Assembly (NCBI RefSeq): GCF_004010195.1
Contig: NC_057749.1
Location: forward strand, 7,027,416 to 7,091,415
Length of the DNA stretch: 64,000 nucleotides
Direction of reading: 5' to 3'
Source: Chiloscyllium plagiosum
Lineage: Eukaryota
Both the position numbers and the translations under genes were made by a program. Below are positions 1 to 64,000 of the stretch, one piece after another. The notes below the pieces were generated by a model. That model was given only the letters and a program-made list of their open reading frames with translations. It did no database searches and was not told the DNA's origin. Each line of letters opens with the position of its first letter. Position 1 is the stretch's first letter.

Positions 1-372
1 GTAGATCACAAACAGCAGAGTCCGAGCACTGTTCCCTGTGGAACACCACTAGTTGCAACCCCCCCATTCTGAAAAGCATCCTTCCACCGCTACCCTCTGT
101 GTCCTGTGACTAAGCCAGCTCTGTGACCATCTTGCCAGATTACCCCGATACCATGTGACTTTACATTTTGTACCAGTCTGCCATGAGTGACCTTGTCAAA
201 GGCTTTACTGAAGTCCATGCTGACAACATCAACTGCTTTTCCCTGAATCATCTTCATTGCTGCCTCAAAAAGCTCAATCAAGTTAGTCAGGCACAACCTA
301 CCTTGCGCAAAACCATGCTGTGTATCACTAATCAGTCCATTTGCTTCTCAATGTGTATAAATCTTGTCCCTT
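1..372 (-). mobile_element. CR1-clade LINE ORF2 (reverse transcriptase) fragment, degenerate
   Basis: ORF 90..296(-) reads CLTNLIELFE...GKAVDVVSMDFSKAFDKVTHGRLV..VKSHGI, the CR1 RT motif. Sequence near position 1 is the rc of the SGVPQGTVLGL motif. Confidence 0.9.
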
Positions 373-466
373 CAACAGAGAGCAGTGGAGGCAGCATTTT
401 GAATCATTTTTAAGAAAGAGACAGAGATTTTTAAGTAACAAGGCAGTGAGCAGTTGTAAGACAGAG

Positions 467-720
467 TGGCACAGTGGTTAGCAGTGCTGCCTCACAGTAC
501 CAGGGTGCTGAGTTTGATTTCCACCTTGGGTGACTGTCTGTGTGGAGTTTGCATATTCTCCCCATCTCTGTGAGATTTTTTTCTGGCTTCCTCCCACAGT
601 CCGAACATATGCAGGTTTGGCGGATTAGTCATGGGTAATGAAGGGGCGGGTGGGATGTTCCTTCGCAGGGACAGTGTGGATGTGATGGGCCAAATGGTGT
701 CTTTCGACACTGTTGGGGTT
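467..720 (+). mobile_element. HE1-type V-SINE, diverged
   Basis: tRNA-like head gtggcacagtggttagcagtgctgcctcacag, V-domain tgtgtggagtttgcatattctcccc, CR1-like tail. Confidence 0.85.
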
Positions 721-1323
721 CCAAAAGTTGAATTGAGGCCAGAACAGAGCAACCACCATTTTAATGATTGGTGGGATCGGCTTGAGGGACAGAATAGCCT
801 ATGTATGTTAATTGGCAATGCAATTTCAGGAAGTGTTGTTAAGTCCCTAGTTTGCATGTGCAAGGGTCTAATGCCCAGCATTTATAAACAAGGGAGGTGA
901 CACACATCCAGTGCAGAACTGCTGTGTGCAAGCCACAAAGCATGCTGGGTGCTCATGTGTCTCTGTACGCCTGTAAAATGGTCCATGAATCATTTCTCAG
1001 TTGAATCCTGTGAATTAATTTTCTCTTTATCGTTCAGGCAGGCAGTGTAGACATGTGTCAATTCCAAGTTGGACAAAGGGCAACCACATTGTCATTGGCC
1101 TGGAGTCATTTGTCAGCCAGACCATGGGTCTGGATGGGATGCTCTTCAGAGGGTCAGTGTGGACTCGATGGGCTGAATGGCCTGCTTCCACACTGTAGGG
1201 AATCTGTAATGCTCTGAGCGAAGCCCACGGCATTGTAAATCTCGGGGTTTCCGGTCTCCAATCCAGTATTCCATCAGGTCACCATCACAGTGCAAGGAAT
1301 GTAAGGAAAGAAAACAACCCAGG

Positions 1324-1608
1324 CCATAGTGAGGCTAGGGTTTAGGATGAAGAAAACATTGGCATAAATAAACATTCAAGTTGGCATGGTGGCTCAGTGG
1401 TTAGCACTGCTGCCTCACAGTGCCAGGGGCCCAGGTTTGATTCCTGCCTCAGGCGACTGTCTATGCCCATAGTGAGGCTAGGGTTTAGGATGAAGAAAAC
1501 ATTGGCATAAATAAACATTCAAGTTGGCACGGTGGCTCAGGGGTTAGCACTGCTGCCTCACAGTGCCAGGGGCCCAGGTTTGATTCCTGCCTCAGGCGAC
1601 TGTCTATG
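1324..1608 (+). repeat. Direct tandem duplication, 143-bp period (flank + HE1 5' head)
   Basis: 1324-1465 is repeated at 1467-1608 with 2 substitutions. Confidence 0.95.
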
Positions 1609-1788
1609 TGGAATTTGCATGTTCTCCCTGTGCCTGTGTGGGGTTCTTCCCACAATCCAAAGATGTGCAGGTTAAGTAAGTTGCCCATAGTCAGGGGTAA
1701 ATGTAGGCGAGCGGGTTACTCTTTGGAGGGTCGGTGTGGACGTTTTGGGCCAAAGGGCCTGTTTCCATAACTATAGATAATCTAAACT
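1526..1788 (+). mobile_element. HE1-type V-SINE
   Basis: Head ggcacggtggctcag, V-domain, tail gggcctgtttcc...taatctaa. Confidence 0.9.
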
Positions 1789-2029
1789 ATATTATAGTAC
1801 TAGTGGAATGCAAAGCTTCAGCATGGGTTTTCTAACTTATCTCTTTGCAGTTAAAATAAAGAACACTGTCACCTGCAAGGCTATGGACCAACTGCTGAAA
1901 AGTGGGATTAGAATGGCCGGCCACTTTAATAAACTGGTATAGACATGTTGGGCTGAGCGGCCTCTTTCTGAGCTCTCGTTTTTCTATTGATCAAAGTTGT
2001 CTGACTTCTGAGAAACAACTAGTGCTGGT

Positions 2030-2400
2030 ATTTATACATCACTTTTAATGTAAGGCACCTCACACAAGCAAGATTTGACACTGATCCACACAAGGTGATT
2101 TTTCGGACAGCTAGTCAAAATATTTGGCCAAAGAAGTCAGTTTTAAGGAACATCTCAAAGGAAGAAAAAGAAAGGCTGAGAAGTTTGCTGGGGATATACC
2201 AGAGCTTCGGACCTTGGTAACTGAAGGCACAGGTATAAATGGCAAAGTGATTTATACGAGAGATGCATGCATAAGACCAGAGGCAGAGGGACACCGGGGT
2301 CTTAAGGAATGGTAGCGCATAGGTGGCAGGGTGGAGGAGGAGAGGTTTGTGGGCTTGGGGAGTGTTTGCAGGGATAGGGAGGTCTAGAAAAGCAAAGATC
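2030..2400 (-). mobile_element. L2-clade LINE 3' remnant (old)
   Basis: rc reads ...AFSYQGPKLW..P..L.LS.S.SSF...LKT..F..., the L2/CR1 ORF2 C-terminus. Confidence 0.6.
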
Positions 2401-2635
2401 CACATTTCAAAATCGAAGATGTCATTTGATTATGATTTGATTTATTATTGTCACATGTATCGAAGTACAGTGAAAAGTTCTGTTTTGCAGGCAGAGCACG
2501 CAGGTCACATCATACAAAGTTCATGGAACAGAGACAAGGAATACAATGTCACGGCTGCAGAGAAGGTATACAGAGAGCAAGATCAACATTAGGTTTGAAA
2601 TGCGAGAGGTCCATTCAGAATCGATGAAGTGTAGA

Positions 2636-2767
2636 GCTGGAGAAAGGTCCTGACCTGAAACGTTGATTCTCCTGCTTCTCTGATGCTGCCTGACCTGCTG
2701 TGCTTTTTCCAGTTCCACACTTTATTGACTCTGAACTTTCCAGCATCTGCAGTCCTCACTGTCTCCC
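2636..2767 (+). mobile_element. Penelope-like pLTR end (family A-related) with degenerate hammerhead
   Basis: ctggagaaaggtcctgacctgaaacgttgattctcctgc...gatgctgcctgacctgctg...ccagcatctgcagtcctcactgtctcc, homologous to 42421-42519. Confidence 0.75.
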
Positions 2768-3602
2768 GGTTCACTCAGCGGGGAAGAAGCTGCTGTCATA
2801 TCTGTTGCTACGTGTGTTTAAACTTTAGTATCTTCTGCTTTATGGAAGAGGTTGGAAGAGACTATAACTGGGGTGAGAAGAGTCTTTGATGATATCGGCT
2901 GCCTTTCTGAAGCAGGGAGAAGTGTAGATGGAGTCAATTGATGAAAGTTTGGCTTGCGTGATGGACTAGGCTGTGTTCATAACTCTCTGCAGTTTCTTAC
3001 TGGAATGAGAAGTGGGTCAGTGAGCTCATTGGTGATGGGTGAAAGGGACACAATGCATTTAATTTGGAACACTGCACTCATCCTCTGAAAGCAAAGTTCT
3101 TTCCCTCACTGGTGCATTTGACTGACAGACAGATGCAAATTTGGTTTAATCTGCAATCTCACTTGCTTGTTCACAGAAAAAAGCAAACTCAACACTCCCT
3201 AACTTTTCAACTTATTACTCTGGAGGGAGAATTTTCAGTTGGACTAATTGTTAGACATTCCACACAGGGACATAAGACACAGTCTGTCTATCTCCTCTCT
3301 TGTCTTTACAAAGAGGCATCCTAAGCAAGTGTACGTGACTTATTTAATCTCTCCTTAAATCACAAGGATTTGGAGCCCTGATTAATAAAATTTAATTACA
3401 TTAGTTTGCTGCAGCTCAAGATCATTGAAAGTTAATTCATTTTTCTTCTCTGCAACTACACGGCTAAAGTGTTCCCCAGTGTGTACTCTGGGAGTCTGTG
3501 TCCACAAACATAGATGCTTCCCCGAATGAAAATTTTGGAAGACTTGAACGCAAAGAGAGGAGCATTTCTTGCTGCTTGTTGGAGCGTTACTTTCTTGAAT
3601 GC

Positions 3603-3798
3603 CATGATTTTGACATGCCGGTGTTGGACTGGGTTATACAAAGTTAAAAATCACACAACACCAGGTTTTGTCCAATAGGTTTATTTGGAAGTACTAGGTT
3701 TTGGAGCACTGCTCCTGATGAAGAAGCAGTGCTCCAAAAGCTAGTGCTTCCAAATAAACCTGTTGGACTATAATCTGGTGTTGTGTGATTTTTAACTT
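3603..3798. mobile_element. Fold-back mini-PLE, family B, with hammerhead-like core at 3715-3743
   Basis: Arms aagttaaaaatcacacaacaccagg... and ...ctggtgttgtgtgatttttaactt are reverse complements. The left arm has ~37 extra nt. Imperfect TSD cttgaatgc (3594-3602) / cttaaatgc (3796-3804). Confidence 0.75.
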
Positions 3799-4155
3799 AA
3801 ATGCAGTGAGTTGTGTGCGTGTGCGCGTGGGAGTCAGATCTGTCACAGGTGACTCCTTACTCCATTCCCTTCCAGTAAGCTCCCCAACCAGCTCCCATCT
3901 TCAAAACATTAGCGGCCAGGAAAACACCACTCTAGTCTGCTGATGCTGTTCCAACTTGTTCAAGAGAGAAGTCCCCATTTGAAAATGAGGTGGTAGTTGA
4001 GGTGTCATCCATTCCAGAGTGACCAATTACAGCAACCCAGTGCTGATTGCAAAGGGTGGAACAACAGGAACCCTTTTGGGGTTTCTTTCCCAGTGTTAGA
4101 ACTGTCCTGAAGTGAAGTTGATGCAAACAGGCAGCGAAGAGCCAATCTCTTAAAG

Positions 4156-4485
4156 GGTGGCACAGTGGCTCAGTGGTCAGCACTGCTGCCTCACAGGGCC
4201 AGGGACTTGGGCTTGATTCCAGTCACAGGTGGCTTTCTTTGTGGAGTTTGCATGTTCTCCCCATGTCTGCGTGGGTGTGCTCTGGTTTCCTCCCACAGTC
4301 CAAAGATGTGCAGGTTAGGTGAATTGGCCATGCTAAATTGCCCACAGTGTTCAGGGTGTATAGGTTTGGTGCCTTACTCGGGGAAAATATAGGGTAGGGG
4401 GAAAGGGTCTGGGTTATCCTTCAGAGGTTGATGTGGACTTGTTGGGCCGAAGGGCCTGTTTCCACACTGTAGGGATTCTATGATT
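4156..4485 (+). mobile_element. HE1-type V-SINE
   Basis: Full head, V-domain and tail gggcctgtttccacactgtagggattctatga. Confidence 0.92.
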
Positions 4486-4536
4486 TCACTTCCAGCACTG
4501 AAAGAGGCCATTCAACTCCTAAGCTGACCTTCCAGA

Positions 4537-4690
4537 TCATAGATTTTTTGAACAGTAAAGGAATTAAGGATTATGGTGAGCGGGTGGGTAAGTGGAGCTG
4601 AGTCCAGGGAAAGATCAGCCATGATCTATTGAATGGCGGAGCAGGCTCTAAGGGCCAGATGGCCTACTCCTGCTCCTAGCTCTTATGTTC
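4537..4690 (+). mobile_element. CR1 LINE 3' UTR tail
   Basis: ...tcagccatgatctattgaatggcggagcaggctc...ggcctactcctgctcctagctcttatgttct. Confidence 0.8.
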
Positions 4691-5479
4691 TTTGCCCAGT
4701 CACATTATACATTCTTCCTATTCAAGCACCTCTTAAATACTTCAACTGACCCCTGCCTAACATATTTGCAGGCAGTGCATTCCAAGGATAGGTATATTTC
4801 AAGTAGAAATTAATGCAGGCCATTTGGCTCGGCTGGTTGGGGCTAGAGACTCTGCATGAGGCTCCCCATATCACTCTTCAACTCACAATATGAGCCCCAG
4901 CTTCCATCCCCTTCCATCTCTCATATGTTAATCCAGCTTCCCTTAAATCTATCTGTGCTTTTTGCTACTTCCTGTGAGATACCTGGAATTTTTGATTTTG
5001 AAATCTTCCGATGGGACTTGGGATGATATTCTGGTTTTACACCAGCCCTGTTTCAGTTACATGCTGAGACAAGAGCGCCAGACAGCTAGAGTCAGCGCTG
5101 AGATGGAGTATAAAGTATTCATGAGGTCTAGTGCTGTACCAGTTAATCTTTTTGCCAGCTGCTCGAACAGGCACTGGTACTTCAGCTCCCCGGAGAGCTT
5201 TCTTGTCAACCCAAAGCTCCACATCTACATCTTCTGCTCCCCAGAGCTAAAGGTACTGGCGCTGGGCTGCAGGGATACAGCGAGGGGACCAGTAGGGAGC
5301 CCTGCTCCAAATCTAGGTTCGTAGGAAGCTTCTCATTGCACTGTAAGTTCGGTGCTATCCCGTAGAACACAGTTACAACCGCAGCTTTGGTCTACTAAGA
5401 ACTATCACAATCTTTGTCAGGAATGAAATTTGCTTTCATTTTGGTCACAGCATTTGACTAACAATCAGAGGGTAATAGA

Positions 5480-5837
5480 GAGGGAAGGCAAGGGTCTAGA
5501 GGCATTACTGCCGTACTGTTAATGCAGAGACCCAAGTAATATTCTGGCGACTCATGTTCGAATTCTGCCACTGTAGATGGTGAAATGTGAATCCAATGAA
5601 AATCTGGAATTAGGAGTCTAATGATGACCCTGAATCCATTGTCAAATGTTGGGGAAAAAGTAAACATTCGGTTCACTACTGTCCTTTCGGGAAGGAAACT
5701 GCCATCCTTACCCAGTCTGGCCTACATGTGACTCCAGACACACAGCAATGTGGTTGACTCTAACTGCCCACTGGGTAATTAGGGATGGGCAATAATTGCT
5801 GGCCTGGCCAGCGACGCCCTCATCCCATTAAAAAAAT
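5480..5837 (+). mobile_element. tRNA-headed SINE family C (CR1-type tail)
   Basis: B-box-like gttcgaattc, body ctggcctacatgtgactccaga, tail ttagggatgggcaataa...gccagcgacgccctcatcccattaaaaaaa. About ten homologous copies in the window. Confidence 0.8.
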
Positions 5838-5989
5838 ACCTTGATTATTGCTGGAAAAAAAAACACATTTTGTTGAAGCTTTTCATCTTGCAGCCATCAG
5901 GATAATTTGCAAGAATATCAGTTCAAGAGGAAATACAACAACATTTACAATGCATGAGAGGAGCTACGTTAAACAAAATGGTGCTTTAA

Positions 5990-6140
5990 TCTTATCAGAC
6001 CATAGGACTGTTCTTTCATTACAGGGAGACGACTGGTGGTGGTTTAACCTGAGGATCAGTGCATCTCAGGTGAGGAAACGATTGAGAAGGAGAATCCTTC
6101 ATTGCAAAGCCCAGCTGTCCAGCCAACTGAGCCAACCAAC
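5990..6140 (-). mobile_element. tRNA-headed SINE family B, internally deleted
   Basis: rc starts gctcagttggctgga; body gactggtggtggtttaacctgagg is shared with 10720, 12400, 18390, 45010, 46270 and 57160. Confidence 0.7.
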
Positions 6141-6319
6141 CCACAAAGGAGCCACAATCATTACTACACAGTGCCCTGTTCTTTGCAGACAGAAATTGCG
6201 TACATGTATTGCATCTGTTTCAACATAACCAAATAAATGACAGCCATTTGCTGCTTCATTTCCCATGCCAACGCCCTGATCAATCAGAGTCAACCTGCCT
6301 TGCTGTCCTTTCAGAGATC

Positions 6320-6580
6320 AGTCAAGAGACAATCACATTGCTGTGGGTCTGGCGTCACATGTAGGTTCGAACAGGTAAGGACATTAATGAATCAGATGGG
6401 TTTATAATTACAATCGGCAATAGTCACTGTTACAAACACTGCCTTTCAATTACTGATTGCTTTAACTGGATTTAAATTCTAACAGTTGTCATGGCAGGAT
6501 TTGAACGCACATGCCCAGAGCACTGGCCTGGCTCTCTCGGATTGGTCGTCCAGTGATGTAACTATTATGTCATTGTATCA
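6320..6580 (-). mobile_element. SINE family C, diverged
   Basis: cacattgctgtgggtctggcgtcacatgtagg...atggcaggatttgaac, the rc of the 5480-5837 element. Confidence 0.75.
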
Positions 6581-7998
6581 TCAATCCTGCATCTGACAGA
6601 TCCCTAAGGTTCACATGTAGCTCCTTTTGTCCAGTGTATTCACTTGAACTTGACTGTCCTCACATCGGGTGTGCTATGTCTTTGAGCTGGTCCCTGAGAT
6701 TAACTGGTAAAACCTTATATCAATGCACCTTCCCAGTCCTCAATGCCAGTGCTGCAGATGAAGAGGTTAGAGCGCAGTGAAAGGTAAGTGGTTTTAACAG
6801 TGAATGACAGAAAAAGCATTGGATTTTCAGGGCCACACCACCCTTCACTGCCCTGATACAATTTAACTCCAATTAAAGCAATATGTTATTGAAAGCCAAT
6901 CTTTGTAATAATGACTATTGCCAATTGTCTCTTTCGCACCTCAAACTTATTCCTCCATTCCTTCAGACTCCTACCATCTCGAAGAGCAAAACTTAATTAA
7001 GTTCAGTTGATCGGGGATTGGGGAAGACGATACTAGATGCCAGTCTGATCTTGGCATGAAGAAGTGTTGCCTGGCATCAATCCTGAGCAACCATTGTCCT
7101 AATTTAATGGTTAATGCCCCTTTGTTTTGTACCAGATAAAACAGACTCTCTCTGGCTTTTATGAACATTTTTAATCATGATAAGCACCTCAGTTAGATCA
7201 CTGCTGAATCACCCACACTGAAGAGAAGGCAAACCTCATCTTTTACAAGATAAATAAAGGCCCTTTGGTCCATTGAGTCTGTGCCAGTCAAGAACAACTA
7301 CCTAATGTAATCCCATTTTCCAGCACTTGGTCCATAGCCTTGTGTACCCTGGTTATCACATGTGTACATCTGAACATTTCTGAAATATTATGAGGGTTTC
7401 TGCCTCTCCCACTCTTACAGGCAGCGAGTTCGAGATTCCTCTGGGTGAAAAAATTATTTTCCTTGCATCCCACCTAAAGCTCCACCCGTGACTTTAAATC
7501 CACAACCCATGGTCATTGATCTCTACCCCAAGAGGAATGGTTCCTTCCTGCCTGCTCAAGCTAAGCCATATTTACCCATCTACCCCATCCTGACCTAATA
7601 ACTGCACTCTTTTGTATTCTACTCCCTCTCTCTGGTCAATCACTGCTGCTACTTCCTTTGAGGCTAATGGGTTATCGCTTGGTGCAGTAGACAGGCTTCA
7701 ATGTACTCCTTTCTCTGAGGGAAGTGGGGTTCTAATACGTCTCGCTAATCGCTATGGTGTTTCTCTCAGGGGACGAGTACACGCCAGGTTTGCTCTGCAT
7801 TTTCTGTGGTCACTGAGACTTCACCCCAAGATGGAGTTACTGGTTTGAGCTGGAGCCACCTTCCGACTCTCAGTTCCTGTTGCTGCTGCTCCTGCAGGCA
7901 ATTTGCCCGTCTATTTTAAACAGTGTCAATACAACACGGGCAGGAATATAACATGGGCAGGTCAGCCGATGTTCGAAATATAGCTACATCTTCCAGAT

Positions 7999-8683
7999 TT
8001 ATGAAGCTATACAGCACGGAAACAGACTCTTCAGTCCAACTCGTCCATGCCGACCAGATATCCAAAACTGATCTAGTCCTGTTTGCCAGCATTTGGCCCT
8101 TATCCTTCTAAACTCTTCCTATTCATGTACCCATCCATATGCCTTTTAAATGTAATCATACCAGCCTCCACCACTTCCTCTGGCAGCTCATTCCATACAC
8201 ACACCACCCTCTGTGTGGAAAGGTTCCCCCCCCCAGGTCCCTTTTAAATCTGTCCCCTCTCAAATTAAACCTAGGCCCTCTAGTTTGGAATTCCCATATC
8301 CTGGGAAAAAGGCATTGGTTGTTCACCCTATCCATGCCCCTCATGATTTTATAAATGTCTATAAGGTCACCCCTCAGCCTTTGATGCTATAGGGAAAATA
8401 ACTACAGCCTATTCAGCCTTTCCCTACAACTCAAACCCTCCAATCCTGATAACATCGTTGTGAATTTTTCTGAACCCTCTCAAATTTAACAACACCTTTC
8501 AGAGCGCAGTGGAGGCTGGGGCATAGATTGATAAATTCTTGATCTCGCAAGGGATTAAGGGCTATGGGGAGAGTGCGGGTAAGTGGAGTTGAAATACCCA
8601 TCAGCCATGATTGAATGGCAGAGTGGACTCAATGGACTCCTATGTCTTATGATCTTATCTTTCCTATGGCAGGGAGACTAGGA
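7999..8683 (-). mobile_element. CR1 (HER1-like) LINE 3' end, interrupted by a + strand CR1 tail at 8501-8659
   Basis: ORF 8156..8344(-) MRGMDRVNNQCLFPR...TRG.RF..RG.RFK.DL.G is the CR1 ORF2 C-terminus. The nested piece is flanked by ctttc at 8496-8500 and 8660-8664. Confidence 0.88.
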
Positions 8684-8885
8684 TGATGAGATTGTCAACT
8701 AAATATGGATAGATAGGGTGGAATCATAGTATTTTTGTGAAAATGTTGGCCATTAGATGAATGCCAACGAAAACATTTGAAACATAATTAATTGTCTGGT
8801 GCTATCAATTCTTCGCAAAATCCACAGTTCACATGTTCTTGTGGAGGAGTGGTAGTGTCCCCACCTCTGAGCAGGAGCCAAGGTT

Positions 8886-9867
8886 AATGCCCTGTACAGC
8901 CGCAACATGACCTCCCAACTCCTGTACTCAATAAAGGAAAGCATACCAAACACCTTCTTCACTATCCTATCTACCTGTTACTCCACTTTCAAGGAGCTAT
9001 GAACCTGCACTCCAAGGTGTCTTTGTTCAGCAACACTCCCTAGGACCTTACCATTGAGTGTATAAGTCCTGCTAAGATTTGCTTTCCCAAAATGCAGCAC
9101 CTCACATTTATCTGAATTAAACTCCATCTGCCACTTCTCAGCCCATTGGCCCATCTGGTCCAGATCCTGTTGCAATCTGAGGTAACCCTCTTCGCTGTCC
9201 ACTACACCTCCAATTTTGGTGTCATCTGCAAACTTACTAACTGTACCTCTTATGCTNNNNNNNNNNTACTGCTCTGCCCTCATCAATCCTCTTTGTTACT
9301 TCATCAAAAAACTCAATCAAGTTTGAGAGACATGATTTCCCACGCACAACCATGTTGACTATCCCGAATCAGTCCTTGCCTTTCCAAATACATGTACATC
9401 CTGTCCCTCAGGATTCCCTCCAACAACTTGCCCACCACTGAGGTCAGGCTCACCGGTCTATAGTTCTCTGGCTTATCTTTACTGCCCCTCTTAAACAGTG
9501 GCACCACATTTGCCAACCTCTAGTCTTCCGGCAGCTCACCTGTAACTATCGATGATACAAATATCTCAGCAAGAGGCCCAGTAATCACTTCTCTAGCTTC
9601 CCACAGAGTTCTCAGGTACACCTGATCAGGTCCTGGGGATTTATCCACCTTTAACCGTTTCAAGACATCCAGCACTTCCTCCTCTGTAATCTGGACATTT
9701 TGCAAGATGTCACCATCTATTTCCCTACAGTCTATATCTTCCATATCCTTTCCCACAGTAAATACTGTTGCCAAATAGGACTAGATTGGGTTGGGATATC
9801 TGGTCGGCATGGACAGGTCGGACCGAAGGGTCTGTTTCCAAACTGTACATCTCCATGACTCTATGAC
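8886..9867 (-). mobile_element. Young CR1 LINE: ORF2 segment on - strand (8886-~9767) joined to a 3' UTR on + strand (~9768-9867)
   Basis: ORFs give KSPGPD, ANVVPLFKRGSKDKPENYRPVSLTSVVGKLLE and SKFADDTKIGGVVDSEEGYLRLQQDLD..WAEKWQMEFN..KCEVLHFG. The + strand tail is ...gaagggtctgtttcc...atgactctatga. Confidence 0.93.
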
Positions 9868-12059
9868 CTACTGTCCACCGGGTACGCAATACCGTCCGTC
9901 CCTCAATAGGTTGATTAGAAAATAAATACAAAAGGAAGGAGCACAATTCACAATGTTGTGCAAATTGAAGTGATGTTTGAAAAGATTTGTTGAAACCTTA
10001 AGCTCTAGAATTCTATCCTTAGATCTCTCTATTTTCCTTTAAAGGCTCCTAAATACCATAGACGAAGGTTTGCGCACCTGCCCTTATAGCTCTTTATGTG
10101 GCTCAGTGTTATATTTTGTCCGATAATACTCCTGTGAAGTATGCTTATTTACTTTGCTATAGGCGTCATAGAAATGCAATAATCCTGCCTGCAACTCAAC
10201 ACCAAGTGAAGATACACCAGCACAATAGCTGCTGTCTGTATAGTACCTGTAAAATGAAAAGCAAGTTGCCATTGAATACAATGGGCTAGAAAAGTGCAAG
10301 ATGCACTTAGGTTCAGGCCTGGCAGCTGGAACATTCCTGTTCTTTCACTGGCACGATGTTATGGGAACAATGCAAATTTGGCAAAGCGTTTCAGGGCTAT
10401 CAGGGTTTAATGTGAAGCAAAGTCTATAAACGGCAAGATGCAGCTACTTAGCTCGTGCAGTGTGCGGTGGAGCAGCTGCTCGGGTTAACCGTTAACTAAG
10501 GAACCAGATGGTGGCAGCGATCAATTTAACAGTCTCCCTTAGCTAAATCCCTTTCCTGATTTTCATTCCCTTTCCCATCACCTCTGCCTTGCAGCCAAAG
10601 CTCCCATGCACACCCTCCTCCTGAGAGAGAGAGTGTCCTGTCCTGTCCTGTCCACAATTGCGCCCTTCACCCCAGTCAGCAAAACATTAACCAAAAGTCT
10701 CCATCGTCCCAGAGGACCACGGGGCTGCTGTCTCTCATGGAGAGAGATGACTGGTGCTGAGAATAAACTGAGGGTGACCACGCCTCAGGCAAGGGGCAGC
10801 AGTGAAAGGTGAAAGTCAGATCCCATAGATGGAAAACTCGGAACAAAAAAGGAAATAAAACACACATTGGGACATGGGAGTTTCTCGATTATTTCATGTG
10901 AAAACTGTTCATTGATTTTTCTTTAAACAGGCATTATTTTTAAAAGCCTCTGAACTTAATGCACAGATGCTCAATATCTGAATGCAATTCAGACCCAAAA
11001 AGTCAGAGCCTAGAGATTAAAGAAATCAAGAGACAGGAAGGTACTGTAGAAAAATGACAGAGGTAGAAGATTAGCTATGTTCCTGTTGAATGGTAGAGCA
11101 GACGTGAGGGGCTGAATGGTCTACTTTCACTCCTATTCCTTGAGAACTGATACTTTTAGATCAACAAGTTCATCATAAAATTAAATTGTGCAGAGCCCAG
11201 GTGCAAACCTTCCATTTTCAAGGTTATTGCATTTCTGAATAAAGAGTGGATCAAATTTTCCCTCCAAAGGATGTTCTAGCTTGGAGCACTACAACAGCCT
11301 TCAGAACAAAGGGGTGCAGTGGCAAGATGGTCATGGTACTAAATATTCAAAGCCCTGGATTAAGATGCTGGAGATGTAAGTTCAAATCCCACTATGGAAT
11401 TCTAAATTTCATTTGATAAATCTGCAATTTGTAGAAGCAACTGGTATATGTCATCGAGACCTTATAACTAATGAACTGTTACTTAAAACCCATCTCGTTC
11501 ATGTGTGTCCTTTAAGGATGGAAGTGCCAAGACCATCAGGAACTGGAGTAGGCCGTTCAGCCCATCAAGTCTACCCAGCCATTCCTGGAGTTCATATCCA
11601 ATCTGATAATCCTCATCTCCACTTTCCTGCCTTTCCCCCTTGATTCCTGTCGTTGTTAAAGATCTGTCTATCTCAGCCTTGAATATAGTTATTGACATCT
11701 TTACCTGGGCTGAGCCAACACAGTGGGCAATCATGAAAAAGGTTGAGTAAGTCACTCATCTGTATTCAAAATGGCAACTCACCACCATCTCAAGCAGAAT
11801 TTGGGATAAACAATAAATGTTGGCCTTGCTATTGACACCCACATCCTACAAATGAATTTGCAAAGATTGCTCACCTGCAATATCACACAGCATTAGGAAT
11901 AACCTTTGATTCCCCCAAACTCAAAAGCTCTGAATGATTCTCCCACTTAAGTTGCTCAACAGGAGAGCTAACCCTCTTGAAAGGAATAGAATAATGTACT
12001 TGTAAAAGATCAGAAGAATGTGTTACATTTATAGTAGCAGTAGTGGTTAGGTGCTAGGA

Positions 12060-12365
12060 TGGGAGGTAATAGCTTAGTGGGATTGTCACTATTAATTCAG
12101 ATATCCTGGGGACCTGGGTTCAAATCCTATGAAGGTTGAGTTTGAATTAAAAAAAATGGAACCAAGAATAAACCATGTTCAATTGTCAGGAAAACCCCAT
12201 CTGTTTCTTTAATATCCTTAAGGGAAGGGAACTGACAAACTTATCTGGTCTGGCCAACATGTGACTCCAGCTCCACAGCAATGTGGTTGACTGTTAACTG
12301 CCCGCCAGGCAATAAATGTTAGCCTGACCAGCGATGCCCAAATCCCACAAAGGAATATATTAAAA
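12060..12365 (+). mobile_element. SINE family C
   Basis: ggggacctgggttcaaatcc head; tggtctggccaacatgtgactccag body; ggcaataaatg...gatgccca tail. Confidence 0.8.
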
Positions 12366-12396
12366 TAAAACAAATCAATGCCATCATCCCATGCCC

Positions 12397-12805
12397 TCAT
12401 TAGAGAGAGGTAGTTGTTGGTGAATTTAACCTGAGGGTTACCACTCCCTCAATAGAGAGGGGTAGTTGTTGGTGAATTTAACCTGAGGGTTGCCACACCT
12501 TCATTAGAGAGGGGTATTTGTTGGTGAATTTAACCTGAGGGTTACCACACCATCATTAGAGAGGGGTAGTTGTTGGTGAATTTAACCTGAGGGTTACCAC
12601 ACCGTCATTAGAGAGGGATAGTTGTTGGTGAATTTAACCTGAGGGTTACCACACCGTCATTAGAGAGGGGTATTTGTTGGTGAATTTAACCTGAGGGTTA
12701 CCACACCATCATTAGAGAGGAGTAGTTGTTGGTGAATTTAACCTGAGGGTTACCACACCGTCATTAGAGAGGGGTAGTTGTTGGTGAATTTAATCTGAGA
12801 GTCAT
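12397..12805. repeat. Minisatellite, ~8 x 52 bp, expanded inside a SINE-B copy (12390-12915, - strand)
   Basis: Unit tcattagagaggggtagttgttggtgaatttaacctgagggttaccacaccg. The tagttgttgg anchor recurs at 12411, 12463, 12515, 12567, 12619, 12671, 12723 and 12775. Confidence 0.97.
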
Positions 12806-13218
12806 CAGGTGAGGAGTGAGGTTGAGGAGGAATGACTTTCATGGTAACCTCAGCTGGTGTTGGCGTCACAGTACATCACTAACCAGCTATCCAGCTGACT
12901 GAACTAACTGACTCCCTAAGGTTCACGTTCTTAACAGGTATCACAAAAGTTCAATCAGATCAAGGGTGTATCCTCCAAAACTGGTGAGGTGGGAAAGCCA
13001 TTGAAGAGCTTTATTTGTTCTAGGATAACTGGGTAGATAAGGGAAAAGATAGCCTGTGGTGGGGAATGTAGAGCAAGGGTGAATTACAGAAATGTACAAT
13101 GGTTACAGCATGGAAGGAGGCTATTTTGCCCATAGTGTCGATGCTGGTTCCGTGCAAGAGCAACTTGTCCACTGCTGCAGTAATTAATTGTAGTTCAGTG
13201 GGATAATGAGCAAAACGT

Positions 13219-13572
13219 GGTGGCACGGTGACCCAGTGGTTAGAACTATGGCCTCACAGGGCCAAGGACACGGGTTTGATTCCATCCTTGAGCAACTCTC
13301 TCTATGGAGTTTGCACATTCTCTCTGTGTCTGTCTGGACTTCCTCCCCCCCCACCCCCCACCACCACCACCACCCCCCTAATCCCCACACCCAACAAACA
13401 ACCCAAAGATGTGCAGGTTAGGTGAATTGACCATGCTAAGTTGCCCATGGTGTTCAGGAATGTGTAAGTGAGGTGCATTAGTTAGGGGTAAATGTAGGGT
13501 CGGAGAATGGGTCTGGGTGGGTTACTCTTTGGAGGGTCAGTGGCCTGTCTCCAACTGTAGGGATTCTATGAT
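13219..13572 (+). mobile_element. HE1-type V-SINE with a C-rich expansion at ~13344-13400
   Basis: Head, V-domain and tail present; (C)n/(CCA)n inserted at the ttcctccc|caatccaaaga position. Confidence 0.88.
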
Positions 13573-13736
13573 GTGGAGAAATGAGAGTCAAGGTGGAGAT
13601 CAGCAATGGTTGAACAGAACTGTGGAAGAATCCCAAGGGAGCTGATTGACCTGTTAGAAAGTGTAAGGGAATGGGGTGCAAAGACAGGGCTAAGCTTACC
13701 AATGAAGAGGACCAGACTCTTGCCAGTGAAGAATAC

Positions 13737-13868
13737 CTTGGAGAAAGTGAGGGCCGCAGATGCTGGAGAGTCAGAGTTGATAAAGTGTGGAGCTGGACAA
13801 AGCTCAGCAGGTCAGGCAGCATCCAAGGAGCAAGAGAGTCAACATTGTGGGCATAAGCCCTTCTTCAG
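13737..13868 (-). mobile_element. PLE family A pLTR end, single arm
   Basis: ggagaaagtgagggccgcagatgctggaga...gggcataagcccttcttcag. 13-bp TSD cagtgaagaatac at 13724-13736 and 13866-13878. Confidence 0.85.
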
Positions 13869-14994
13869 TGAAGAATACATGCTCAGCCAAAATGCATCCA
13901 GAACAGTGACCCAGATTAAAGTCAATATCCCCAGGGGGAAGAACGGAAGAGGGTAAATGAGGCTGCAGTATCTCACATAGCATTTGGATAACGGGCCTTC
14001 ATAAAACCACCAGCATCTTCCGATTTCACTTTAAGTAAAAGAAGTGAAAAGAGTAGAACTTTGAAGTGAATAAATGATTAATACAGTTATGTTGGCAGAA
14101 AGTAAAGAGGACTTCTTTAATTTGGTTAATAAAGCCCCTCTTTCATGTATTTGATATACTTAACAGTCACTTTCGTGATAATAGATGAAAAGTCAAATGA
14201 AAAGAATCGCTCTTAACTTATCTTGAAGCCAAAGGACTGACAGCTTCTACAGCTACAGAAATCCATACATCATTACATACAGGTACTTTTTCAGTACATT
14301 AATTTTACTCCCCCCTATCTTATATGAGTTGAGAAGAATATTAAGAGAGATAAGACTTAAAGAAATTAGTCAAACTGACAAGAGAATTTGCAGCATAGAC
14401 ATACTTCAACTGAAAATTGTGTTTTATACTGTAGACCAGCACAGTAACAAGATCTCAGCTCCATCAATTACAGTGGGAAGCAAATTCGAACATTTAATTT
14501 TATCATTATATATTCTCTATTGCTCTTGGAAGAGGCAGTGCAAATGATCTGTACTCTTAAATGTCCAGAATTTTGCACTTCTTCCCTCAAAACCTTTTGC
14601 ATCTCTGCTTCTCTCTCCATCATCAGTTTAGACATAGAGGTGTGGGCAGAGACTGGGGCATGAACAGAACAATGGAGCCAAATGGACTATTTCTGTTCAT
14701 CCTGTGTCATTTGAAGCTTTCTGGGTGACACAAAATCCCTCTCTTCTAATTCCTGCCAGCAATCTCCAGCTGCCTTTTTACTGTGGAACCTTTCAAGAAA
14801 TTAAAAGAGTCAATTGTAACTGGTGACTTGTACTTTCCTGACCATTTGTGCAGCCAAGGAATGGATAAGCTGGAAGAATTTCTGTCTATTTTACAAATCA
14901 GCCCAGGCTCAAATTGCACACTTTCGTTTGTTTCTGATGTAACCTGCACCCAAATCAGCAAAGCTAAAGCTCAAATCATCAAAGTTCCTGTGAT

Positions 14995-15273
14995 TTAGAT
15001 TAGATTAGATTACTTACAGTGTGGAAACAGGCCCTTCGGCCCAACAAGTCCACACCGCCCCGCCGAAGCGCAACCCACCCATGCCCCTACATTTACCCCT
15101 TACCTAACACTACGGGCAATTTAGCATGGCCAATTCACCTGACCCGCACATCTTTGGACTGTGGGAGGAAACCGGAGCACCCGGAGGAAACCCACGCAGA
15201 CACGGGGAGAACGTGCAAACTCCACGCAGTCAGTCGCCTGAGGCGGGAATTGAACCCGGGTCTCTGGCGCTGC
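14995..15273 (-). mobile_element. Young HE1-type V-SINE (CpGs intact), slightly 5'-truncated
   Basis: (ttaga)n tail, then rc of V-domain ggaaaccggagcacccggaggaaacccacgcagacacggggagaacgtgcaaactcca. Confidence 0.95.
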
Positions 15274-15445
15274 CAGATTGTGACTTCCTTGAGTGAGGGG
15301 AAATTGGATTCTATTACACTACCTGTAAAAGGGAAAGTTTCAGGACCAAGAATTTCTTTTACAGTTTCTATTCTTTTGAGGTGAGGAATGATGGAACTTG
15401 GAGTTTTTTTTCTCTCCTTTAGATGCCCGGTGTCAATAGACAGCA

Positions 15446-15640
15446 GGTCTGAGGAGGGCCCACTCAACCCGAAATGTTAAATCTGATTTCTCTCCACAGT
15501 TGTTGCCAGACCTGCAGAGCGTTTCCAGAAATTCCTGTTTTTGTGCCAATAGACAGCTGACGTTGGAGATCTGAAATATAAAAAAAACTGAATGTGCTGG
15601 AGAGACTCAACAGTTCTTGCAGCTTCTGTGGAGAAAGGAA
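15446..15640. mobile_element. Two PLE family C pLTR ends, convergent (15446-15545 +, 15553-15640 -)
   Basis: ctgaggagggcccactcaacccgaaatgtt-aaatctgatttctctccacagttgttgccagacctg, followed by an rc copy. Confidence 0.65.
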
Positions 15641-16119
15641 CTAAGGTAGCATAGAAATATTGAAAGTAGGAACAGGACAAGGTTTTTCAGTCCTTTGAAC
15701 TTTCTCCAGCATTCAATATGTTCATGGGTAAAGGTTCAATACCCTGTGACCTTTTACCACGGGAGTGTGGGGTTGAAAGGTGACCTTATAGAACTTTATT
15801 GAATCCTAAGGGACATGGATAAGGCAAATAGTCAAGGTATTTTCCCGAGGGTAGGGGTTTAAAACTAGAGGGCATATTTTTAAGGTGAGAGCAGGAAGAT
15901 TTAACTCAGTATCTGAGTTGGATGATGAGACATAAGTCCAAAGGCCCACATCTTTTCATCCCTTTAGCCCTAAAACTATAATGTTTCAAATGCAATATGA
16001 TTCTTGATGGGAATTGTTCAAGATACAGCTATCTTGCTCCAACTCTCTTGGAGCATTAGCAGTGGCCCAGTGAATAGACCCTCTCCCCCTAAATCACACT
16101 GTTCTGTGTTTAACCTCCA

Positions 16120-16615
16120 CTCTCGGGCAGCACTGAGAAAGTGCTGGACTGTCAGAGATACTGTCTCTCACATGAGACTGCCATCTGCCTACTGAGAAGG
16201 ATGTATGAGATCCTAGGGTATCATAGAACTCCCTTCCAAATGATACAGTGGGTCTACATACAGCACATGAACCGTAGGGGTTCAAGATGTCATCTCACCA
16301 CCATCTTCTTAAGGACAACTAGGAACGGGCAATAAATGCTTGTCCAGCAATGCCCATCTCCCATGAATGATGAGGCAAAAAACATTTCAAAGAAAAGATG
16401 TGATTGGGACAAAATTTATTCCTTGAATAACATCAGAAAGACAGATTATCTGGTATTACCATACTGCTGTTTGTGAGAGTTTGGTGTGTGCACAGATTGG
16501 CCTGGCTTTTCCAACATTACAATGACAACCATACTTTGGCTATACTTCATTAGATGTCAGGGCCTCCAGATCTCATGTAGTCATGAAAAGTACAATATAA
16601 ATGCAAGTCTTTCTT
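16120..16615 (+). mobile_element. DeuSINE (SacSINE1/AmnSINE-like), split by a CR1/SINE-C type tail at ~16270-16380
   Basis: Deu-like gtgctggactgtcagagatactgtctctcacatgagac; later acagattatctggt...tgctgtttgtgagag and an L2-type tail atataaatgcaagtctttc. Confidence 0.7.
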
Positions 16616-16794
16616 ACATCTGAAGGATAGGAAAGCTATGGATTTATAACATGTGAAAAAGAATCAAAGGATTTATTGTCACAGGTGATTTACTTCTTCA
16701 CATTAATTCTAAAGTTGACATTTTTTGCTGCCTTTTACAGGTCAAAGATATTGCACTCGAAGAGCAGATTCTGTTGCATACAGAAAGCTTCAAC

Positions 16795-17095
16795 TTTTCA
16801 TTTGTTCATTCGCAGGGTCTGGATATCACTGACCAAGCCAGCATTTATTTCCCATCCCTAATTGCCTAGAGGGGCAGTTTAGAGTCAACCACATTTCTGT
16901 GGGTCTGGAGTTACATGTCAGCCAGACCAGGTAAGAAAGTGCAATAGTGAACCATGTGGTGTTGAGTAGAGTTCCACTGACAGACCCAGTCTTTTTTGTA
17001 GATTTCATTGAATTTAAATTTCACTGTCTGCTCCTACAGCATTAACCTGAGGTTTATGGATTACAAGCCCAGTGACATTACCATGACTGTATCAC
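16795..17095 (-). mobile_element. SINE family C
   Basis: gccagcatttatttcccatccctaattgcc...agagtcaaccacatt...ggtctggagttacatgt. Confidence 0.8.
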
Positions 17096-17194
17096 TCCCC
17101 TCTTTACTCAGTGCAACTATGTGTCCCTTGAACAGCGAACCAATATTTTATAATGGTAATGCAGTTGCTTCTCATCGACATGACTTTGGAGTAT

Positions 17195-17663
17195 AAATGC
17201 AGAGAAGATTTACCAGGATGTTGCCTGGAATGGAGAATAGGTCGTACGAGGATAGGTTGAGAGTGCTAGGCCTTTTCTCGTTGGAACGGCGAAGGATGAG
17301 GGGTGAATTGATAGAGGTCTATAAGATGATCAGAGGAATAGATAGAGTAGACAGTCAGAAACTTTTTCCCCGGGTACAACAGAGTGTTACAAGGGGACAT
17401 AAATTTAAGGTGAAGAGTGGAAGGTATAGGGGAGATGTCAGGAGTGGGTTCTTTACCCAGAGAGTGGTGGGGGCAAGGAATGCACTGCCTGTGGGAGTGG
17501 TAGAGTCGGAATCATTGGCGACCTTTAAGCGGCATTTGGATAGGTACATGGATGGGTACTTAATCTAGGTTAGAAGTTCGGCACAACATCGTGGGCCGAA
17601 GGGCCTGTTCTGTGCTGTATTGTTCTTTGTTCTATGTTATATGTTCTATGTTCTATGTTCTAT
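17195..17663 (+). mobile_element. Young 5'-truncated CR1 LINE 3' end
   Basis: Open frame 17197..17568 QRRFTRMLPGME..SYEDRL..LGLFSLERRRMRGELIEVYKMIRGIDRVD...TRGHKFK...FFTQRVV...ALP; (tgttcta)n tail. Confidence 0.95.
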
Positions 17664-18461
17664 TCCAAACCATAACAGTAGCATTTTTCTTGCAGTGCAT
17701 TATAATCCAAGTTTAGTTGACTTTTGAGTAGTTATCATTTTCCTCACTTCAAGGCTCACTTCCCTGTTTGGTTAACAACACTGCACCAGAATGTTATTTT
17801 TTGACAAGTATCACATAGCGTCAGACTTAGGAAGTAAAGGATAAAGATCAACAATTTGAAAAGCTGCTGAATTATTAAACTGGCAGTCAGCCTATATAAG
17901 TTCCTTTACCATCACTGACTGCCGTTGATAATATAGAGGCAAGATTTCCTCTGCTTAGCCATTTATAAAGAAAGGCGACACTCTAGAAACGTAGAAACTC
18001 ACCCTCAGTTATTCTCCGAAAAGTTCTGATTTTATGAGTGTAGCTGTAGATCTAAGACTGAGTATTTAAAATAATTCCAAACTGTGTTAATCAATGAAAA
18101 GAAAGTTGCGTTTATACAGTACCTTCTGCAAGATCTTCGAAATCATCTTACATCCGAGTTTTGAAACAAAGACTTTTGCAGAGTGGGAAGTGTAACCAAT
18201 TTTCATACAGTGAACTTCCACAACAAACACTGAAATAAATAACTGGATAACCAGCATTTAATAATGTTGGTTGAGGAATCAATATTGGTCAGTACACCAG
18301 GGAGAATTCCTTTGCTCTTCTTCAGAGAACTTCTTTCCTGAGGGGACAGTACTATGCTCAAAACACACTGCCTCAGACCAGAAAAGGTAAAGTTGCCATA
18401 GTTCTACCATTGAAAGGAGACAGCAAGTTTAATCTGAGGATCACCATGCTTCAGGCAATGG

Positions 18462-19419
18462 TGAGAAGGGCACTATCTGTGAGATCCTTCTTGTACGATC
18501 AGCCTGTCTGCGTCACTGCACGCTGCCCTTGAAGCAACTGTTGGGGCAATGAGACTGTCACACATCTCCTTCTGGAATGTGCCTTTGCAAAGGAAGTCTG
18601 GAGGAAGGTACAGTGGTTTTTGTTGAGGTTCATCCCGAGCAGCTCCATGACGTGGGACTCTGTGATCTACGGTCTGCTCCCTGCCAGAGACACACTGAGA
18701 CAAACATCGACTGCGCCTGGACGACCATCCATGCAGTGAAAGATGTTCTTTGGTCTGCCCAAATTGAGTCGGTCTTCCAGAGCAAGGAGCTTTCCCTGAC
18801 TGAGTGTTGCAGACTGGCACATTCCAAGGTCCAGGATCATGTACTGAGGGACATACTAAAGCTCGGGGCAACTGCCACCAAAGTCGTAATGGGAAAAGAC
18901 CACTGTCTGAGGTCCTTCTGCCAAAGTTAAACTGGAGTCTGATCAGTTAATGGACCTTCCTGGTACCTCAAATGCATGTAAAGATTAGATTCCCTACAAT
19001 GTAGAAACAGGCCCTTTGGCCCAACCAGTCCGCACCGACCCTCCAAAGAGTAACCCACCCAGACTCATTTCCCTCTGACTAATGTACCTAATACAATGGG
19101 CAACTTATCTAATCTACACATCTTTGGACTGTGGGAGAAAACCCAAACAGACGCAGGGAGAATGTGCAAACTCCACACGGACAGTCACCCAAGGCTGGAA
19201 TCGAAGCTGTGACCCTGGTGCTGGGAGGCAGCAGTCCTAACCACTGAGCCACAGTTTGGTTCAAGTAAGTGATGCCTTTGGTTTGTTTGAATAGAGTCAA
19301 ACTCCAATGTTTGTTTGTTTCCTTGATATCCTACCGTAAAGAACTGAACTGTGTTTGCGACTATGTAAAGATATGAAGTCTTTTTTTTATGATTAAAGTA
19401 TATTTTGAAATAAAAAAAC
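18462..19419 (+). mobile_element. 5'-truncated Tx1/L1-clade LINE (ORF2 C-terminal CCHC region, 3' UTR, poly-A)
   Basis: Disrupted frame RCP*SNCWGNETVTHLLLECAFAKEVW...AWTTIHAVKDVLWSA. A-rich tail at 19408-19419. TSD atcaccatgcttcaggcaatgg at 18440-18461 and 19420-19441. Confidence 0.88.
18981..19253 (-). mobile_element. HE1-type V-SINE nested in the Tx1 3' UTR
   Basis: agattagattccctac tail ... ctaaccactgagccac head (rc). Confidence 0.92.
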
Positions 19420-20244
19420 ATCACCATGCTTCAGGCAATGGGTGAGGTTGGGAAGCTAAGATTGTCATGGTAACCCCAGCCAGCACTGAACCCATGCTAT
19501 TGGTATGACTTTGCATTGCAGGCCACCCATCCAGTCACCTGTGCAAACCAACCCCCTCTGACAGTGTAGCACGCTCTCCGCACTGCACCAGACTGGATTT
19601 GTGTAATTTATTTTCTGGACTCACCGTGAACCTACAAGTCTCTGACTCTGACACAAAAGATGAGAAGGATGCCATTGAGTTGTGGATTACATGACTGGAG
19701 TTCCTTGTGGCGATTAGCATTTTAAAAATACATGCAAGTTAAATAATCAGCTATAGATAACTTATGTTTGTAAAACAAGATTAAGTTATTTCTTTGCCAA
19801 CATGAAAGAGAAATCACTGGACGTAAGAACTAGGAGCAGGAGGAGGCCAATTCAGCCCCTCGAGCCTACTCCCGCCATTCAATACAATCACGGCTGGTCT
19901 CATCTCAACCTCGACTCCACTTTTATGCCCGTTCCCCATAACTCTTCAACCCTTTACTAATTCAATATCTGGCTATCTCCTCCTTCAATGTATTCAGTGT
20001 CCTGGCTGAAGATGTAGCAATTGTTAAATAACTGAAGGTTCCGGCCAGGTTTTAACACAATTGAAGAGTTAAATTAATGAGGTGAGAAGGGAGAATAGGT
20101 TTAACTCAAATTGTTTAGACAAGAATAAATAGTCTCCCTAGCCTTCCCATCGCTCTGTTGACCCCACCACCATTTTTGGGAAATTCACCAGTTTTCAGTT
20201 GTCAAAATTGTGAGTTAGCGGATTTAATGATTCTGGAAATATTT

Positions 20245-20525
20245 TAGATTAGATTAGATTCCTACAGTGTGGAAACAGGCCCTTCAGCCCAACAAGTCCA
20301 CACTGACCCTCCGAAGAGCAACCCACCCAGACCCATTCCCCTACATTTACCCCTTCACCTAACACTACGGGCAAGTTAGCACAACCAATTCACCTAACCT
20401 GCACATTTTTGGACTCTGGGAGGAAACCGGAGCACCCGGAGGAAACCCATGCAGACACATGGAGAATGTGCAAACTCCACACATACAGGTGGGAATTGAA
20501 CCCGGGTCGCTGGCGCTGAGAGGCA
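20245..20525 (-). mobile_element. HE1-type V-SINE
   Basis: (ttaga)n tail and rc V-domain. Confidence 0.92.
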
Positions 20526-21794
20526 TTAATTGCACATTTCATCAGTAAAGTGTCCCAAGCGTTTAAAGATATAATTTAAATGGGTGCAACTTATACCAAA
20601 GGGCAATCTACCAGCACATGAATGCTAACATGCTATCGCCCTGTCAAAAAATGAACGAAGAGATCTCACAGTGAGGTAGAAAACATTGTCTGCTCAACCA
20701 TGGTCACCAAAGATGAATGAATGAGCCACATGGCTCAGTACTCCATTGGGGGTTCACTGCGCACCAACTGGATGGTGGACCTCCATTTCCTCCGAGGTAA
20801 CTCCCAGGTAGCTCACTGCCCATGAAGCAGTGACCATGATAGGACCCTCTATGAAGGCCTTTATTATTAAGGCTTAATAAGGCTTGCAATCACAGAAAAT
20901 AAATTGGATTGTCCCTTCTCCTGCTCCGCATCTAACACCCACCCTTCCATCACATGGTGTTGTTCACAACATGTACAGTTTCATATAACCATTTTCCAGT
21001 TTGCACAACTCTAAAGCATCATTCTTCCACCGCACCAATAATTTACAGGTTAGCATTCATTTCTGAAGGAACACTATGGATAAACATAGTAATTATTCAG
21101 TAAAAGCCCAAGGTCCAATGTACTTCAATTTCTAACATCCTCACGAGTCTATGATATGATGATACTGTAACGGAGTTCTTGACTACTCATGGCAATCAAT
21201 CTCCATCAATTAATCTACAACAAACCCAGACACAAGGTGAGAAAACCCTCCCAGTGGCAGTGAGCTGTGTGCACCATGGGCTTAAATTAACCTGTTCTTC
21301 CCAGCAACTGCTTCCCATTGCCATATGCCGTGTCTCAAATTACTCATATACTGTGTCTCAGAGTATTGTTTTCTGAAAATAACCTCGCTAAATAAACGCT
21401 AACTGCTTCTACCATCTCCCTAATGTTATCTGCACTTATCTCATTATACGGAACCCTGATGTTTTTTTCCTATTGAACAGAATAAATGAATCAGAAATTA
21501 CTCTGAGTCACTAAAGAACCTCCCTGAACACCATACAAATGTGATTACACACCACACCTTACTTACTTAGTTCAGTCTTTACCCTCATAAATATTACCTC
21601 TGGTTAGAAAATTTGCATTTGCTTTGATTTAACATTGTTTCTGCTATAAGACAAATAGGGATGATGGAAATACCTTTCTGACAAAATTTCATTTGGTTGA
21701 AATGCCAACTTTGCATCTGTCTCCACAGCTACAGCCTGATCTGTTGAGCATTCCCAGCATTTTATGACGTTGTCTCAGATTTGCAACACACACG

Positions 21795-22035
21795 TTTTCT
21801 CTAATCAACCTATTCAGAGATGTTATTATATACCTCTGGAGAAAGATGAGACTTGAACCTGGATCTCCTGGTTCAGAGATAGGGACACTACCACTGTGCC
21901 ACAGGAGCTGTAGGACCCGCATTCAGGTATTTTCTAATCAACCTATTCAGACATATCATGCCACACCTCCAGGTCAAGCAGGACTTGAACCCAAACCTTC
22001 TGGCTCAGAGATAGGGACACTACTACAACAACCCC
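21795..22035 (-). mobile_element. Two tandem tRNA-like SINE heads (short family related to SINE D)
   Basis: tctaatcaacctattcaga...gacttgaacc...tcagagatagggacactac occurs twice (~21795-21905 and ~21930-22035). Another copy lies at 63616-63705. Confidence 0.7.
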
Positions 22036-22398
22036 TACAGTTTTCCAGCATTGTGCGCTTTTGCATTAACATCAACTGTGCCTCAATGAGTAACACTCTC
22101 AACTAAGGCTGTGGGTGGAAGTTCTACTTTCGAAACTTGACCACAGAGTTTAGGCTGAGACATGCTGCATTGCTGGGAGTGCTCTTTTCGCGTGAAATGT
22201 TTAAACAGGGTCCTCCCCTGTGGAAGGATAGCACCCCTAGTTTGAAGGTGTTCTCCCCAGTATGTTAGTTATTCTTTTCCATCATCCAACATGACTGAAG
22301 CAAACATAGAGACTGCTGGAGAAGCTCAGCAGATCTGTGAAGAGAGAAGCAGAGTTAATGTCTTGAGTATGGTTTGACTTTTCCTCCGAACAAATCAC

Positions 22399-22520
22399 TG
22401 AATCACGTTATCATGAATGTGGTCACAGTGAATCAGGTTATCATGAACACGGTCACAAGTGAATCACGTTATCATGAATGTGGTCACAGTGAATCAGGTT
22501 ATCATGAACATGGCCACAGT
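22399..22520. repeat. 4 x 30-bp tandem repeat with A-B-A-B order
   Basis: tgaatcacgttatcatgaatgtggtcacag alternates with tgaatcaggttatcatgaaca(c/t)gg(t/c)caca(a)g. Confidence 0.93.
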
Positions 22521-23439
22521 TCTGTTTATGGAAGGCTATTGTATGCAGATTGGCTGCTATGTTTTCTACAACAATACTGCATGTCAACTGCATGGCAGTG
22601 ATTATATAGATACTTTGGGACTGTTTATGAGGACCCAATTCTTAAACTAAAGTCTTTTTTTCTTTCTTTCGACTATAAGGTCACTTGTTCAAATCCAGGT
22701 CTTTGCTGAATTGTCTGATCTCTGCTGGAATGTTGCAACTCGTATGCATTCACTCACAGGATTTAGGCACCCTGGGAAAGGCTGGTATTTATTCATTGCC
22801 CTTGTCCGTTTGCCCATGAGAAGGTGGTGTGGAATTGCCTTCTGACCTGCTGCAGCCTGTGTGCTGATGGTACACTACTGCGACACAGGGGGTTCCAATG
22901 ATTTGACCGAGTCAGGCAAATCTGATCAAAGGGAGATCAAGGCCTCTCCGGAGTGGACCCGCTCCCCTTTACCCAACGGGTGAAGCTGCAAGGTATCGCT
23001 GCAGCCAGCGTCACCACTCTTGGTGGTCACAGCCAGTATTGCACCCTGTTGAGGGCTGAGACTGCCAAGGGAGCTACATGACTGTTGGAATGCACCCGTG
23101 AATGTGGTCTGAGGCAGGGTTGGAGGAGGTGGGGTCAGGGAAAGGGCAAGAGTTGTGGCTCTTGTTGAGCATGTCCTTCCTGATGAGAGACGTATTGAAG
23201 AAAATTCTCCTGAAGTCGCCTGGATACTTTTTGCCAATATCCTTTCACAACCTTTCTTTGCTTTTTAGCTGCTTTTTGAATTGTACCTCTCCACATTCCA
23301 AACTCCCTTTAGTTTGGGATTATGGTCGGCATGGACTGGTTGGACCGAAGGGTCTGTTTCTGTGCTGCATGACTTTCTGACTCCCCTCGGCTTCCTGTCT
23401 TATGCTGGAGCATTTGAGGCTTGTGGTTGGGAGTGGAAA

Positions 23440-23797
23440 GGGGGGCAGTTTGGTAGAAGTTTATAAAATTGTGCGAAGCATGGACGGGGGCGGGGATTCT
23501 CAGGATGTAAGTGTCAAATACTGGGAGGCATGGGTTTATTGGGCGTGGGGGAAAGTTGAAAGGAGATGTGCAAGGGAAGTTTTTTTGAGGATATTAGGTG
23601 CTGGACTGCACTGTTGGTGGAGCTCGTAGAAGCAGAGGGCAATAGCAACATTTAATGTTCAGACAGACACACAAACAGGCACGGAATAGAGGGATACGGA
23701 CCATGTGCAGGCAAGATGGGATTGGTTTAGAATGGCATCATTGTCAGCAGAGCCATGGTGGGCCAAAGGGCCTAATCCTATGCTGTACTGTTCAATG
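23440..23797 (+). mobile_element. CR1 LINE 3' end, diverged
   Basis: LVEVYKIVRSMD motif and tail gggccaaagggcctaatcctatgctgtactgttc. Confidence 0.75.
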
Positions 23798-25010
23798 TCA
23801 GGCCCTTGTACACGTATGAGTAATCATGATGTAACAAGTGTCCTGACCACCCCATTAACCCGTAGAGAATCGAATACTAGTGGCACAGACAGGAGGATCT
23901 TTAAGTGGGCATCAATTATCCAGGCAGGCTTCCAGAGGTAAGCAGGTGAAAGAGTCCCTACCGGTCTTATTAAACACTCCCTGCCACCAAACTCACCCCA
24001 GAAAAGGGCATGGAATTCTGGCACAGGTTTCATGGATTGGGGAGAACTGCTCAGGAAATGTAAAGGACCTTATATATTCACAGTGCCCAGCACCCCAAGT
24101 GCTGTTAATCTGATTTGGTAACTCTCGTCTTGTCTTGCTGCTGGCTCTTAAATGGAGAGCTGCAAAAAAAAAAACGAAATCTCACTCTCTCGGCACAGTT
24201 TGTACCTACGTGTATTTCAGATGCTTGTACATTAAAGATACACCATGTAAATATATGGTATGTCAATCTTGTGTTTCCGTCGCAAATATACCGTGATTGT
24301 CAGAACGGGATAAGTCAGTGCTCGCAATGCACCACAATCGATGCAGATTGTAAGCCTGACCTTATCCCTCTGCTGACTTTGTCATTCATCAAGCTAACTT
24401 TCTGCGTTATCTATCACAGCACGCCACTGATCCTGACGTGTTTCCTTATCTCTCCATGTTCATTTGTTAAAGGGTTTAAATTGCAACAGAATGCAAAAGG
24501 GGATATGTCTTCAGCTCAACGCTTGCTGCATTCCAATAGGCAGCTCCTGACAAGCGTTTGCTGGCAATTTAAGCACTCCTTCCTCATTCCACAGTTGCTG
24601 CATACTTCTGGCTGCGCAATTATCACCAGTGCTAAGAAGCACTTGGTTGACAGCTTTCAACCCTTAATTTATGTCTGCCTGATCAAACTTCAGTTTATGC
24701 CTCGCCCTTCCTCTAATCCCACCACACAGCATATGGCACAGACAGCTGTAGAACAATGAGTGACAGAAGGAGAAGGACCCAGAGTTCCCGCTCATGTCAA
24801 GTCAAGGACTGGGCCTTGTCACTTTTGCTGTCATCGTCATAATGCCCAGGCAAATAACTGTGACCTTCACCACATGTGCAGAATGCAAACATTACAATAC
24901 AAGCTGACAACTGCAATACTCTCTCGCGCCTTTTCATCCGAGAAGAGTTGGCATCGTTAAAACATTTCCCCGTTTCAAATCATTTCTTCAGCCCTATTGC
25001 CAAGCATTAA

Positions 25011-25305
25011 GGGTGGCACGGTGGCTCAGTGGTTAGCACTGCTGCCGCACAGCGCCAGGGACCCAAGTTCAATTCCAGCTTTGGGTGACTGTCTGTGTAG
25101 AGTTTGCACATTCTCCCTGTGTCTGTGTGGGTTTCCTCCCACAGTCCAAAGGTGTGCAGGTCAGGTGAATTGGCCATGCTAAATTGCCCATAGTGTTAGG
25201 TGCACTAGTCAGAGGGAAATGGGTCTGGGTGGGTTACTCTTCAGAGGGTCGGTGACTTGTTGGGCCAAAGAGTCTGTTTCCATAGTGTAGGGGAATCTAA
25301 TCTAA
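25011..25305 (+). mobile_element. HE1-type V-SINE
   Basis: gggtggcacggtggctcagtggttagcactgctgcc...gaatctaatctaa. Confidence 0.93.
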
Positions 25306-25659
25306 GAAACCTTGCCTTCCAAGTTTATATTTGTACATATCGACCTAAAATGGTAAAGCCTTTACTTAAGTCTGTCATTCTGTGCTTCCACAAAGCAGTC
25401 AGATTGCACAAAATAAGCCACTATCTCCACAACTGACATAATTCATTGTGAACTGAATTGCCTTAGTAGGTATTTACATCTTAGTTAGAGCCCAGAGCAT
25501 ATCTCTGGTGATTTTCCAATGTTCTTTAGTCCAGGGTGCAGTTGTGATATGCAAATAATAACTTGCACCCACATAGCACCTTTCCCAGCCTCAAGGTGCT
25601 CCAGCTTTCTGGATTAAAAATAATTTAACAACTTCTGAGCCCGAACTCTGTTTTTAAGC

Positions 25660-25915
25660 TGGGAGAAAGTGAGGATGCTGGAGATCAGAGTCGAGAGTCT
25701 GATGCTGGAAAAGCACAGCCTGTCAGGCAGCATTTGAGCAGCAGGAGAATCGACGTTTCGGGCATAAGCTCTTCATCAGGAATGAGGCTGGTTCCTGATT
25801 CCTCATTCCTGACCCTCATTCCAGATGAAGGGCTTACGTCGAGAATGTCGATTTTCCTGCTCCTCGGATGCTGCCTGACCGGCTGTGCTTTTCCAGCACC
25901 ACACTCTCGACTCTG
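25660..25915. mobile_element. Fold-back mini-PLE family A; hammerhead core on - strand at 25752-25779
   Basis: Inverted arms. TSD actctgtttttaagc at 25645-25659 and 25910-25924. rc core CTGATGA-A-GAGC-TTAT-GCCC-GAAA-CGTC. Confidence 0.88.
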
Positions 25916-26084
25916 TTTTTAAGCAGCAGCCTGTATTCTATTATCACGTCCTCGCTTTCAGACAGTGCTGGTTGTCAGTCTGCCATTAACACCGAATCCA
26001 GACCCATACTTTGTTTCTTCACACCTTTTGTCTTTTGTTCAAAGATGCCTTTGCTTTTTAATCTCTCCCTTATCACATGCCTCA

Positions 26085-26700
26085 TGACCATAAGATATTG
26101 GAGCAGAAATCAGCTATTCAGACCATTGGGTCTGCTCTGTCATTCAGTGAGATCTGATAATCCTCAATTCCACATCCCTGCCTTTGCCCCATAACCCTTG
26201 GTTCTATTACTGATCATAAAGCTGTTTTGAATATACTTAATTGGCCCATCTCTACAGCTCTCTGCAGTAAAGAATTCCATAGATGTATTGCCCTCTGAGA
26301 GAAGAAATTCCTCCTCATCCCTGGGGTAAATGGGTGACCCCTTAGTCTGCGATTATACCCTCCAGTTCTAGACCACCCCACAAGGGTAAGCAACTTTTTT
26401 GCATCTACACTGTCAAATTGCCTCAAAGTCTTGCATCTTTCAATAAATTTGCCACATTTTTACGAACTTCAATGAGAACTGGCCTAACCTACTCAAACGT
26501 TCCTCATAAGACAATCCCTCCATCCCCAGCTTAGCGAACATTTTCTGTACTTCCTCCAATGCCAACATTATTAAAGGGACCCAAAACTGTTCACAGTTTT
26601 CCAGCCACAGTCTGACTAGTGTTTTGTATCATTTTAGCAAGACCTCGCTGTTTTTATACTCCACTTCCTTTAAAATAAAGGTCAACATTCCAATCATCCC
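26085..26700 (-). mobile_element. CR1 LINE 3' portion
   Basis: ORF 26214..26426(-) ...SRTGGYNRRLRGHPF..MRRNFFSQRAIHLWNSL. Confidence 0.85.
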
Positions 26701-26798
26701 TTGAATTCTCACCCTAACCGCATTAAACACATCACATTTCCATCTCTCTTTAGTTTTAAACAAGATTCAAATTCCATTCCCAATGTCAACCCTATTTT

Positions 26799-26912
26799 TA
26801 ATGAAGGGCTTTTGCCTGAAATGTTGACTCTCCTGCTGATGCTGCCTGACCTGCTTTTCCAGCACCACATTCTCAACTCTGATCTCCAGCATCTGCAGTC
26901 CTCACTTTCTCC
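26799..26912 (+). mobile_element. PLE family A pLTR end
   Basis: atgaagggcttttgcctgaaatgttgactctcctgctgatgctgcctgacctg...ctgatctccagcatctgcagtcctcactttctcc. Confidence 0.82.
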
Positions 26913-27378
26913 CTGTTTCTCTTTTTGTTAAAGCTGTGTGGAACTACAGGACCTCTCCAACACTTTCTGTTACTGTTTCAGATGTTCAGCATTTGCAGTA
27001 TTTTCCATTTACTTTTGTGTAGAAAAATACTCAACAGTCAGTGAAGAACAGTCTGAGATCTTCCTATAATTGACCCAATGCTTCACTAGACATCGCTAGC
27101 AACATCGCCATTTATTCTTCTCCCTTATACAACTAAGCAGCTTGTTTATTTTCATTTCAGAGGGCTGTTAAGGGTCAACTCCTTCGCTGCAGATATCAAG
27201 TCACAAACAAGCCAGAAGGACATTAGGGAAGCAGATGGGTTTTTACAATATAGTAATTTCATGGTCACTGCTAATGATAACCAGCTTTTTCATTCAAGTT
27301 TTATGTAAAGAATTGAGTTTAAACTCCACAGTTGCCATAATGAGAGTTGCATTCAAAGCCTGGATCTCTGGATTATTA

Positions 27379-27589
27379 AGGAGGAGAAAGTGAGGACTGC
27401 AGATGCTGGAGATCAGAGCTGAAAATGTGTTGCTGGAAAAACGTAGCAGGTCAGGCAGCATCCAAGGAACAGGAGAATCGACGTTTCGGGCATTCCTGAA
27501 GAAGGGCTTATGCCCGGAACGTCGGTTCTCCTGTTCCTTGGATGCTGCCTGACCTGCTGCGCTTTTCCAGCAACACATTTTCATCTCTG
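27379..27589. mobile_element. Young fold-back mini-PLE family A inside a SINE-C copy (27095-27625, -)
   Basis: Near-perfect ~75-bp inverted arms. TSD atctctggattatta at 27364-27378 and 27583-27597. Core CTGAAGA-A-GGGC-TTAT-GCCC-GGAA-CGTC at 27496-27523. Confidence 0.92.
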
Positions 27590-29139
27590 GATTATTAGTC
27601 CCTTAACACTACCAATATGCCACCCTACACTGGGAGGTTCGAGGGCAGCAAGATCCCATAAACAGCATCGAGATATCGCCCAACCTGATTTTCCAGTCGA
27701 CAGATCCAGAGATAAATATTAGCCGGCATGCGAGGAAGAAAGATTTCCTGGTTCTTTTTCAAAATGGTGTCATGGGATTATTTACATTCTGTTTTCACTC
27801 ACAGGATGTAGGTGTCACTGGCTGGTCCAGCATTTATTGCTCATTGCCTGGTTGTCCTGGAGAACATGGTGGTGAACCACCTTCTTGATCTGCTGCAGTC
27901 CATTTGGGGTTCACCCACAAGTCATAAGTAATGGGAACAGGAGTAGGCCATTCTGCCCCTCGAGCCTGTTGCCTCGAGGGAGAGGAATTCCCCAGCTGGT
28001 GGCATTCACACGCATCTGCAGTCCTTGTCCTTGTAGATCGTGGGTTGATGAAACAGGTAGAAAAGGCCATCGTTTGATGCCTCATCAAAAAGACAGCATC
28101 TCTGACAGTGAAGCATTCCTTCAGTAGGGTGCCAGCCACGTGTATTCAGTTTGAAGAAATGGGACTTGAATCAGTGTCCTTGTCAGAGGTGAGAGTGCTG
28201 CCTATAAAGGTTGACTTTTAGCCTGCTCCAAACAGGCAAATCCAGCCAGCTGCTGATTACAAACTGCTGAGAATGTTACACGTCACCTTCGAGACCCAAG
28301 TCAAATGAATAACTTTCTGTTCCTTCTAAAAGGTGTATTGTAACCACAGTAAAATAACATACATACTGTTATTCAAGCTTGGAGTGAACAGCAAGTAATA
28401 CAAAAAATGCTTAAAGCATTTTTATTGCGTTAACACAGTTGCAGAAATATTGATGGACATAAGATGCAACTTAGTTGAAACTTATTGTAAGTTTTATACA
28501 TTTCTTGGAAGAAATAGTTAATAAACTTGAGGAGAATTATCAGTATAATATGCTATTAATTTCCTTTAATGAAACAATAGCCATATGGTTCTTAGTTGGC
28601 TGTAAAGTGGTTTGCGGCATATTAAAGTCATGGCAGACACTAAATAAATGCAAGTTTTGTTTTAAATGAATTTATATAGAGATACCTGCAGTGAATGAAA
28701 GAAACAAAAAAAACATAGTTCGAGATCTAATCAGAAGATTTATTTCACAATTTTTTTAAGATCTTGTAGAAATTTTGTTTGAAGAGCTTCTACTAACGAC
28801 ATGAACCTGCCTCCTTTTTCAGAACTCAGTAACAATTCTAACCCTCTTGCATTAGATTTGAACTTCAAACTCACCCCCTAAATTGAATTCACGGCCTATT
28901 TAGCCTTTCTGGACTATGCAAGCATTTTTATTCGGTGCAAGCTGCCTTCCAAGCCTACTCCATCTAATCCTAACAGTAGATCTTCTTTCCCATTCCCTGT
29001 CAAACTTCCCCTGAAAATAATCGCAACTCTTTTTTCTTTAGTTGCACATTGGACTTTCTTACCAGATATTGAGCAGTGATATTTCTCCTGAATTCCTTAT
29101 GATATTCCTTGCTGGCTTTTTAATATAGGTTGTTTTTCC

Positions 29140-29745
29140 CTTTATTCATTCATGGGATGACGGCATCGCTGGCCAGGCCAGCATTTATTGCCCAAAGGGC
29201 AGCTAAGAGTCAACCTATGGGTCTGGAGTCACATGTGGGCCGGACCAGGTAAGGATGGCAGTTTCCTTTCCTAAAGGGCATTAGTAAACCAGATGGATTT
29301 TTCCAACAATTAATAATAGATTCATGGTCATCATTAGACTCTTAATTCCAGATTTTTTTTTAAATTGAAAAATTTAAATTCTACCCAGGACATTAACTAG
29401 GTCTCTGGGTCTCATCCCAGATCCAACCCTCCAACTCAGCGCTGTCCTCTTGAACTGTCCTGTCTATTCATCTTCCTTCCCACCCATCCATCCATCCATT
29501 CCACCCTATCACCATCACTCCCGATCTGCATCTACCTATCGCCTTCCAAGCTACCTTCCCCCCAGCCCCATTTATCTCTCAGCCTCCTTCCCCACCCCAA
29601 AATACTTGATGAAGGACTTTTATCCGAAATGTCTCCTTTCCTGTTCCTTGGATGCTGCCTGACCCACTGTGCTTTTCCAGCGCCACACTTTTCATCTCTG
29701 GATTAACAGTCCAGTGACAATACCATTAGCCCATCACCTCCCCAC
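29140..29745 (-). mobile_element. SINE family C split by a PLE 3' fragment (29410-29700, +)
   Basis: SINE-C resumes at tctctggattaacagtcc. The insert has a C-rich PLE 3' UTR, then ttgatgaaggacttttatccgaaatgtc...ggatgctgcctgacc. Confidence 0.8.
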
Positions 29746-30839
29746 CAATAAAGTTGAAGACTGCAAATACTTGTAATCTGAAATAAGCAAAAAGCATTGG
29801 GAATACTCAGTACATCAGGTAGGATCTACGGAGAGAGAGAGAGAGTTAATGCTTCAGATCACTGAGTTACAACGGAACTCAATTAAATTGATGGACCTGC
29901 AGTCAGGTCTCTTCCACAACAACCTTTACATTCACCTTTTCAGATTCCTTCATAATGTTAAAGACCTCCCCCAGATCAATGCCCAGAAATGCCTGGAAAA
30001 AGAAAGCCTCCACCTGTTCAGAATTGCCTGACGAATATGGGTAACTTTTTCCTTGCTGAGGTCTTCGTACAAACTCTAAACTCTGGTGCCACGATCAATT
30101 TAGATCCCACTGTTGAGCAACCATAAAGCTATTAGAAGGAGCTTCATCCATCAATTTTCACGTTGCCATTATCCCAGCCGGGACCCTCAATGTTCGTGTA
30201 TTTGTCAACACAAATTTCTGGATTTCAAGCAACTAATTGCTGACGATGGGGCTTGAAGTAATGACAAGTGCTTGATAAATGATCAAATCAAGCCAGGCAC
30301 TAACTACCGAGGGATACCAATTAAATCATCATCACCCTTTTAAAAGGAGGAACATTTGGCAATAACGAGAAAGCAATAGTGCAGAAGAGAATTGATCTCT
30401 TGTTTGTATATTTAAAGGTTCCAATTTTGATGGTACATCATTTAGGAGGCCCCACCCATGCCTGAGCAGGATCACCAAATATTTCTTTAAAGATAAGTCT
30501 ATCTTTCACAGCAGGTGATATAAATTCCTCCAGGCCCATGCAGGCTAATGTGTTTCCGTAGAATTCCGGCCTGCCCTATTTCAGCTGCATCATGGGCTGC
30601 TTCTTCTGAGCAGGTGGCTGACCAAGCTGACAGAATCTGTGTGTTAATCAATGTCTTGAGGAAATGAGACACTAAGAAGTTAGTTTTCCCACCAATACCA
30701 TTGCCCTTTGTATCTCAAGATGTGAAGGCACCAGTTCTGATTGGGATACCAACATATTGACATATTATAAAAGGACAAGTTGGTTCATCTCTTATCCCCA
30801 CACACTTTGCTTCATTGCAATCAGTCTTTGCAATTTTTA

Positions 30840-31270
30840 AAAATTAATTCACAGGATGAGGGCGTCGCTGGCTGGGCCAGCATTTATTGCCCATTCTAAG
30901 GGCAGTTAAGAGTCAACCACATCACTGTGGGTCTGGAGTCACATGTAGGCCAGACTGGGTAAGGGTGGCACTTTCCTTCCCTAACGGATATTAGTGAACC
31001 AGATGGGTTTTTCCACAATCAAGTCATGGTCATCATTAGATTATTAATCCCAGATATTTATTGAATTCAAATTCCACCATCTTCCATGGCAGGATTCAAA
31101 TCCAGGTCCCCAGAACGTTATCTGAAGAAAACTCGAAATTTGAACCTCCTACTTTGAAATCTCCTTCATCGTCATCCAATGATGTGTTGCATGTGTCTCA
31201 AATCACACCAGGTTCCATTTCCCTCACACTCCTGGATGAACAGTCCAGTGATAATACCACAAGCTCATTG
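30840..31270 (-). mobile_element. SINE family C split by a ~110-bp insert (31121-31232) homologous to 32380-32480
   Basis: Well-conserved SINE-C on both sides; insert begins ...ctcgaaatttgaacctcctactttgaaatctcctt. Confidence 0.8.
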
Positions 31271-31599
31271 CTTCCACCAATTCCAACTCCAACACTCCCT
31301 CAACCTCACTGAAATTCTCCATTTTGGGCTGGTTAAATGTAAGTGTCTTACTTTCTAAAATGAAGACTTTTTCTATGTTATTTGTTCACCACATGTGGGT
31401 GCTGCTGGTTAGGTCAGTACTTATTGTCCATCCCTTACTGTCCCATGGTGAGCTGCCTTCTTGAAGTGCTGCAGTTCTAGGTGTGGTTGGGACACCAAAG
31501 TGATGTTTGGAAAGAGGCTCCCGGGTTTTGAACCAGCGACAACAAAATTCCAAGTCAGTTAAGCGGGCAACTGGCAGGTGACAGGGCTCCCCTCCATTA

Positions 31600-32015
31600 C
31601 AGGAAGGTGCTGCCAAAGGAGACTTACCAAAGCTAAGAGTGGTATACATTGAGGTGCCTTTCCTGTGGAAAAACCCGACATTGCTACACTCATGAAGGTC
31701 ATAGCCTTATCCCTTGCATCACATCTCTATGTAATGGGTGTGATAGAGGTCACTCAGGGGCTCCAAATGGCACCATGTGTTTTTAACTGCTTATTGTCAA
31801 CTGGAGCAATGGATACTGATGGCAGAGGCTCCAAAAACCTTTCTGTTATGAGATTGACCAGGAAACTCTCTCGTTCTTACTGTCTATCATTGGCATGTCT
31901 TGAAAAGATTTGGCCATAACATGAACACACCTTCCTTGGCTGTTAGGTCCATAGGGCAGGACTCGAACCTGTAGTTTCTAGCCAAGAGGCAGTGAGAGGA
32001 TCACTACCACACAGA
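31600..32015 (-). mobile_element. Long tRNA-headed SINE family D (old)
   Basis: rc ggttcgagtcc...acagccaaggaaggtgtgttcatg...gagagagtttcctggtca matches the elements at 52270-53060 and 48660-48920. The left boundary is uncertain. Confidence 0.55.
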
Positions 32016-32339
32016 GCCTCGATAACTCTGAGCGTGCTTGATCTGGCTGTTTACACTTTGTGTCCTCACATAAGGACAACCTCATTGAAATATCCCAAAC
32101 AAAGTGAATACTTTTTTTTCACTGTTCTTCACCCTACTGTATTTCAGCATTGCTTCCAAGTGAAGTTTATAAACTATAGTTCAAGTACTGCTTTCAGATG
32201 GATCTTAAACTGATGCCCAACTAACATTCTCAGGTGAATGTAATAGATGTTGTGGTGCTCTATTGAAGAAGAGAAAGGACTTCTACCTCGTGTTGGCCAA
32301 TATTTATCAGAGACAAACATAAGGGTTGTGGTGCTATTA

Positions 32340-33140
32340 GGTAGTAGGGCTGCAGATTTGGAAGGTGTTGTTGAAGTAACCTCGAAATTTGAACCTCCTA
32401 TTTTGAAGTCTCCTTCCATCATCCAAAGATATGCTTCATGTATCTCAAATTGCAACAAGTCCCATTTCCCTCACACTCTTGTATTTGCTGACCTTCATTG
32501 GCTTGCTGTCCAACAAAGTTGTATTTCTAAGATTTTCATTTTTGCTTTCAAATCTCTTAGTGGCCCCAACTCTCCCTATCTCTATAATTACCATGATGTG
32601 GAGGTGCTGGTGTTGGACTGGGGTAGACAAAGTTAAAAATCACAGAACACCAGGTTATAGTCCAACAGGTTTATCTGGAAGTGCTAGCTTTTGAAGCACA
32701 GCTCCTTCATCAGGTAGCTAAAGAAGGAGCAGTGCTCTGCAAGCTTAGAACTTCCAAATAAACCTGTTGGACAATAACCTAGTGTTGTGTGATTTTTAAC
32801 TCTGTAATTACCTTCAGTCCCTCTGCAGCAACTTCACTGTCCTAATTCAGTAATTTTGCTTGAGAAACTCAGCAGGTATGACAGCATCTGTAAAGGGAAG
32901 GCAGAGTTAACGGTTCGGCTTCAGTATCCCTTCTTCCGAACACCTCTAATTCTGGCCTGTTGTGCCTTTCATTTTATAACTGCTCCACTCCACTGGAATT
33001 CTCTCCACACATCCCTCCACCTCTCCACTTTGCTTTTCACCTTTAAAACCTGAACCTTTGACTAAGTGGTTTGATGTTATGTCTTGTTTTATACTGTTCC
33101 TGTACATTGCTTTGGGATGCTTGATTCTGTAAGTGACACT
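32340..33140 (+). mobile_element. L2 LINE 3' remnant, interrupted by PLE-B (32593-32801) and a PLE-C end (~32855-32940)
   Basis: ORF 32247 ends ...HTLVFADLHWLAVQQ..ISKIFIFAFKSLSG..SPYL, the L2 'LHWLPV' C-terminal motif. Confidence 0.75.
32593..32801. mobile_element. Fold-back mini-PLE family B
   Basis: Homologous to 3603-3798. TSD ctctataattacc (32580-32592) / ctctgtaattacc (32800-32812). rc core CTGATGA-A-GGAGC-TGT-GCTTC-AAAA-GCTA at 32684-32713. Confidence 0.82.
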
Positions 33141-33473
33141 ATGTATAGGTAAGTTTTTCTTCTTGTTTATTAATCTGTTTCAATAATGTATTTAGCCTGT
33201 GATTGTATTTGACTTGTAGGTAGTAAACAGTGAACATGGGACACTGATCTTTCTGAAGAAAACAAAGATACATGCAGCATTACAATTTTTTAAAAATCAC
33301 ATTTCAATGTTTTTAAAAACATTTTTGATCTTTGTGCTTCTGCATTAATCTTAAGTGCGTTTCGTGAATGTTTTACTCTCTTTCAAGTTTTAATCAAAAG
33401 TAATGGATAACTCAGTTCCTGATTGGCTGTCCTGGAGCATGCTTCAGTGTGATTGGCTGCTTATCCTGTTTGG

Positions 33474-33596
33474 AGGAGAAAGTGAGGACCGCAGATGCTG
33501 GAGATCAGAGCTGAAAATGTGTTGCTGGAAAAGCGCAGCAGGTCAGGCAGCATCCAGGGAACAGGAGAATCGACGTTTCGGGCGTAAGCCCTTCTT
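33474..33596 (-). mobile_element. Young PLE family A pLTR end, single arm
   Basis: ggagaaagtgaggaccgcagatgctggagatcagagctgaaaatgtg...gaatcgacgtttcgggcgtaagcccttctt. Confidence 0.88.
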
Positions 33597-33969
33597 TATT
33601 TTGAAGAGGAAGGAATTTCCCCTGGTGGTGGTCATTATTTATTGCCGAAATAATATTGCTGGAAAGCGGGTCACCATTGCACTGATGTTTGTGGGAGATT
33701 GCTGTGTGAAAATTGGCAACTTCCTGCATTAAACTAGTGAGTATATTTCATTGACTGGGCTGGAATGGGAACATCTTGGAGAGGTGGAGTGTTTTGTGGA
33801 GGGAATTCCAGCATTTGGGACTGAAATGGAGCGGTTATAACAGGGAAAGCACAGAGGCCAGAATTAGAGGAATTCGGAAGTAGACTTGCTGAAATCGAAC
33901 CGTTCACTCTGCTTTCCTTCCACAAGCGCTGTCAAATCTGCTAAGTTTCTCCAGCAATTTCTGTTATTG

Positions 33970-34260
33970 TTACAGAATTAGGGGAGTGACGTTATTGCGG
34001 AGGGTCATAGATCTGAAGGTAATGACAGAGATATGGAGGGTTGGGGCCATTGAGGGATTTGAAAGCAAAGATGAAAATCTTAGAAGTAACACTTGTTGGA
34101 CAGGGAGCCAATGTAGATTAGCTAGCACAGGAGTGTTAGGGAAATGGTAGTTGGTGTGATTTGAGAAACATGCAGCATTTGTTCGGACAATGAAGAAGGA
34201 GATTTCAATAGGAGGTTCAAATTTCATGGCTCCTTCAAACCTGTAGCCCTACTCCCTGGA
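33970..34260 (-). mobile_element. L2 remnant, inverted paralogue of 32340-32850
   Basis: ORF 33970..34227(-) KFEPPIEISF...HFPNTPVLANLHWLPVQQ parallels KFEPPILKSP...HFPHTLVFADLHWLAVQQ. Confidence 0.75.
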
Positions 34261-34559
34261 AGGGCAACAAATGTATGAGAACACCATTCCTCTTTGAGCC
34301 ATACACTATTGTGACTTGGAAATATATCACTGTCCCTTCATTATCGATGGGTCAAAATCCTGGAACTCACTCCCTTACAACACTGTTGGCAGACTTACAG
34401 TGCATGGACTGTAGTGATTCACGATGACAGCTCATCAGCACCTTCCCCATAGTCATTAATGATTGACGATAAATGCTGGTCTAACCATTGACACCCATGT
34501 CCCATGAACAAATAAGTATCTTGGCTTTCTCAGTACTGAATAATCTCAGTGCTGACTAC

Positions 34560-35173
34560 TGTGATGAAGCTGCTCCTTTAACAAGATTATGGTGTTCTTG
34601 GTTTTCTTTCAGAGAGATTGTAAAAGACATAGACTCCGAAAAGTCTAAGTTGAAGGGTTTTAGGGCCAGTTTGATTATAGCCACCAGATGCTGCCTCAGG
34701 CAACAGGCTTTCAAGTTTTTGAAAAAAAGCACTTGTACAATGAAAGGGGAGTGGCCGGTTCTCCTAGCTCAGCTTCCTCTGGTTTGGTTTGGGTTTTAGC
34801 ATTAGTGTTGTAAAAGCTGCTGGGCCCAAAGAAGCAGGTCCTTGCTGACCTCTCTCCGACATCTCTCCTGTAAGACCCTGTGTTTGATTTTACCTTTTGT
34901 GCCATGTGGGTGTTTATGGGGATTGTTGCAAGCAATTGGAGCAGCATCATTAGGTTTTCAGACAGATTAAGTTATTCTGTACTCTGGTCTCTCTTGTTTG
35001 TGTTTCATTCAGTAATCTTGTAAATAAATGCTGCTTTGCTTAAAATTAAATGGGTTGGTCAGTTGGAATCACCCTGGAATATCCACGTTGCACCTGCTTA
35101 AAATAATGAGCAAAGTTAGTGTCTGGGTAACTTTCTTGAAATGTTTTGAGGGGGTCTGGCCTGGTCCATAACA
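34560..35173 (+). mobile_element. Solo LTR (probably Gypsy-type), 614 bp
   Basis: Ends TGTGATG...CATAACA form an imperfect inverted repeat; AATAAA at 35023-35028; flanks ctac/ctag (3 of 4 match); related to 56569-57010. Confidence 0.7.
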
Positions 35174-35704
35174 CTAGGCTCCAACTACAGGAGATCTGAC
35201 CAGGATGATTGTGCTTGACTCTTAATCTCTGTTGACATTTGCTTTTGGGTTTCACCCCCGAGTGGCCATTTTGACACACTGAGCCCGGGCAGCTGAGGGA
35301 GAGGGATCATTCCTTTGCACAAATGGCTCATATACAACTGTGGACAGATTGGCTAAGGAGTGCCACTGCGTGTGTGAAGGAAAATAAGTGCCAGCTCTCT
35401 TATATTGTTCTCAATAGAGGAATGCAGCTATACAAAAATGACTGTACAAACTCACAAACACTGCTTAGCTGCAAAGGTTCTGAACAAAATAGCTAATTCA
35501 AGTTTTGTTCTTTTTTTTTGTCAGTACATATTAATGTCCATTTATTACACCTGCGTACACATGACAATGGCTGCCTATGCTCTAAGACAGAGGTAGAGAG
35601 AAAGAACATGAAAGATAATCAGAGAAACAGTGTTGGAGGCAGATCCAAGGTAGAGGCAGAGAAAGAGATGGAGAGATTACCATCAGCCTCTGTTAGTGCC
35701 TTCA

Positions 35705-36630
35705 CATAGCGTCATAGGGTCATACAATATGGAAACAGTACTCGGTCCAACCAGTCCATGTTGAATGTAATCCTAAACTCAACTAGTTCCACCTGCCTGC
35801 TCCTCACCCAAACTCCTGTAAACTTTTCTTATTCATGTACCTCTCAAAATGTCTTTTAAACCTTGTCATTGTACCCACATCCACCACTTCCTCAGGAAGT
35901 TCATTCCGCACACAAGCCACCCTCTGTGTATCAAAATTACTCCTTGTGTCTTTTTTTAAATCGCTCTCCTCTCATCTTAAAAAATGCCCCCGGTCTTGAA
36001 AGCCCCATCCCAGGAAAAGATGACTACAATAACTCTATCCATATCCCGCATTATTTTATGAAGTTCCACAACGTCGCCTCTTAACCTCCTATGCTTTAGT
36101 GAAAAAATCCCAGCCTTTCTTTATAACTCAAACCTTCCATACCCAGCAACATTCTGATAAATCTCTCCTCAACTCTCTCTAGCTTGATAATACCGTTCCT
36201 GTAACTGGACAACAAGAATGGTGGCACAATGGTTAGCACTGCTGCCTCGCAGTGCCAGAGACCCGGGTTCAATTCCCGCCTCAGGTGACTGACTGTGTGG
36301 AGTTTGCACATTCTCCCCGTGTCTGCGTGGGTTTCCTCCAGGTGCTCCGGTTTCCTCCCACAGTCCAAAGATGTGCAGGTTAGGTGAATTGGCCATACTA
36401 AATTGCCCATAGTGTTAGGTGAAGGGGTAAATGTAGGGGAATGGGTGGGTTGCGCTTTGGAGGGTTGGTGTGGACTTGTTGGGCTGAAGGGCCTGTTTCC
36501 ACACTGTAAGTAATCTGAATCTAAACTGGACACAGTAGTCCAGAAGAGGCCTCACTGATGTTGTGTACAACCTCAACATGACTTCCCAACTCCCATATAC
36601 AAAGGCCTGAGCAAGGAAAGCAAACTTGCC
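35705..36630 (-). mobile_element. CR1 LINE 3' part with a nested HE1 (36219-36523, +)
   Basis: rc reads WEVMLRLYTTSVRPLLDYCVQF | ...IIKLERVEERFIRMLLGMEGLSYKERLG on either side of the SINE. Confidence 0.9.
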
Positions 36631-36651
36631 AAATGATTTATTTAACTGCAA

Positions 36652-36845
36652 CCAAAAACAGAAATTGCTGGGAAAGTTCATCAGGCCTGGCAGCATCTGC
36701 GGAGAGAAATCAGAGGTAATGTTTTGGGTCCGGTGACCCTTCCTCAGCCTTCTCTTCACAGATGCTGCCAGATTTCTGAGCTTTTCCAGCAATGTTTTGA
36801 TTTTGTTACTGATTTACAGCATCCGTAGTTTTGTTTTGGCTTTTT
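36652..36845. mobile_element. Fold-back mini-PLE family C
   Basis: Inverted arms. rc core CTGAGGA-A-GGGTC-ACCG-GACCC-AAAA-CATT at ~36718-36747 (CpG-decayed). Confidence 0.75.
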
Positions 36846-37166
36846 TTAACTACCACTATAAGTGAGGCAAACTTCAAAGAATTATGTTATGCTTGTTAGA
36901 AGTCCAGGAAACATTGGATCAAGTCTAATGCCTTCAGCATGTGCATTCAGACAAGTTTTCAAATTTGAATCTTTTGAAAATAAAGGAGCAGGAATCGCTA
37001 ACTGGACCCAAATTTATTGCCTCTCCTTAAATGTCCTTGAGAAGGTGGTAGTGAGCTGCCTTCTTGAACTGCTGTAGTTCATTCGGTTTAGGTCCAGCCG
37101 CAATTAAGAAAGGAGTTCCAGGATTTTAATCTGACATGTCAAACATTCTTAAAGCCTTTCAACATA

Positions 37167-37478
37167 CACGGTGGCTCAGTGGTTAGCACTGCTGCCTCAC
37201 AGCACCAGGGTCCCAGGTTCGATTCCTGCTCAGGTGACTGCCTGTGTGGAGTTTGCACATTCTCCCTGTGTCTGTGTGGGTTTCCACCAGGTGCTCTGGT
37301 TTCTTCCCACAGACTGAAGATGTACAGGGTAGGTGAATTGGCCATGCTAAGTTGCCCATAGTGTTAGGTGCATTAGTCAGAGGGGAAATGGGTCTGGGTG
37401 GGTTACTCTTCGGAGGGTATGTGTGGACTGGTTGGGCTGAAGGGCCTGTTTCCACACTGTAGGGAATCTAATCTAATC
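37167..37478 (+). mobile_element. HE1-type V-SINE
   Basis: Full head, V-domain and tail gaatctaatctaatc. Confidence 0.93.
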
Positions 37479-39280
37479 AAACGTGGGGGCATAGGGATTG
37501 AGGTGGCGATTAACAAAAATGGCGATAAACACCGCATTGCTTCTCCATTTTGATAGCAATGTCATTATCCTATGTAGATGAGACAGTGTGTATCTGACAT
37601 GCAACCTTACTGCACACAGACCATATTCTGCGGTCACCCTTCATACCAACATAAACAGTTCAGGTCAGCATACCTCGAATCTGTGCATTGCTTAACAGAC
37701 AAAACTTTTCAACCAAGTCTGTTCCCGCTGTGTGAGGCAGCTGACATTGACTTGCAATAAGTAACAGAGTAATTGGTGAGTGTGCAGTTTCAGAGTGGGG
37801 AGTGCACTTTCTTCCCCCCCCACCCTCCCCCCGGCTTAGGCACCAAGTTTAATAGACGATCATTTATATGCATTTGCAGTTTGAACACATTTAATTAGAT
37901 GTAATGATCCCATTGTTGCTGGGGCAATGACACATGGAAAATGAGATGACACAAGATTTAAATTAACTGTCAGTCAGCCTGTCTGGCAGCAAGAGTGCCT
38001 GAAAAAGAGTCAGCGCTCGCTATGCATGTTCTGCATCCAACCAGTTAATCCAAGGCAGCGCTGGATTACAGCCTGTGATCAGATCTCTGCCTTCAACAGA
38101 TGGGCCGGACAGAATCATCGCTCTTCGGGGCTGTTTAAAATTCATTCATCACAAAATCAAGGTTAAAGAGATTTTGTCGCCCTTGCTTAACCCCTTCCTG
38201 ACTTAGACACAGCGTTCTGACAAACTCCTAGCACACATGCACAACAAACACACATAATGCCTCTAGTGACAGTGAAAATCCCCATTAGTTAACAACTTAT
38301 TGTCAATTACAGATGGAAAGTGACCGATATATATTCTCGTCCTTGATTTCAAATCTCTCCCTGGGTCTTGCCCTTCCAACCTCTGTTACCTCCTCTAGCC
38401 CCTCCAAGATTTTTGCACCCTCCAGTTGGAATTTCTTTGCATCCTCAATTTCAGTCACCTCATAATGATGATACTGCCTTTAGATGCTTAGAATCAAGGT
38501 CTAGACTTATATCCCTTTCTGCTCCCAGAAGATGTTCCTTAACGCTCACCTCATTGCCCAAGCCCTTGGTCACCTGTCCCTATAACTCTCCACGAGGTTC
38601 CATGTCAAGTTTCGCCTGGTGTTGGCTCCTACAAAATGTCCAGGAATGTTAAATGCATTACTTTAATCCCCGGTCAGGGAGGGTCAAATTACAAATCAGA
38701 ATTTATAGGTTTTTTTGCTGGAAACGAAAAGCGCCGGATTCGAAGCCCGATATATAAATGCCCAACATATTCCTATTTCTGTTCTTCCCTAATCTATAAG
38801 ACTGGATTCAATGGAATCGATTGGGTACACTTTCATTCATTCACATGGGAGGGACAAACCTGGCCTTTAACTGCAGTGAAATCATGAAATGTTTGTTCTT
38901 CACAGGACGCGAGCACTGCTGAGTAAGCAGTACATGTTTCCTATTCCTATTTGCCCTCAGAAAGGTGATGGTAAGAGGCATTTTCAGATGGCTGCACTCC
39001 CTGTGGTTTAGGTATCTGGTAGATGGAGCCAATTCCAGGATCTTGGCTCAGTGAAGGAACAGCAATATTGTTCCAAGGCAGGATGGTGTGCAGCTTGGAA
39101 GGGAACTCGAAGGTGATGGCTTCCGCTCTCCTTGACTTTTCAGGTGGGAGAGGTCAAAGGTTGAGAAGGTGCTGTCAAAGCAGCTGGCCAGTTGCTTCAG
39201 TGCATCTTGTGTGTGGTTCTACTGCTGACAGTGTGCCAACGTCAGAGGGAATAAGCATGGTGGTGCATGGAACCAATGGA

Positions 39281-39415
39281 ATTCTGAGGGGGTGTCACTG
39301 GACCCGAAATTATAACTCTGATTTCTCTTCACAGTTGTTACCAGACCTGCTGAGCTTTTCCAGCAGCTTCTGTTTTTGTTTCTGACTTACAGCATCTGCA
39401 GTTCTTTCGCTTTTT
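39281..39415 (+). mobile_element. PLE family C pLTR end
   Basis: attctgagggggtgtcactggacccgaaattataactctgatttctcttcacag...ccagacctgctgagcttttccagc. Confidence 0.7.
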
Positions 39416-41071
39416 ACTTAGCAGGGTGCTTTGTCTGCAATGCATAGTGTGTTACGACCACACACACAGCAACCGGGTGATGTTCACTCTACAGTATCAA
39501 ACAGCAATGAACTGAAGATGCTAGAAATCCGAAACAAAAACAGAAACTCAGCAGGTCTGGCAGCATCTATGGACATAGATGTACATCAAACAAATGAACT
39601 GCACTGTAATGTTTGGCAGCATCTGTGGAGAGAAAGCGCTGGACTGGAAACCTTAACTCTGTTTTTCTTCTCTCTCTCTCTCTCCATAGATGCTGCCAAA
39701 TGTTACAGTACAGTTAGCTTGTTAGATGTACACCAGGCAAATACATAAGGAGGCTATTCAGTCCGTCCTGCCCGTGTCAGCCCTTCTGCAGCTCATTTCA
39801 TCCATTCCCAAGAATGCTTTGCCTTTCAATTCCTTTCTGAAAGTTACTGTTAAATCTGCTTTGACACACTTTTATGCAGATTGTAGCTTGCCATGTCACA
39901 GAAGGAAGATCTACTTATTTCCCTCGTGGTTTTCCTTTAGCATCGGGTGTAAAGCGAAGGAAAATGAGGTCAGGATATAGAACTGGGGGCCAATTTCTCA
40001 CCATCCCCTCTTAGAAGCAAAAGGGGCTTTTATAATTCACGACTGAGTGACAGGCCTGGATACTGTCAAAAAGATTACGTTCGCTGAATAATGCGGGGCA
40101 CAAACATACCTAGTCTGTGGGCACATTCAGGTTATTTTCACCTAAATACAGGTTGAGGCAGAAGCATCTGTCTGTATGAGATATTTGAGATGTAGCGCAG
40201 AACTGCCTCTGCCTCCTGTGGGCTTCTCTCCTCCAGCGTTTTAACTTGAGAAGTTCAAAGTCTCTTTTTGGATCATCTCTGAGGCCCTGCATTTCTCTGG
40301 GACCACATTGTTTTTGATGATTACTGCCTGCTACAGCCAGAAGCCTTTTGGTTTAACCTTTTAGTTTCTGGATTTGTTCTCGCACCCTCATTGCTGTGCC
40401 TGGCAACACGTGCGCTGACATTCCAGACTCCAGGCCTGCAGATTGCCTCATTTCCCTTTCCAAGTGGAAGCCACACTCTGGTACTGAAAGAATGCTGCAC
40501 TGGACGAGGTGCTATCAGTTTGGATGGGGTGTTAAATAAAGGTGAGGCAGTGGGGCAGAGTGACTTCGTTCCAGGGTCAAAGTAGTCTACCCGGCTTAGG
40601 GGGGGAAGGATGACAGAGGAGGGAGGAGTAAAGGGTTTGCTGTGGAGTCAACAATAATACATGACCATGGAACCATTCACTTGGGGAAATCTCCCCAGTC
40701 CCCGTTTGGATAGTCCTTTCCCACTTGATTTTCTTACGCTGTAACAAAAGAAGAGAAAGGGGCTGGACTGGTAACATGAGCGCATCACTAGTATCACTGA
40801 AAGTTGATGTTTGTCTAATATGGCCAACTTATCAGTCCACAGAACACTTCAGGGTCATTCAAAAGAAGCCATTAAGTGAAGCAGTCCAATATTGTTTGCA
40901 AGGATAATGACAATTTTTGACCTTTGTGGATCTATGGAGGGTGAGGTAGATTTTTAATCAGCAGAGGTTATGGTGGAGCAGACAAGACTGTACAATTGAG
41001 GAGGGGAAAGTGAGGACTGCAGATGCTGGAGATCAGAGCTGAAAATGTGTTGCTGGAAAAGCGCAGCAGGC

Positions 41072-41269
41072 CATCATGTCCTTGGTGGAGTGGGAGGGGG
41101 AGTTGAAGTGTTGAGCCACGGGGTGGTTGGGTTGGTTGGTGTGGGTGTCCCAGAGGTGTTCTCTGAAACGTTCCGCAAGTAGGCGGCCTGTCTCCCCAAT
41201 ATAGAGGAGGCCACATCGGCTGCAGCGGATGCAATAGATGATGTGTGTGGAGGTGCAGGTGAATTTGTG
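41072..41269 (-). pseudogene. GIY-YIG endonuclease fragment of the PLE ORF
   Basis: Open 66 codons: HKFTCTSTHIIYCIRCSRCGLLYIGETGRLLAERFREHLWDTHTNQPNHPVAQHFNSPSHSTKDMM (IIY..CxxC..YIGET..R..EH..HFN). Confidence 0.92.
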
Positions 41270-42264
41270 NNNNNNNNNNNNNNNNNNNNNNNNNNNNNNN
41301 NNNNNNNNNNNNNNNNNNNNNNNNNNNNNNNNNNNNNNNNNNNNNNNNNNNNNNNNNNNNNNNNNNNNNNNNNNNNNNNNNNNNNNNNNNNNNNNNNNNN
41401 NNNNNNNNNNNNNNNNNNNNNNNNNNNNNNNNNNNNNNNNNNNNNNNNNNNNNNNNNNNNNNNNNNNNNNNNNNNNNNNNNNNNNNNNNNNNNNNNNNNN
41501 NNNNNNNNNNNNNNNNNNNNNNNNNNNNNNNNNNNNNNNNNNNNNNNNNNNNNNNNNNNNNNNNNNNNNNNNNNNNNNNNNNNNNNNNNNNNNNNNNNNN
41601 NNNNNNNNNNNNNNNNNNNNNNNNNNNNNNNNNNNNNNNNNNNNNNNNNNNNNNNNNNNNNNNNNNNNNNNNNNNNNNNNNNNNNNNNNNNNNNNNNNNN
41701 NNNNNNNNNNNNNNNNNNNNNNNNNNNNNNNNNNNNNNNNNNNNNNNNNNNNNNNNNNNNNNNNNNNNNNNNNNNNNNNNNNNNNNNNNNNNNNNNNNNN
41801 NNNNNNNNNNNNNNNNNNNNNNNNNNNNNNNNNNNNNNNNNNNNNNNNNNNNNNNNNNNNNNNNNNNNNNNNNNNNNNNNNNNNNNNNNNNNNNNNNNNN
41901 NNNNNNNNNNNNNNNNNNNNNNNNNNNNNNNNNNNNNNNNNNNNNNNNNNNNNNNNNNNNNNNNNNNNNNNNNNNNNNNNNNNNNNNNNNNNNNNNNNNN
42001 NNNNNNNNNNNNNNNNNNNNNNNNNNNNNNNNNNNNNNNNNNNNNNNNNNNNNNNNNNNNNNNNNNNNNNNNNNNNNNNNNNNNNNNNNNNNNNNNNNNN
42101 NNNNNNNNNNNNNNNNNNNNNNNNNNNNNNNNNNNNNNNNNNNNNNNNNNNNNNNNNNNNNNNNNNNNNNNNNNNNNNNNNNNNNNNNNNNNNNNNNNNN
42201 NNNNNNNNNNNNNNNNNNNNNNNNNNNNNNNNNNNNNNNNNNNNNNNNNNNNNNNNNNNNNNNN
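41270..42264. other. Assembly gap (995 N)
   Basis: N run. Confidence 1.
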
Positions 42265-42421
42265 TCAGTCAAATCCCTTGAACTCAGCACCGCCTTCCTA
42301 ACCTGCAATCTTCTTCCTGACCTCTCACCTTGACCTCCTTCCACCCATCGCATTTCCAACGCCCCTCCCCCAAGTCCCTCCTCCCTACCTTTTATCTTAG
42401 CCTGCTGGACAGACTTTCCTC

Positions 42422-42457
42422 ATTCCTGAAGAAGGGCTCGTGCCCGAAACGTCGATT
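42422..42457 (+). ncRNA. Minimal hammerhead ribozyme motif (PLE-associated, loop-less palindromic stem III)
   Basis: attc-CTGAAGA-A-GGGC-TCGT-GCCC-GAAA-C|G-T-C-gatt. All catalytic core nucleotides are present; predicted cleavage after C42453. Stem I is only partly paired. Confidence 0.72.
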
Positions 42458-42566
42458 TTCCTGCTCCTTGGATGCTGCCTGACCTGCTGCACTTTTCCAG
42501 CAACACATTTTCAGCTCTGTACAATTGAGGACACAATCAGATCTTATTGCGTGGTGGAGCAGACGT

Positions 42567-43175
42567 CATAGAAACCCTACGCTGTGGAGGCAGGTCACTG
42601 GGCCCATCATGTCCACACCAACCCTCTGAAGTGCATTCCCAGCCAGAACCCTGCCTTATCCCTGTAACCCTGTACCTACCATGGTGAATCCACCTGACCT
42701 GCATATGGAAGGAAACCGGAGCATCCAGAGGAAACCCATGCAGACATGTGGAGAATGTGCACACTCCGCACAGCCACCTGAGGGTGGAATCAAACCCGAG
42801 TCCCTGGCACTGTTAGGCAGCAGTGCTGACCACTGTACCACCGTGCTGGCAAATGGACTACTTCTGTTTTCTTGTGTTTTAAGGTGCAACTTATTGCATT
42901 ATCATAGAATAGAATCCCCACAGTGCGGAAACAGGCCACTCGATCCATCAAGTCCACACCGACCCTTCGAAGAAAATCCCACCCAGATCCATCCCTCGAC
43001 CTTTTCCCTGTAACCCTGCATTTCCAATGGCTACTGCACCTAACCTGTACACTATGGGCAATTTAACATGACCAATCCACCCTGACCTGCACATCTTTGG
43101 ACTGTGGGAGGAAACTGGAACACCCGATGCAAACCCACGCAGACATGGGGAGAATGTGCAAACTCCAGACAGACA
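42567..43175 (-). mobile_element. Two adjacent HE1-type V-SINEs (42567-42845 and 42905-43175)
   Basis: Two rc tails and V-domains in the same orientation. Confidence 0.88.
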
Positions 43176-43983
43176 GTGTGGAGTTCTCTCGTTATCACCA
43201 CCCTCGTCAATGTACTATTCCTTTTCTGAATTTATGACCCAGGTTATGTGTAGGGTTGGCTCAGAAGTGATGAGCTGATACTTCACTCTTTCTCTTTTGC
43301 TGTTTTCAAGGGTAAAGCTGGCCTCAGCTTTGTCCCTCACCTGGGCTCAAGCCTTGGCAGCACATCAGAGCCTGGTGATTCACTGGGTGCCTCACAAGGA
43401 TGCAGGTGAACAATGGCCCAAGAGAACAGTGAGTGCGGCACATCAGAACGAGAAAGAACGAATGGTTTGGATGATAAACCTTCTCCCAGCTCCTTTTAAC
43501 TATTCGGACTGTGAAAGGGGGCTGCAAGCGCCCCTTTGGGAACGCAATGACTCAGTCTCCCTTGCAGAACAGTAATTAATGCGTGTCCTTTGTGTTGTAA
43601 ATGTGAGCAAAGAGTTTGGATTTGACAAATTCCTTTGATGTGATTGCTTTGATCTTAATGCAAATAGTACTTTTCGTGACCATCTTCTGCCAGCATTTGC
43701 AAGCCCTTCCCAACCCCCGTGAAGACTTGAGTCACAAACTGAAATAAAAGATTTCAAGAGAGTGACAGAAAAAAGGACCCTAGTCTGTGCACTGAGCTGT
43801 AATTGCGCGATATTTTTAATAGGTTTGCAGCTATGCTTTTTTTTTGTTACTCTGGTCTCAAAATTGAGACCTCAATCAGCAACAGCTTGCATTTGGATGC
43901 TGCCATATAGCAGCAAAAATAGCCCAATACATGGGTACAATCAAATAAAATTTGCCACCAAGTCACATGAGTCAAATGGTACG

Positions 43984-44310
43984 GCGGCACGGTGGCACAG
44001 TGATTAGCACTGCTGTCTCACAGCGCCAGGGACCCGGGTTCAATTCCCGCCTCAGGCGACTGACTGTGTGGAGTTTGCACGTTCTCCCCGTGTCTGTGTG
44101 GGTTTCCTCCGGGTGCTCCGGTTTCCTCCCACAGTCCAAAAATGTGCATGTCAGGTGAATTGGCCATGCTAAATTGCCTGCAGTGTTAGGTAAGGGGTAA
44201 GTGTAGGGTTATGGGTGGGTTGCGCTTCGGCGGGTCGGTGTGGACTTGTTGGGCCAAAGGGCCTGTTTCCACACTGTAATGTAATCTGTAATGTAATCTA
44301 ATCTGATCTA
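43984..44310 (+). mobile_element. Young HE1-type V-SINE
   Basis: gcggcacggtggcacagtgattagc...ccacactgtaatgtaatctgtaatgtaatctaatct. Confidence 0.95.
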
Positions 44311-44362
44311 AATGGGATAGATTTGAAGGAGCATTTTAAATGGAGAGAGATAAATGCAGAGA

Positions 44363-44645
44363 ATTAGATGACTTACAGTGTGGAAACAGGCCCTTTGGCC
44401 CAACAAGTCCTCACTGACCCTCCCACCCAGACCCATTCCCCTACACCTAACACTACGGGCAATTTAGCATGGCCAATTCATCTAACCTGCACATTTTTGG
44501 ACGGTGGGGGGAAACCAGAGCACCCGGAGGAAACCCACACAGACACGGGGAGAATGTGCAAACTCCACACAGACAGTTGCCTGAGGTGGGAATTGAACCC
44601 AGGTCTCTGGCACTGTGAGGCCACAGTGCTAACCACTGTGCCACA
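44363..44645 (-). mobile_element. HE1-type V-SINE, tail-to-tail with the previous copy
   Basis: ttagatgacttacagtgtggaaacaggccc...gctaaccactgtgccac. Confidence 0.93.
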
Positions 44646-44868
44646 TGCCACAGGGTATCTGGGGATCAAGGACTTTTAAGGGAGGAGAGTGCTGCAGAGA
44701 GATTGGGAGGTTTTGAGATAAAATTCCAGAGCTTAGAACGCAGGCAGATGGCAAATAATCAAGCAGCAATCAAACCTGGTTGGCACAGACAGGATGGGCC
44801 AAAGGGCCTGTTTCCTGGCTCTGATTGGAACTGATTTCATTCTTTCCCTCTCCCTTCTAGTGTTGGAG

Positions 44869-44970
44869 GGTTCCGAAGAAGATCATAACGGACTCAAAAC
44901 GTTAACTCTGTTTCTCTGTCAGCAGACACTGCCAAACCGGCTGTATTTCTCCAGCATTGTCTGTGTTTGT
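44869..44970 (+). mobile_element. PLE family C pLTR end, old
   Basis: ggttccgaagaagatcataacggactcaaaacgttaactctgtttctct...ctccagcattgtctgtg. Confidence 0.6.
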
Positions 44971-45009
44971 CCCAGTGAAAGGCAGAATCGGAGAAGTGCA
45001 GAGAGTTAT

Positions 45010-45225
45010 TGGTTTGCTCGGTTAGCTTGGACAGGCGGCTTGTGATGCTAACAATGTGGGTTCAATTCCCGAACCAACTGGGGTTCCATGAGGTACTCGT
45101 CTTCTCAACCTCTCCCCTCGCCTGAGGAATGCTGACTCTAAAGTTAACCCACCACCAGTCATCTCCCTAATGAGAGAGCAGCCCTATGGTCTGGTAACAT
45201 AATGGTGACTTGACCTTTTACTTTT
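45010..45225 (+). mobile_element. tRNA-headed SINE family B, near full length
   Basis: A-box-like gctcggttagc, B-box gggttcaattccc, body ctcgcctgagg...taatgagagagcagccctatggtc, tail gacttgacctttt. Confidence 0.75.
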
Positions 45226-45829
45226 ACCATATTAAATGGAGCTGCAGGTTTCAAGGGGCAGAATTACTTATTCCTGCCCTCAGAACTTGTGAATCTATGT
45301 ACACCAACACCCTCTTCGCTCTCTGTGGAAGCCTGTTGGGTTAATGGCAGGAGTAACACCCTCCTGAATTGTGTATATTCAGATTTGCCCAGTTGTTATA
45401 AATTAAATCTTCTGTCACTTTCTTGTAACACACAACACTTGAGGCTAGGTGTAAAGCTGATTACACTGTTAAGGAGCACTGAACTTCAATTTCAGACATC
45501 CCCAAATTGGAATTCTGAGTCTGAATCCCAGATCTGGATTTCCCTGATGTGCTGAAGCCCTAGGCTAATTTTCATTTAAGCGCGTGGTTCTGCAGTCGAT
45601 GCACAACATTGGCATCAAATTAAGTGGTTCCGATCTCACCTTTGTAAATGCTAATCTATTCATTCCTCATCCGATCAGGTCAATTTAGCAGCTCATTATA
45701 CACTAAATACAGTGCAACAGTCTAGCCAGTGTGAAATGGCATTTTTAATTCTTAGTTTGTCTCTTCATAGCCCTCTTTGTGCCTTCCTACCACCCCCATC
45801 CTCAACACACACTCTTCCATTACTAAAGG

Positions 45830-46110
45830 GCAGTATGGTGGCTTAGCTGCCTCACGGTGCCAGGATCCTGAGTTCAATCCCACCCTCAGGAGACTGTCTG
45901 TGTGGAGTTTACACATTTTCCCCACGCCTGTGTGGGTTTCCTCCGGGTGCTCCAGTTTCCTCCCACAGTCCAAAGATGTGCAGGTTAGATGGATTAGTCA
46001 TGGGAAATGCAGGGTTTCAGGGATGGGATGGGTCTGGGTGGGACGCTCTTTGGAGATCAGTGTGGATCTAATGGGCTGAATGGCCTGCTTCCACACTGTA
46101 GGGATTCTAA
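45830..46110 (+). mobile_element. HE1-type V-SINE
   Basis: V-domain and tail cctgcttccacactgtagggattcta. Confidence 0.9.
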
Positions 46111-46877
46111 ACGTACTTGTGCTGATAAAACAGCATTTATATACTCCACTGTGTGACAGGAGGCAGTACTCTTGACTCCGAGTCAGCAGTTTTCTTTCCA
46201 GGGATTTTGGCCGTTCATTTAAGGTGACGCTCTAGGATACTTAAGAATAAAAGGTAAAGTTGCAAAGATCCTAGAGAACCATAGGGAGAGTGAGACGACT
46301 GGTGATGGGTTTGATCTGAGAGTCAGTTGAGAAGGCACGGCAACCTCAGCTGGTACAGGAATTGAACCCGTGCTGTTGATATCAGTCTGCATCTCAAACC
46401 AATCATCCAGCCAACTGGGTATTCGGGAGGGCATTGGAGAAGAACAAATGATGTGCAAAGGTCCGGAGAAGAAAAGAGGATATTGGCACAAGGTAATGAT
46501 GCTCATTTGAAGAGCTGTTGGAAACATGATGGGAAGATCTGCCTCCTACTGTGGTGTACACTTCAGTGATTATGTGAAGGAGGATGGAATTGAAAAGCAG
46601 AGAACATAGGGAACCTTGCTTAGAGTATACTTGACAAACTGTGAACATTTAGAAAAATGATATGGAGACACGGAACAGATTCACAAGTACCGAGAGGTTA
46701 CATCTACCAGGAAAGATTGGACTGGACTGAATTCTTTTTGTTGTGCAACCTATTAGAAACCTTTCAGGATTTAGTTGGTTAATGTAGAAATGTTTCCATT
46801 CTCTTTTTTGGGGAGGGGGAGACATAAATCAAGGGCCATCAAACACTCACTAGGAATTCACGCAAAAGTCACTGCAC

Positions 46878-47185
46878 AGAATCCTTACGATGTGGAAGCA
46901 GGCCATTCAGCCCATTGAGTTCCCACCGATCCCTGTAGCCCTGCATTTCCTGTGGCTAAAACACCCAGCCTGCACATCCCTTGGACACTGTGAACAATTG
47001 AGCATGGCTAATCCACCAAACATGCATATCTTTGGACTGTGGGAGGAAGCCAGAGCACACAAAGGAAACCTACCCAAACACAGGAAAAATGCGCACACTC
47101 CACCCAGACAGTTACCAGAGGGCGGAATTGAACCCAGGCCCCTGGTGCTGTGAGACAGCAGTGCTCACCACTGAGCTGCCGTGCT
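46878..47185 (-). mobile_element. HE1-type V-SINE, diverged
   Basis: rc head cagcagtgctcaccactgagctgcc; rc V-domain. Confidence 0.85.
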
Positions 47186-48029
47186 GCTCCTAAAATTCTA
47201 ATATTGCATTAGCCACTATGCCACCTCAGACAGTGATATGTCTTTCCCTTGTTTAACCTTGAAGCATGAACATTTCAGGAACAGCCAGCAATTATTACTA
47301 AGAGTAGGTGGTGCTGAACTGCCTTCTTGAACAGTGATCGACCATTTGCAGCATGTACACCAACTGTACCTTACATTGTAATGGTTTACGACATTGCTCG
47401 ATCATTTCATGGACCTATTAAAAGGCAACCACATGGTTATTCAGCCGGAGTCACGTATGTAGATCAGACCATGTAAAATTGGCAGATTTCCTCTTATGAA
47501 GGATATTGAGAATCAAATGAGTTTTTACGTCAATGCACTAACATCGCGATCATTGTTAGGCCAGCATTTTGCTTTATTTTATTCCAGATGCATTAACTGA
47601 ATATAAATTTATGAGTGAGTCAAACTCATGTTTCCAGAAAGCCAGTCCAGGCCTCTGCCGTCCTAACCAGTAACATTATAGCCATAGCCTTAACAGAGCT
47701 TGCGGCTGCTCTCTCATTAGAGAGAAAGGGACATGTTATCTGGTCTGTGCAGACAAATCGGACCAAAGGCTCTGCTTCCATACTGCGTGATTCAATGCGT
47801 GGTGGGTGATTTAATCTGAGGGGTCACCATAGCTTAGGAGAGGGGAGAAGTTGAGGAGAGTGCTTCATGATAACCTCAACCAAGTGGGCGTTGAACCCAC
47901 ACCATTGGCATCACACTCCATTACAAACCAGCCATCCAGCCAACTGAACTAACCACCTGTCTGGTAACTCACTGCCACATGAAGTGGTTGAGGTAATGCA
48001 CTTAGACTTCAAAGATTCCCACACAGATT

Positions 48030-48625
48030 CAGAGTTATAGAGTCATACAGCATGGAAATAGATCCTTCGGTCCAACCAATCCCTAACTAAACTAGTTCCC
48101 CCTGCTTGCGCTTGGCCCATATCCATTCAAAACCTTCTTATTCATGTACTTATCCAAGTGTCTTTTAAATATTGTAACTGTGACCACATCCACCATTTCT
48201 TCTGGAAGTTCATTCCACATATGAACCGGTTAGCCCCATCATGCCTTTTCAAAATCTTTCTCCTCTCAGCTTAAAAATACGTCCCCAACTCTTGAAATCC
48301 CCCATCTGAGGGAAGAGACACCTGCTATTCACCTTATCTATGTCTTTCATAATTTTATAAACCTCTATAAGGCCACTCTTCAACGTCCTACGCTCCAGTG
48401 AAGGAAGTCCCAGTCTATCCAGCCTTTCCGTATAACTCAAACTCTCCATTCCCAACACCACCCTGTTAAATCACTTCTGAACCCTCTCCAGCTTTAATGA
48501 CATCCTTCCTATAACAGGAAGACCAGAACTGGCATCAGCACGCCAGAAGAGGCTTCACCAATATCCTGTACAACCTCACCATTACATCCCAACTCCTCTA
48601 CTCAAAGGTATGAGCAATGAAGGTG
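48030..48625 (-). mobile_element. CR1 LINE 3' part
   Basis: ORF 48249..48461(-) LGMESLSYTERLDRLGL.SLERRTL...LIEVYKIMKDIDKVN. Confidence 0.9.
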
Positions 48626-48659
48626 CTGAATGCATCTAAGGATACACATGCTTATACCT

Positions 48660-48920
48660 GTTTCCATTGCTGGTGTTTCGTGGAACTGGTTGCTAGCCTG
48701 CCAGAAGAAGTTATAGCTCGTGGGACACCACTCTGCACTGGGCACAGCTGATCAGGGAGTCTCTGCTACTATTATCACCCATGATAGTCATTCAGATTAG
48801 CTTTACAGGCTGGTAATCACCTGGATAACTGTGTTTTGAACACACCTGCCTTGACTATCAAGTTCTGCAGTGGATCTCAAACGCAGAGCTTCAAACGTCA
48901 GAGGCAAGGACACAACCCCA
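48660..48920 (-). mobile_element. SINE family D (old)
   Basis: cacagctgatcagggagtctct and aacacacctgccttgactatcaag are rc matches to 52755-52772 and to the 52335/52675 junction. Confidence 0.55.
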
Positions 48921-51044
48921 ATAAAATCCCCAGTATAGCACTTAGGAATTGGATCAAAGTTTATGGGGAGAGAGCAGGATTAGGCTATCGAGTTGGATGA
49001 TCAGCCATGGTCATAATAAATGGTGGAGCAGGCTCGAAGGCCCAAATGACCTCCTCCTGCTCCTATGACCTCCTGCAGGTCAAGGGAATTGGCCATGCTA
49101 AATTGCCCATTATGTTAGGTGCATTAGTAAATATCGGGTAGGGGAATGGGTCTGGGTGGGTTACTCTTCAGAGGGACACTGTGGATTGTTGGGCCGAAGG
49201 GCCTGTTTCCATACTGTAGGGAATCTAATCTAATCTATCTTCTTTGTTTTTATGTTTCTATCTCTGGAGGAACTTAAGGGCAGCTGGTAAAATCCATTGC
49301 AGCAGAGAGGAATATAGTGGTTTACTGTTGGATAAGAGAGTTGGGTGAGGAGTCATAGTTTGGACCAACGACTGGCCTTTGAGTTGTATACTCGACATAA
49401 TTTGTAATAGATTATCGACACAGCTCTCACATCAAGTGAAGCATTGTGTCAGTCGGAGGTATAAAATACACACTCCTCTGGCACAGTAAATCCCAGACCA
49501 TGTATGTAACAGGATAGTGCTGCACCTCTGCCTGCTTCTGCACAGAAGGATGAAATATAAATAGCCAAAGATGAGGGCTGCAGCAGCTTTGATTTGAAGG
49601 AACAGCTACTTTACATAAAATTCAAATTAAACCATCTTGTAATAACATGGCTAGCCATGACTGCACTGTGTAGTACTTACATCTTTATGATAATTCTACC
49701 ATAACACAATGGCACAGCATCACGCTGTAAACTATTATTGTAGGCCTCTGGAATTATCATATAATCCTCTTTTGACTCCATTTCGCACTATTAAAGCAGT
49801 TAAAAGTGTGAAACCTGTAATTCTAATCTCCCAAAGAAGCGCTGCTTGTCAGGCGTGAGGTGTCGGAGCAGCAGAGATAAATAGTGGAGCCATAACTGCT
49901 GAATTGTCTGTGTTGTGTCACAGGCATCTGTTTGCTGAGGGATTGATAACAATAAGCTTCTCTTGCCCGCTTGGGACATGGAACTACCTGTCTCCCAATG
50001 TGCCTAGATGGAAGCGAGATGCACCACTCAGAACCTCCACAGTTTGAGCAGTTTGCCTCCATGAACCTCAGTACCCTTTTTGTAGAGTTGTTAGGGTATC
50101 AGAGGCAGCCATTCGGCCCACTGAGTTCACACTACCCCTTTGTAGAGCAACCTACTTAGCCCTATTCCCCTGCTGTATCCCCAAAGACTATAAAATTATT
50201 CCCTCATGGGCTCATAGAATTTCCAATGGATATTCCAATAGAAGAGTCAGGTGGTAGAACAGATTTGATGGGCCGAAGGGCAATTTTCTGTGCTGTAGAC
50301 CTCTATGATCTCTCTCACTGTTTCCACTTTCATCATCTTAGTGGGCAGCAAGTTCCAGATCATTAACACGTGCGATATTTATCGAAAAATTCTTCCTCAC
50401 ACTCTTCCACCACCAAACCCCACATCTCTCGCCCAAAGTCTTAAACCTATGTCCCCTCGACCTGCACCATCTATTAAATGGGAATAGCACTCTTTTGTCT
50501 GTTGTACCTAAACTTGCTGTAATCTCGTACACACACCAAAAGTCCCATCCCTCTTCTTTGTTACAAAGGAAATCAAACCCAGCTTCTTCAACCTAAGCTT
50601 GTAGCTAACATCCCTTATCTCTGCAATCATTCTGCTAAGTCTTCTCTGCACCCTCTCGAGGACTTCTGCATCCTTCCTCAAGGATGATCAGCAAAAACCT
50701 ATTAATCTTAGTTGCTGAAATTTTCTGCCTCATCTGATTTTTGGAGGATGAGGTCCAGATTTCACTATTTGCTGTGTAATGAAACATCTCTCCTGGTTGG
50801 ACCAGCTCGAGATTTTAGAATCCCAACTCTTGGTTCTACGCTCCTCCATTAGAGGGAACGTCTTTTCTCTATCAAACCCATCATCTCTTTCAATCATCTT
50901 AAGTACCTCAACTAAATCCCTATGTAGTCTTTAGAATACAGTCTATCCACACCGTCCCCATAACTTCACCCTTTTTGGTCTCGATATCTATTGGTGAATT
51001 TGACTCACAGCCCATGTCCCCTGGGAATCTTCCCAAGCAATTCC

Positions 51045-51380
51045 ACAGAATCCCTATAGCGTGGAAGCAAGCCATTCAGCTCATCAAGTCAACACCGACC
51101 TTCTGAAGAGCATCCTACCCAAATCCAGTGATCCTGCATTTCCCATGGCCAATCCATCTAACCTACACATCCCTGAACACTATGGGCAATTTAGCATGGT
51201 CAATCCACCCACCCTGCTTGTCTTTGGACTGTGGGAAGAAACTGGAGCAGCCAGAGGAAACCCACGCAGACACAGCGAGAATGTGCAAACTTCACACAGA
51301 AAACTGCCTGAGGGTAGAATCAAACCTAGGTCTCTGGCGCTGTGAGGCACCAGTGCCAGCTACAAGCCACCATGCCACCC
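51045..51380 (-). mobile_element. HE1-type V-SINE
   Basis: rc tail agaatccctatagcgtggaagc; rc V-domain gaaacccacgcagacacagcgagaatgtgcaaac. Confidence 0.88.
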
Positions 51381-51754
51381 CATAGTAATTATTACAGTCC
51401 TGATTTAGTTATTTACAATCTTTGAGAAATCAAAGATGTCTCGCATTCCATTCTTGTAAACATTGCCTTTGTTGGAGAACAGCTTTCCATATTAGATTTT
51501 AGGTCTTCTTTGGTCACTCTGTTTACCTTCTGTCTCTCCCAACAGATCACATTTTATACAGGTATTAGGACGGATGCACTTCTGATGAATACTAAATTGG
51601 TGAAGAAGCAAAGACAAAAGAAAAATGTATTGTTCAGGACAAAAGGGAAGAAGGGAAGGTTTAAGAAAATGAAATTTAATGGATCATTTGGCATTTTATC
51701 ATTTCTGACTATCCTTGTTTTTGATTCATGATCAATGGTGATGGGATTAAATCC

Positions 51755-52130
51755 CACCCTAGATACTTGGGCTTAATACGTGAGCTGATACTCTGATGTA
51801 GTGCTGATGGTGTGCTGGCCTGCCCAAGGCCCTGCCTTTCAGATAAGGCCCTATCTGTCCTCACTGCTAAAAGGTCCATGATTGGTTTTGAGAAATGGCA
51901 GGGGATTTTACCTTAGGTCTTCCACTCAACAATTATTACTCAAATAAAATCACTGGAAAATCAGACCTGAAAGTTATTGCATTGCTGTTGGGGGGGAATT
52001 GCTGTGCACCAATTGGCAGCTGCATTTCCTGTATTCCTTTTTCCTACACACTTCAAAAGACTTAACTGACTGTAAAGTGCTTTGCGGCAGCTGATACCAT
52101 GCAAGGCGCTCTATAAATGCAACTTCTTTT
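51755..52130 (+). mobile_element. DeuSINE (SacSINE1-like)
   Basis: gctgatactctgatgtagtgctga...cctttcagataaggccc...cattgctgttg...aattggcagc...gcaaggcgctctataaatgcaac. Confidence 0.7.
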
Positions 52131-52269
52131 GATTTCTTAAATCCTTCTGCCCTGTGATATTGGATCGTTACTTAGTGCCATCTCCTGCCTTATTATCATA
52201 TTGTTGCAACATTATTTTTATTAAAATAATTGTTCATTGTCCTCTTGAACACTTTTAGAGTGAATCCTA

Positions 52270-53060
52270 GCGATGCAATGGGTAATGTCCTGCTTCTAAC
52301 CCAGAGGGCTGGAGTTTGAGTTACATCCCAGGCCTTGACAGTCAATAGAATATAGAACATTACAGCGCAGTACAGGCCCTTCGGCCCACGATGTTGCGCC
52401 GCCCTATGAAAGCAATCTGAAGTCCATCTAACTTACACTATTCCATTATCATCCATATGTTTAGCCAATGATCATTTAAATGCCCTTAAATTTGGCGAGT
52501 CTACTACTGTTGCAGGCAGGGCATTCCACATCCTTACTTCTGTCTGAGTAAAGAACCTAGCTCTGACATCTGTCCTATATCTACCACTCCTGAATTTAAA
52601 GCTATGTTCCCTCATGCTAGCCATCACCATCTGAGGAAAAATGCTCTCACTGTCCACTCTATCTAATCCTCAAGGAAGGAGTATTCATGTCTCAGTCAAA
52701 CAGGGCTCCTGTAAATCATTCCAGTACTTGGCGATGATGGATGAGAATGGGAGAGACTCCTGATCAGCTGTGAGCAAAAGGGAATGGCACACCACTGAGA
52801 TAGCTTGCCACATAGAACCGTGGACAAACACAGACATCCATGGGCACCAACTCCAACATATGATGTGCTCCAAGTACACTTGTGACAGCAAACAGCAACT
52901 GATTGAAGCTCCCCTTTCTGATCGCTGCACTTGGCTTGATGGCCAACAGGGTTACAAGCCCGCCTGCAGAATAGCGGCTCAAAACTTGGCAGGACTTCAA
53001 TAAAACCAATGGCTTGTCGGAGGAAAACATTTAGGAAGAACAAAGATAAGAACTTGGGGT
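52270..53060 (+). mobile_element. Long tRNA-headed SINE family D with RTE-5'UTR-like motif, split by a CR1 3' end (52346-52669, -)
   Basis: Head 52270-52344 resumes at 52670 (tcaa on both sides). aagggaatggcacaccactgagatagcttgcc...tggaca resembles the RTE/BovB 5' motif. The right boundary is uncertain. Confidence 0.55.
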
Positions 53061-54220
53061 TCAGGGAAATGAGCACAATGGAGAAATAAAAGCAGATGGG
53101 CTTCAGATTGGTTCCACAGGTCAGCGCAACATCGAGGGCCAAAGGGGCCTGTACTGCGCTGTAATATTCTATATTTAAATGAAAGAAGAGACCGTTTTCA
53201 TGATTTTCTAACAGTAGCGGTACTCAATTCACGTTGAGGAAGATTAAATAAATATTTTGAAGAAAGGTGTTGCTGAAGTACAGAGAAATAGAGGAGAAAT
53301 AGGATTAGAGAACTCTACAGTGGCTATAAAATTGCACAAGAACGTTTTGGTTCGATTTGCTTTTTCTTTCTACAGCATAATTCCTCAAAACAGACTGTAC
53401 GCCGACTAGGGACCGGAATGAATGAACGGCTAGAACACAAAGCCTTGTGAGCGAATCCCTCTCTTAAATACGAGGTCAAGGTCATTGTGTGCAAGTCTCT
53501 GGTGGACTAGAGTTAACAATATTACATTGTTGCCTGCACCAAATGGGAATTCTAACAAAGTGCAATGAAATTTCAGAAAAAAAATGCATTCACTCTCCCT
53601 TGCCTCATTGAAAGGAGTCTTTCCTTCAAATTCTTCGATTTAAAAGATGGAAAGCAATTCAGAAATCAAACCCAAGGAAGCAATGCTACCCTGAAGGCTC
53701 AGGGTGTAAATGCACAGCACAGTAGAGCATTAACAAAGGAGCTTTCAAATTCCATGTAGAAAGAAAAGAAAGACTTGCATGCATATAGTGTTTCTCACCT
53801 CCTTAGTATGTTTCAATGCGTTTAGGAAGTTTGTCTTTCACTCAATTTTTTTCCTCAGGAGTTGGGTGTCACATGACATTTGCTGCCAATCCCTAATTGC
53901 CCTTGAACTGAATGGCGAGCAAGGCCATTGCAGGGGGCAGTTCAGTGTCGTCAATGTTACTGCGAATCTGGAATCACACGCAGGCCAGGCCAGGTAAGAA
54001 TGGCAGATTTCCTTCCCTAATGGACATTACTGAACCAGTTCAGTTTTTACGACAATGATTTTCTTTTGTTAATTCATGGGGTGTGGTCTTCACTAGCTGG
54101 GTGGATCCCAGTTGCCCTTGAGAAGGTGCGGTGAGCTGCCTTCTGCGAATGATGCAGTCTATGTGCTGCAGATTGACCCACAATACCATTAGTGGGGGGA
54201 GTTCCAGGACATTATTTGAT

Positions 54221-54598
54221 AGGGTGGCACAGTGGCTCAGTGGTTAGCACTGCTGCCACACCTGGACTCAATACCACCCTCGGGCGATTGTCTGTGTGGA
54301 GTTTGCACATTCTCCCCATGTCTCCCAGATGCTCTAGTTTTTTCTCACAGTCCAAAGATGTGCAGGTTAAGGTGGATTGGCCGCAGGAAATTCAGTGTTA
54401 TAGAAATAGGGTGGGGAGGGGTTGTTTCTGGGTGGGATGCTAAATTGCCCACAGTGTCTAGAGATGCGCAGGTGAGGTGGATTAGCCATGGGAAATGCAG
54501 AGTTACAGGGATTGGGTGGGATGCTTTTCAGAGAATCAGTGTGGACTCGATGGGCCAAATGGTCTGCTTCTACCCAATAGGGATTCCATGGGTTCTGT
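54221..54598 (+). mobile_element. HE1-type V-SINE with an internally repeated 3' module
   Basis: gatg(t/c)gcagg..ggtggatt..cc..ggaaat occurs twice (~54357 and ~54462). Confidence 0.85.
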
Positions 54599-54711
54599 GA
54601 TCAGCAACGTTGAGATCAGCTTTCAATATCTAACCTTGTATTAATTAGTTGAAATTGCTTTCTAATGGCTGTTGCAGTGAGATTTGAAGCCATATCTCTG
54701 TATGGATTCAG

Positions 54712-54843
54712 GATTCCTGAAGAAGGGCTTATGCCCGAAACATCGATTCTCCTGCTCCTCGAATGCTGCCTGACCTGCTGTGTTTTTCCAGCACCACATT
54801 TTTCAACTCTAGTACTCCAGCATCTGCAGTCCTCACTTTCTCC
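54712..54843 (+). mobile_element. PLE family A pLTR end with hammerhead core at 54717-54744
   Basis: attc-CTGAAGA-A-GGGC-TTAT-GCCC-GAAA-CATC...ccagcatctgcagtcctcactttctcc. Confidence 0.88.
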
Positions 54844-54985
54844 CATTTGGATAACTAACCAAGTTATATTACCATATAATCTTCAAAAACATGTCGTGAC
54901 TGTTGGAGAATGCATAAAGGAAACTCCCCCAAACAGCTATAGAGAGATAACCTGTTTGTTTAGTCATGTTGGCTGTGAGATAAAT

Positions 54986-55303
54986 GTTGAAAAATGTATT
55001 GCTGGAAAAGCGCAGCAGGTCAGGCAGCATCCAAGGAGCAGGCATAAGCCCTTCTTCAGGAATGAGGAAGGTGTGCCAAGCAGGCTAAGATAAAAGGTAG
55101 GGAGGAGGGACTTGGGGGAGGGGCGTTGGGAATGCGATAGGTGGAAGGAGATTAAGGAGGTCGGGAAGAAGATTGCAGGTCAAGAAGGTGGTGCTGAGTC
55201 CGAGGGTTGGGACTGAGATAAGGTGGGGGGAGGGGAAATGAGGAAGCTGGAGAAATCTGCATTCATCCCTTGTGGTTGGAGGGTTCCTAGGCGGAAGATG
55301 AGG
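54986..55303 (-). mobile_element. PLE arm: GIY-YIG C-terminus, 3' UTR and pLTR, running into a gap
   Basis: rc from 55302 reads LIFRLGTLQPQGMNADFSSFLISPPPT...*; downstream sequence is homologous to 42265-42515 with the GAAACGTC segment deleted. Confidence 0.85.
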
Positions 55304-56168
55304 NNNNNNNNNNNNNNNNNNNNNNNNNNNNNNNNNNNNNNNNNNNNNNNNNNNNNNNNNNNNNNNNNNNNNNNNNNNNNNNNNNNNNNNNNNNNNNNNN
55401 NNNNNNNNNNNNNNNNNNNNNNNNNNNNNNNNNNNNNNNNNNNNNNNNNNNNNNNNNNNNNNNNNNNNNNNNNNNNNNNNNNNNNNNNNNNNNNNNNNNN
55501 NNNNNNNNNNNNNNNNNNNNNNNNNNNNNNNNNNNNNNNNNNNNNNNNNNNNNNNNNNNNNNNNNNNNNNNNNNNNNNNNNNNNNNNNNNNNNNNNNNNN
55601 NNNNNNNNNNNNNNNNNNNNNNNNNNNNNNNNNNNNNNNNNNNNNNNNNNNNNNNNNNNNNNNNNNNNNNNNNNNNNNNNNNNNNNNNNNNNNNNNNNNN
55701 NNNNNNNNNNNNNNNNNNNNNNNNNNNNNNNNNNNNNNNNNNNNNNNNNNNNNNNNNNNNNNNNNNNNNNNNNNNNNNNNNNNNNNNNNNNNNNNNNNNN
55801 NNNNNNNNNNNNNNNNNNNNNNNNNNNNNNNNNNNNNNNNNNNNNNNNNNNNNNNNNNNNNNNNNNNNNNNNNNNNNNNNNNNNNNNNNNNNNNNNNNNN
55901 NNNNNNNNNNNNNNNNNNNNNNNNNNNNNNNNNNNNNNNNNNNNNNNNNNNNNNNNNNNNNNNNNNNNNNNNNNNNNNNNNNNNNNNNNNNNNNNNNNNN
56001 NNNNNNNNNNNNNNNNNNNNNNNNNNNNNNNNNNNNNNNNNNNNNNNNNNNNNNNNNNNNNNNNNNNNNNNNNNNNNNNNNNNNNNNNNNNNNNNNNNNN
56101 NNNNNNNNNNNNNNNNNNNNNNNNNNNNNNNNNNNNNNNNNNNNNNNNNNNNNNNNNNNNNNNNNNNN
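55304..56168. other. Assembly gap (865 N)
   Basis: N run. Confidence 1.
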
Positions 56169-56568
56169 TTCCATACCCAGCAACATTCTGATAAATCTCT
56201 CCTCAACTCTCTCTAGCTTGATAATACCGTTCCTGTAACTGGACAACAAGAATGGTGGCACAATGGTTAGCACTGCTGCCTCGCAGCGCCAGAGACCCGG
56301 GTTCAATTCCCGCCTCAGGTGACTGACTGTGTGGAGTTTGCACATTCTCCCCGTGTCTGCGTGGGTTTCCTCCAGGTGCTCCGGTTTCTTCCCACAGTCC
56401 AAAGATGTGCAGGTTAGGTGAATTGGCCGTGCTAAATTGCCCATAGAGTTGGGTGCATTAGTCAGGGTAAATATGGGGAATGTGCCAGGGTGGGTTACTC
56501 TTGGGAGGGTCGGTATGGACTACTTGGGCTGGAGGGCCTGTTTCCACACTGTGGGGAATCTAATCTAA
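56169..56568 (+). repeat. CR1/HE1 junction duplicated from 36135-36412, followed by the rest of an HE1 copy
   Basis: 56169-56446 matches 36135-36412 without indels and with ~4 substitutions; the HE1 3' parts then differ. Confidence 0.9.
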
Positions 56569-57010
56569 TAAAATAATAGAGTATTTAATTGCTAAACAGT
56601 AGCTATTCCAACATAGTAACATCCCATAAACACACCCTCAGCAAAGGTAAATTTAGTAAAATAGACTGCCCCACATTCAATTCTCGCAGCCAGGAGGAAA
56701 AACATCAAGAGAAAACTCTGAGAGAGAGAGAAGCAGGGAGAGATGTACTGCAGTTTCTAAACCCAGCTTCACAAACCCAGCAACAGCTGCTACTGATAAC
56801 CCAAAACTAAAAGTCCTGGTTCTGTGGGAGCTTGACATCACCCATTTAGGCCACTTATATTGTTGCAACTTGAAAACAAAAATCCAAGCCAGGAAACAAG
56901 CTGTTTACTTTACCGGCTCTGAGCAGACTGATCGGCACCTCAGTCTCAACCCTTCTTCATCAAACAAAACCAGGACAAAATACACTTCTTAAAGCCACAG
57001 TATTGTTACA
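56569..57010 (-). mobile_element. LTR fragment (5' part) related to the solo LTR at 34560-35173
   Basis: rc begins TGTAACAATAC; rc acctttgctgagggtgtgtttatgggatgtt resembles accttttgtgccatgtgggtgtttatggggattgtt at ~34892. Confidence 0.6.
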
Positions 57011-57159
57011 CAGAAAATTTCTCATCCCTCAAAAGGCCTGGCAAATTTACTTGGTCATGAAACTGTATCACATCTCCTGCATCCTGTGCTGCCATCCATT
57101 GGCAATGTGGTGATATTTTTGCACAATGTGGTGCAGATCTAATGCAAGAGGAGGGACAG

Positions 57160-57355
57160 ATAAATGGATAGCCGATTTGCAGTGCAGAGTGACACCAAGA
57201 GTGCTGCACCGTCTGAGGTTACCAAGAAGGACTCAGCTTCTCAGCCCCTCCCCTCCCCTGAGGCACGCTGACCCTCAGGTTAAGCCAACACCAATCATCT
57301 CTCTCTAATGAGAGGGCAGTCCTATGGTCTGGTGCAACTATGGCAACATTACCTT
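57160..57355 (+). mobile_element. SINE family B
   Basis: cctgaggcacgctgaccctcaggttaagcc...ctctctctaatgagagggcagtcctatggtc...ttacctttt. Confidence 0.75.
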
Positions 57356-58821
57356 TTTTGTAATCTAATACTAGTGACATAATAACATTTGCTAAACAAA
57401 ATGCTTGCCAAACATAGCTAAAGTTAACACAATACATGCATCAATATTGTGTTAGATCAGATGGAAATATTTAAAAGAAAAATTCACTTAATCACTACCT
57501 TTGGAGCTGACTGATTATTGCTATGTAGTAAACATTCTAAACATGAGCCAATGATTCACAAGCAGAGCTGGGATGGATGATCTTTTTGTCTCTGTTTGGA
57601 GTTGTTAGTTGAGAGGGGAGTTCTAGTCAGGACACCAGGAGCATTCACTGAGATTATTAACATTTCTCTGAATGTTAGAGACAATATTGTACAGTATGTA
57701 CACAGGAATATAGGGTCAGGCATAGGCCATTCAGCTCCAAAACTTGGTCTGCCATTCTAGATAACAAAGGTTCACCAGACCATTTACTTGCATGGCAGAA
57801 TTATCGTACAAAGAGAGGTTGGGTCGATTATCTACATGCATACATTCAAGGCTAAGACAGACAGATTTCTGATCATTAAGGGAATCGAGGGTTCTGGGGA
57901 GCATACCCCCTAAGGTGCACACATAGTCTGTCTGCGGGTCCACGCACAATGATCAGTGTGCTAGCACCTTTGTCTCCACTGACTCTACAATGAATCTTGG
58001 AGGTTTGGTTGGTGGGAAAGCTCGCTGTGGGGAAATGGAGTTGAGCATTATCATGGAACATAGAACTGGACAGCACAGAAATAGACTCTTCAGTCCACAA
58101 TGCCGTATCGAACATGCCGCCAAATTAAATGGATCCCTTCTGCCTGCACATGGTCCAAATCCCTCCACTTCTTGCATATCCAAATATCCCTTAAATGTCG
58201 TATCTTACTCCACTACCACCCCTGGCAGTGCGTTCCAGACTCCAACCACCCTCTGTGTAAAATACATGTTCCTCACATCTCCTTTGATCCTTGCCCCCTC
58301 ACCTTTCATGCATGCCTTAAATGCAGCTATGATCTCAATGCATGGCAGAGCAGATCCGAAGGGCTGAATAGCCTATGTCTGCTTCTACACCTATGGTCTT
58401 ATGATCATCTACCTCAATGCCACTTTCCCCACACTATCTCCATATCTCTGATGTCATGAATACCTTGAAATCAAATCATCTCTGTCTTGAATGAGCTCAG
58501 TGACTGAGCTTCCACAGTTCACTGCAATGGAGAATTTAAAGGATTCATTGCCCTTTAAGTGAAGAAATTCCTTGTCATCCTAATCCTAAAGGGCCACTCG
58601 CTTAATCGGACATCTCTGCTATCTCAACACTCAACCTTCCAGCCAAACGAAGCCTCCTTCCTGCACTCACCCTCAACATACCTTTTTTTTTAAACAGTTT
58701 TGTAATTTGCAAAGAGTACAGCACAGAAACAGGCCATTCAGCCCAACTTGTCTGTGCTGGTTTTCATGCTCAGTGCATGCCTTCTTCTGTCTTACCTCTT
58801 CTAAATTTAACTCCACAATCA

Positions 58822-59105
58822 TGACTGTCTGTGTGGAGTTTGCACATTCTTCCTGTGTCTGCGTGGGTTTCCTCCGGGTGCTCCAGTTTCCTCCCACAGT
58901 CCAAAGATGTGCAGGTGAGGTGAATTGGCCGTGCTAAATTGCTCGTGCTGTTCAGGGATGTGTAGGTTAGTTGCATTAATCGGGGGTAAATATAGGATAA
59001 TAAGGTACGGGATGGGTCTGGGTGGGTTACTCTTCGGAGGGTCGGTGTGGAGTTGTTGGGCCAAAGGGCCTGTTTCTATACTGGAGGGACTCTATAATTC
59101 TATGA
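58822..59105 (+). mobile_element. HE1-type V-SINE, 5'-truncated
   Basis: Starts at tgactgtctgtgtggagtttgcacattc. Confidence 0.9.
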
Positions 59106-59875
59106 TGCTCCATGTGTTTATCTAGCTTCCCATTAAATGTATCTATGCTTTTTACCTGACTACTCACTGTGACAGCAAATTCCACCTCCTGTGGTACAAA
59201 GAAGTTTCACATTATTGTATTTGAAATAAAGTAAAAGAGAAGGAACAGGAGCAGGAATTGGACATTCCGCCTCTCTGCCACCCAATGGGATTTTCTATTT
59301 CTTCACTTTTCCACCCAGTTCATCTTGTATTTCTGACTCCAATTTGAAAAGTGGATGTCAAAGTAATATTCAAGCCAAAGATTAGGGTTTCCAACAGTGC
59401 TGTTCACCCTCAGTGTCTCACCGGAGCAGCAACTGAGATAACTGAGGGAATTGGTGTGGTAGTCCAACGCAGAATCTCTAATGGTGAGGCGCTGTTAAAT
59501 CTGTCCTGCAGACCAATTCAGAATTGCACAGCCACTTTTAAGGATAAAAAAAACTGAAAATTGAATGTATCAACAAAACTTGATAGTGAGAAGGAGTGAA
59601 GAAGCAACTGGTTCCCAAAGTCTGCAACGAGCACCATTTAATGACGGTGACAGCACCTCGCAACCAGATCCCAGAATGCAATCTGGTTTGCTTGATGACA
59701 TTTTGCTCCTTTTTAAAAAAAAATTACCGTGGCAGTCTTCCACTGAAACTTAAGCATGAAAAGGTGCAGATTTTTAGTTCTAACAATGAAACAGAAATTT
59801 ATTGCGTAAAAGGAAGGAAGTGAAAATTAAAACAAAGCAAACCAAGCTATAGCATTTTCATTCCACCTGTATTTT

Positions 59876-60600
59876 CTACAGGGTACACATTGTTGCCAAC
59901 GTGAGAAAGATGGTGAAGGAAGTGGGTGTCATGCCAGTCAAGTGGGCTGCTTTGTCCTGGACAGTGTCAAGCTTCTTTAGTTTTGTTGGAGCCGAGCTCA
60001 TCCAGGTAATCAGGGAGTATTCCACCTGACTTATGCCTTGTAGAATCCCTCCAGTGAGGAAGCAGGCCATTTGGCCCATCAAAGTCCATACTGACCCTCC
60101 TCAGAGCATCCCATCCAGACTTACTCCATCTCTTAGCCCTACATTTCCCAGGGCCAATCCACCCAATCTGGGAACATCCCTGGGAACTATGTACAATTTA
60201 GCATGGCCAATCCACCTAACCTGCACACCATTGGAGTGTGGGATGAAACTGGAGCATCCAGAGACATGGGGAGAAGATGCAAACTCCATACAGAGAGTCG
60301 CTCAAGGCTTGAATTGAACCTGGATCGCAGATGCTGTGAGGCAGCAGTGTTAACCATTAAGCCACCATGCCAATGTAGATGGTAGTCAGACTTTGGGTGT
60401 CAGGAGGTGAGTTAATTACTAACTTCTGAGCTGTTGTTCCAGCCACTGTATCTTTATGGATGATCAGGTTCAATTTCTGGTCAATGGTAACCCTGAATGC
60501 TGATCATGTGAGGAATTCAGTGATGGTAATGCCATCATGTGGTAATTGCTTGATGCTCACTTGTTGGAGATGGTCATTGCCTAGCACTTGTGTACCATGG
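59876..60600 (-). mobile_element. CR1-clade LINE fragment (second family) with a nested HE1 (60045-60373, -)
   Basis: EYSLITWMSSAPTKLKKLDTVQDKAAHLTG; the SINE is flanked by tgtaga at 60039-60044 and 60374-60379. Confidence 0.8.
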
Positions 60601-62299
60601 ATATGGGGCAGAGGCAGGTTGCTGTGATTAGATGATCAAGTCAGCAATTCAAATATTTCGTCGAGGAATGTTGCCAGGTCCCCTGTGACTTTTGAGAAGG
60701 GCAAGAGGAGCAAAGTATGGGGCAATCTGTCACTTCCACCTCTCTCCCACCTTGTTATCTTGGAGGGGAAAAGAATCGTACTTCATTCATTGCAGCTCAG
60801 ACAAGCTTTGCAATCCCCATGATGGAGAAGCGCGTGCTACAAGGGCTCCACTGGATTAAAGAGAAAGCCGTCAAGTGAGCTTGGAAATTGCTGTAACACC
60901 TATATCCCAATACAAACATAGAAAGAGCATTGTGTCAGGGGTCTCTATCTCTCTGTCTCTCAGACGATACATGCAGCAATAAAATGTACTGGATGGAATA
61001 ACTAACCCTATCATTCCCCATAATTCTGGTGTGTAAAATGGAACATATAGGTTATTTTATATCAAAGTGATATACCTCATTGATTGAAGCAAAGGCAGTT
61101 GGCTTTGTCCTGAGTGTTGCTGGTCCCACTTGCTGTATAAATACATCAGGTTCTAGTTGGTTGCTATCTGGGCCTCCTTCGAGAGAAGGTCATGACGTTT
61201 GATTAATCACTCACGGAACAAGTAAAAGAAGTAATTATGTTTACTCCAGCTGCCTGCGTATCTCCTCACACCCAAGTGCAGCTTCGCGCCAATATAAAGG
61301 TTAATGAAGAAAAAAAATCAGAACCAGCAATGTCAGAGGAAATCGTCACTTGGAAATGGTCTATCTCATCGGGTTTCTCACCCGGGAGATCAGAGAGAAG
61401 GTTAAATGTACTGAGATGTCCGCCCATTCTTCACATTAAACAGCCACGTCTGCCAGCCCACACCTTCCACTGAAACAAATCTCCAGTCAGCATCAAATAA
61501 ATCACCAGTGCACAATGTATCACTGGAGCCAAGCATCAGTTTTTCAAATGACCCCTCTCTTATCACACTGACTGCTGTACGTGAAAGTGGTTCAGGCTTT
61601 CCATTTCTTTCCGTTAGGAAAAGCCTGATAATGTCACCAGAGATAGATACTGATCCACACAGTGAACATCAAAAAGTTAGCTTATCCACAAAGCAGGAAT
61701 TAAATCTCCTCCCTCTAACTGCAGGTGCACACTCATTCAAATTGTCCATTTGAATCTAGGCACTTGTCTTCCCGTTTGACCTCAAAGGTTTGACCCCATC
61801 ATTTTTTTCTTCTTCATCTAACAAGTCGACGTTTTACGACTCTTTTTTATTAAGGTTACAGTAATCTGAAGTAAAGGCTGCTATAAATTTTTCTCTCTAC
61901 TGGGTTAAGGGCTTAGTGACATCTGTGATGTGCAACTTGATGCTTTTTTTCAGGCAGAGAGAACGAGAGAGAGAGAGAGAGAGGGAAAGATGAAGCCCAA
62001 GAGCTCAGAAAGCTCACTGACATCTAAACATTTTGTCTGTCTCCCTGTTTGTTACGCATTTCAGGTTTTTCTTTGGTTGCTTTTCACAATAGGGTGGTCA
62101 GAAGTCTTTCATCGCAACTCACAAACGTTTCAGAAAGTAGATTCCTGTTGCTGAATCTGTTTGTAGTCAATGTACACGCAATGACTGCCTTCGGTGTTTG
62201 AAGTAGATTTCAAAGGGGTCATTTTGTTGTGAGAATACAAGACAGAAATTAAGTGCCATGGTAAAGCAGAGGAATCGTACATCTGCCTTCATCTGATCA

Positions 62300-62860
62300 C
62301 ATTTTATTTGCTCAAGGAGTATTGGCAGCTTTGGCTGGGCCTGCATTTATTGCCCATCTCTAATTATTGAAACGGCAGTTAAGATTCAGCCACATTTTGC
62401 TGTGGGTCTGGAATCACACAAAGACCAGACTTCCTTCCTTGAAGGATATTAATGAATCAGAGGGGCTTGTAATGACAATCAGCAGGGTGTCCATGGTCAT
62501 CATTAAGCTCGCCTCTAACTCCAGATTTATATTGAATTCCAATTTCACTCTCTGTCTTGTTGGGTTCCGAATGCATGTACCCAGGAGGTTAGCCTTTAAT
62601 CCAGGTACATGACCACTCCACCTCACACAATCGATAGCTGCTTCCTTCTCCACACACAATTCCCAATGTAAAACCCATCTTGCTCTCTGAAAAGGGACGA
62701 CTGATACACCGCCCTTTACCTGGTCTGGTGATCATGTGACACCAGACCCACAGCAATTTGGTTAACTCTTCACTGCAGTTAGCACGCCACTCAGTTCAGG
62801 GGCAATTGGAAATAAGCAACAGATTCTGGCCTCACCAGTAATGCCTGTGTCAAACAGAAT
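62300..62860. mobile_element. Two SINE-C remnants (62300-62620 -, 62670-62860 +)
   Basis: gcatttattgcccatc...tgtgggtctggaatcaca, then cctggtctgg...atgtgacaccagacccacagcaat. Confidence 0.7.
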
Positions 62861-63302
62861 TAAGAATGTGGATGCAGAAGGTCTTATCCTGAACTAATCA
62901 GGAGGGCTCTCCCTAGTATTCAGACCAACAATTCCCACTCCAATGCCACCAGCTAAAGTACCTTTAACTAAGATTTCATCTGCAGTGTCATTTGTGGGAC
63001 CCACAGCTTATAAGTTGCCAAATTGTTTGCAAGTTACACCAAGTTCACTTCATTTCAAACAGTGGTCAAGGAGCACTTTTAAGATGCCGAGAGGAAGCAA
63101 TCACATGAAACTTGAGTTATTTCTTTCTAATGAGAAGCAGGAAAGAAGATGAGGAACTGTGCTGTGCAATAAAAAGGAGACAAGCGATGCTGCACAAGAC
63201 AGAGGGAGTTTTGAAGCCAGAGAGCATCATGAGTGAATGTCAAAAGAAAAAAAGCATCATTGTGTGCCAAAGATTTTGTTCCTCCCTTTTTCCCCCCAGA
63301 AT

Positions 63303-63618
63303 CACGGTGGCTCAATGGTTAGCACTGCTGCCCTACAGCACCAGGGTTCGATTCCCGCCTCAGGTGACTGTGTGGAGTTTGCACATTCTCCCCGTGTCTG
63401 CGTGGGTTTCCTCCGGGTGCTCCAGTTTCCTCCCACAATCCAAAAGATGTGCAGGTTAGGTGAATTAGCCATGCTAAATTGCCCATAGTGTTAGGTGCAT
63501 TAGTCAGGGGTAAATATAGGGTGGGGGAATGGGTCTGAGTGGGTTGCTCTTCATAGGGTCGATATGGACTTGTTGGGCCAAATGGCCTGTTTCCATACTG
63601 TAAGGAATCTAATCTAAT
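63303..63618 (+). mobile_element. HE1-type V-SINE
   Basis: cacggtggctcaatggttagcactgctgcc...gaatctaatctaatc. Confidence 0.93.
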
Positions 63619-64000
63619 CAACCTGTTCAGAGATGTCATTACATATGCCTGAAGCAAGACTTGAACCCAGACCTCAAAGATATGGGCATGATCACTGCAG
63701 CACAACAGCCCTTCCAACTCCCTACATTCGCAATCAGTTAAGTTATTTTTGCAAATTGCCATCACTTTGGTTTTCAATGCATGACTTACAGAAGCGCAAC
63801 TTGCTTTCAAGATGCCCCTTAAAACCTCTCTCTTCAATCAAGCTTTTGGCCAAGCCTTTGCCTTAATACTTTCTTGTCTGGCTTGTCATCTAGTGGGATT
63901 AAGCTTGTTAACAATTCTCCAGTGAGCTGACTATGAGGTGAGTGCACAAAAGCGACAGATCCATTAAAAAATAGAAATATTTTCTCCGGATTGTTTCGAT

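Follow-up and report, generated by a model that had tools for sequence, protein, structure and literature searches.

In a 64,000-nt stretch of the Chiloscyllium plagiosum genome (NC_057749.1, GCF_004010195.1; hereafter the window, with 62,130 non-N bases) we identified repeats of three families, A, B and C, which are very probably the dead insertion products of endonuclease-bearing Penelope-like elements (PLEs) of this elasmobranch genome; comparison of the copies supports the short motif that they carry as the minimal type I hammerhead of such elements, present in several families. As read from the copies, the source elements consisted of an ORF with reverse transcriptase (RT) and GIY-YIG domains, a stop, a spacer of ~120 nt, a hammerhead of ~28 nt (CUGANGA, an extra A, a stem II of 4–5 bp, GAAA, a loop-less 4-nt palindrome for helix III, and H17) and two alternative 3' ends, the first 54–67 nt after the hammerhead and the second after an optional tail of 31–40 nt. 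Minimal hammerheads in the pseudo-LTRs of metazoan PLEs were described in 2014 by Cervera and de la Pena (PMC4209133), the reported hosts being fishes, the coelacanth, Xenopus and reptiles. Unlike these published hosts the host here is an elasmobranch, and we found no description in the literature of hammerhead-bearing PLE families of sharks or rays. The shark families are thus additions to a kind known since 2014 from other animals: they add cartilaginous fishes, in which two or more types of unit are unrelated to one another, to the hosts of hammerhead-bearing PLEs, and leave knowledge of the ribozyme itself unchanged. The motif was recognisable with sequence as the sole input.

The focal copy reads CTGAAGA-A-GGGC-TCGT-GCCC-GAAA-CGTC at 42426-42453 on the plus strand, and was the top-scoring match (48.2 bits) to a model (R1) built from families A and C. 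Its parts, all on the plus strand, are:

42265-42417 (+): portion of the focal copy that precedes the hammerhead, 3' UTR-like, entering an N run (41270-42264)
42418-42425 (+): possible 5' strand of helix I (cctcattc), pairing poorly with 42454-42461
42426-42453 (+): focal minimal hammerhead, with CUGAAGA core, extra A, stem II GGGC/GCCC, loop TCGT, GAAA, ACGU palindrome and C17
42454-42519 (+): 66 nt between the predicted cut and the unit's short 3' end, with a box conserved between A and C in alignments

Cleavage is predicted after C42453. The copy has no tail after its short end (12/30 matches to the tail), and its upstream part is 87% identical over 166 nt to the spacer of a second long A copy, at 55216-55055 on the minus strand.

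A strict descriptor of the minimal hammerhead (core, 0–1 extra nt, a G-C-closed stem II with a minimum of 4 bp, GAAA, a palindromic NN, then U and an H that is not G) matched the window only once, at 42426, and had no match in 300 dinucleotide shuffles; when one stem mismatch was allowed 25779 (-) was added, against a shuffle mean of 0.003 (300 dinucleotide shuffles). A relaxed descriptor (R at G12, a CpG-decayed palindrome, one stem mismatch), which was drawn up after the copies were known and thus favours them, identified seven sites (three in A, two in B and two in C) against a shuffle mean of 0.05 and a maximum of 1. The loose core CTGANGA-N11-21-GAAA gave nine matches versus 3.19 expected, with none of 100 shuffles reaching nine; only four of these nine fall in the families, the others being at 6049, 23180, 24965 (-), 39512 and 53836 (-). 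The earlier note on this DNA had proposed a search with hammerhead models or a descriptor. None of the hammerhead families of Rfam matched 42380-42520 (141 nt), even at E-values up to 10, and no Rfam family reached its gathering score anywhere in the window. The Rfam hammerhead models need a helix III hairpin.

A search with an nhmmer profile of the A and C units identified 27 fragments (2,259 bp), 18 of which reach the hammerhead region; family B, beyond this count, contributes three motif-bearing arms and one truncated arm. Together the motif-bearing copies of A, B and C number ~21 in the 62,130 non-N bases, or ~1 per 3 kb. R1 did not recover family B, giving its copies only 6.3 and 7.3 bits. 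A doubtful extra R1 match at 32905-32942 (-) was accepted, as it was backed by nhmmer, and another at 53840-53862 (-) was rejected, having no stem II. Searches with short strings gave 0 matches for a 22-nt B string in metagenome contigs and 0 for a 20-nt A string in viral contigs; 48 metagenome loci matching a 19-nt A string were dismissed as chance matches, none having CTGANGA upstream or the family box downstream. The motif strings listed in the earlier note were found as described at all ten coordinates, and further copies in the window, among them two C-like units that it lacked, are as follows:

25662-25918 (both strands): A head-to-head pair; (-) arm 25784-25662 tailed, (+) arm 25817-25918 with short end; a hammerhead on each arm, 25752-25779 (-) and 25822-25849 (+)
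27380-27589 (both strands): A head-to-head pair; (-) arm 27492-27380 tailed and 5'-truncated in loop II, (+) arm 27490-27589 with full motif 27496-27523 and short end
54710-54843 (+): single A unit, tailed; hammerhead 54717-54744, with ACAT replacing ACGT
33475-33599 (-): single A unit, tailed; hammerhead 33572-33599, with decayed 5' core (ATAAAGA)
13740-13868 (-): single A unit, tailed; 13-nt target duplication overlapping the first 3 nt of the motif
2633-2766 (+): A-like unit, tailed; divergent stem II AGGT/ACCT
26795-26912 (+): single A unit, tailed; decayed motif 26798-26825
29602-29699 (+): single A unit, short end; decayed motif 29606-29633
54982-55303 (-): second long A copy, short end, adjoining an N run (55304-56168); hammerhead from 55059, its 3' half deleted (R1 E-value 0.059)
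3602-3798 (both strands): B head-to-head pair; (-) arm with ~40-nt tail, truncated in stem II; (+) arm with motif 3715-3743, AAAA at the GAAA position, and short end
32590-32801 (both strands): B head-to-head pair, its junction unlike that of the other B pair; (-) arm 32713-32590 with motif and tail, (+) arm 32718-32801 with decayed motif and short end
36651-36845 (both strands): C head-to-head pair; (-) arm with motif 36718-36747 and short end, (+) arm 36743-36845 tailed and 5'-truncated
15445-15544 (+): single C unit, starting 4 nt before CTGA, short end; 11-nt target duplication
39280-39412 (+): single C unit, tailed; decayed motif 39284-39313
44869-44970 (+): single C unit; decayed motif 44873-44903, with the best helix I of the window (6 bp)
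32854-32944 (-): C-like unit, absent from the earlier note, found by R1 and nhmmer
22300-22391 (-): strongly decayed C-like unit, absent from the earlier note, found by nhmmer

The C-like unit at 32854-32944 (-) and the stretch 33868-33971 (+) lie inside copies of a larger repeat and have their flanks in common. Of the three otherwise different families that had been proposed B is indeed distinct, sharing only the motif and the insertion architecture with the other two, whereas A and C align over the whole ~100-nt unit, have the tail in common, and are homologous throughout and hence not independent families.

The link to PLEs comes from one insertion that holds both coding sequence and the focal copy, and from a second long A copy. 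The further features of the insertion are:

40988-41002: left copy of a 15-nt target duplication (ctgtacaattgagga), read from the sequence
41003-41073 (-): 3' part of an A unit, tailed (tail 28/30; nhmmer profile positions 64-105)
41075-41269 (-): GIY-YIG endonuclease fragment (65 aa) of a PLE ORF, ending at the N run
42517-42531: right copy of the 15-nt duplication, ctgtacaattgagga, its first 3 nt overlapping the short end of the unit

The GIY-YIG fragment (41269-41075 on the minus strand) matches Pfam PF01541 with an E-value of 1.1e-5 (26.0 bits versus a cut-off of 22.6), and is 91% identical to P0001 and 88% identical to residues 346-409 of P0002, both from Chiloscyllium punctatum. P0002 and the skate protein P0007, which are among the proteins nearest to the fragment, have an RVT_1 domain in addition to GIY-YIG (P0007, E-value 5.6e-19), and an RT followed by a C-terminal GIY-YIG is the arrangement given for the Neptune clade by Craig et al. 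2021 (PMC8557442), as is the C-x4-C-x2-C in the linker preceding the endonuclease of P0002, a mark of Neptune and Nematis in the same source; the window's own linker lies in the N run. The part of an A unit at 41003-41073 (-) is joined directly to the GIY-YIG fragment at a rearranged junction rather than by the normal spacer, the junction (41073/41075) being an internal deletion or template switch, and the whole insertion (41000-42519) is bounded by the 15-nt duplication. The normal arrangement is seen in the copy 55303-54982 (-), where the C-terminal end of the ORF (55302-55243), matching the C-termini of P0007 (9e-8) and P0002 (1e-5), is followed by an in-frame stop (55182-55180), a 120-nt spacer and then the hammerhead. 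No full-length copy is present in the window, and no PLE-type RT could be read there; the copies are interrupted by N runs, and the sole RVT_1 match is a LINE. A Pfam scan of the longer stop-to-stop ORFs (103, from ~85 aa up, out of the 169 with 75 aa or more) identified only a LINE-type RVT_1 fragment, and missed the GIY-YIG fragment because the N run leaves that ORF a length of only 65 aa. A CR1/L2-like LINE remnant is present in the window, and the A and C nhmmer profile has no match in it.

These results bear on whether the repeats are PLE-derived at all, or are instead MITEs (B being hairpin-like) or LINE-dependent SINEs whose likeness to a hammerhead is due to chance, an explanation we consider highly improbable. 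It draws on the B pairs, which are inverted repeats of 158–240 bp with short flanking duplications and have no linked PLE coding sequence in the window, and on the presence of the LINE remnant. However, the two B pairs differ in their internal junction and have unequal arms, and so are not copies of one palindromic master, and each has an extension of ~40 nt on one arm only. In addition, the relaxed motif is expected by chance 0.05 times per window, A units are contiguous with GIY-YIG and ORF-end sequence, and the LINE remnant, as noted, is without a profile match. The assignment made in the earlier note, to the minimal type I hammerheads of PLEs, is thus backed by the GIY-YIG fragment, the ORF end, the tails, the inverted pairs and the target duplications.

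At 42426-42453 the core (C3-U4-G5-A6-N7-G8-A9 and G12-A13-A14) is intact and in type I order; the other copies are decayed, and one intact copy in ~21 is the outcome expected of neutral decay. The nucleotide between A9 and 10.1 is A in 12 and G in 2 of the 14 aligned A and C copies and A in 3/3 B arms, and G10.1-C11.1 closes helix II in 12/17 copies. Stem II had been described as changing in sequence while keeping its pairing, and this was confirmed over 17 copies, in which it is 87.1% paired (12.8–51.8% in slid controls) and 4/4 pairs are changed on both sides in some copy; the variants are GGGC/GCCC (A), AGGT/ACCT (the copy at 2637), GGGTC/GACCC (C) and, by eye, GGAGC/GCTCC (B), such that the covariation amounts to three or four stem variants and few independent events. 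For the whole structure the covariation score was 0.284 versus 0.183 when shuffled, with 0/500 shuffles reaching the observed value, and RNAalifold predicted stem II unaided and did not predict helix I. Helix III is loop-less and reads ACGT or AGCT wherever it is undecayed, as had been claimed, and is accompanied by U16.1 and an H17 that is never G; the earlier statement that the cleavage triplet is never NUG likewise holds, the copies having GTC, GTT or CTA.

Helix I is 64.7% paired over the 17 copies, with one of its four pairs mostly unpaired: it reaches 5–6 bp in the C copies 44873 and 39284, has three pairs with a mismatch in A, and has none in B, where the gctc flank previously assigned to stem I proved to be sequence of the inverted partner copy and not of the element. 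The G12 position is A in all three B arms, that is, in the two copies for which AAAA had been noted and in a third; this could be the result of CpG decay of C11.1-G12 or of a dead source element. The suggestion that many defects are CpG transitions fared less well, as these account for only 9/45 deviations in the A hammerheads (25% per CpG site versus 14.6% at others). Among non-CpG cells of family A 10/100 differ in the core versus 25/140 in the rest, so the core is not clearly better kept, and in the alignment of A with C the downstream box is conserved as well as the core.

The motif in the window shows every feature listed beyond the descriptor by Cervera and de la Pena 2014 (PMC4209133): as reported there for metazoan PLEs, it is of type I without a helix III loop and with palindromic 15.2-16.2, has the extra nucleotide A9/10.1 and the G10.1-C11.1 pair, occurs in several covarying families per genome, and is found mostly in solitary copies, with some opposite-strand pairs 100–700 bp apart. 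It differs in that the shark stem II has 4–5 bp, versus the 7–8 bp given for Schistosoma, and in the weakness of the family A helix I relative to the reported 4–5 bp; the same source describes minimal hammerheads as having low activity in vitro (PMC4209133).

The insertions are alike in architecture. The optional tail of 31–40 nt occurs in all three families (8/13 A copies, 2/4 B arms and 2/7 C copies), and in 6/6 head-to-head pairs the tail is confined to one of the two arms, which would happen with a probability of at most 1.6% if the arms were independent. In 3/3 unequal small pairs the tailed arm is also the truncated arm; a fragmentary seventh pair is located at 39580-39732. Target-site duplications, likewise seen in all three families, are 9–15 nt overall, and 9–13 nt around three single units. 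The tail, the inverted pairs with one tailed arm and the target duplications are insertion marks specific to PLEs; in accounts of other PLEs a tail of 30–40 bp is often present at one insertion end only, and the Neptune clade is described with a hammerhead near the 3' end, partial tandems, inverted 5'-truncated partners and a one-end tail (PMC8557442).

A functional comparison can be made with Poseidon of Anolis carolinensis (PAc), characterized by Frangieh et al. 2024 (PMC11167929). The hammerhead end is GAAACGUC in both. In PAc, two internal sites past the cut serve as starts of reverse transcription, the optional tail of 30–40 bp corresponds to the interval that separates them, and both strands of the target are cut and then extended, in keeping with the head-to-head pairs. 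There are also differences from what is reported for PAc: its starts lie 85–92 nt past the cut, as opposed to 3' ends 54–67 and 94–100 nt past it here; its ORF starts inside stem II, whereas here the preceding ORF has already ended 120 nt before the motif, and an in-frame stop is present at the unit's short end; and its starts are said to be non-homologous to the target, whereas in two A pairs and the focal insertion 3–7 nt of the short end are also present in the target (PMC11167929). We also considered whether the ORF might begin, as in PAc, within the motif, at an ATG that the A units have in loop II; this was rejected, as the reading frame from that ATG ends at the short end after 26 codons, and B and C lack an ATG at this place.

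By analogy with the Anolis enzyme, the protein of the shark elements may have nicked both target strands and begun reverse transcription within the RNA at either of two sites; two internal starts and nicks in both strands would together account for the alternative 3' ends, for the head-to-head arrangement of pairs and for the duplicated targets. The decayed copies would then be a record of natural insertions that fits the picture of PLE integration obtained in vitro, with its two internal starts, its use of both target strands and its uncut RNA template. With regard to the last of these, nine 5'-truncated A and C fragments start at profile positions 13, 24, 24, 24, 44, 46, 47, 48 and 64, and no copy starts at the predicted cut (~position 37); the insertions in the window were probably copied from uncut RNA.

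Most copies are units of 100–135 bp starting 0–8 nt upstream of CUGA, and of the 18 A and C copies extending to the hammerhead, 16 end no more than 8 nt upstream of the motif. Based on these starts, the templates of the short units would have been RNAs with their 5' end at the 5' edge of the hammerhead, e.g., transcripts started in the pseudo-LTR; why most copies should end exactly at this edge is the question that they raise. It is possible, though doubtful, that the short units form a non-autonomous element of their own, either SINE-like or the solitary monomer of a non-LTR retrozyme, which borrowed the PLE enzyme, instead of being by-products of autonomous PLE copies. The units are discrete and have target duplications, and their ends at the hammerhead edge would suit such an element; they also resemble the vertebrate non-LTR retrozymes, non-coding hammerhead units which a preprint by Li, Clavereau and Pollet 2026 (10.64898/2026.07.22.740005) relates to, and derives from, PLE pseudo-LTRs, and for which it reports one cartilaginous fish and the existence of solitary monomers. 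However, those retrozymes are defined by arrays in which two or more complete motifs follow one another in tandem (10.64898/2026.07.22.740005), and there is no such array of units in the window, where none of the ten listed Tandem Repeats Finder rows overlaps a unit. Moreover, two or three A copies extend upstream into the PLE spacer and ORF, which makes the unit the natural 3' end of the autonomous element as well, and at the 64-kb scale the units of a borrowed-enzyme element overlap with what PLE by-products would look like.

Returning to the units as products of the PLEs themselves, the form of the motif suggests that the active fold would be reached only by pairing of the palindrome with a second copy, in a dimer or a tandem transcript, and that such a dimer would cut after GUC, GUU or CUA. 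For the focal RNA, folding predicted -18.9 kcal/mol for the hammerhead-type dimer and -25.9 kcal/mol for another, more stable intermolecular duplex. It is unlikely, in our estimation, that the repeats are PLEs whose hammerhead-like module is not self-cleaving, and provides instead a structured 5' terminus, a site for protein binding or, through the palindrome, a means of linking dimers, with the letters of the catalytic core kept for that role or inherited from an older active ribozyme. The insertions from uncut RNA, with no 5' end at the cut, would accord with this, as would the start of the units at the hammerhead 5' edge in all three families, the pair junctions, which fall within or beside the motif, the weak helix I and the A at G12 in 3/3 B arms. 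For PAc, core mutants of the hammerhead are reported to leave insertion in vitro unchanged and no RNA-seq reads to end at the cut (PMC11167929), and the retrozyme preprint reports cleavage for 1/9 vertebrate constructs (10.64898/2026.07.22.740005). On the other hand, the retained letters are the catalytic ones (C3-A9, G12-A14, U16.1 and an H17 that is never G), which neither a simple hairpin nor a binding site would require across families with different stems. Furthermore, fungal PLE hammerheads are reported to cleave well and the Schistosoma dimer weakly (PMC4209133), and the Anolis motif to cleave, its C3 and G8 mutants behaving as expected (PMC11167929).

We also entertain, as a long shot, a more specific version in which the hammerhead is the 5' terminus of a discrete template RNA of 100–135 nt and its palindromic helix III links two RNAs instead of cutting them, the dimer then being copied by a dimeric PLE enzyme from both nicked strands, with one near and one far start site. 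This would explain why units start at helix I, why junctions fall in or beside the motif and why there is one tailed arm per pair, this being the truncated one in the unequal small pairs.

The earlier note had read the short motif at the 5' edge of the repeat units of families A, B and C as the minimal hammerhead of a Penelope-like element (PLE), and this reading is correct, as a GIY-YIG fragment and an ORF end are each joined to A units. The fragment (41269-41075, minus strand) encodes 65 residues whose GIY-YIG score exceeds the Pfam cut-off and which resemble two proteins of Chiloscyllium punctatum (91% and 88% identity) and two of Leucoraja erinacea (63-65%); the C. punctatum protein P0002 contains RT motifs, a cysteine linker and GIY-YIG, and the L. 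erinacea protein P0007 contains RVT_1 (E 5.6e-19) and then GIY-YIG. Immediately next to it, in the same orientation, lies the 3' portion of a tailed A unit (the tail is an optional 3' extension). At the junction, 41073/41074, endonuclease coding sequence is fused to the A unit at approximately its position 64 and continues in frame up to the short-end stop; the junction arose either by internal deletion or by template switching while copying. This arm and the focal copy (the A unit with its motif at 42426-42453) face each other across an N run and have an identical 15 nt outside both, so that 41000-42519 is a single insertion. A second long A copy, 55303-54982(-), retains coding sequence for the C-terminal 20 residues of this protein family (P0007 C-terminus, E 9e-8), after which come a stop, 120 nt and the motif; the spacer of this copy and the focal copy share 87% identity. 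The motif is placed after the ORF, and the copied RNAs were uncut. N runs 41270-42264 (995 bases) and 55304-56168 (865 bases) lie at the 5' side of both long A copies, the former in the middle of a head-to-head PLE pair, and such inverted repeats may have broken the assembly there. The sole RVT_1 match in the window is to a CR1/L2-type LINE with no relation to the units; this remnant, 7900-10000(-), has FADD in its RT and a conserved C-terminal domain, and is interrupted by frameshifts and, at 9257-9266, by a 10-N gap.

The described motif strings were present at all ten listed sites when re-read in the window, which is CpG-poor, vertebrate-type DNA (CpG observed/expected = 0.30) with three N runs; no Rfam family matched in the window. 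The focal motif, CTGAAGA-A-GGGC-TCGT-GCCC-GAAA-CGTC, was the sole match to a strict minimal-hammerhead descriptor (mean 0 over 300 shuffles), and allowing one stem mismatch gave two sites (mean 0.003 over 300 shuffles); thus one copy is intact and the others are decayed, and one intact in ~21 copies at ~15% divergence is the expectation under neutral decay. A relaxed descriptor, designed once the copies had been seen, matched three A, two B and two C copies vs 0.05 expected. The loose core pattern had 9 matches vs 3.19 expected, a count reached in 0/100 shuffles, with only four of the nine being family members.

Self-BLAST and an nhmmer profile identified 27 A/C-type fragments in the window (2,259 bp in total), 18 of which reach the motif; the motif is also present in three of the four family B arms. 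A and C had been described as otherwise different, but they can be aligned along the whole unit and have a post-cut box and the tail in common, which makes them diverged relatives and not independent families; B shares with them the motif and nothing beyond it. A covariance model seeded with 14 A and C copies recovered its seeds plus one new C-like copy, and B copies scored merely 6.3 and 7.3 bits.

Structure measures from 17 model-aligned copies; the alignment is structure-fitted and hence biased in favour of the structure.
Stem II: 87.1% paired
Stem II pairs altered on both sides: 4/4
Helix I: 64.7% paired
Whole structure: 75.4% paired; slid-partner control 12.8-51.8%
Whole structure, covariation score: 0.284 vs shuffled 0.183; attained in 0/500 shuffles

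As the earlier note had proposed, stem II changes sequence while pairing is kept, with compensatory changes at 4/4 pairs; there are just three or four stem variants, and therefore few independent compensatory events. RNAalifold on a plain MAFFT alignment also found stem II, and no other structure. Of the proposed stem I covariation, a good helix I was seen in some C copies only, and the B flank belongs to the partner copy. CpG transitions proved less frequent than suggested (9/45 deviations in family A), and the family A core is not clearly better kept than other positions, as expected of dead copies. G12 lies directly 3' of C11.1 in every case and is therefore part of a CpG; it is A in all three motif-bearing B arms, for which the CpG position or an inactive B source element could be responsible. 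In the focal copy, GAAACGUCGAUUUUC (42446-42460) is nearly self-complementary around UCGA, and predicted focal dimers pair around this UCGA, burying the core and cut site; by predicted folding energy, the hammerhead-type dimer is less stable than an alternative duplex. Most other copies have gattctcc instead, weakening UCGA-centred pairing.

In every family the units end at one of two 3' positions separated by 31-40 nt, without and with the tail.

3' ends of the units, measured from the predicted cut.
Family A: short end 66 nt, long end ~97 nt past the cut
Family B: short end ~54 nt, long end ~94 nt past the cut
Family C: short end 66-67 nt, long end ~100 nt past the cut

Each of six head-to-head pairs consists of one tailed and one untailed arm, and in the small pairs with unequal arms the truncated arm is the tailed one (3/3); a seventh, fragmentary pair (39580-39732) has like ends on both sides. 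Target duplications of 9-15 nt surround pairs and single units. The duplicated target of the focal insertion, like that of two A pairs, opens with (a)ctctg or ctg, the final letters of the unit's short form, so that target and template have 3-7 nt in common at the putative near start site.

Target duplications sharing letters with the short end.
25647-25661/25910-25924: A pair
27365-27379/27583-27597: A pair
40988-41002/42517-42531: focal insertion

Sixteen of the 18 A/C copies reaching the motif end ≤8 nt upstream of it, and no A/C fragment in the window starts at the predicted cut. The loop or 3' half of stem II, where three of nine 5'-truncated A/C fragments start (21694, 27492(-), 29860(-)), as does one B arm (left arm of the pair near 3716), is a second preferred stopping point beside the motif 5' edge. 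We suggest that the two 3' ends would represent two start sites of reverse transcription, that head-to-head pairs would result from priming on both target strands, and that short units would derive from RNAs starting at the hammerhead edge; the motif is predicted to cut only with two copies paired via ACGU or AGCU.

The shark elements have the PLE characteristics open to test, and the motif has every sequence feature of the minimal hammerhead described in 2014 (PMC4209133), save a solid helix I; the same study reports low activity for minimal PLE hammerheads. Like the shark units, published PLEs have inverted truncated partners and, frequently, a tail at one end (PMC8557442); the shark units also fit the integration scheme of two internal start sites with cutting and extension of both strands (PMC11167929). 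In Anolis, hammerhead cleavage is dispensable for in-vitro insertion (PMC11167929), and the published data report no target homology at the start site, whereas the putative near site of the shark units shares 3-7 nt. Retrozyme arrays were rejected, no unit in tandem arrays being found in the window, as was a MITE identity for the units. According to a 2026 preprint (10.64898/2026.07.22.740005), one cartilaginous fish has both PLEs and retrozymes, and the preprint's supplements may name hammerhead families; the literature searched, a scope outside Repbase, Dfam and these supplements, yielded no description of elasmobranch hammerhead families. The shark elements are additional members of the already described hammerhead-bearing PLE type.

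Several units are associated with other repeats. The C-like units 32854-32944(-) and 33868-33971(+) have upstream and downstream flanks in common, including an apparent 9-nt duplication, and are evidently a single insertion carried along in the copying of a larger repeat, one copy of which later received the B pair 32590-32801. On the 3' side of A copies 27496 and 29606, the flanking sequences (27578-27622, 29689-29733) are 80% alike, reflecting either the same site in another repeat family or old duplicates. The hammerhead units are far outnumbered by a ~320-bp repeat that occurs at 56169-56570 and in no fewer than 30 further places (at least 30 copies in 64 kb, 64-92% identity); 1324-1608 is a tandem duplication (period 143) of a related tRNA-like stretch, and 12397-12799 holds a 52-bp unit in tandem (7.8 copies, 94% matches).
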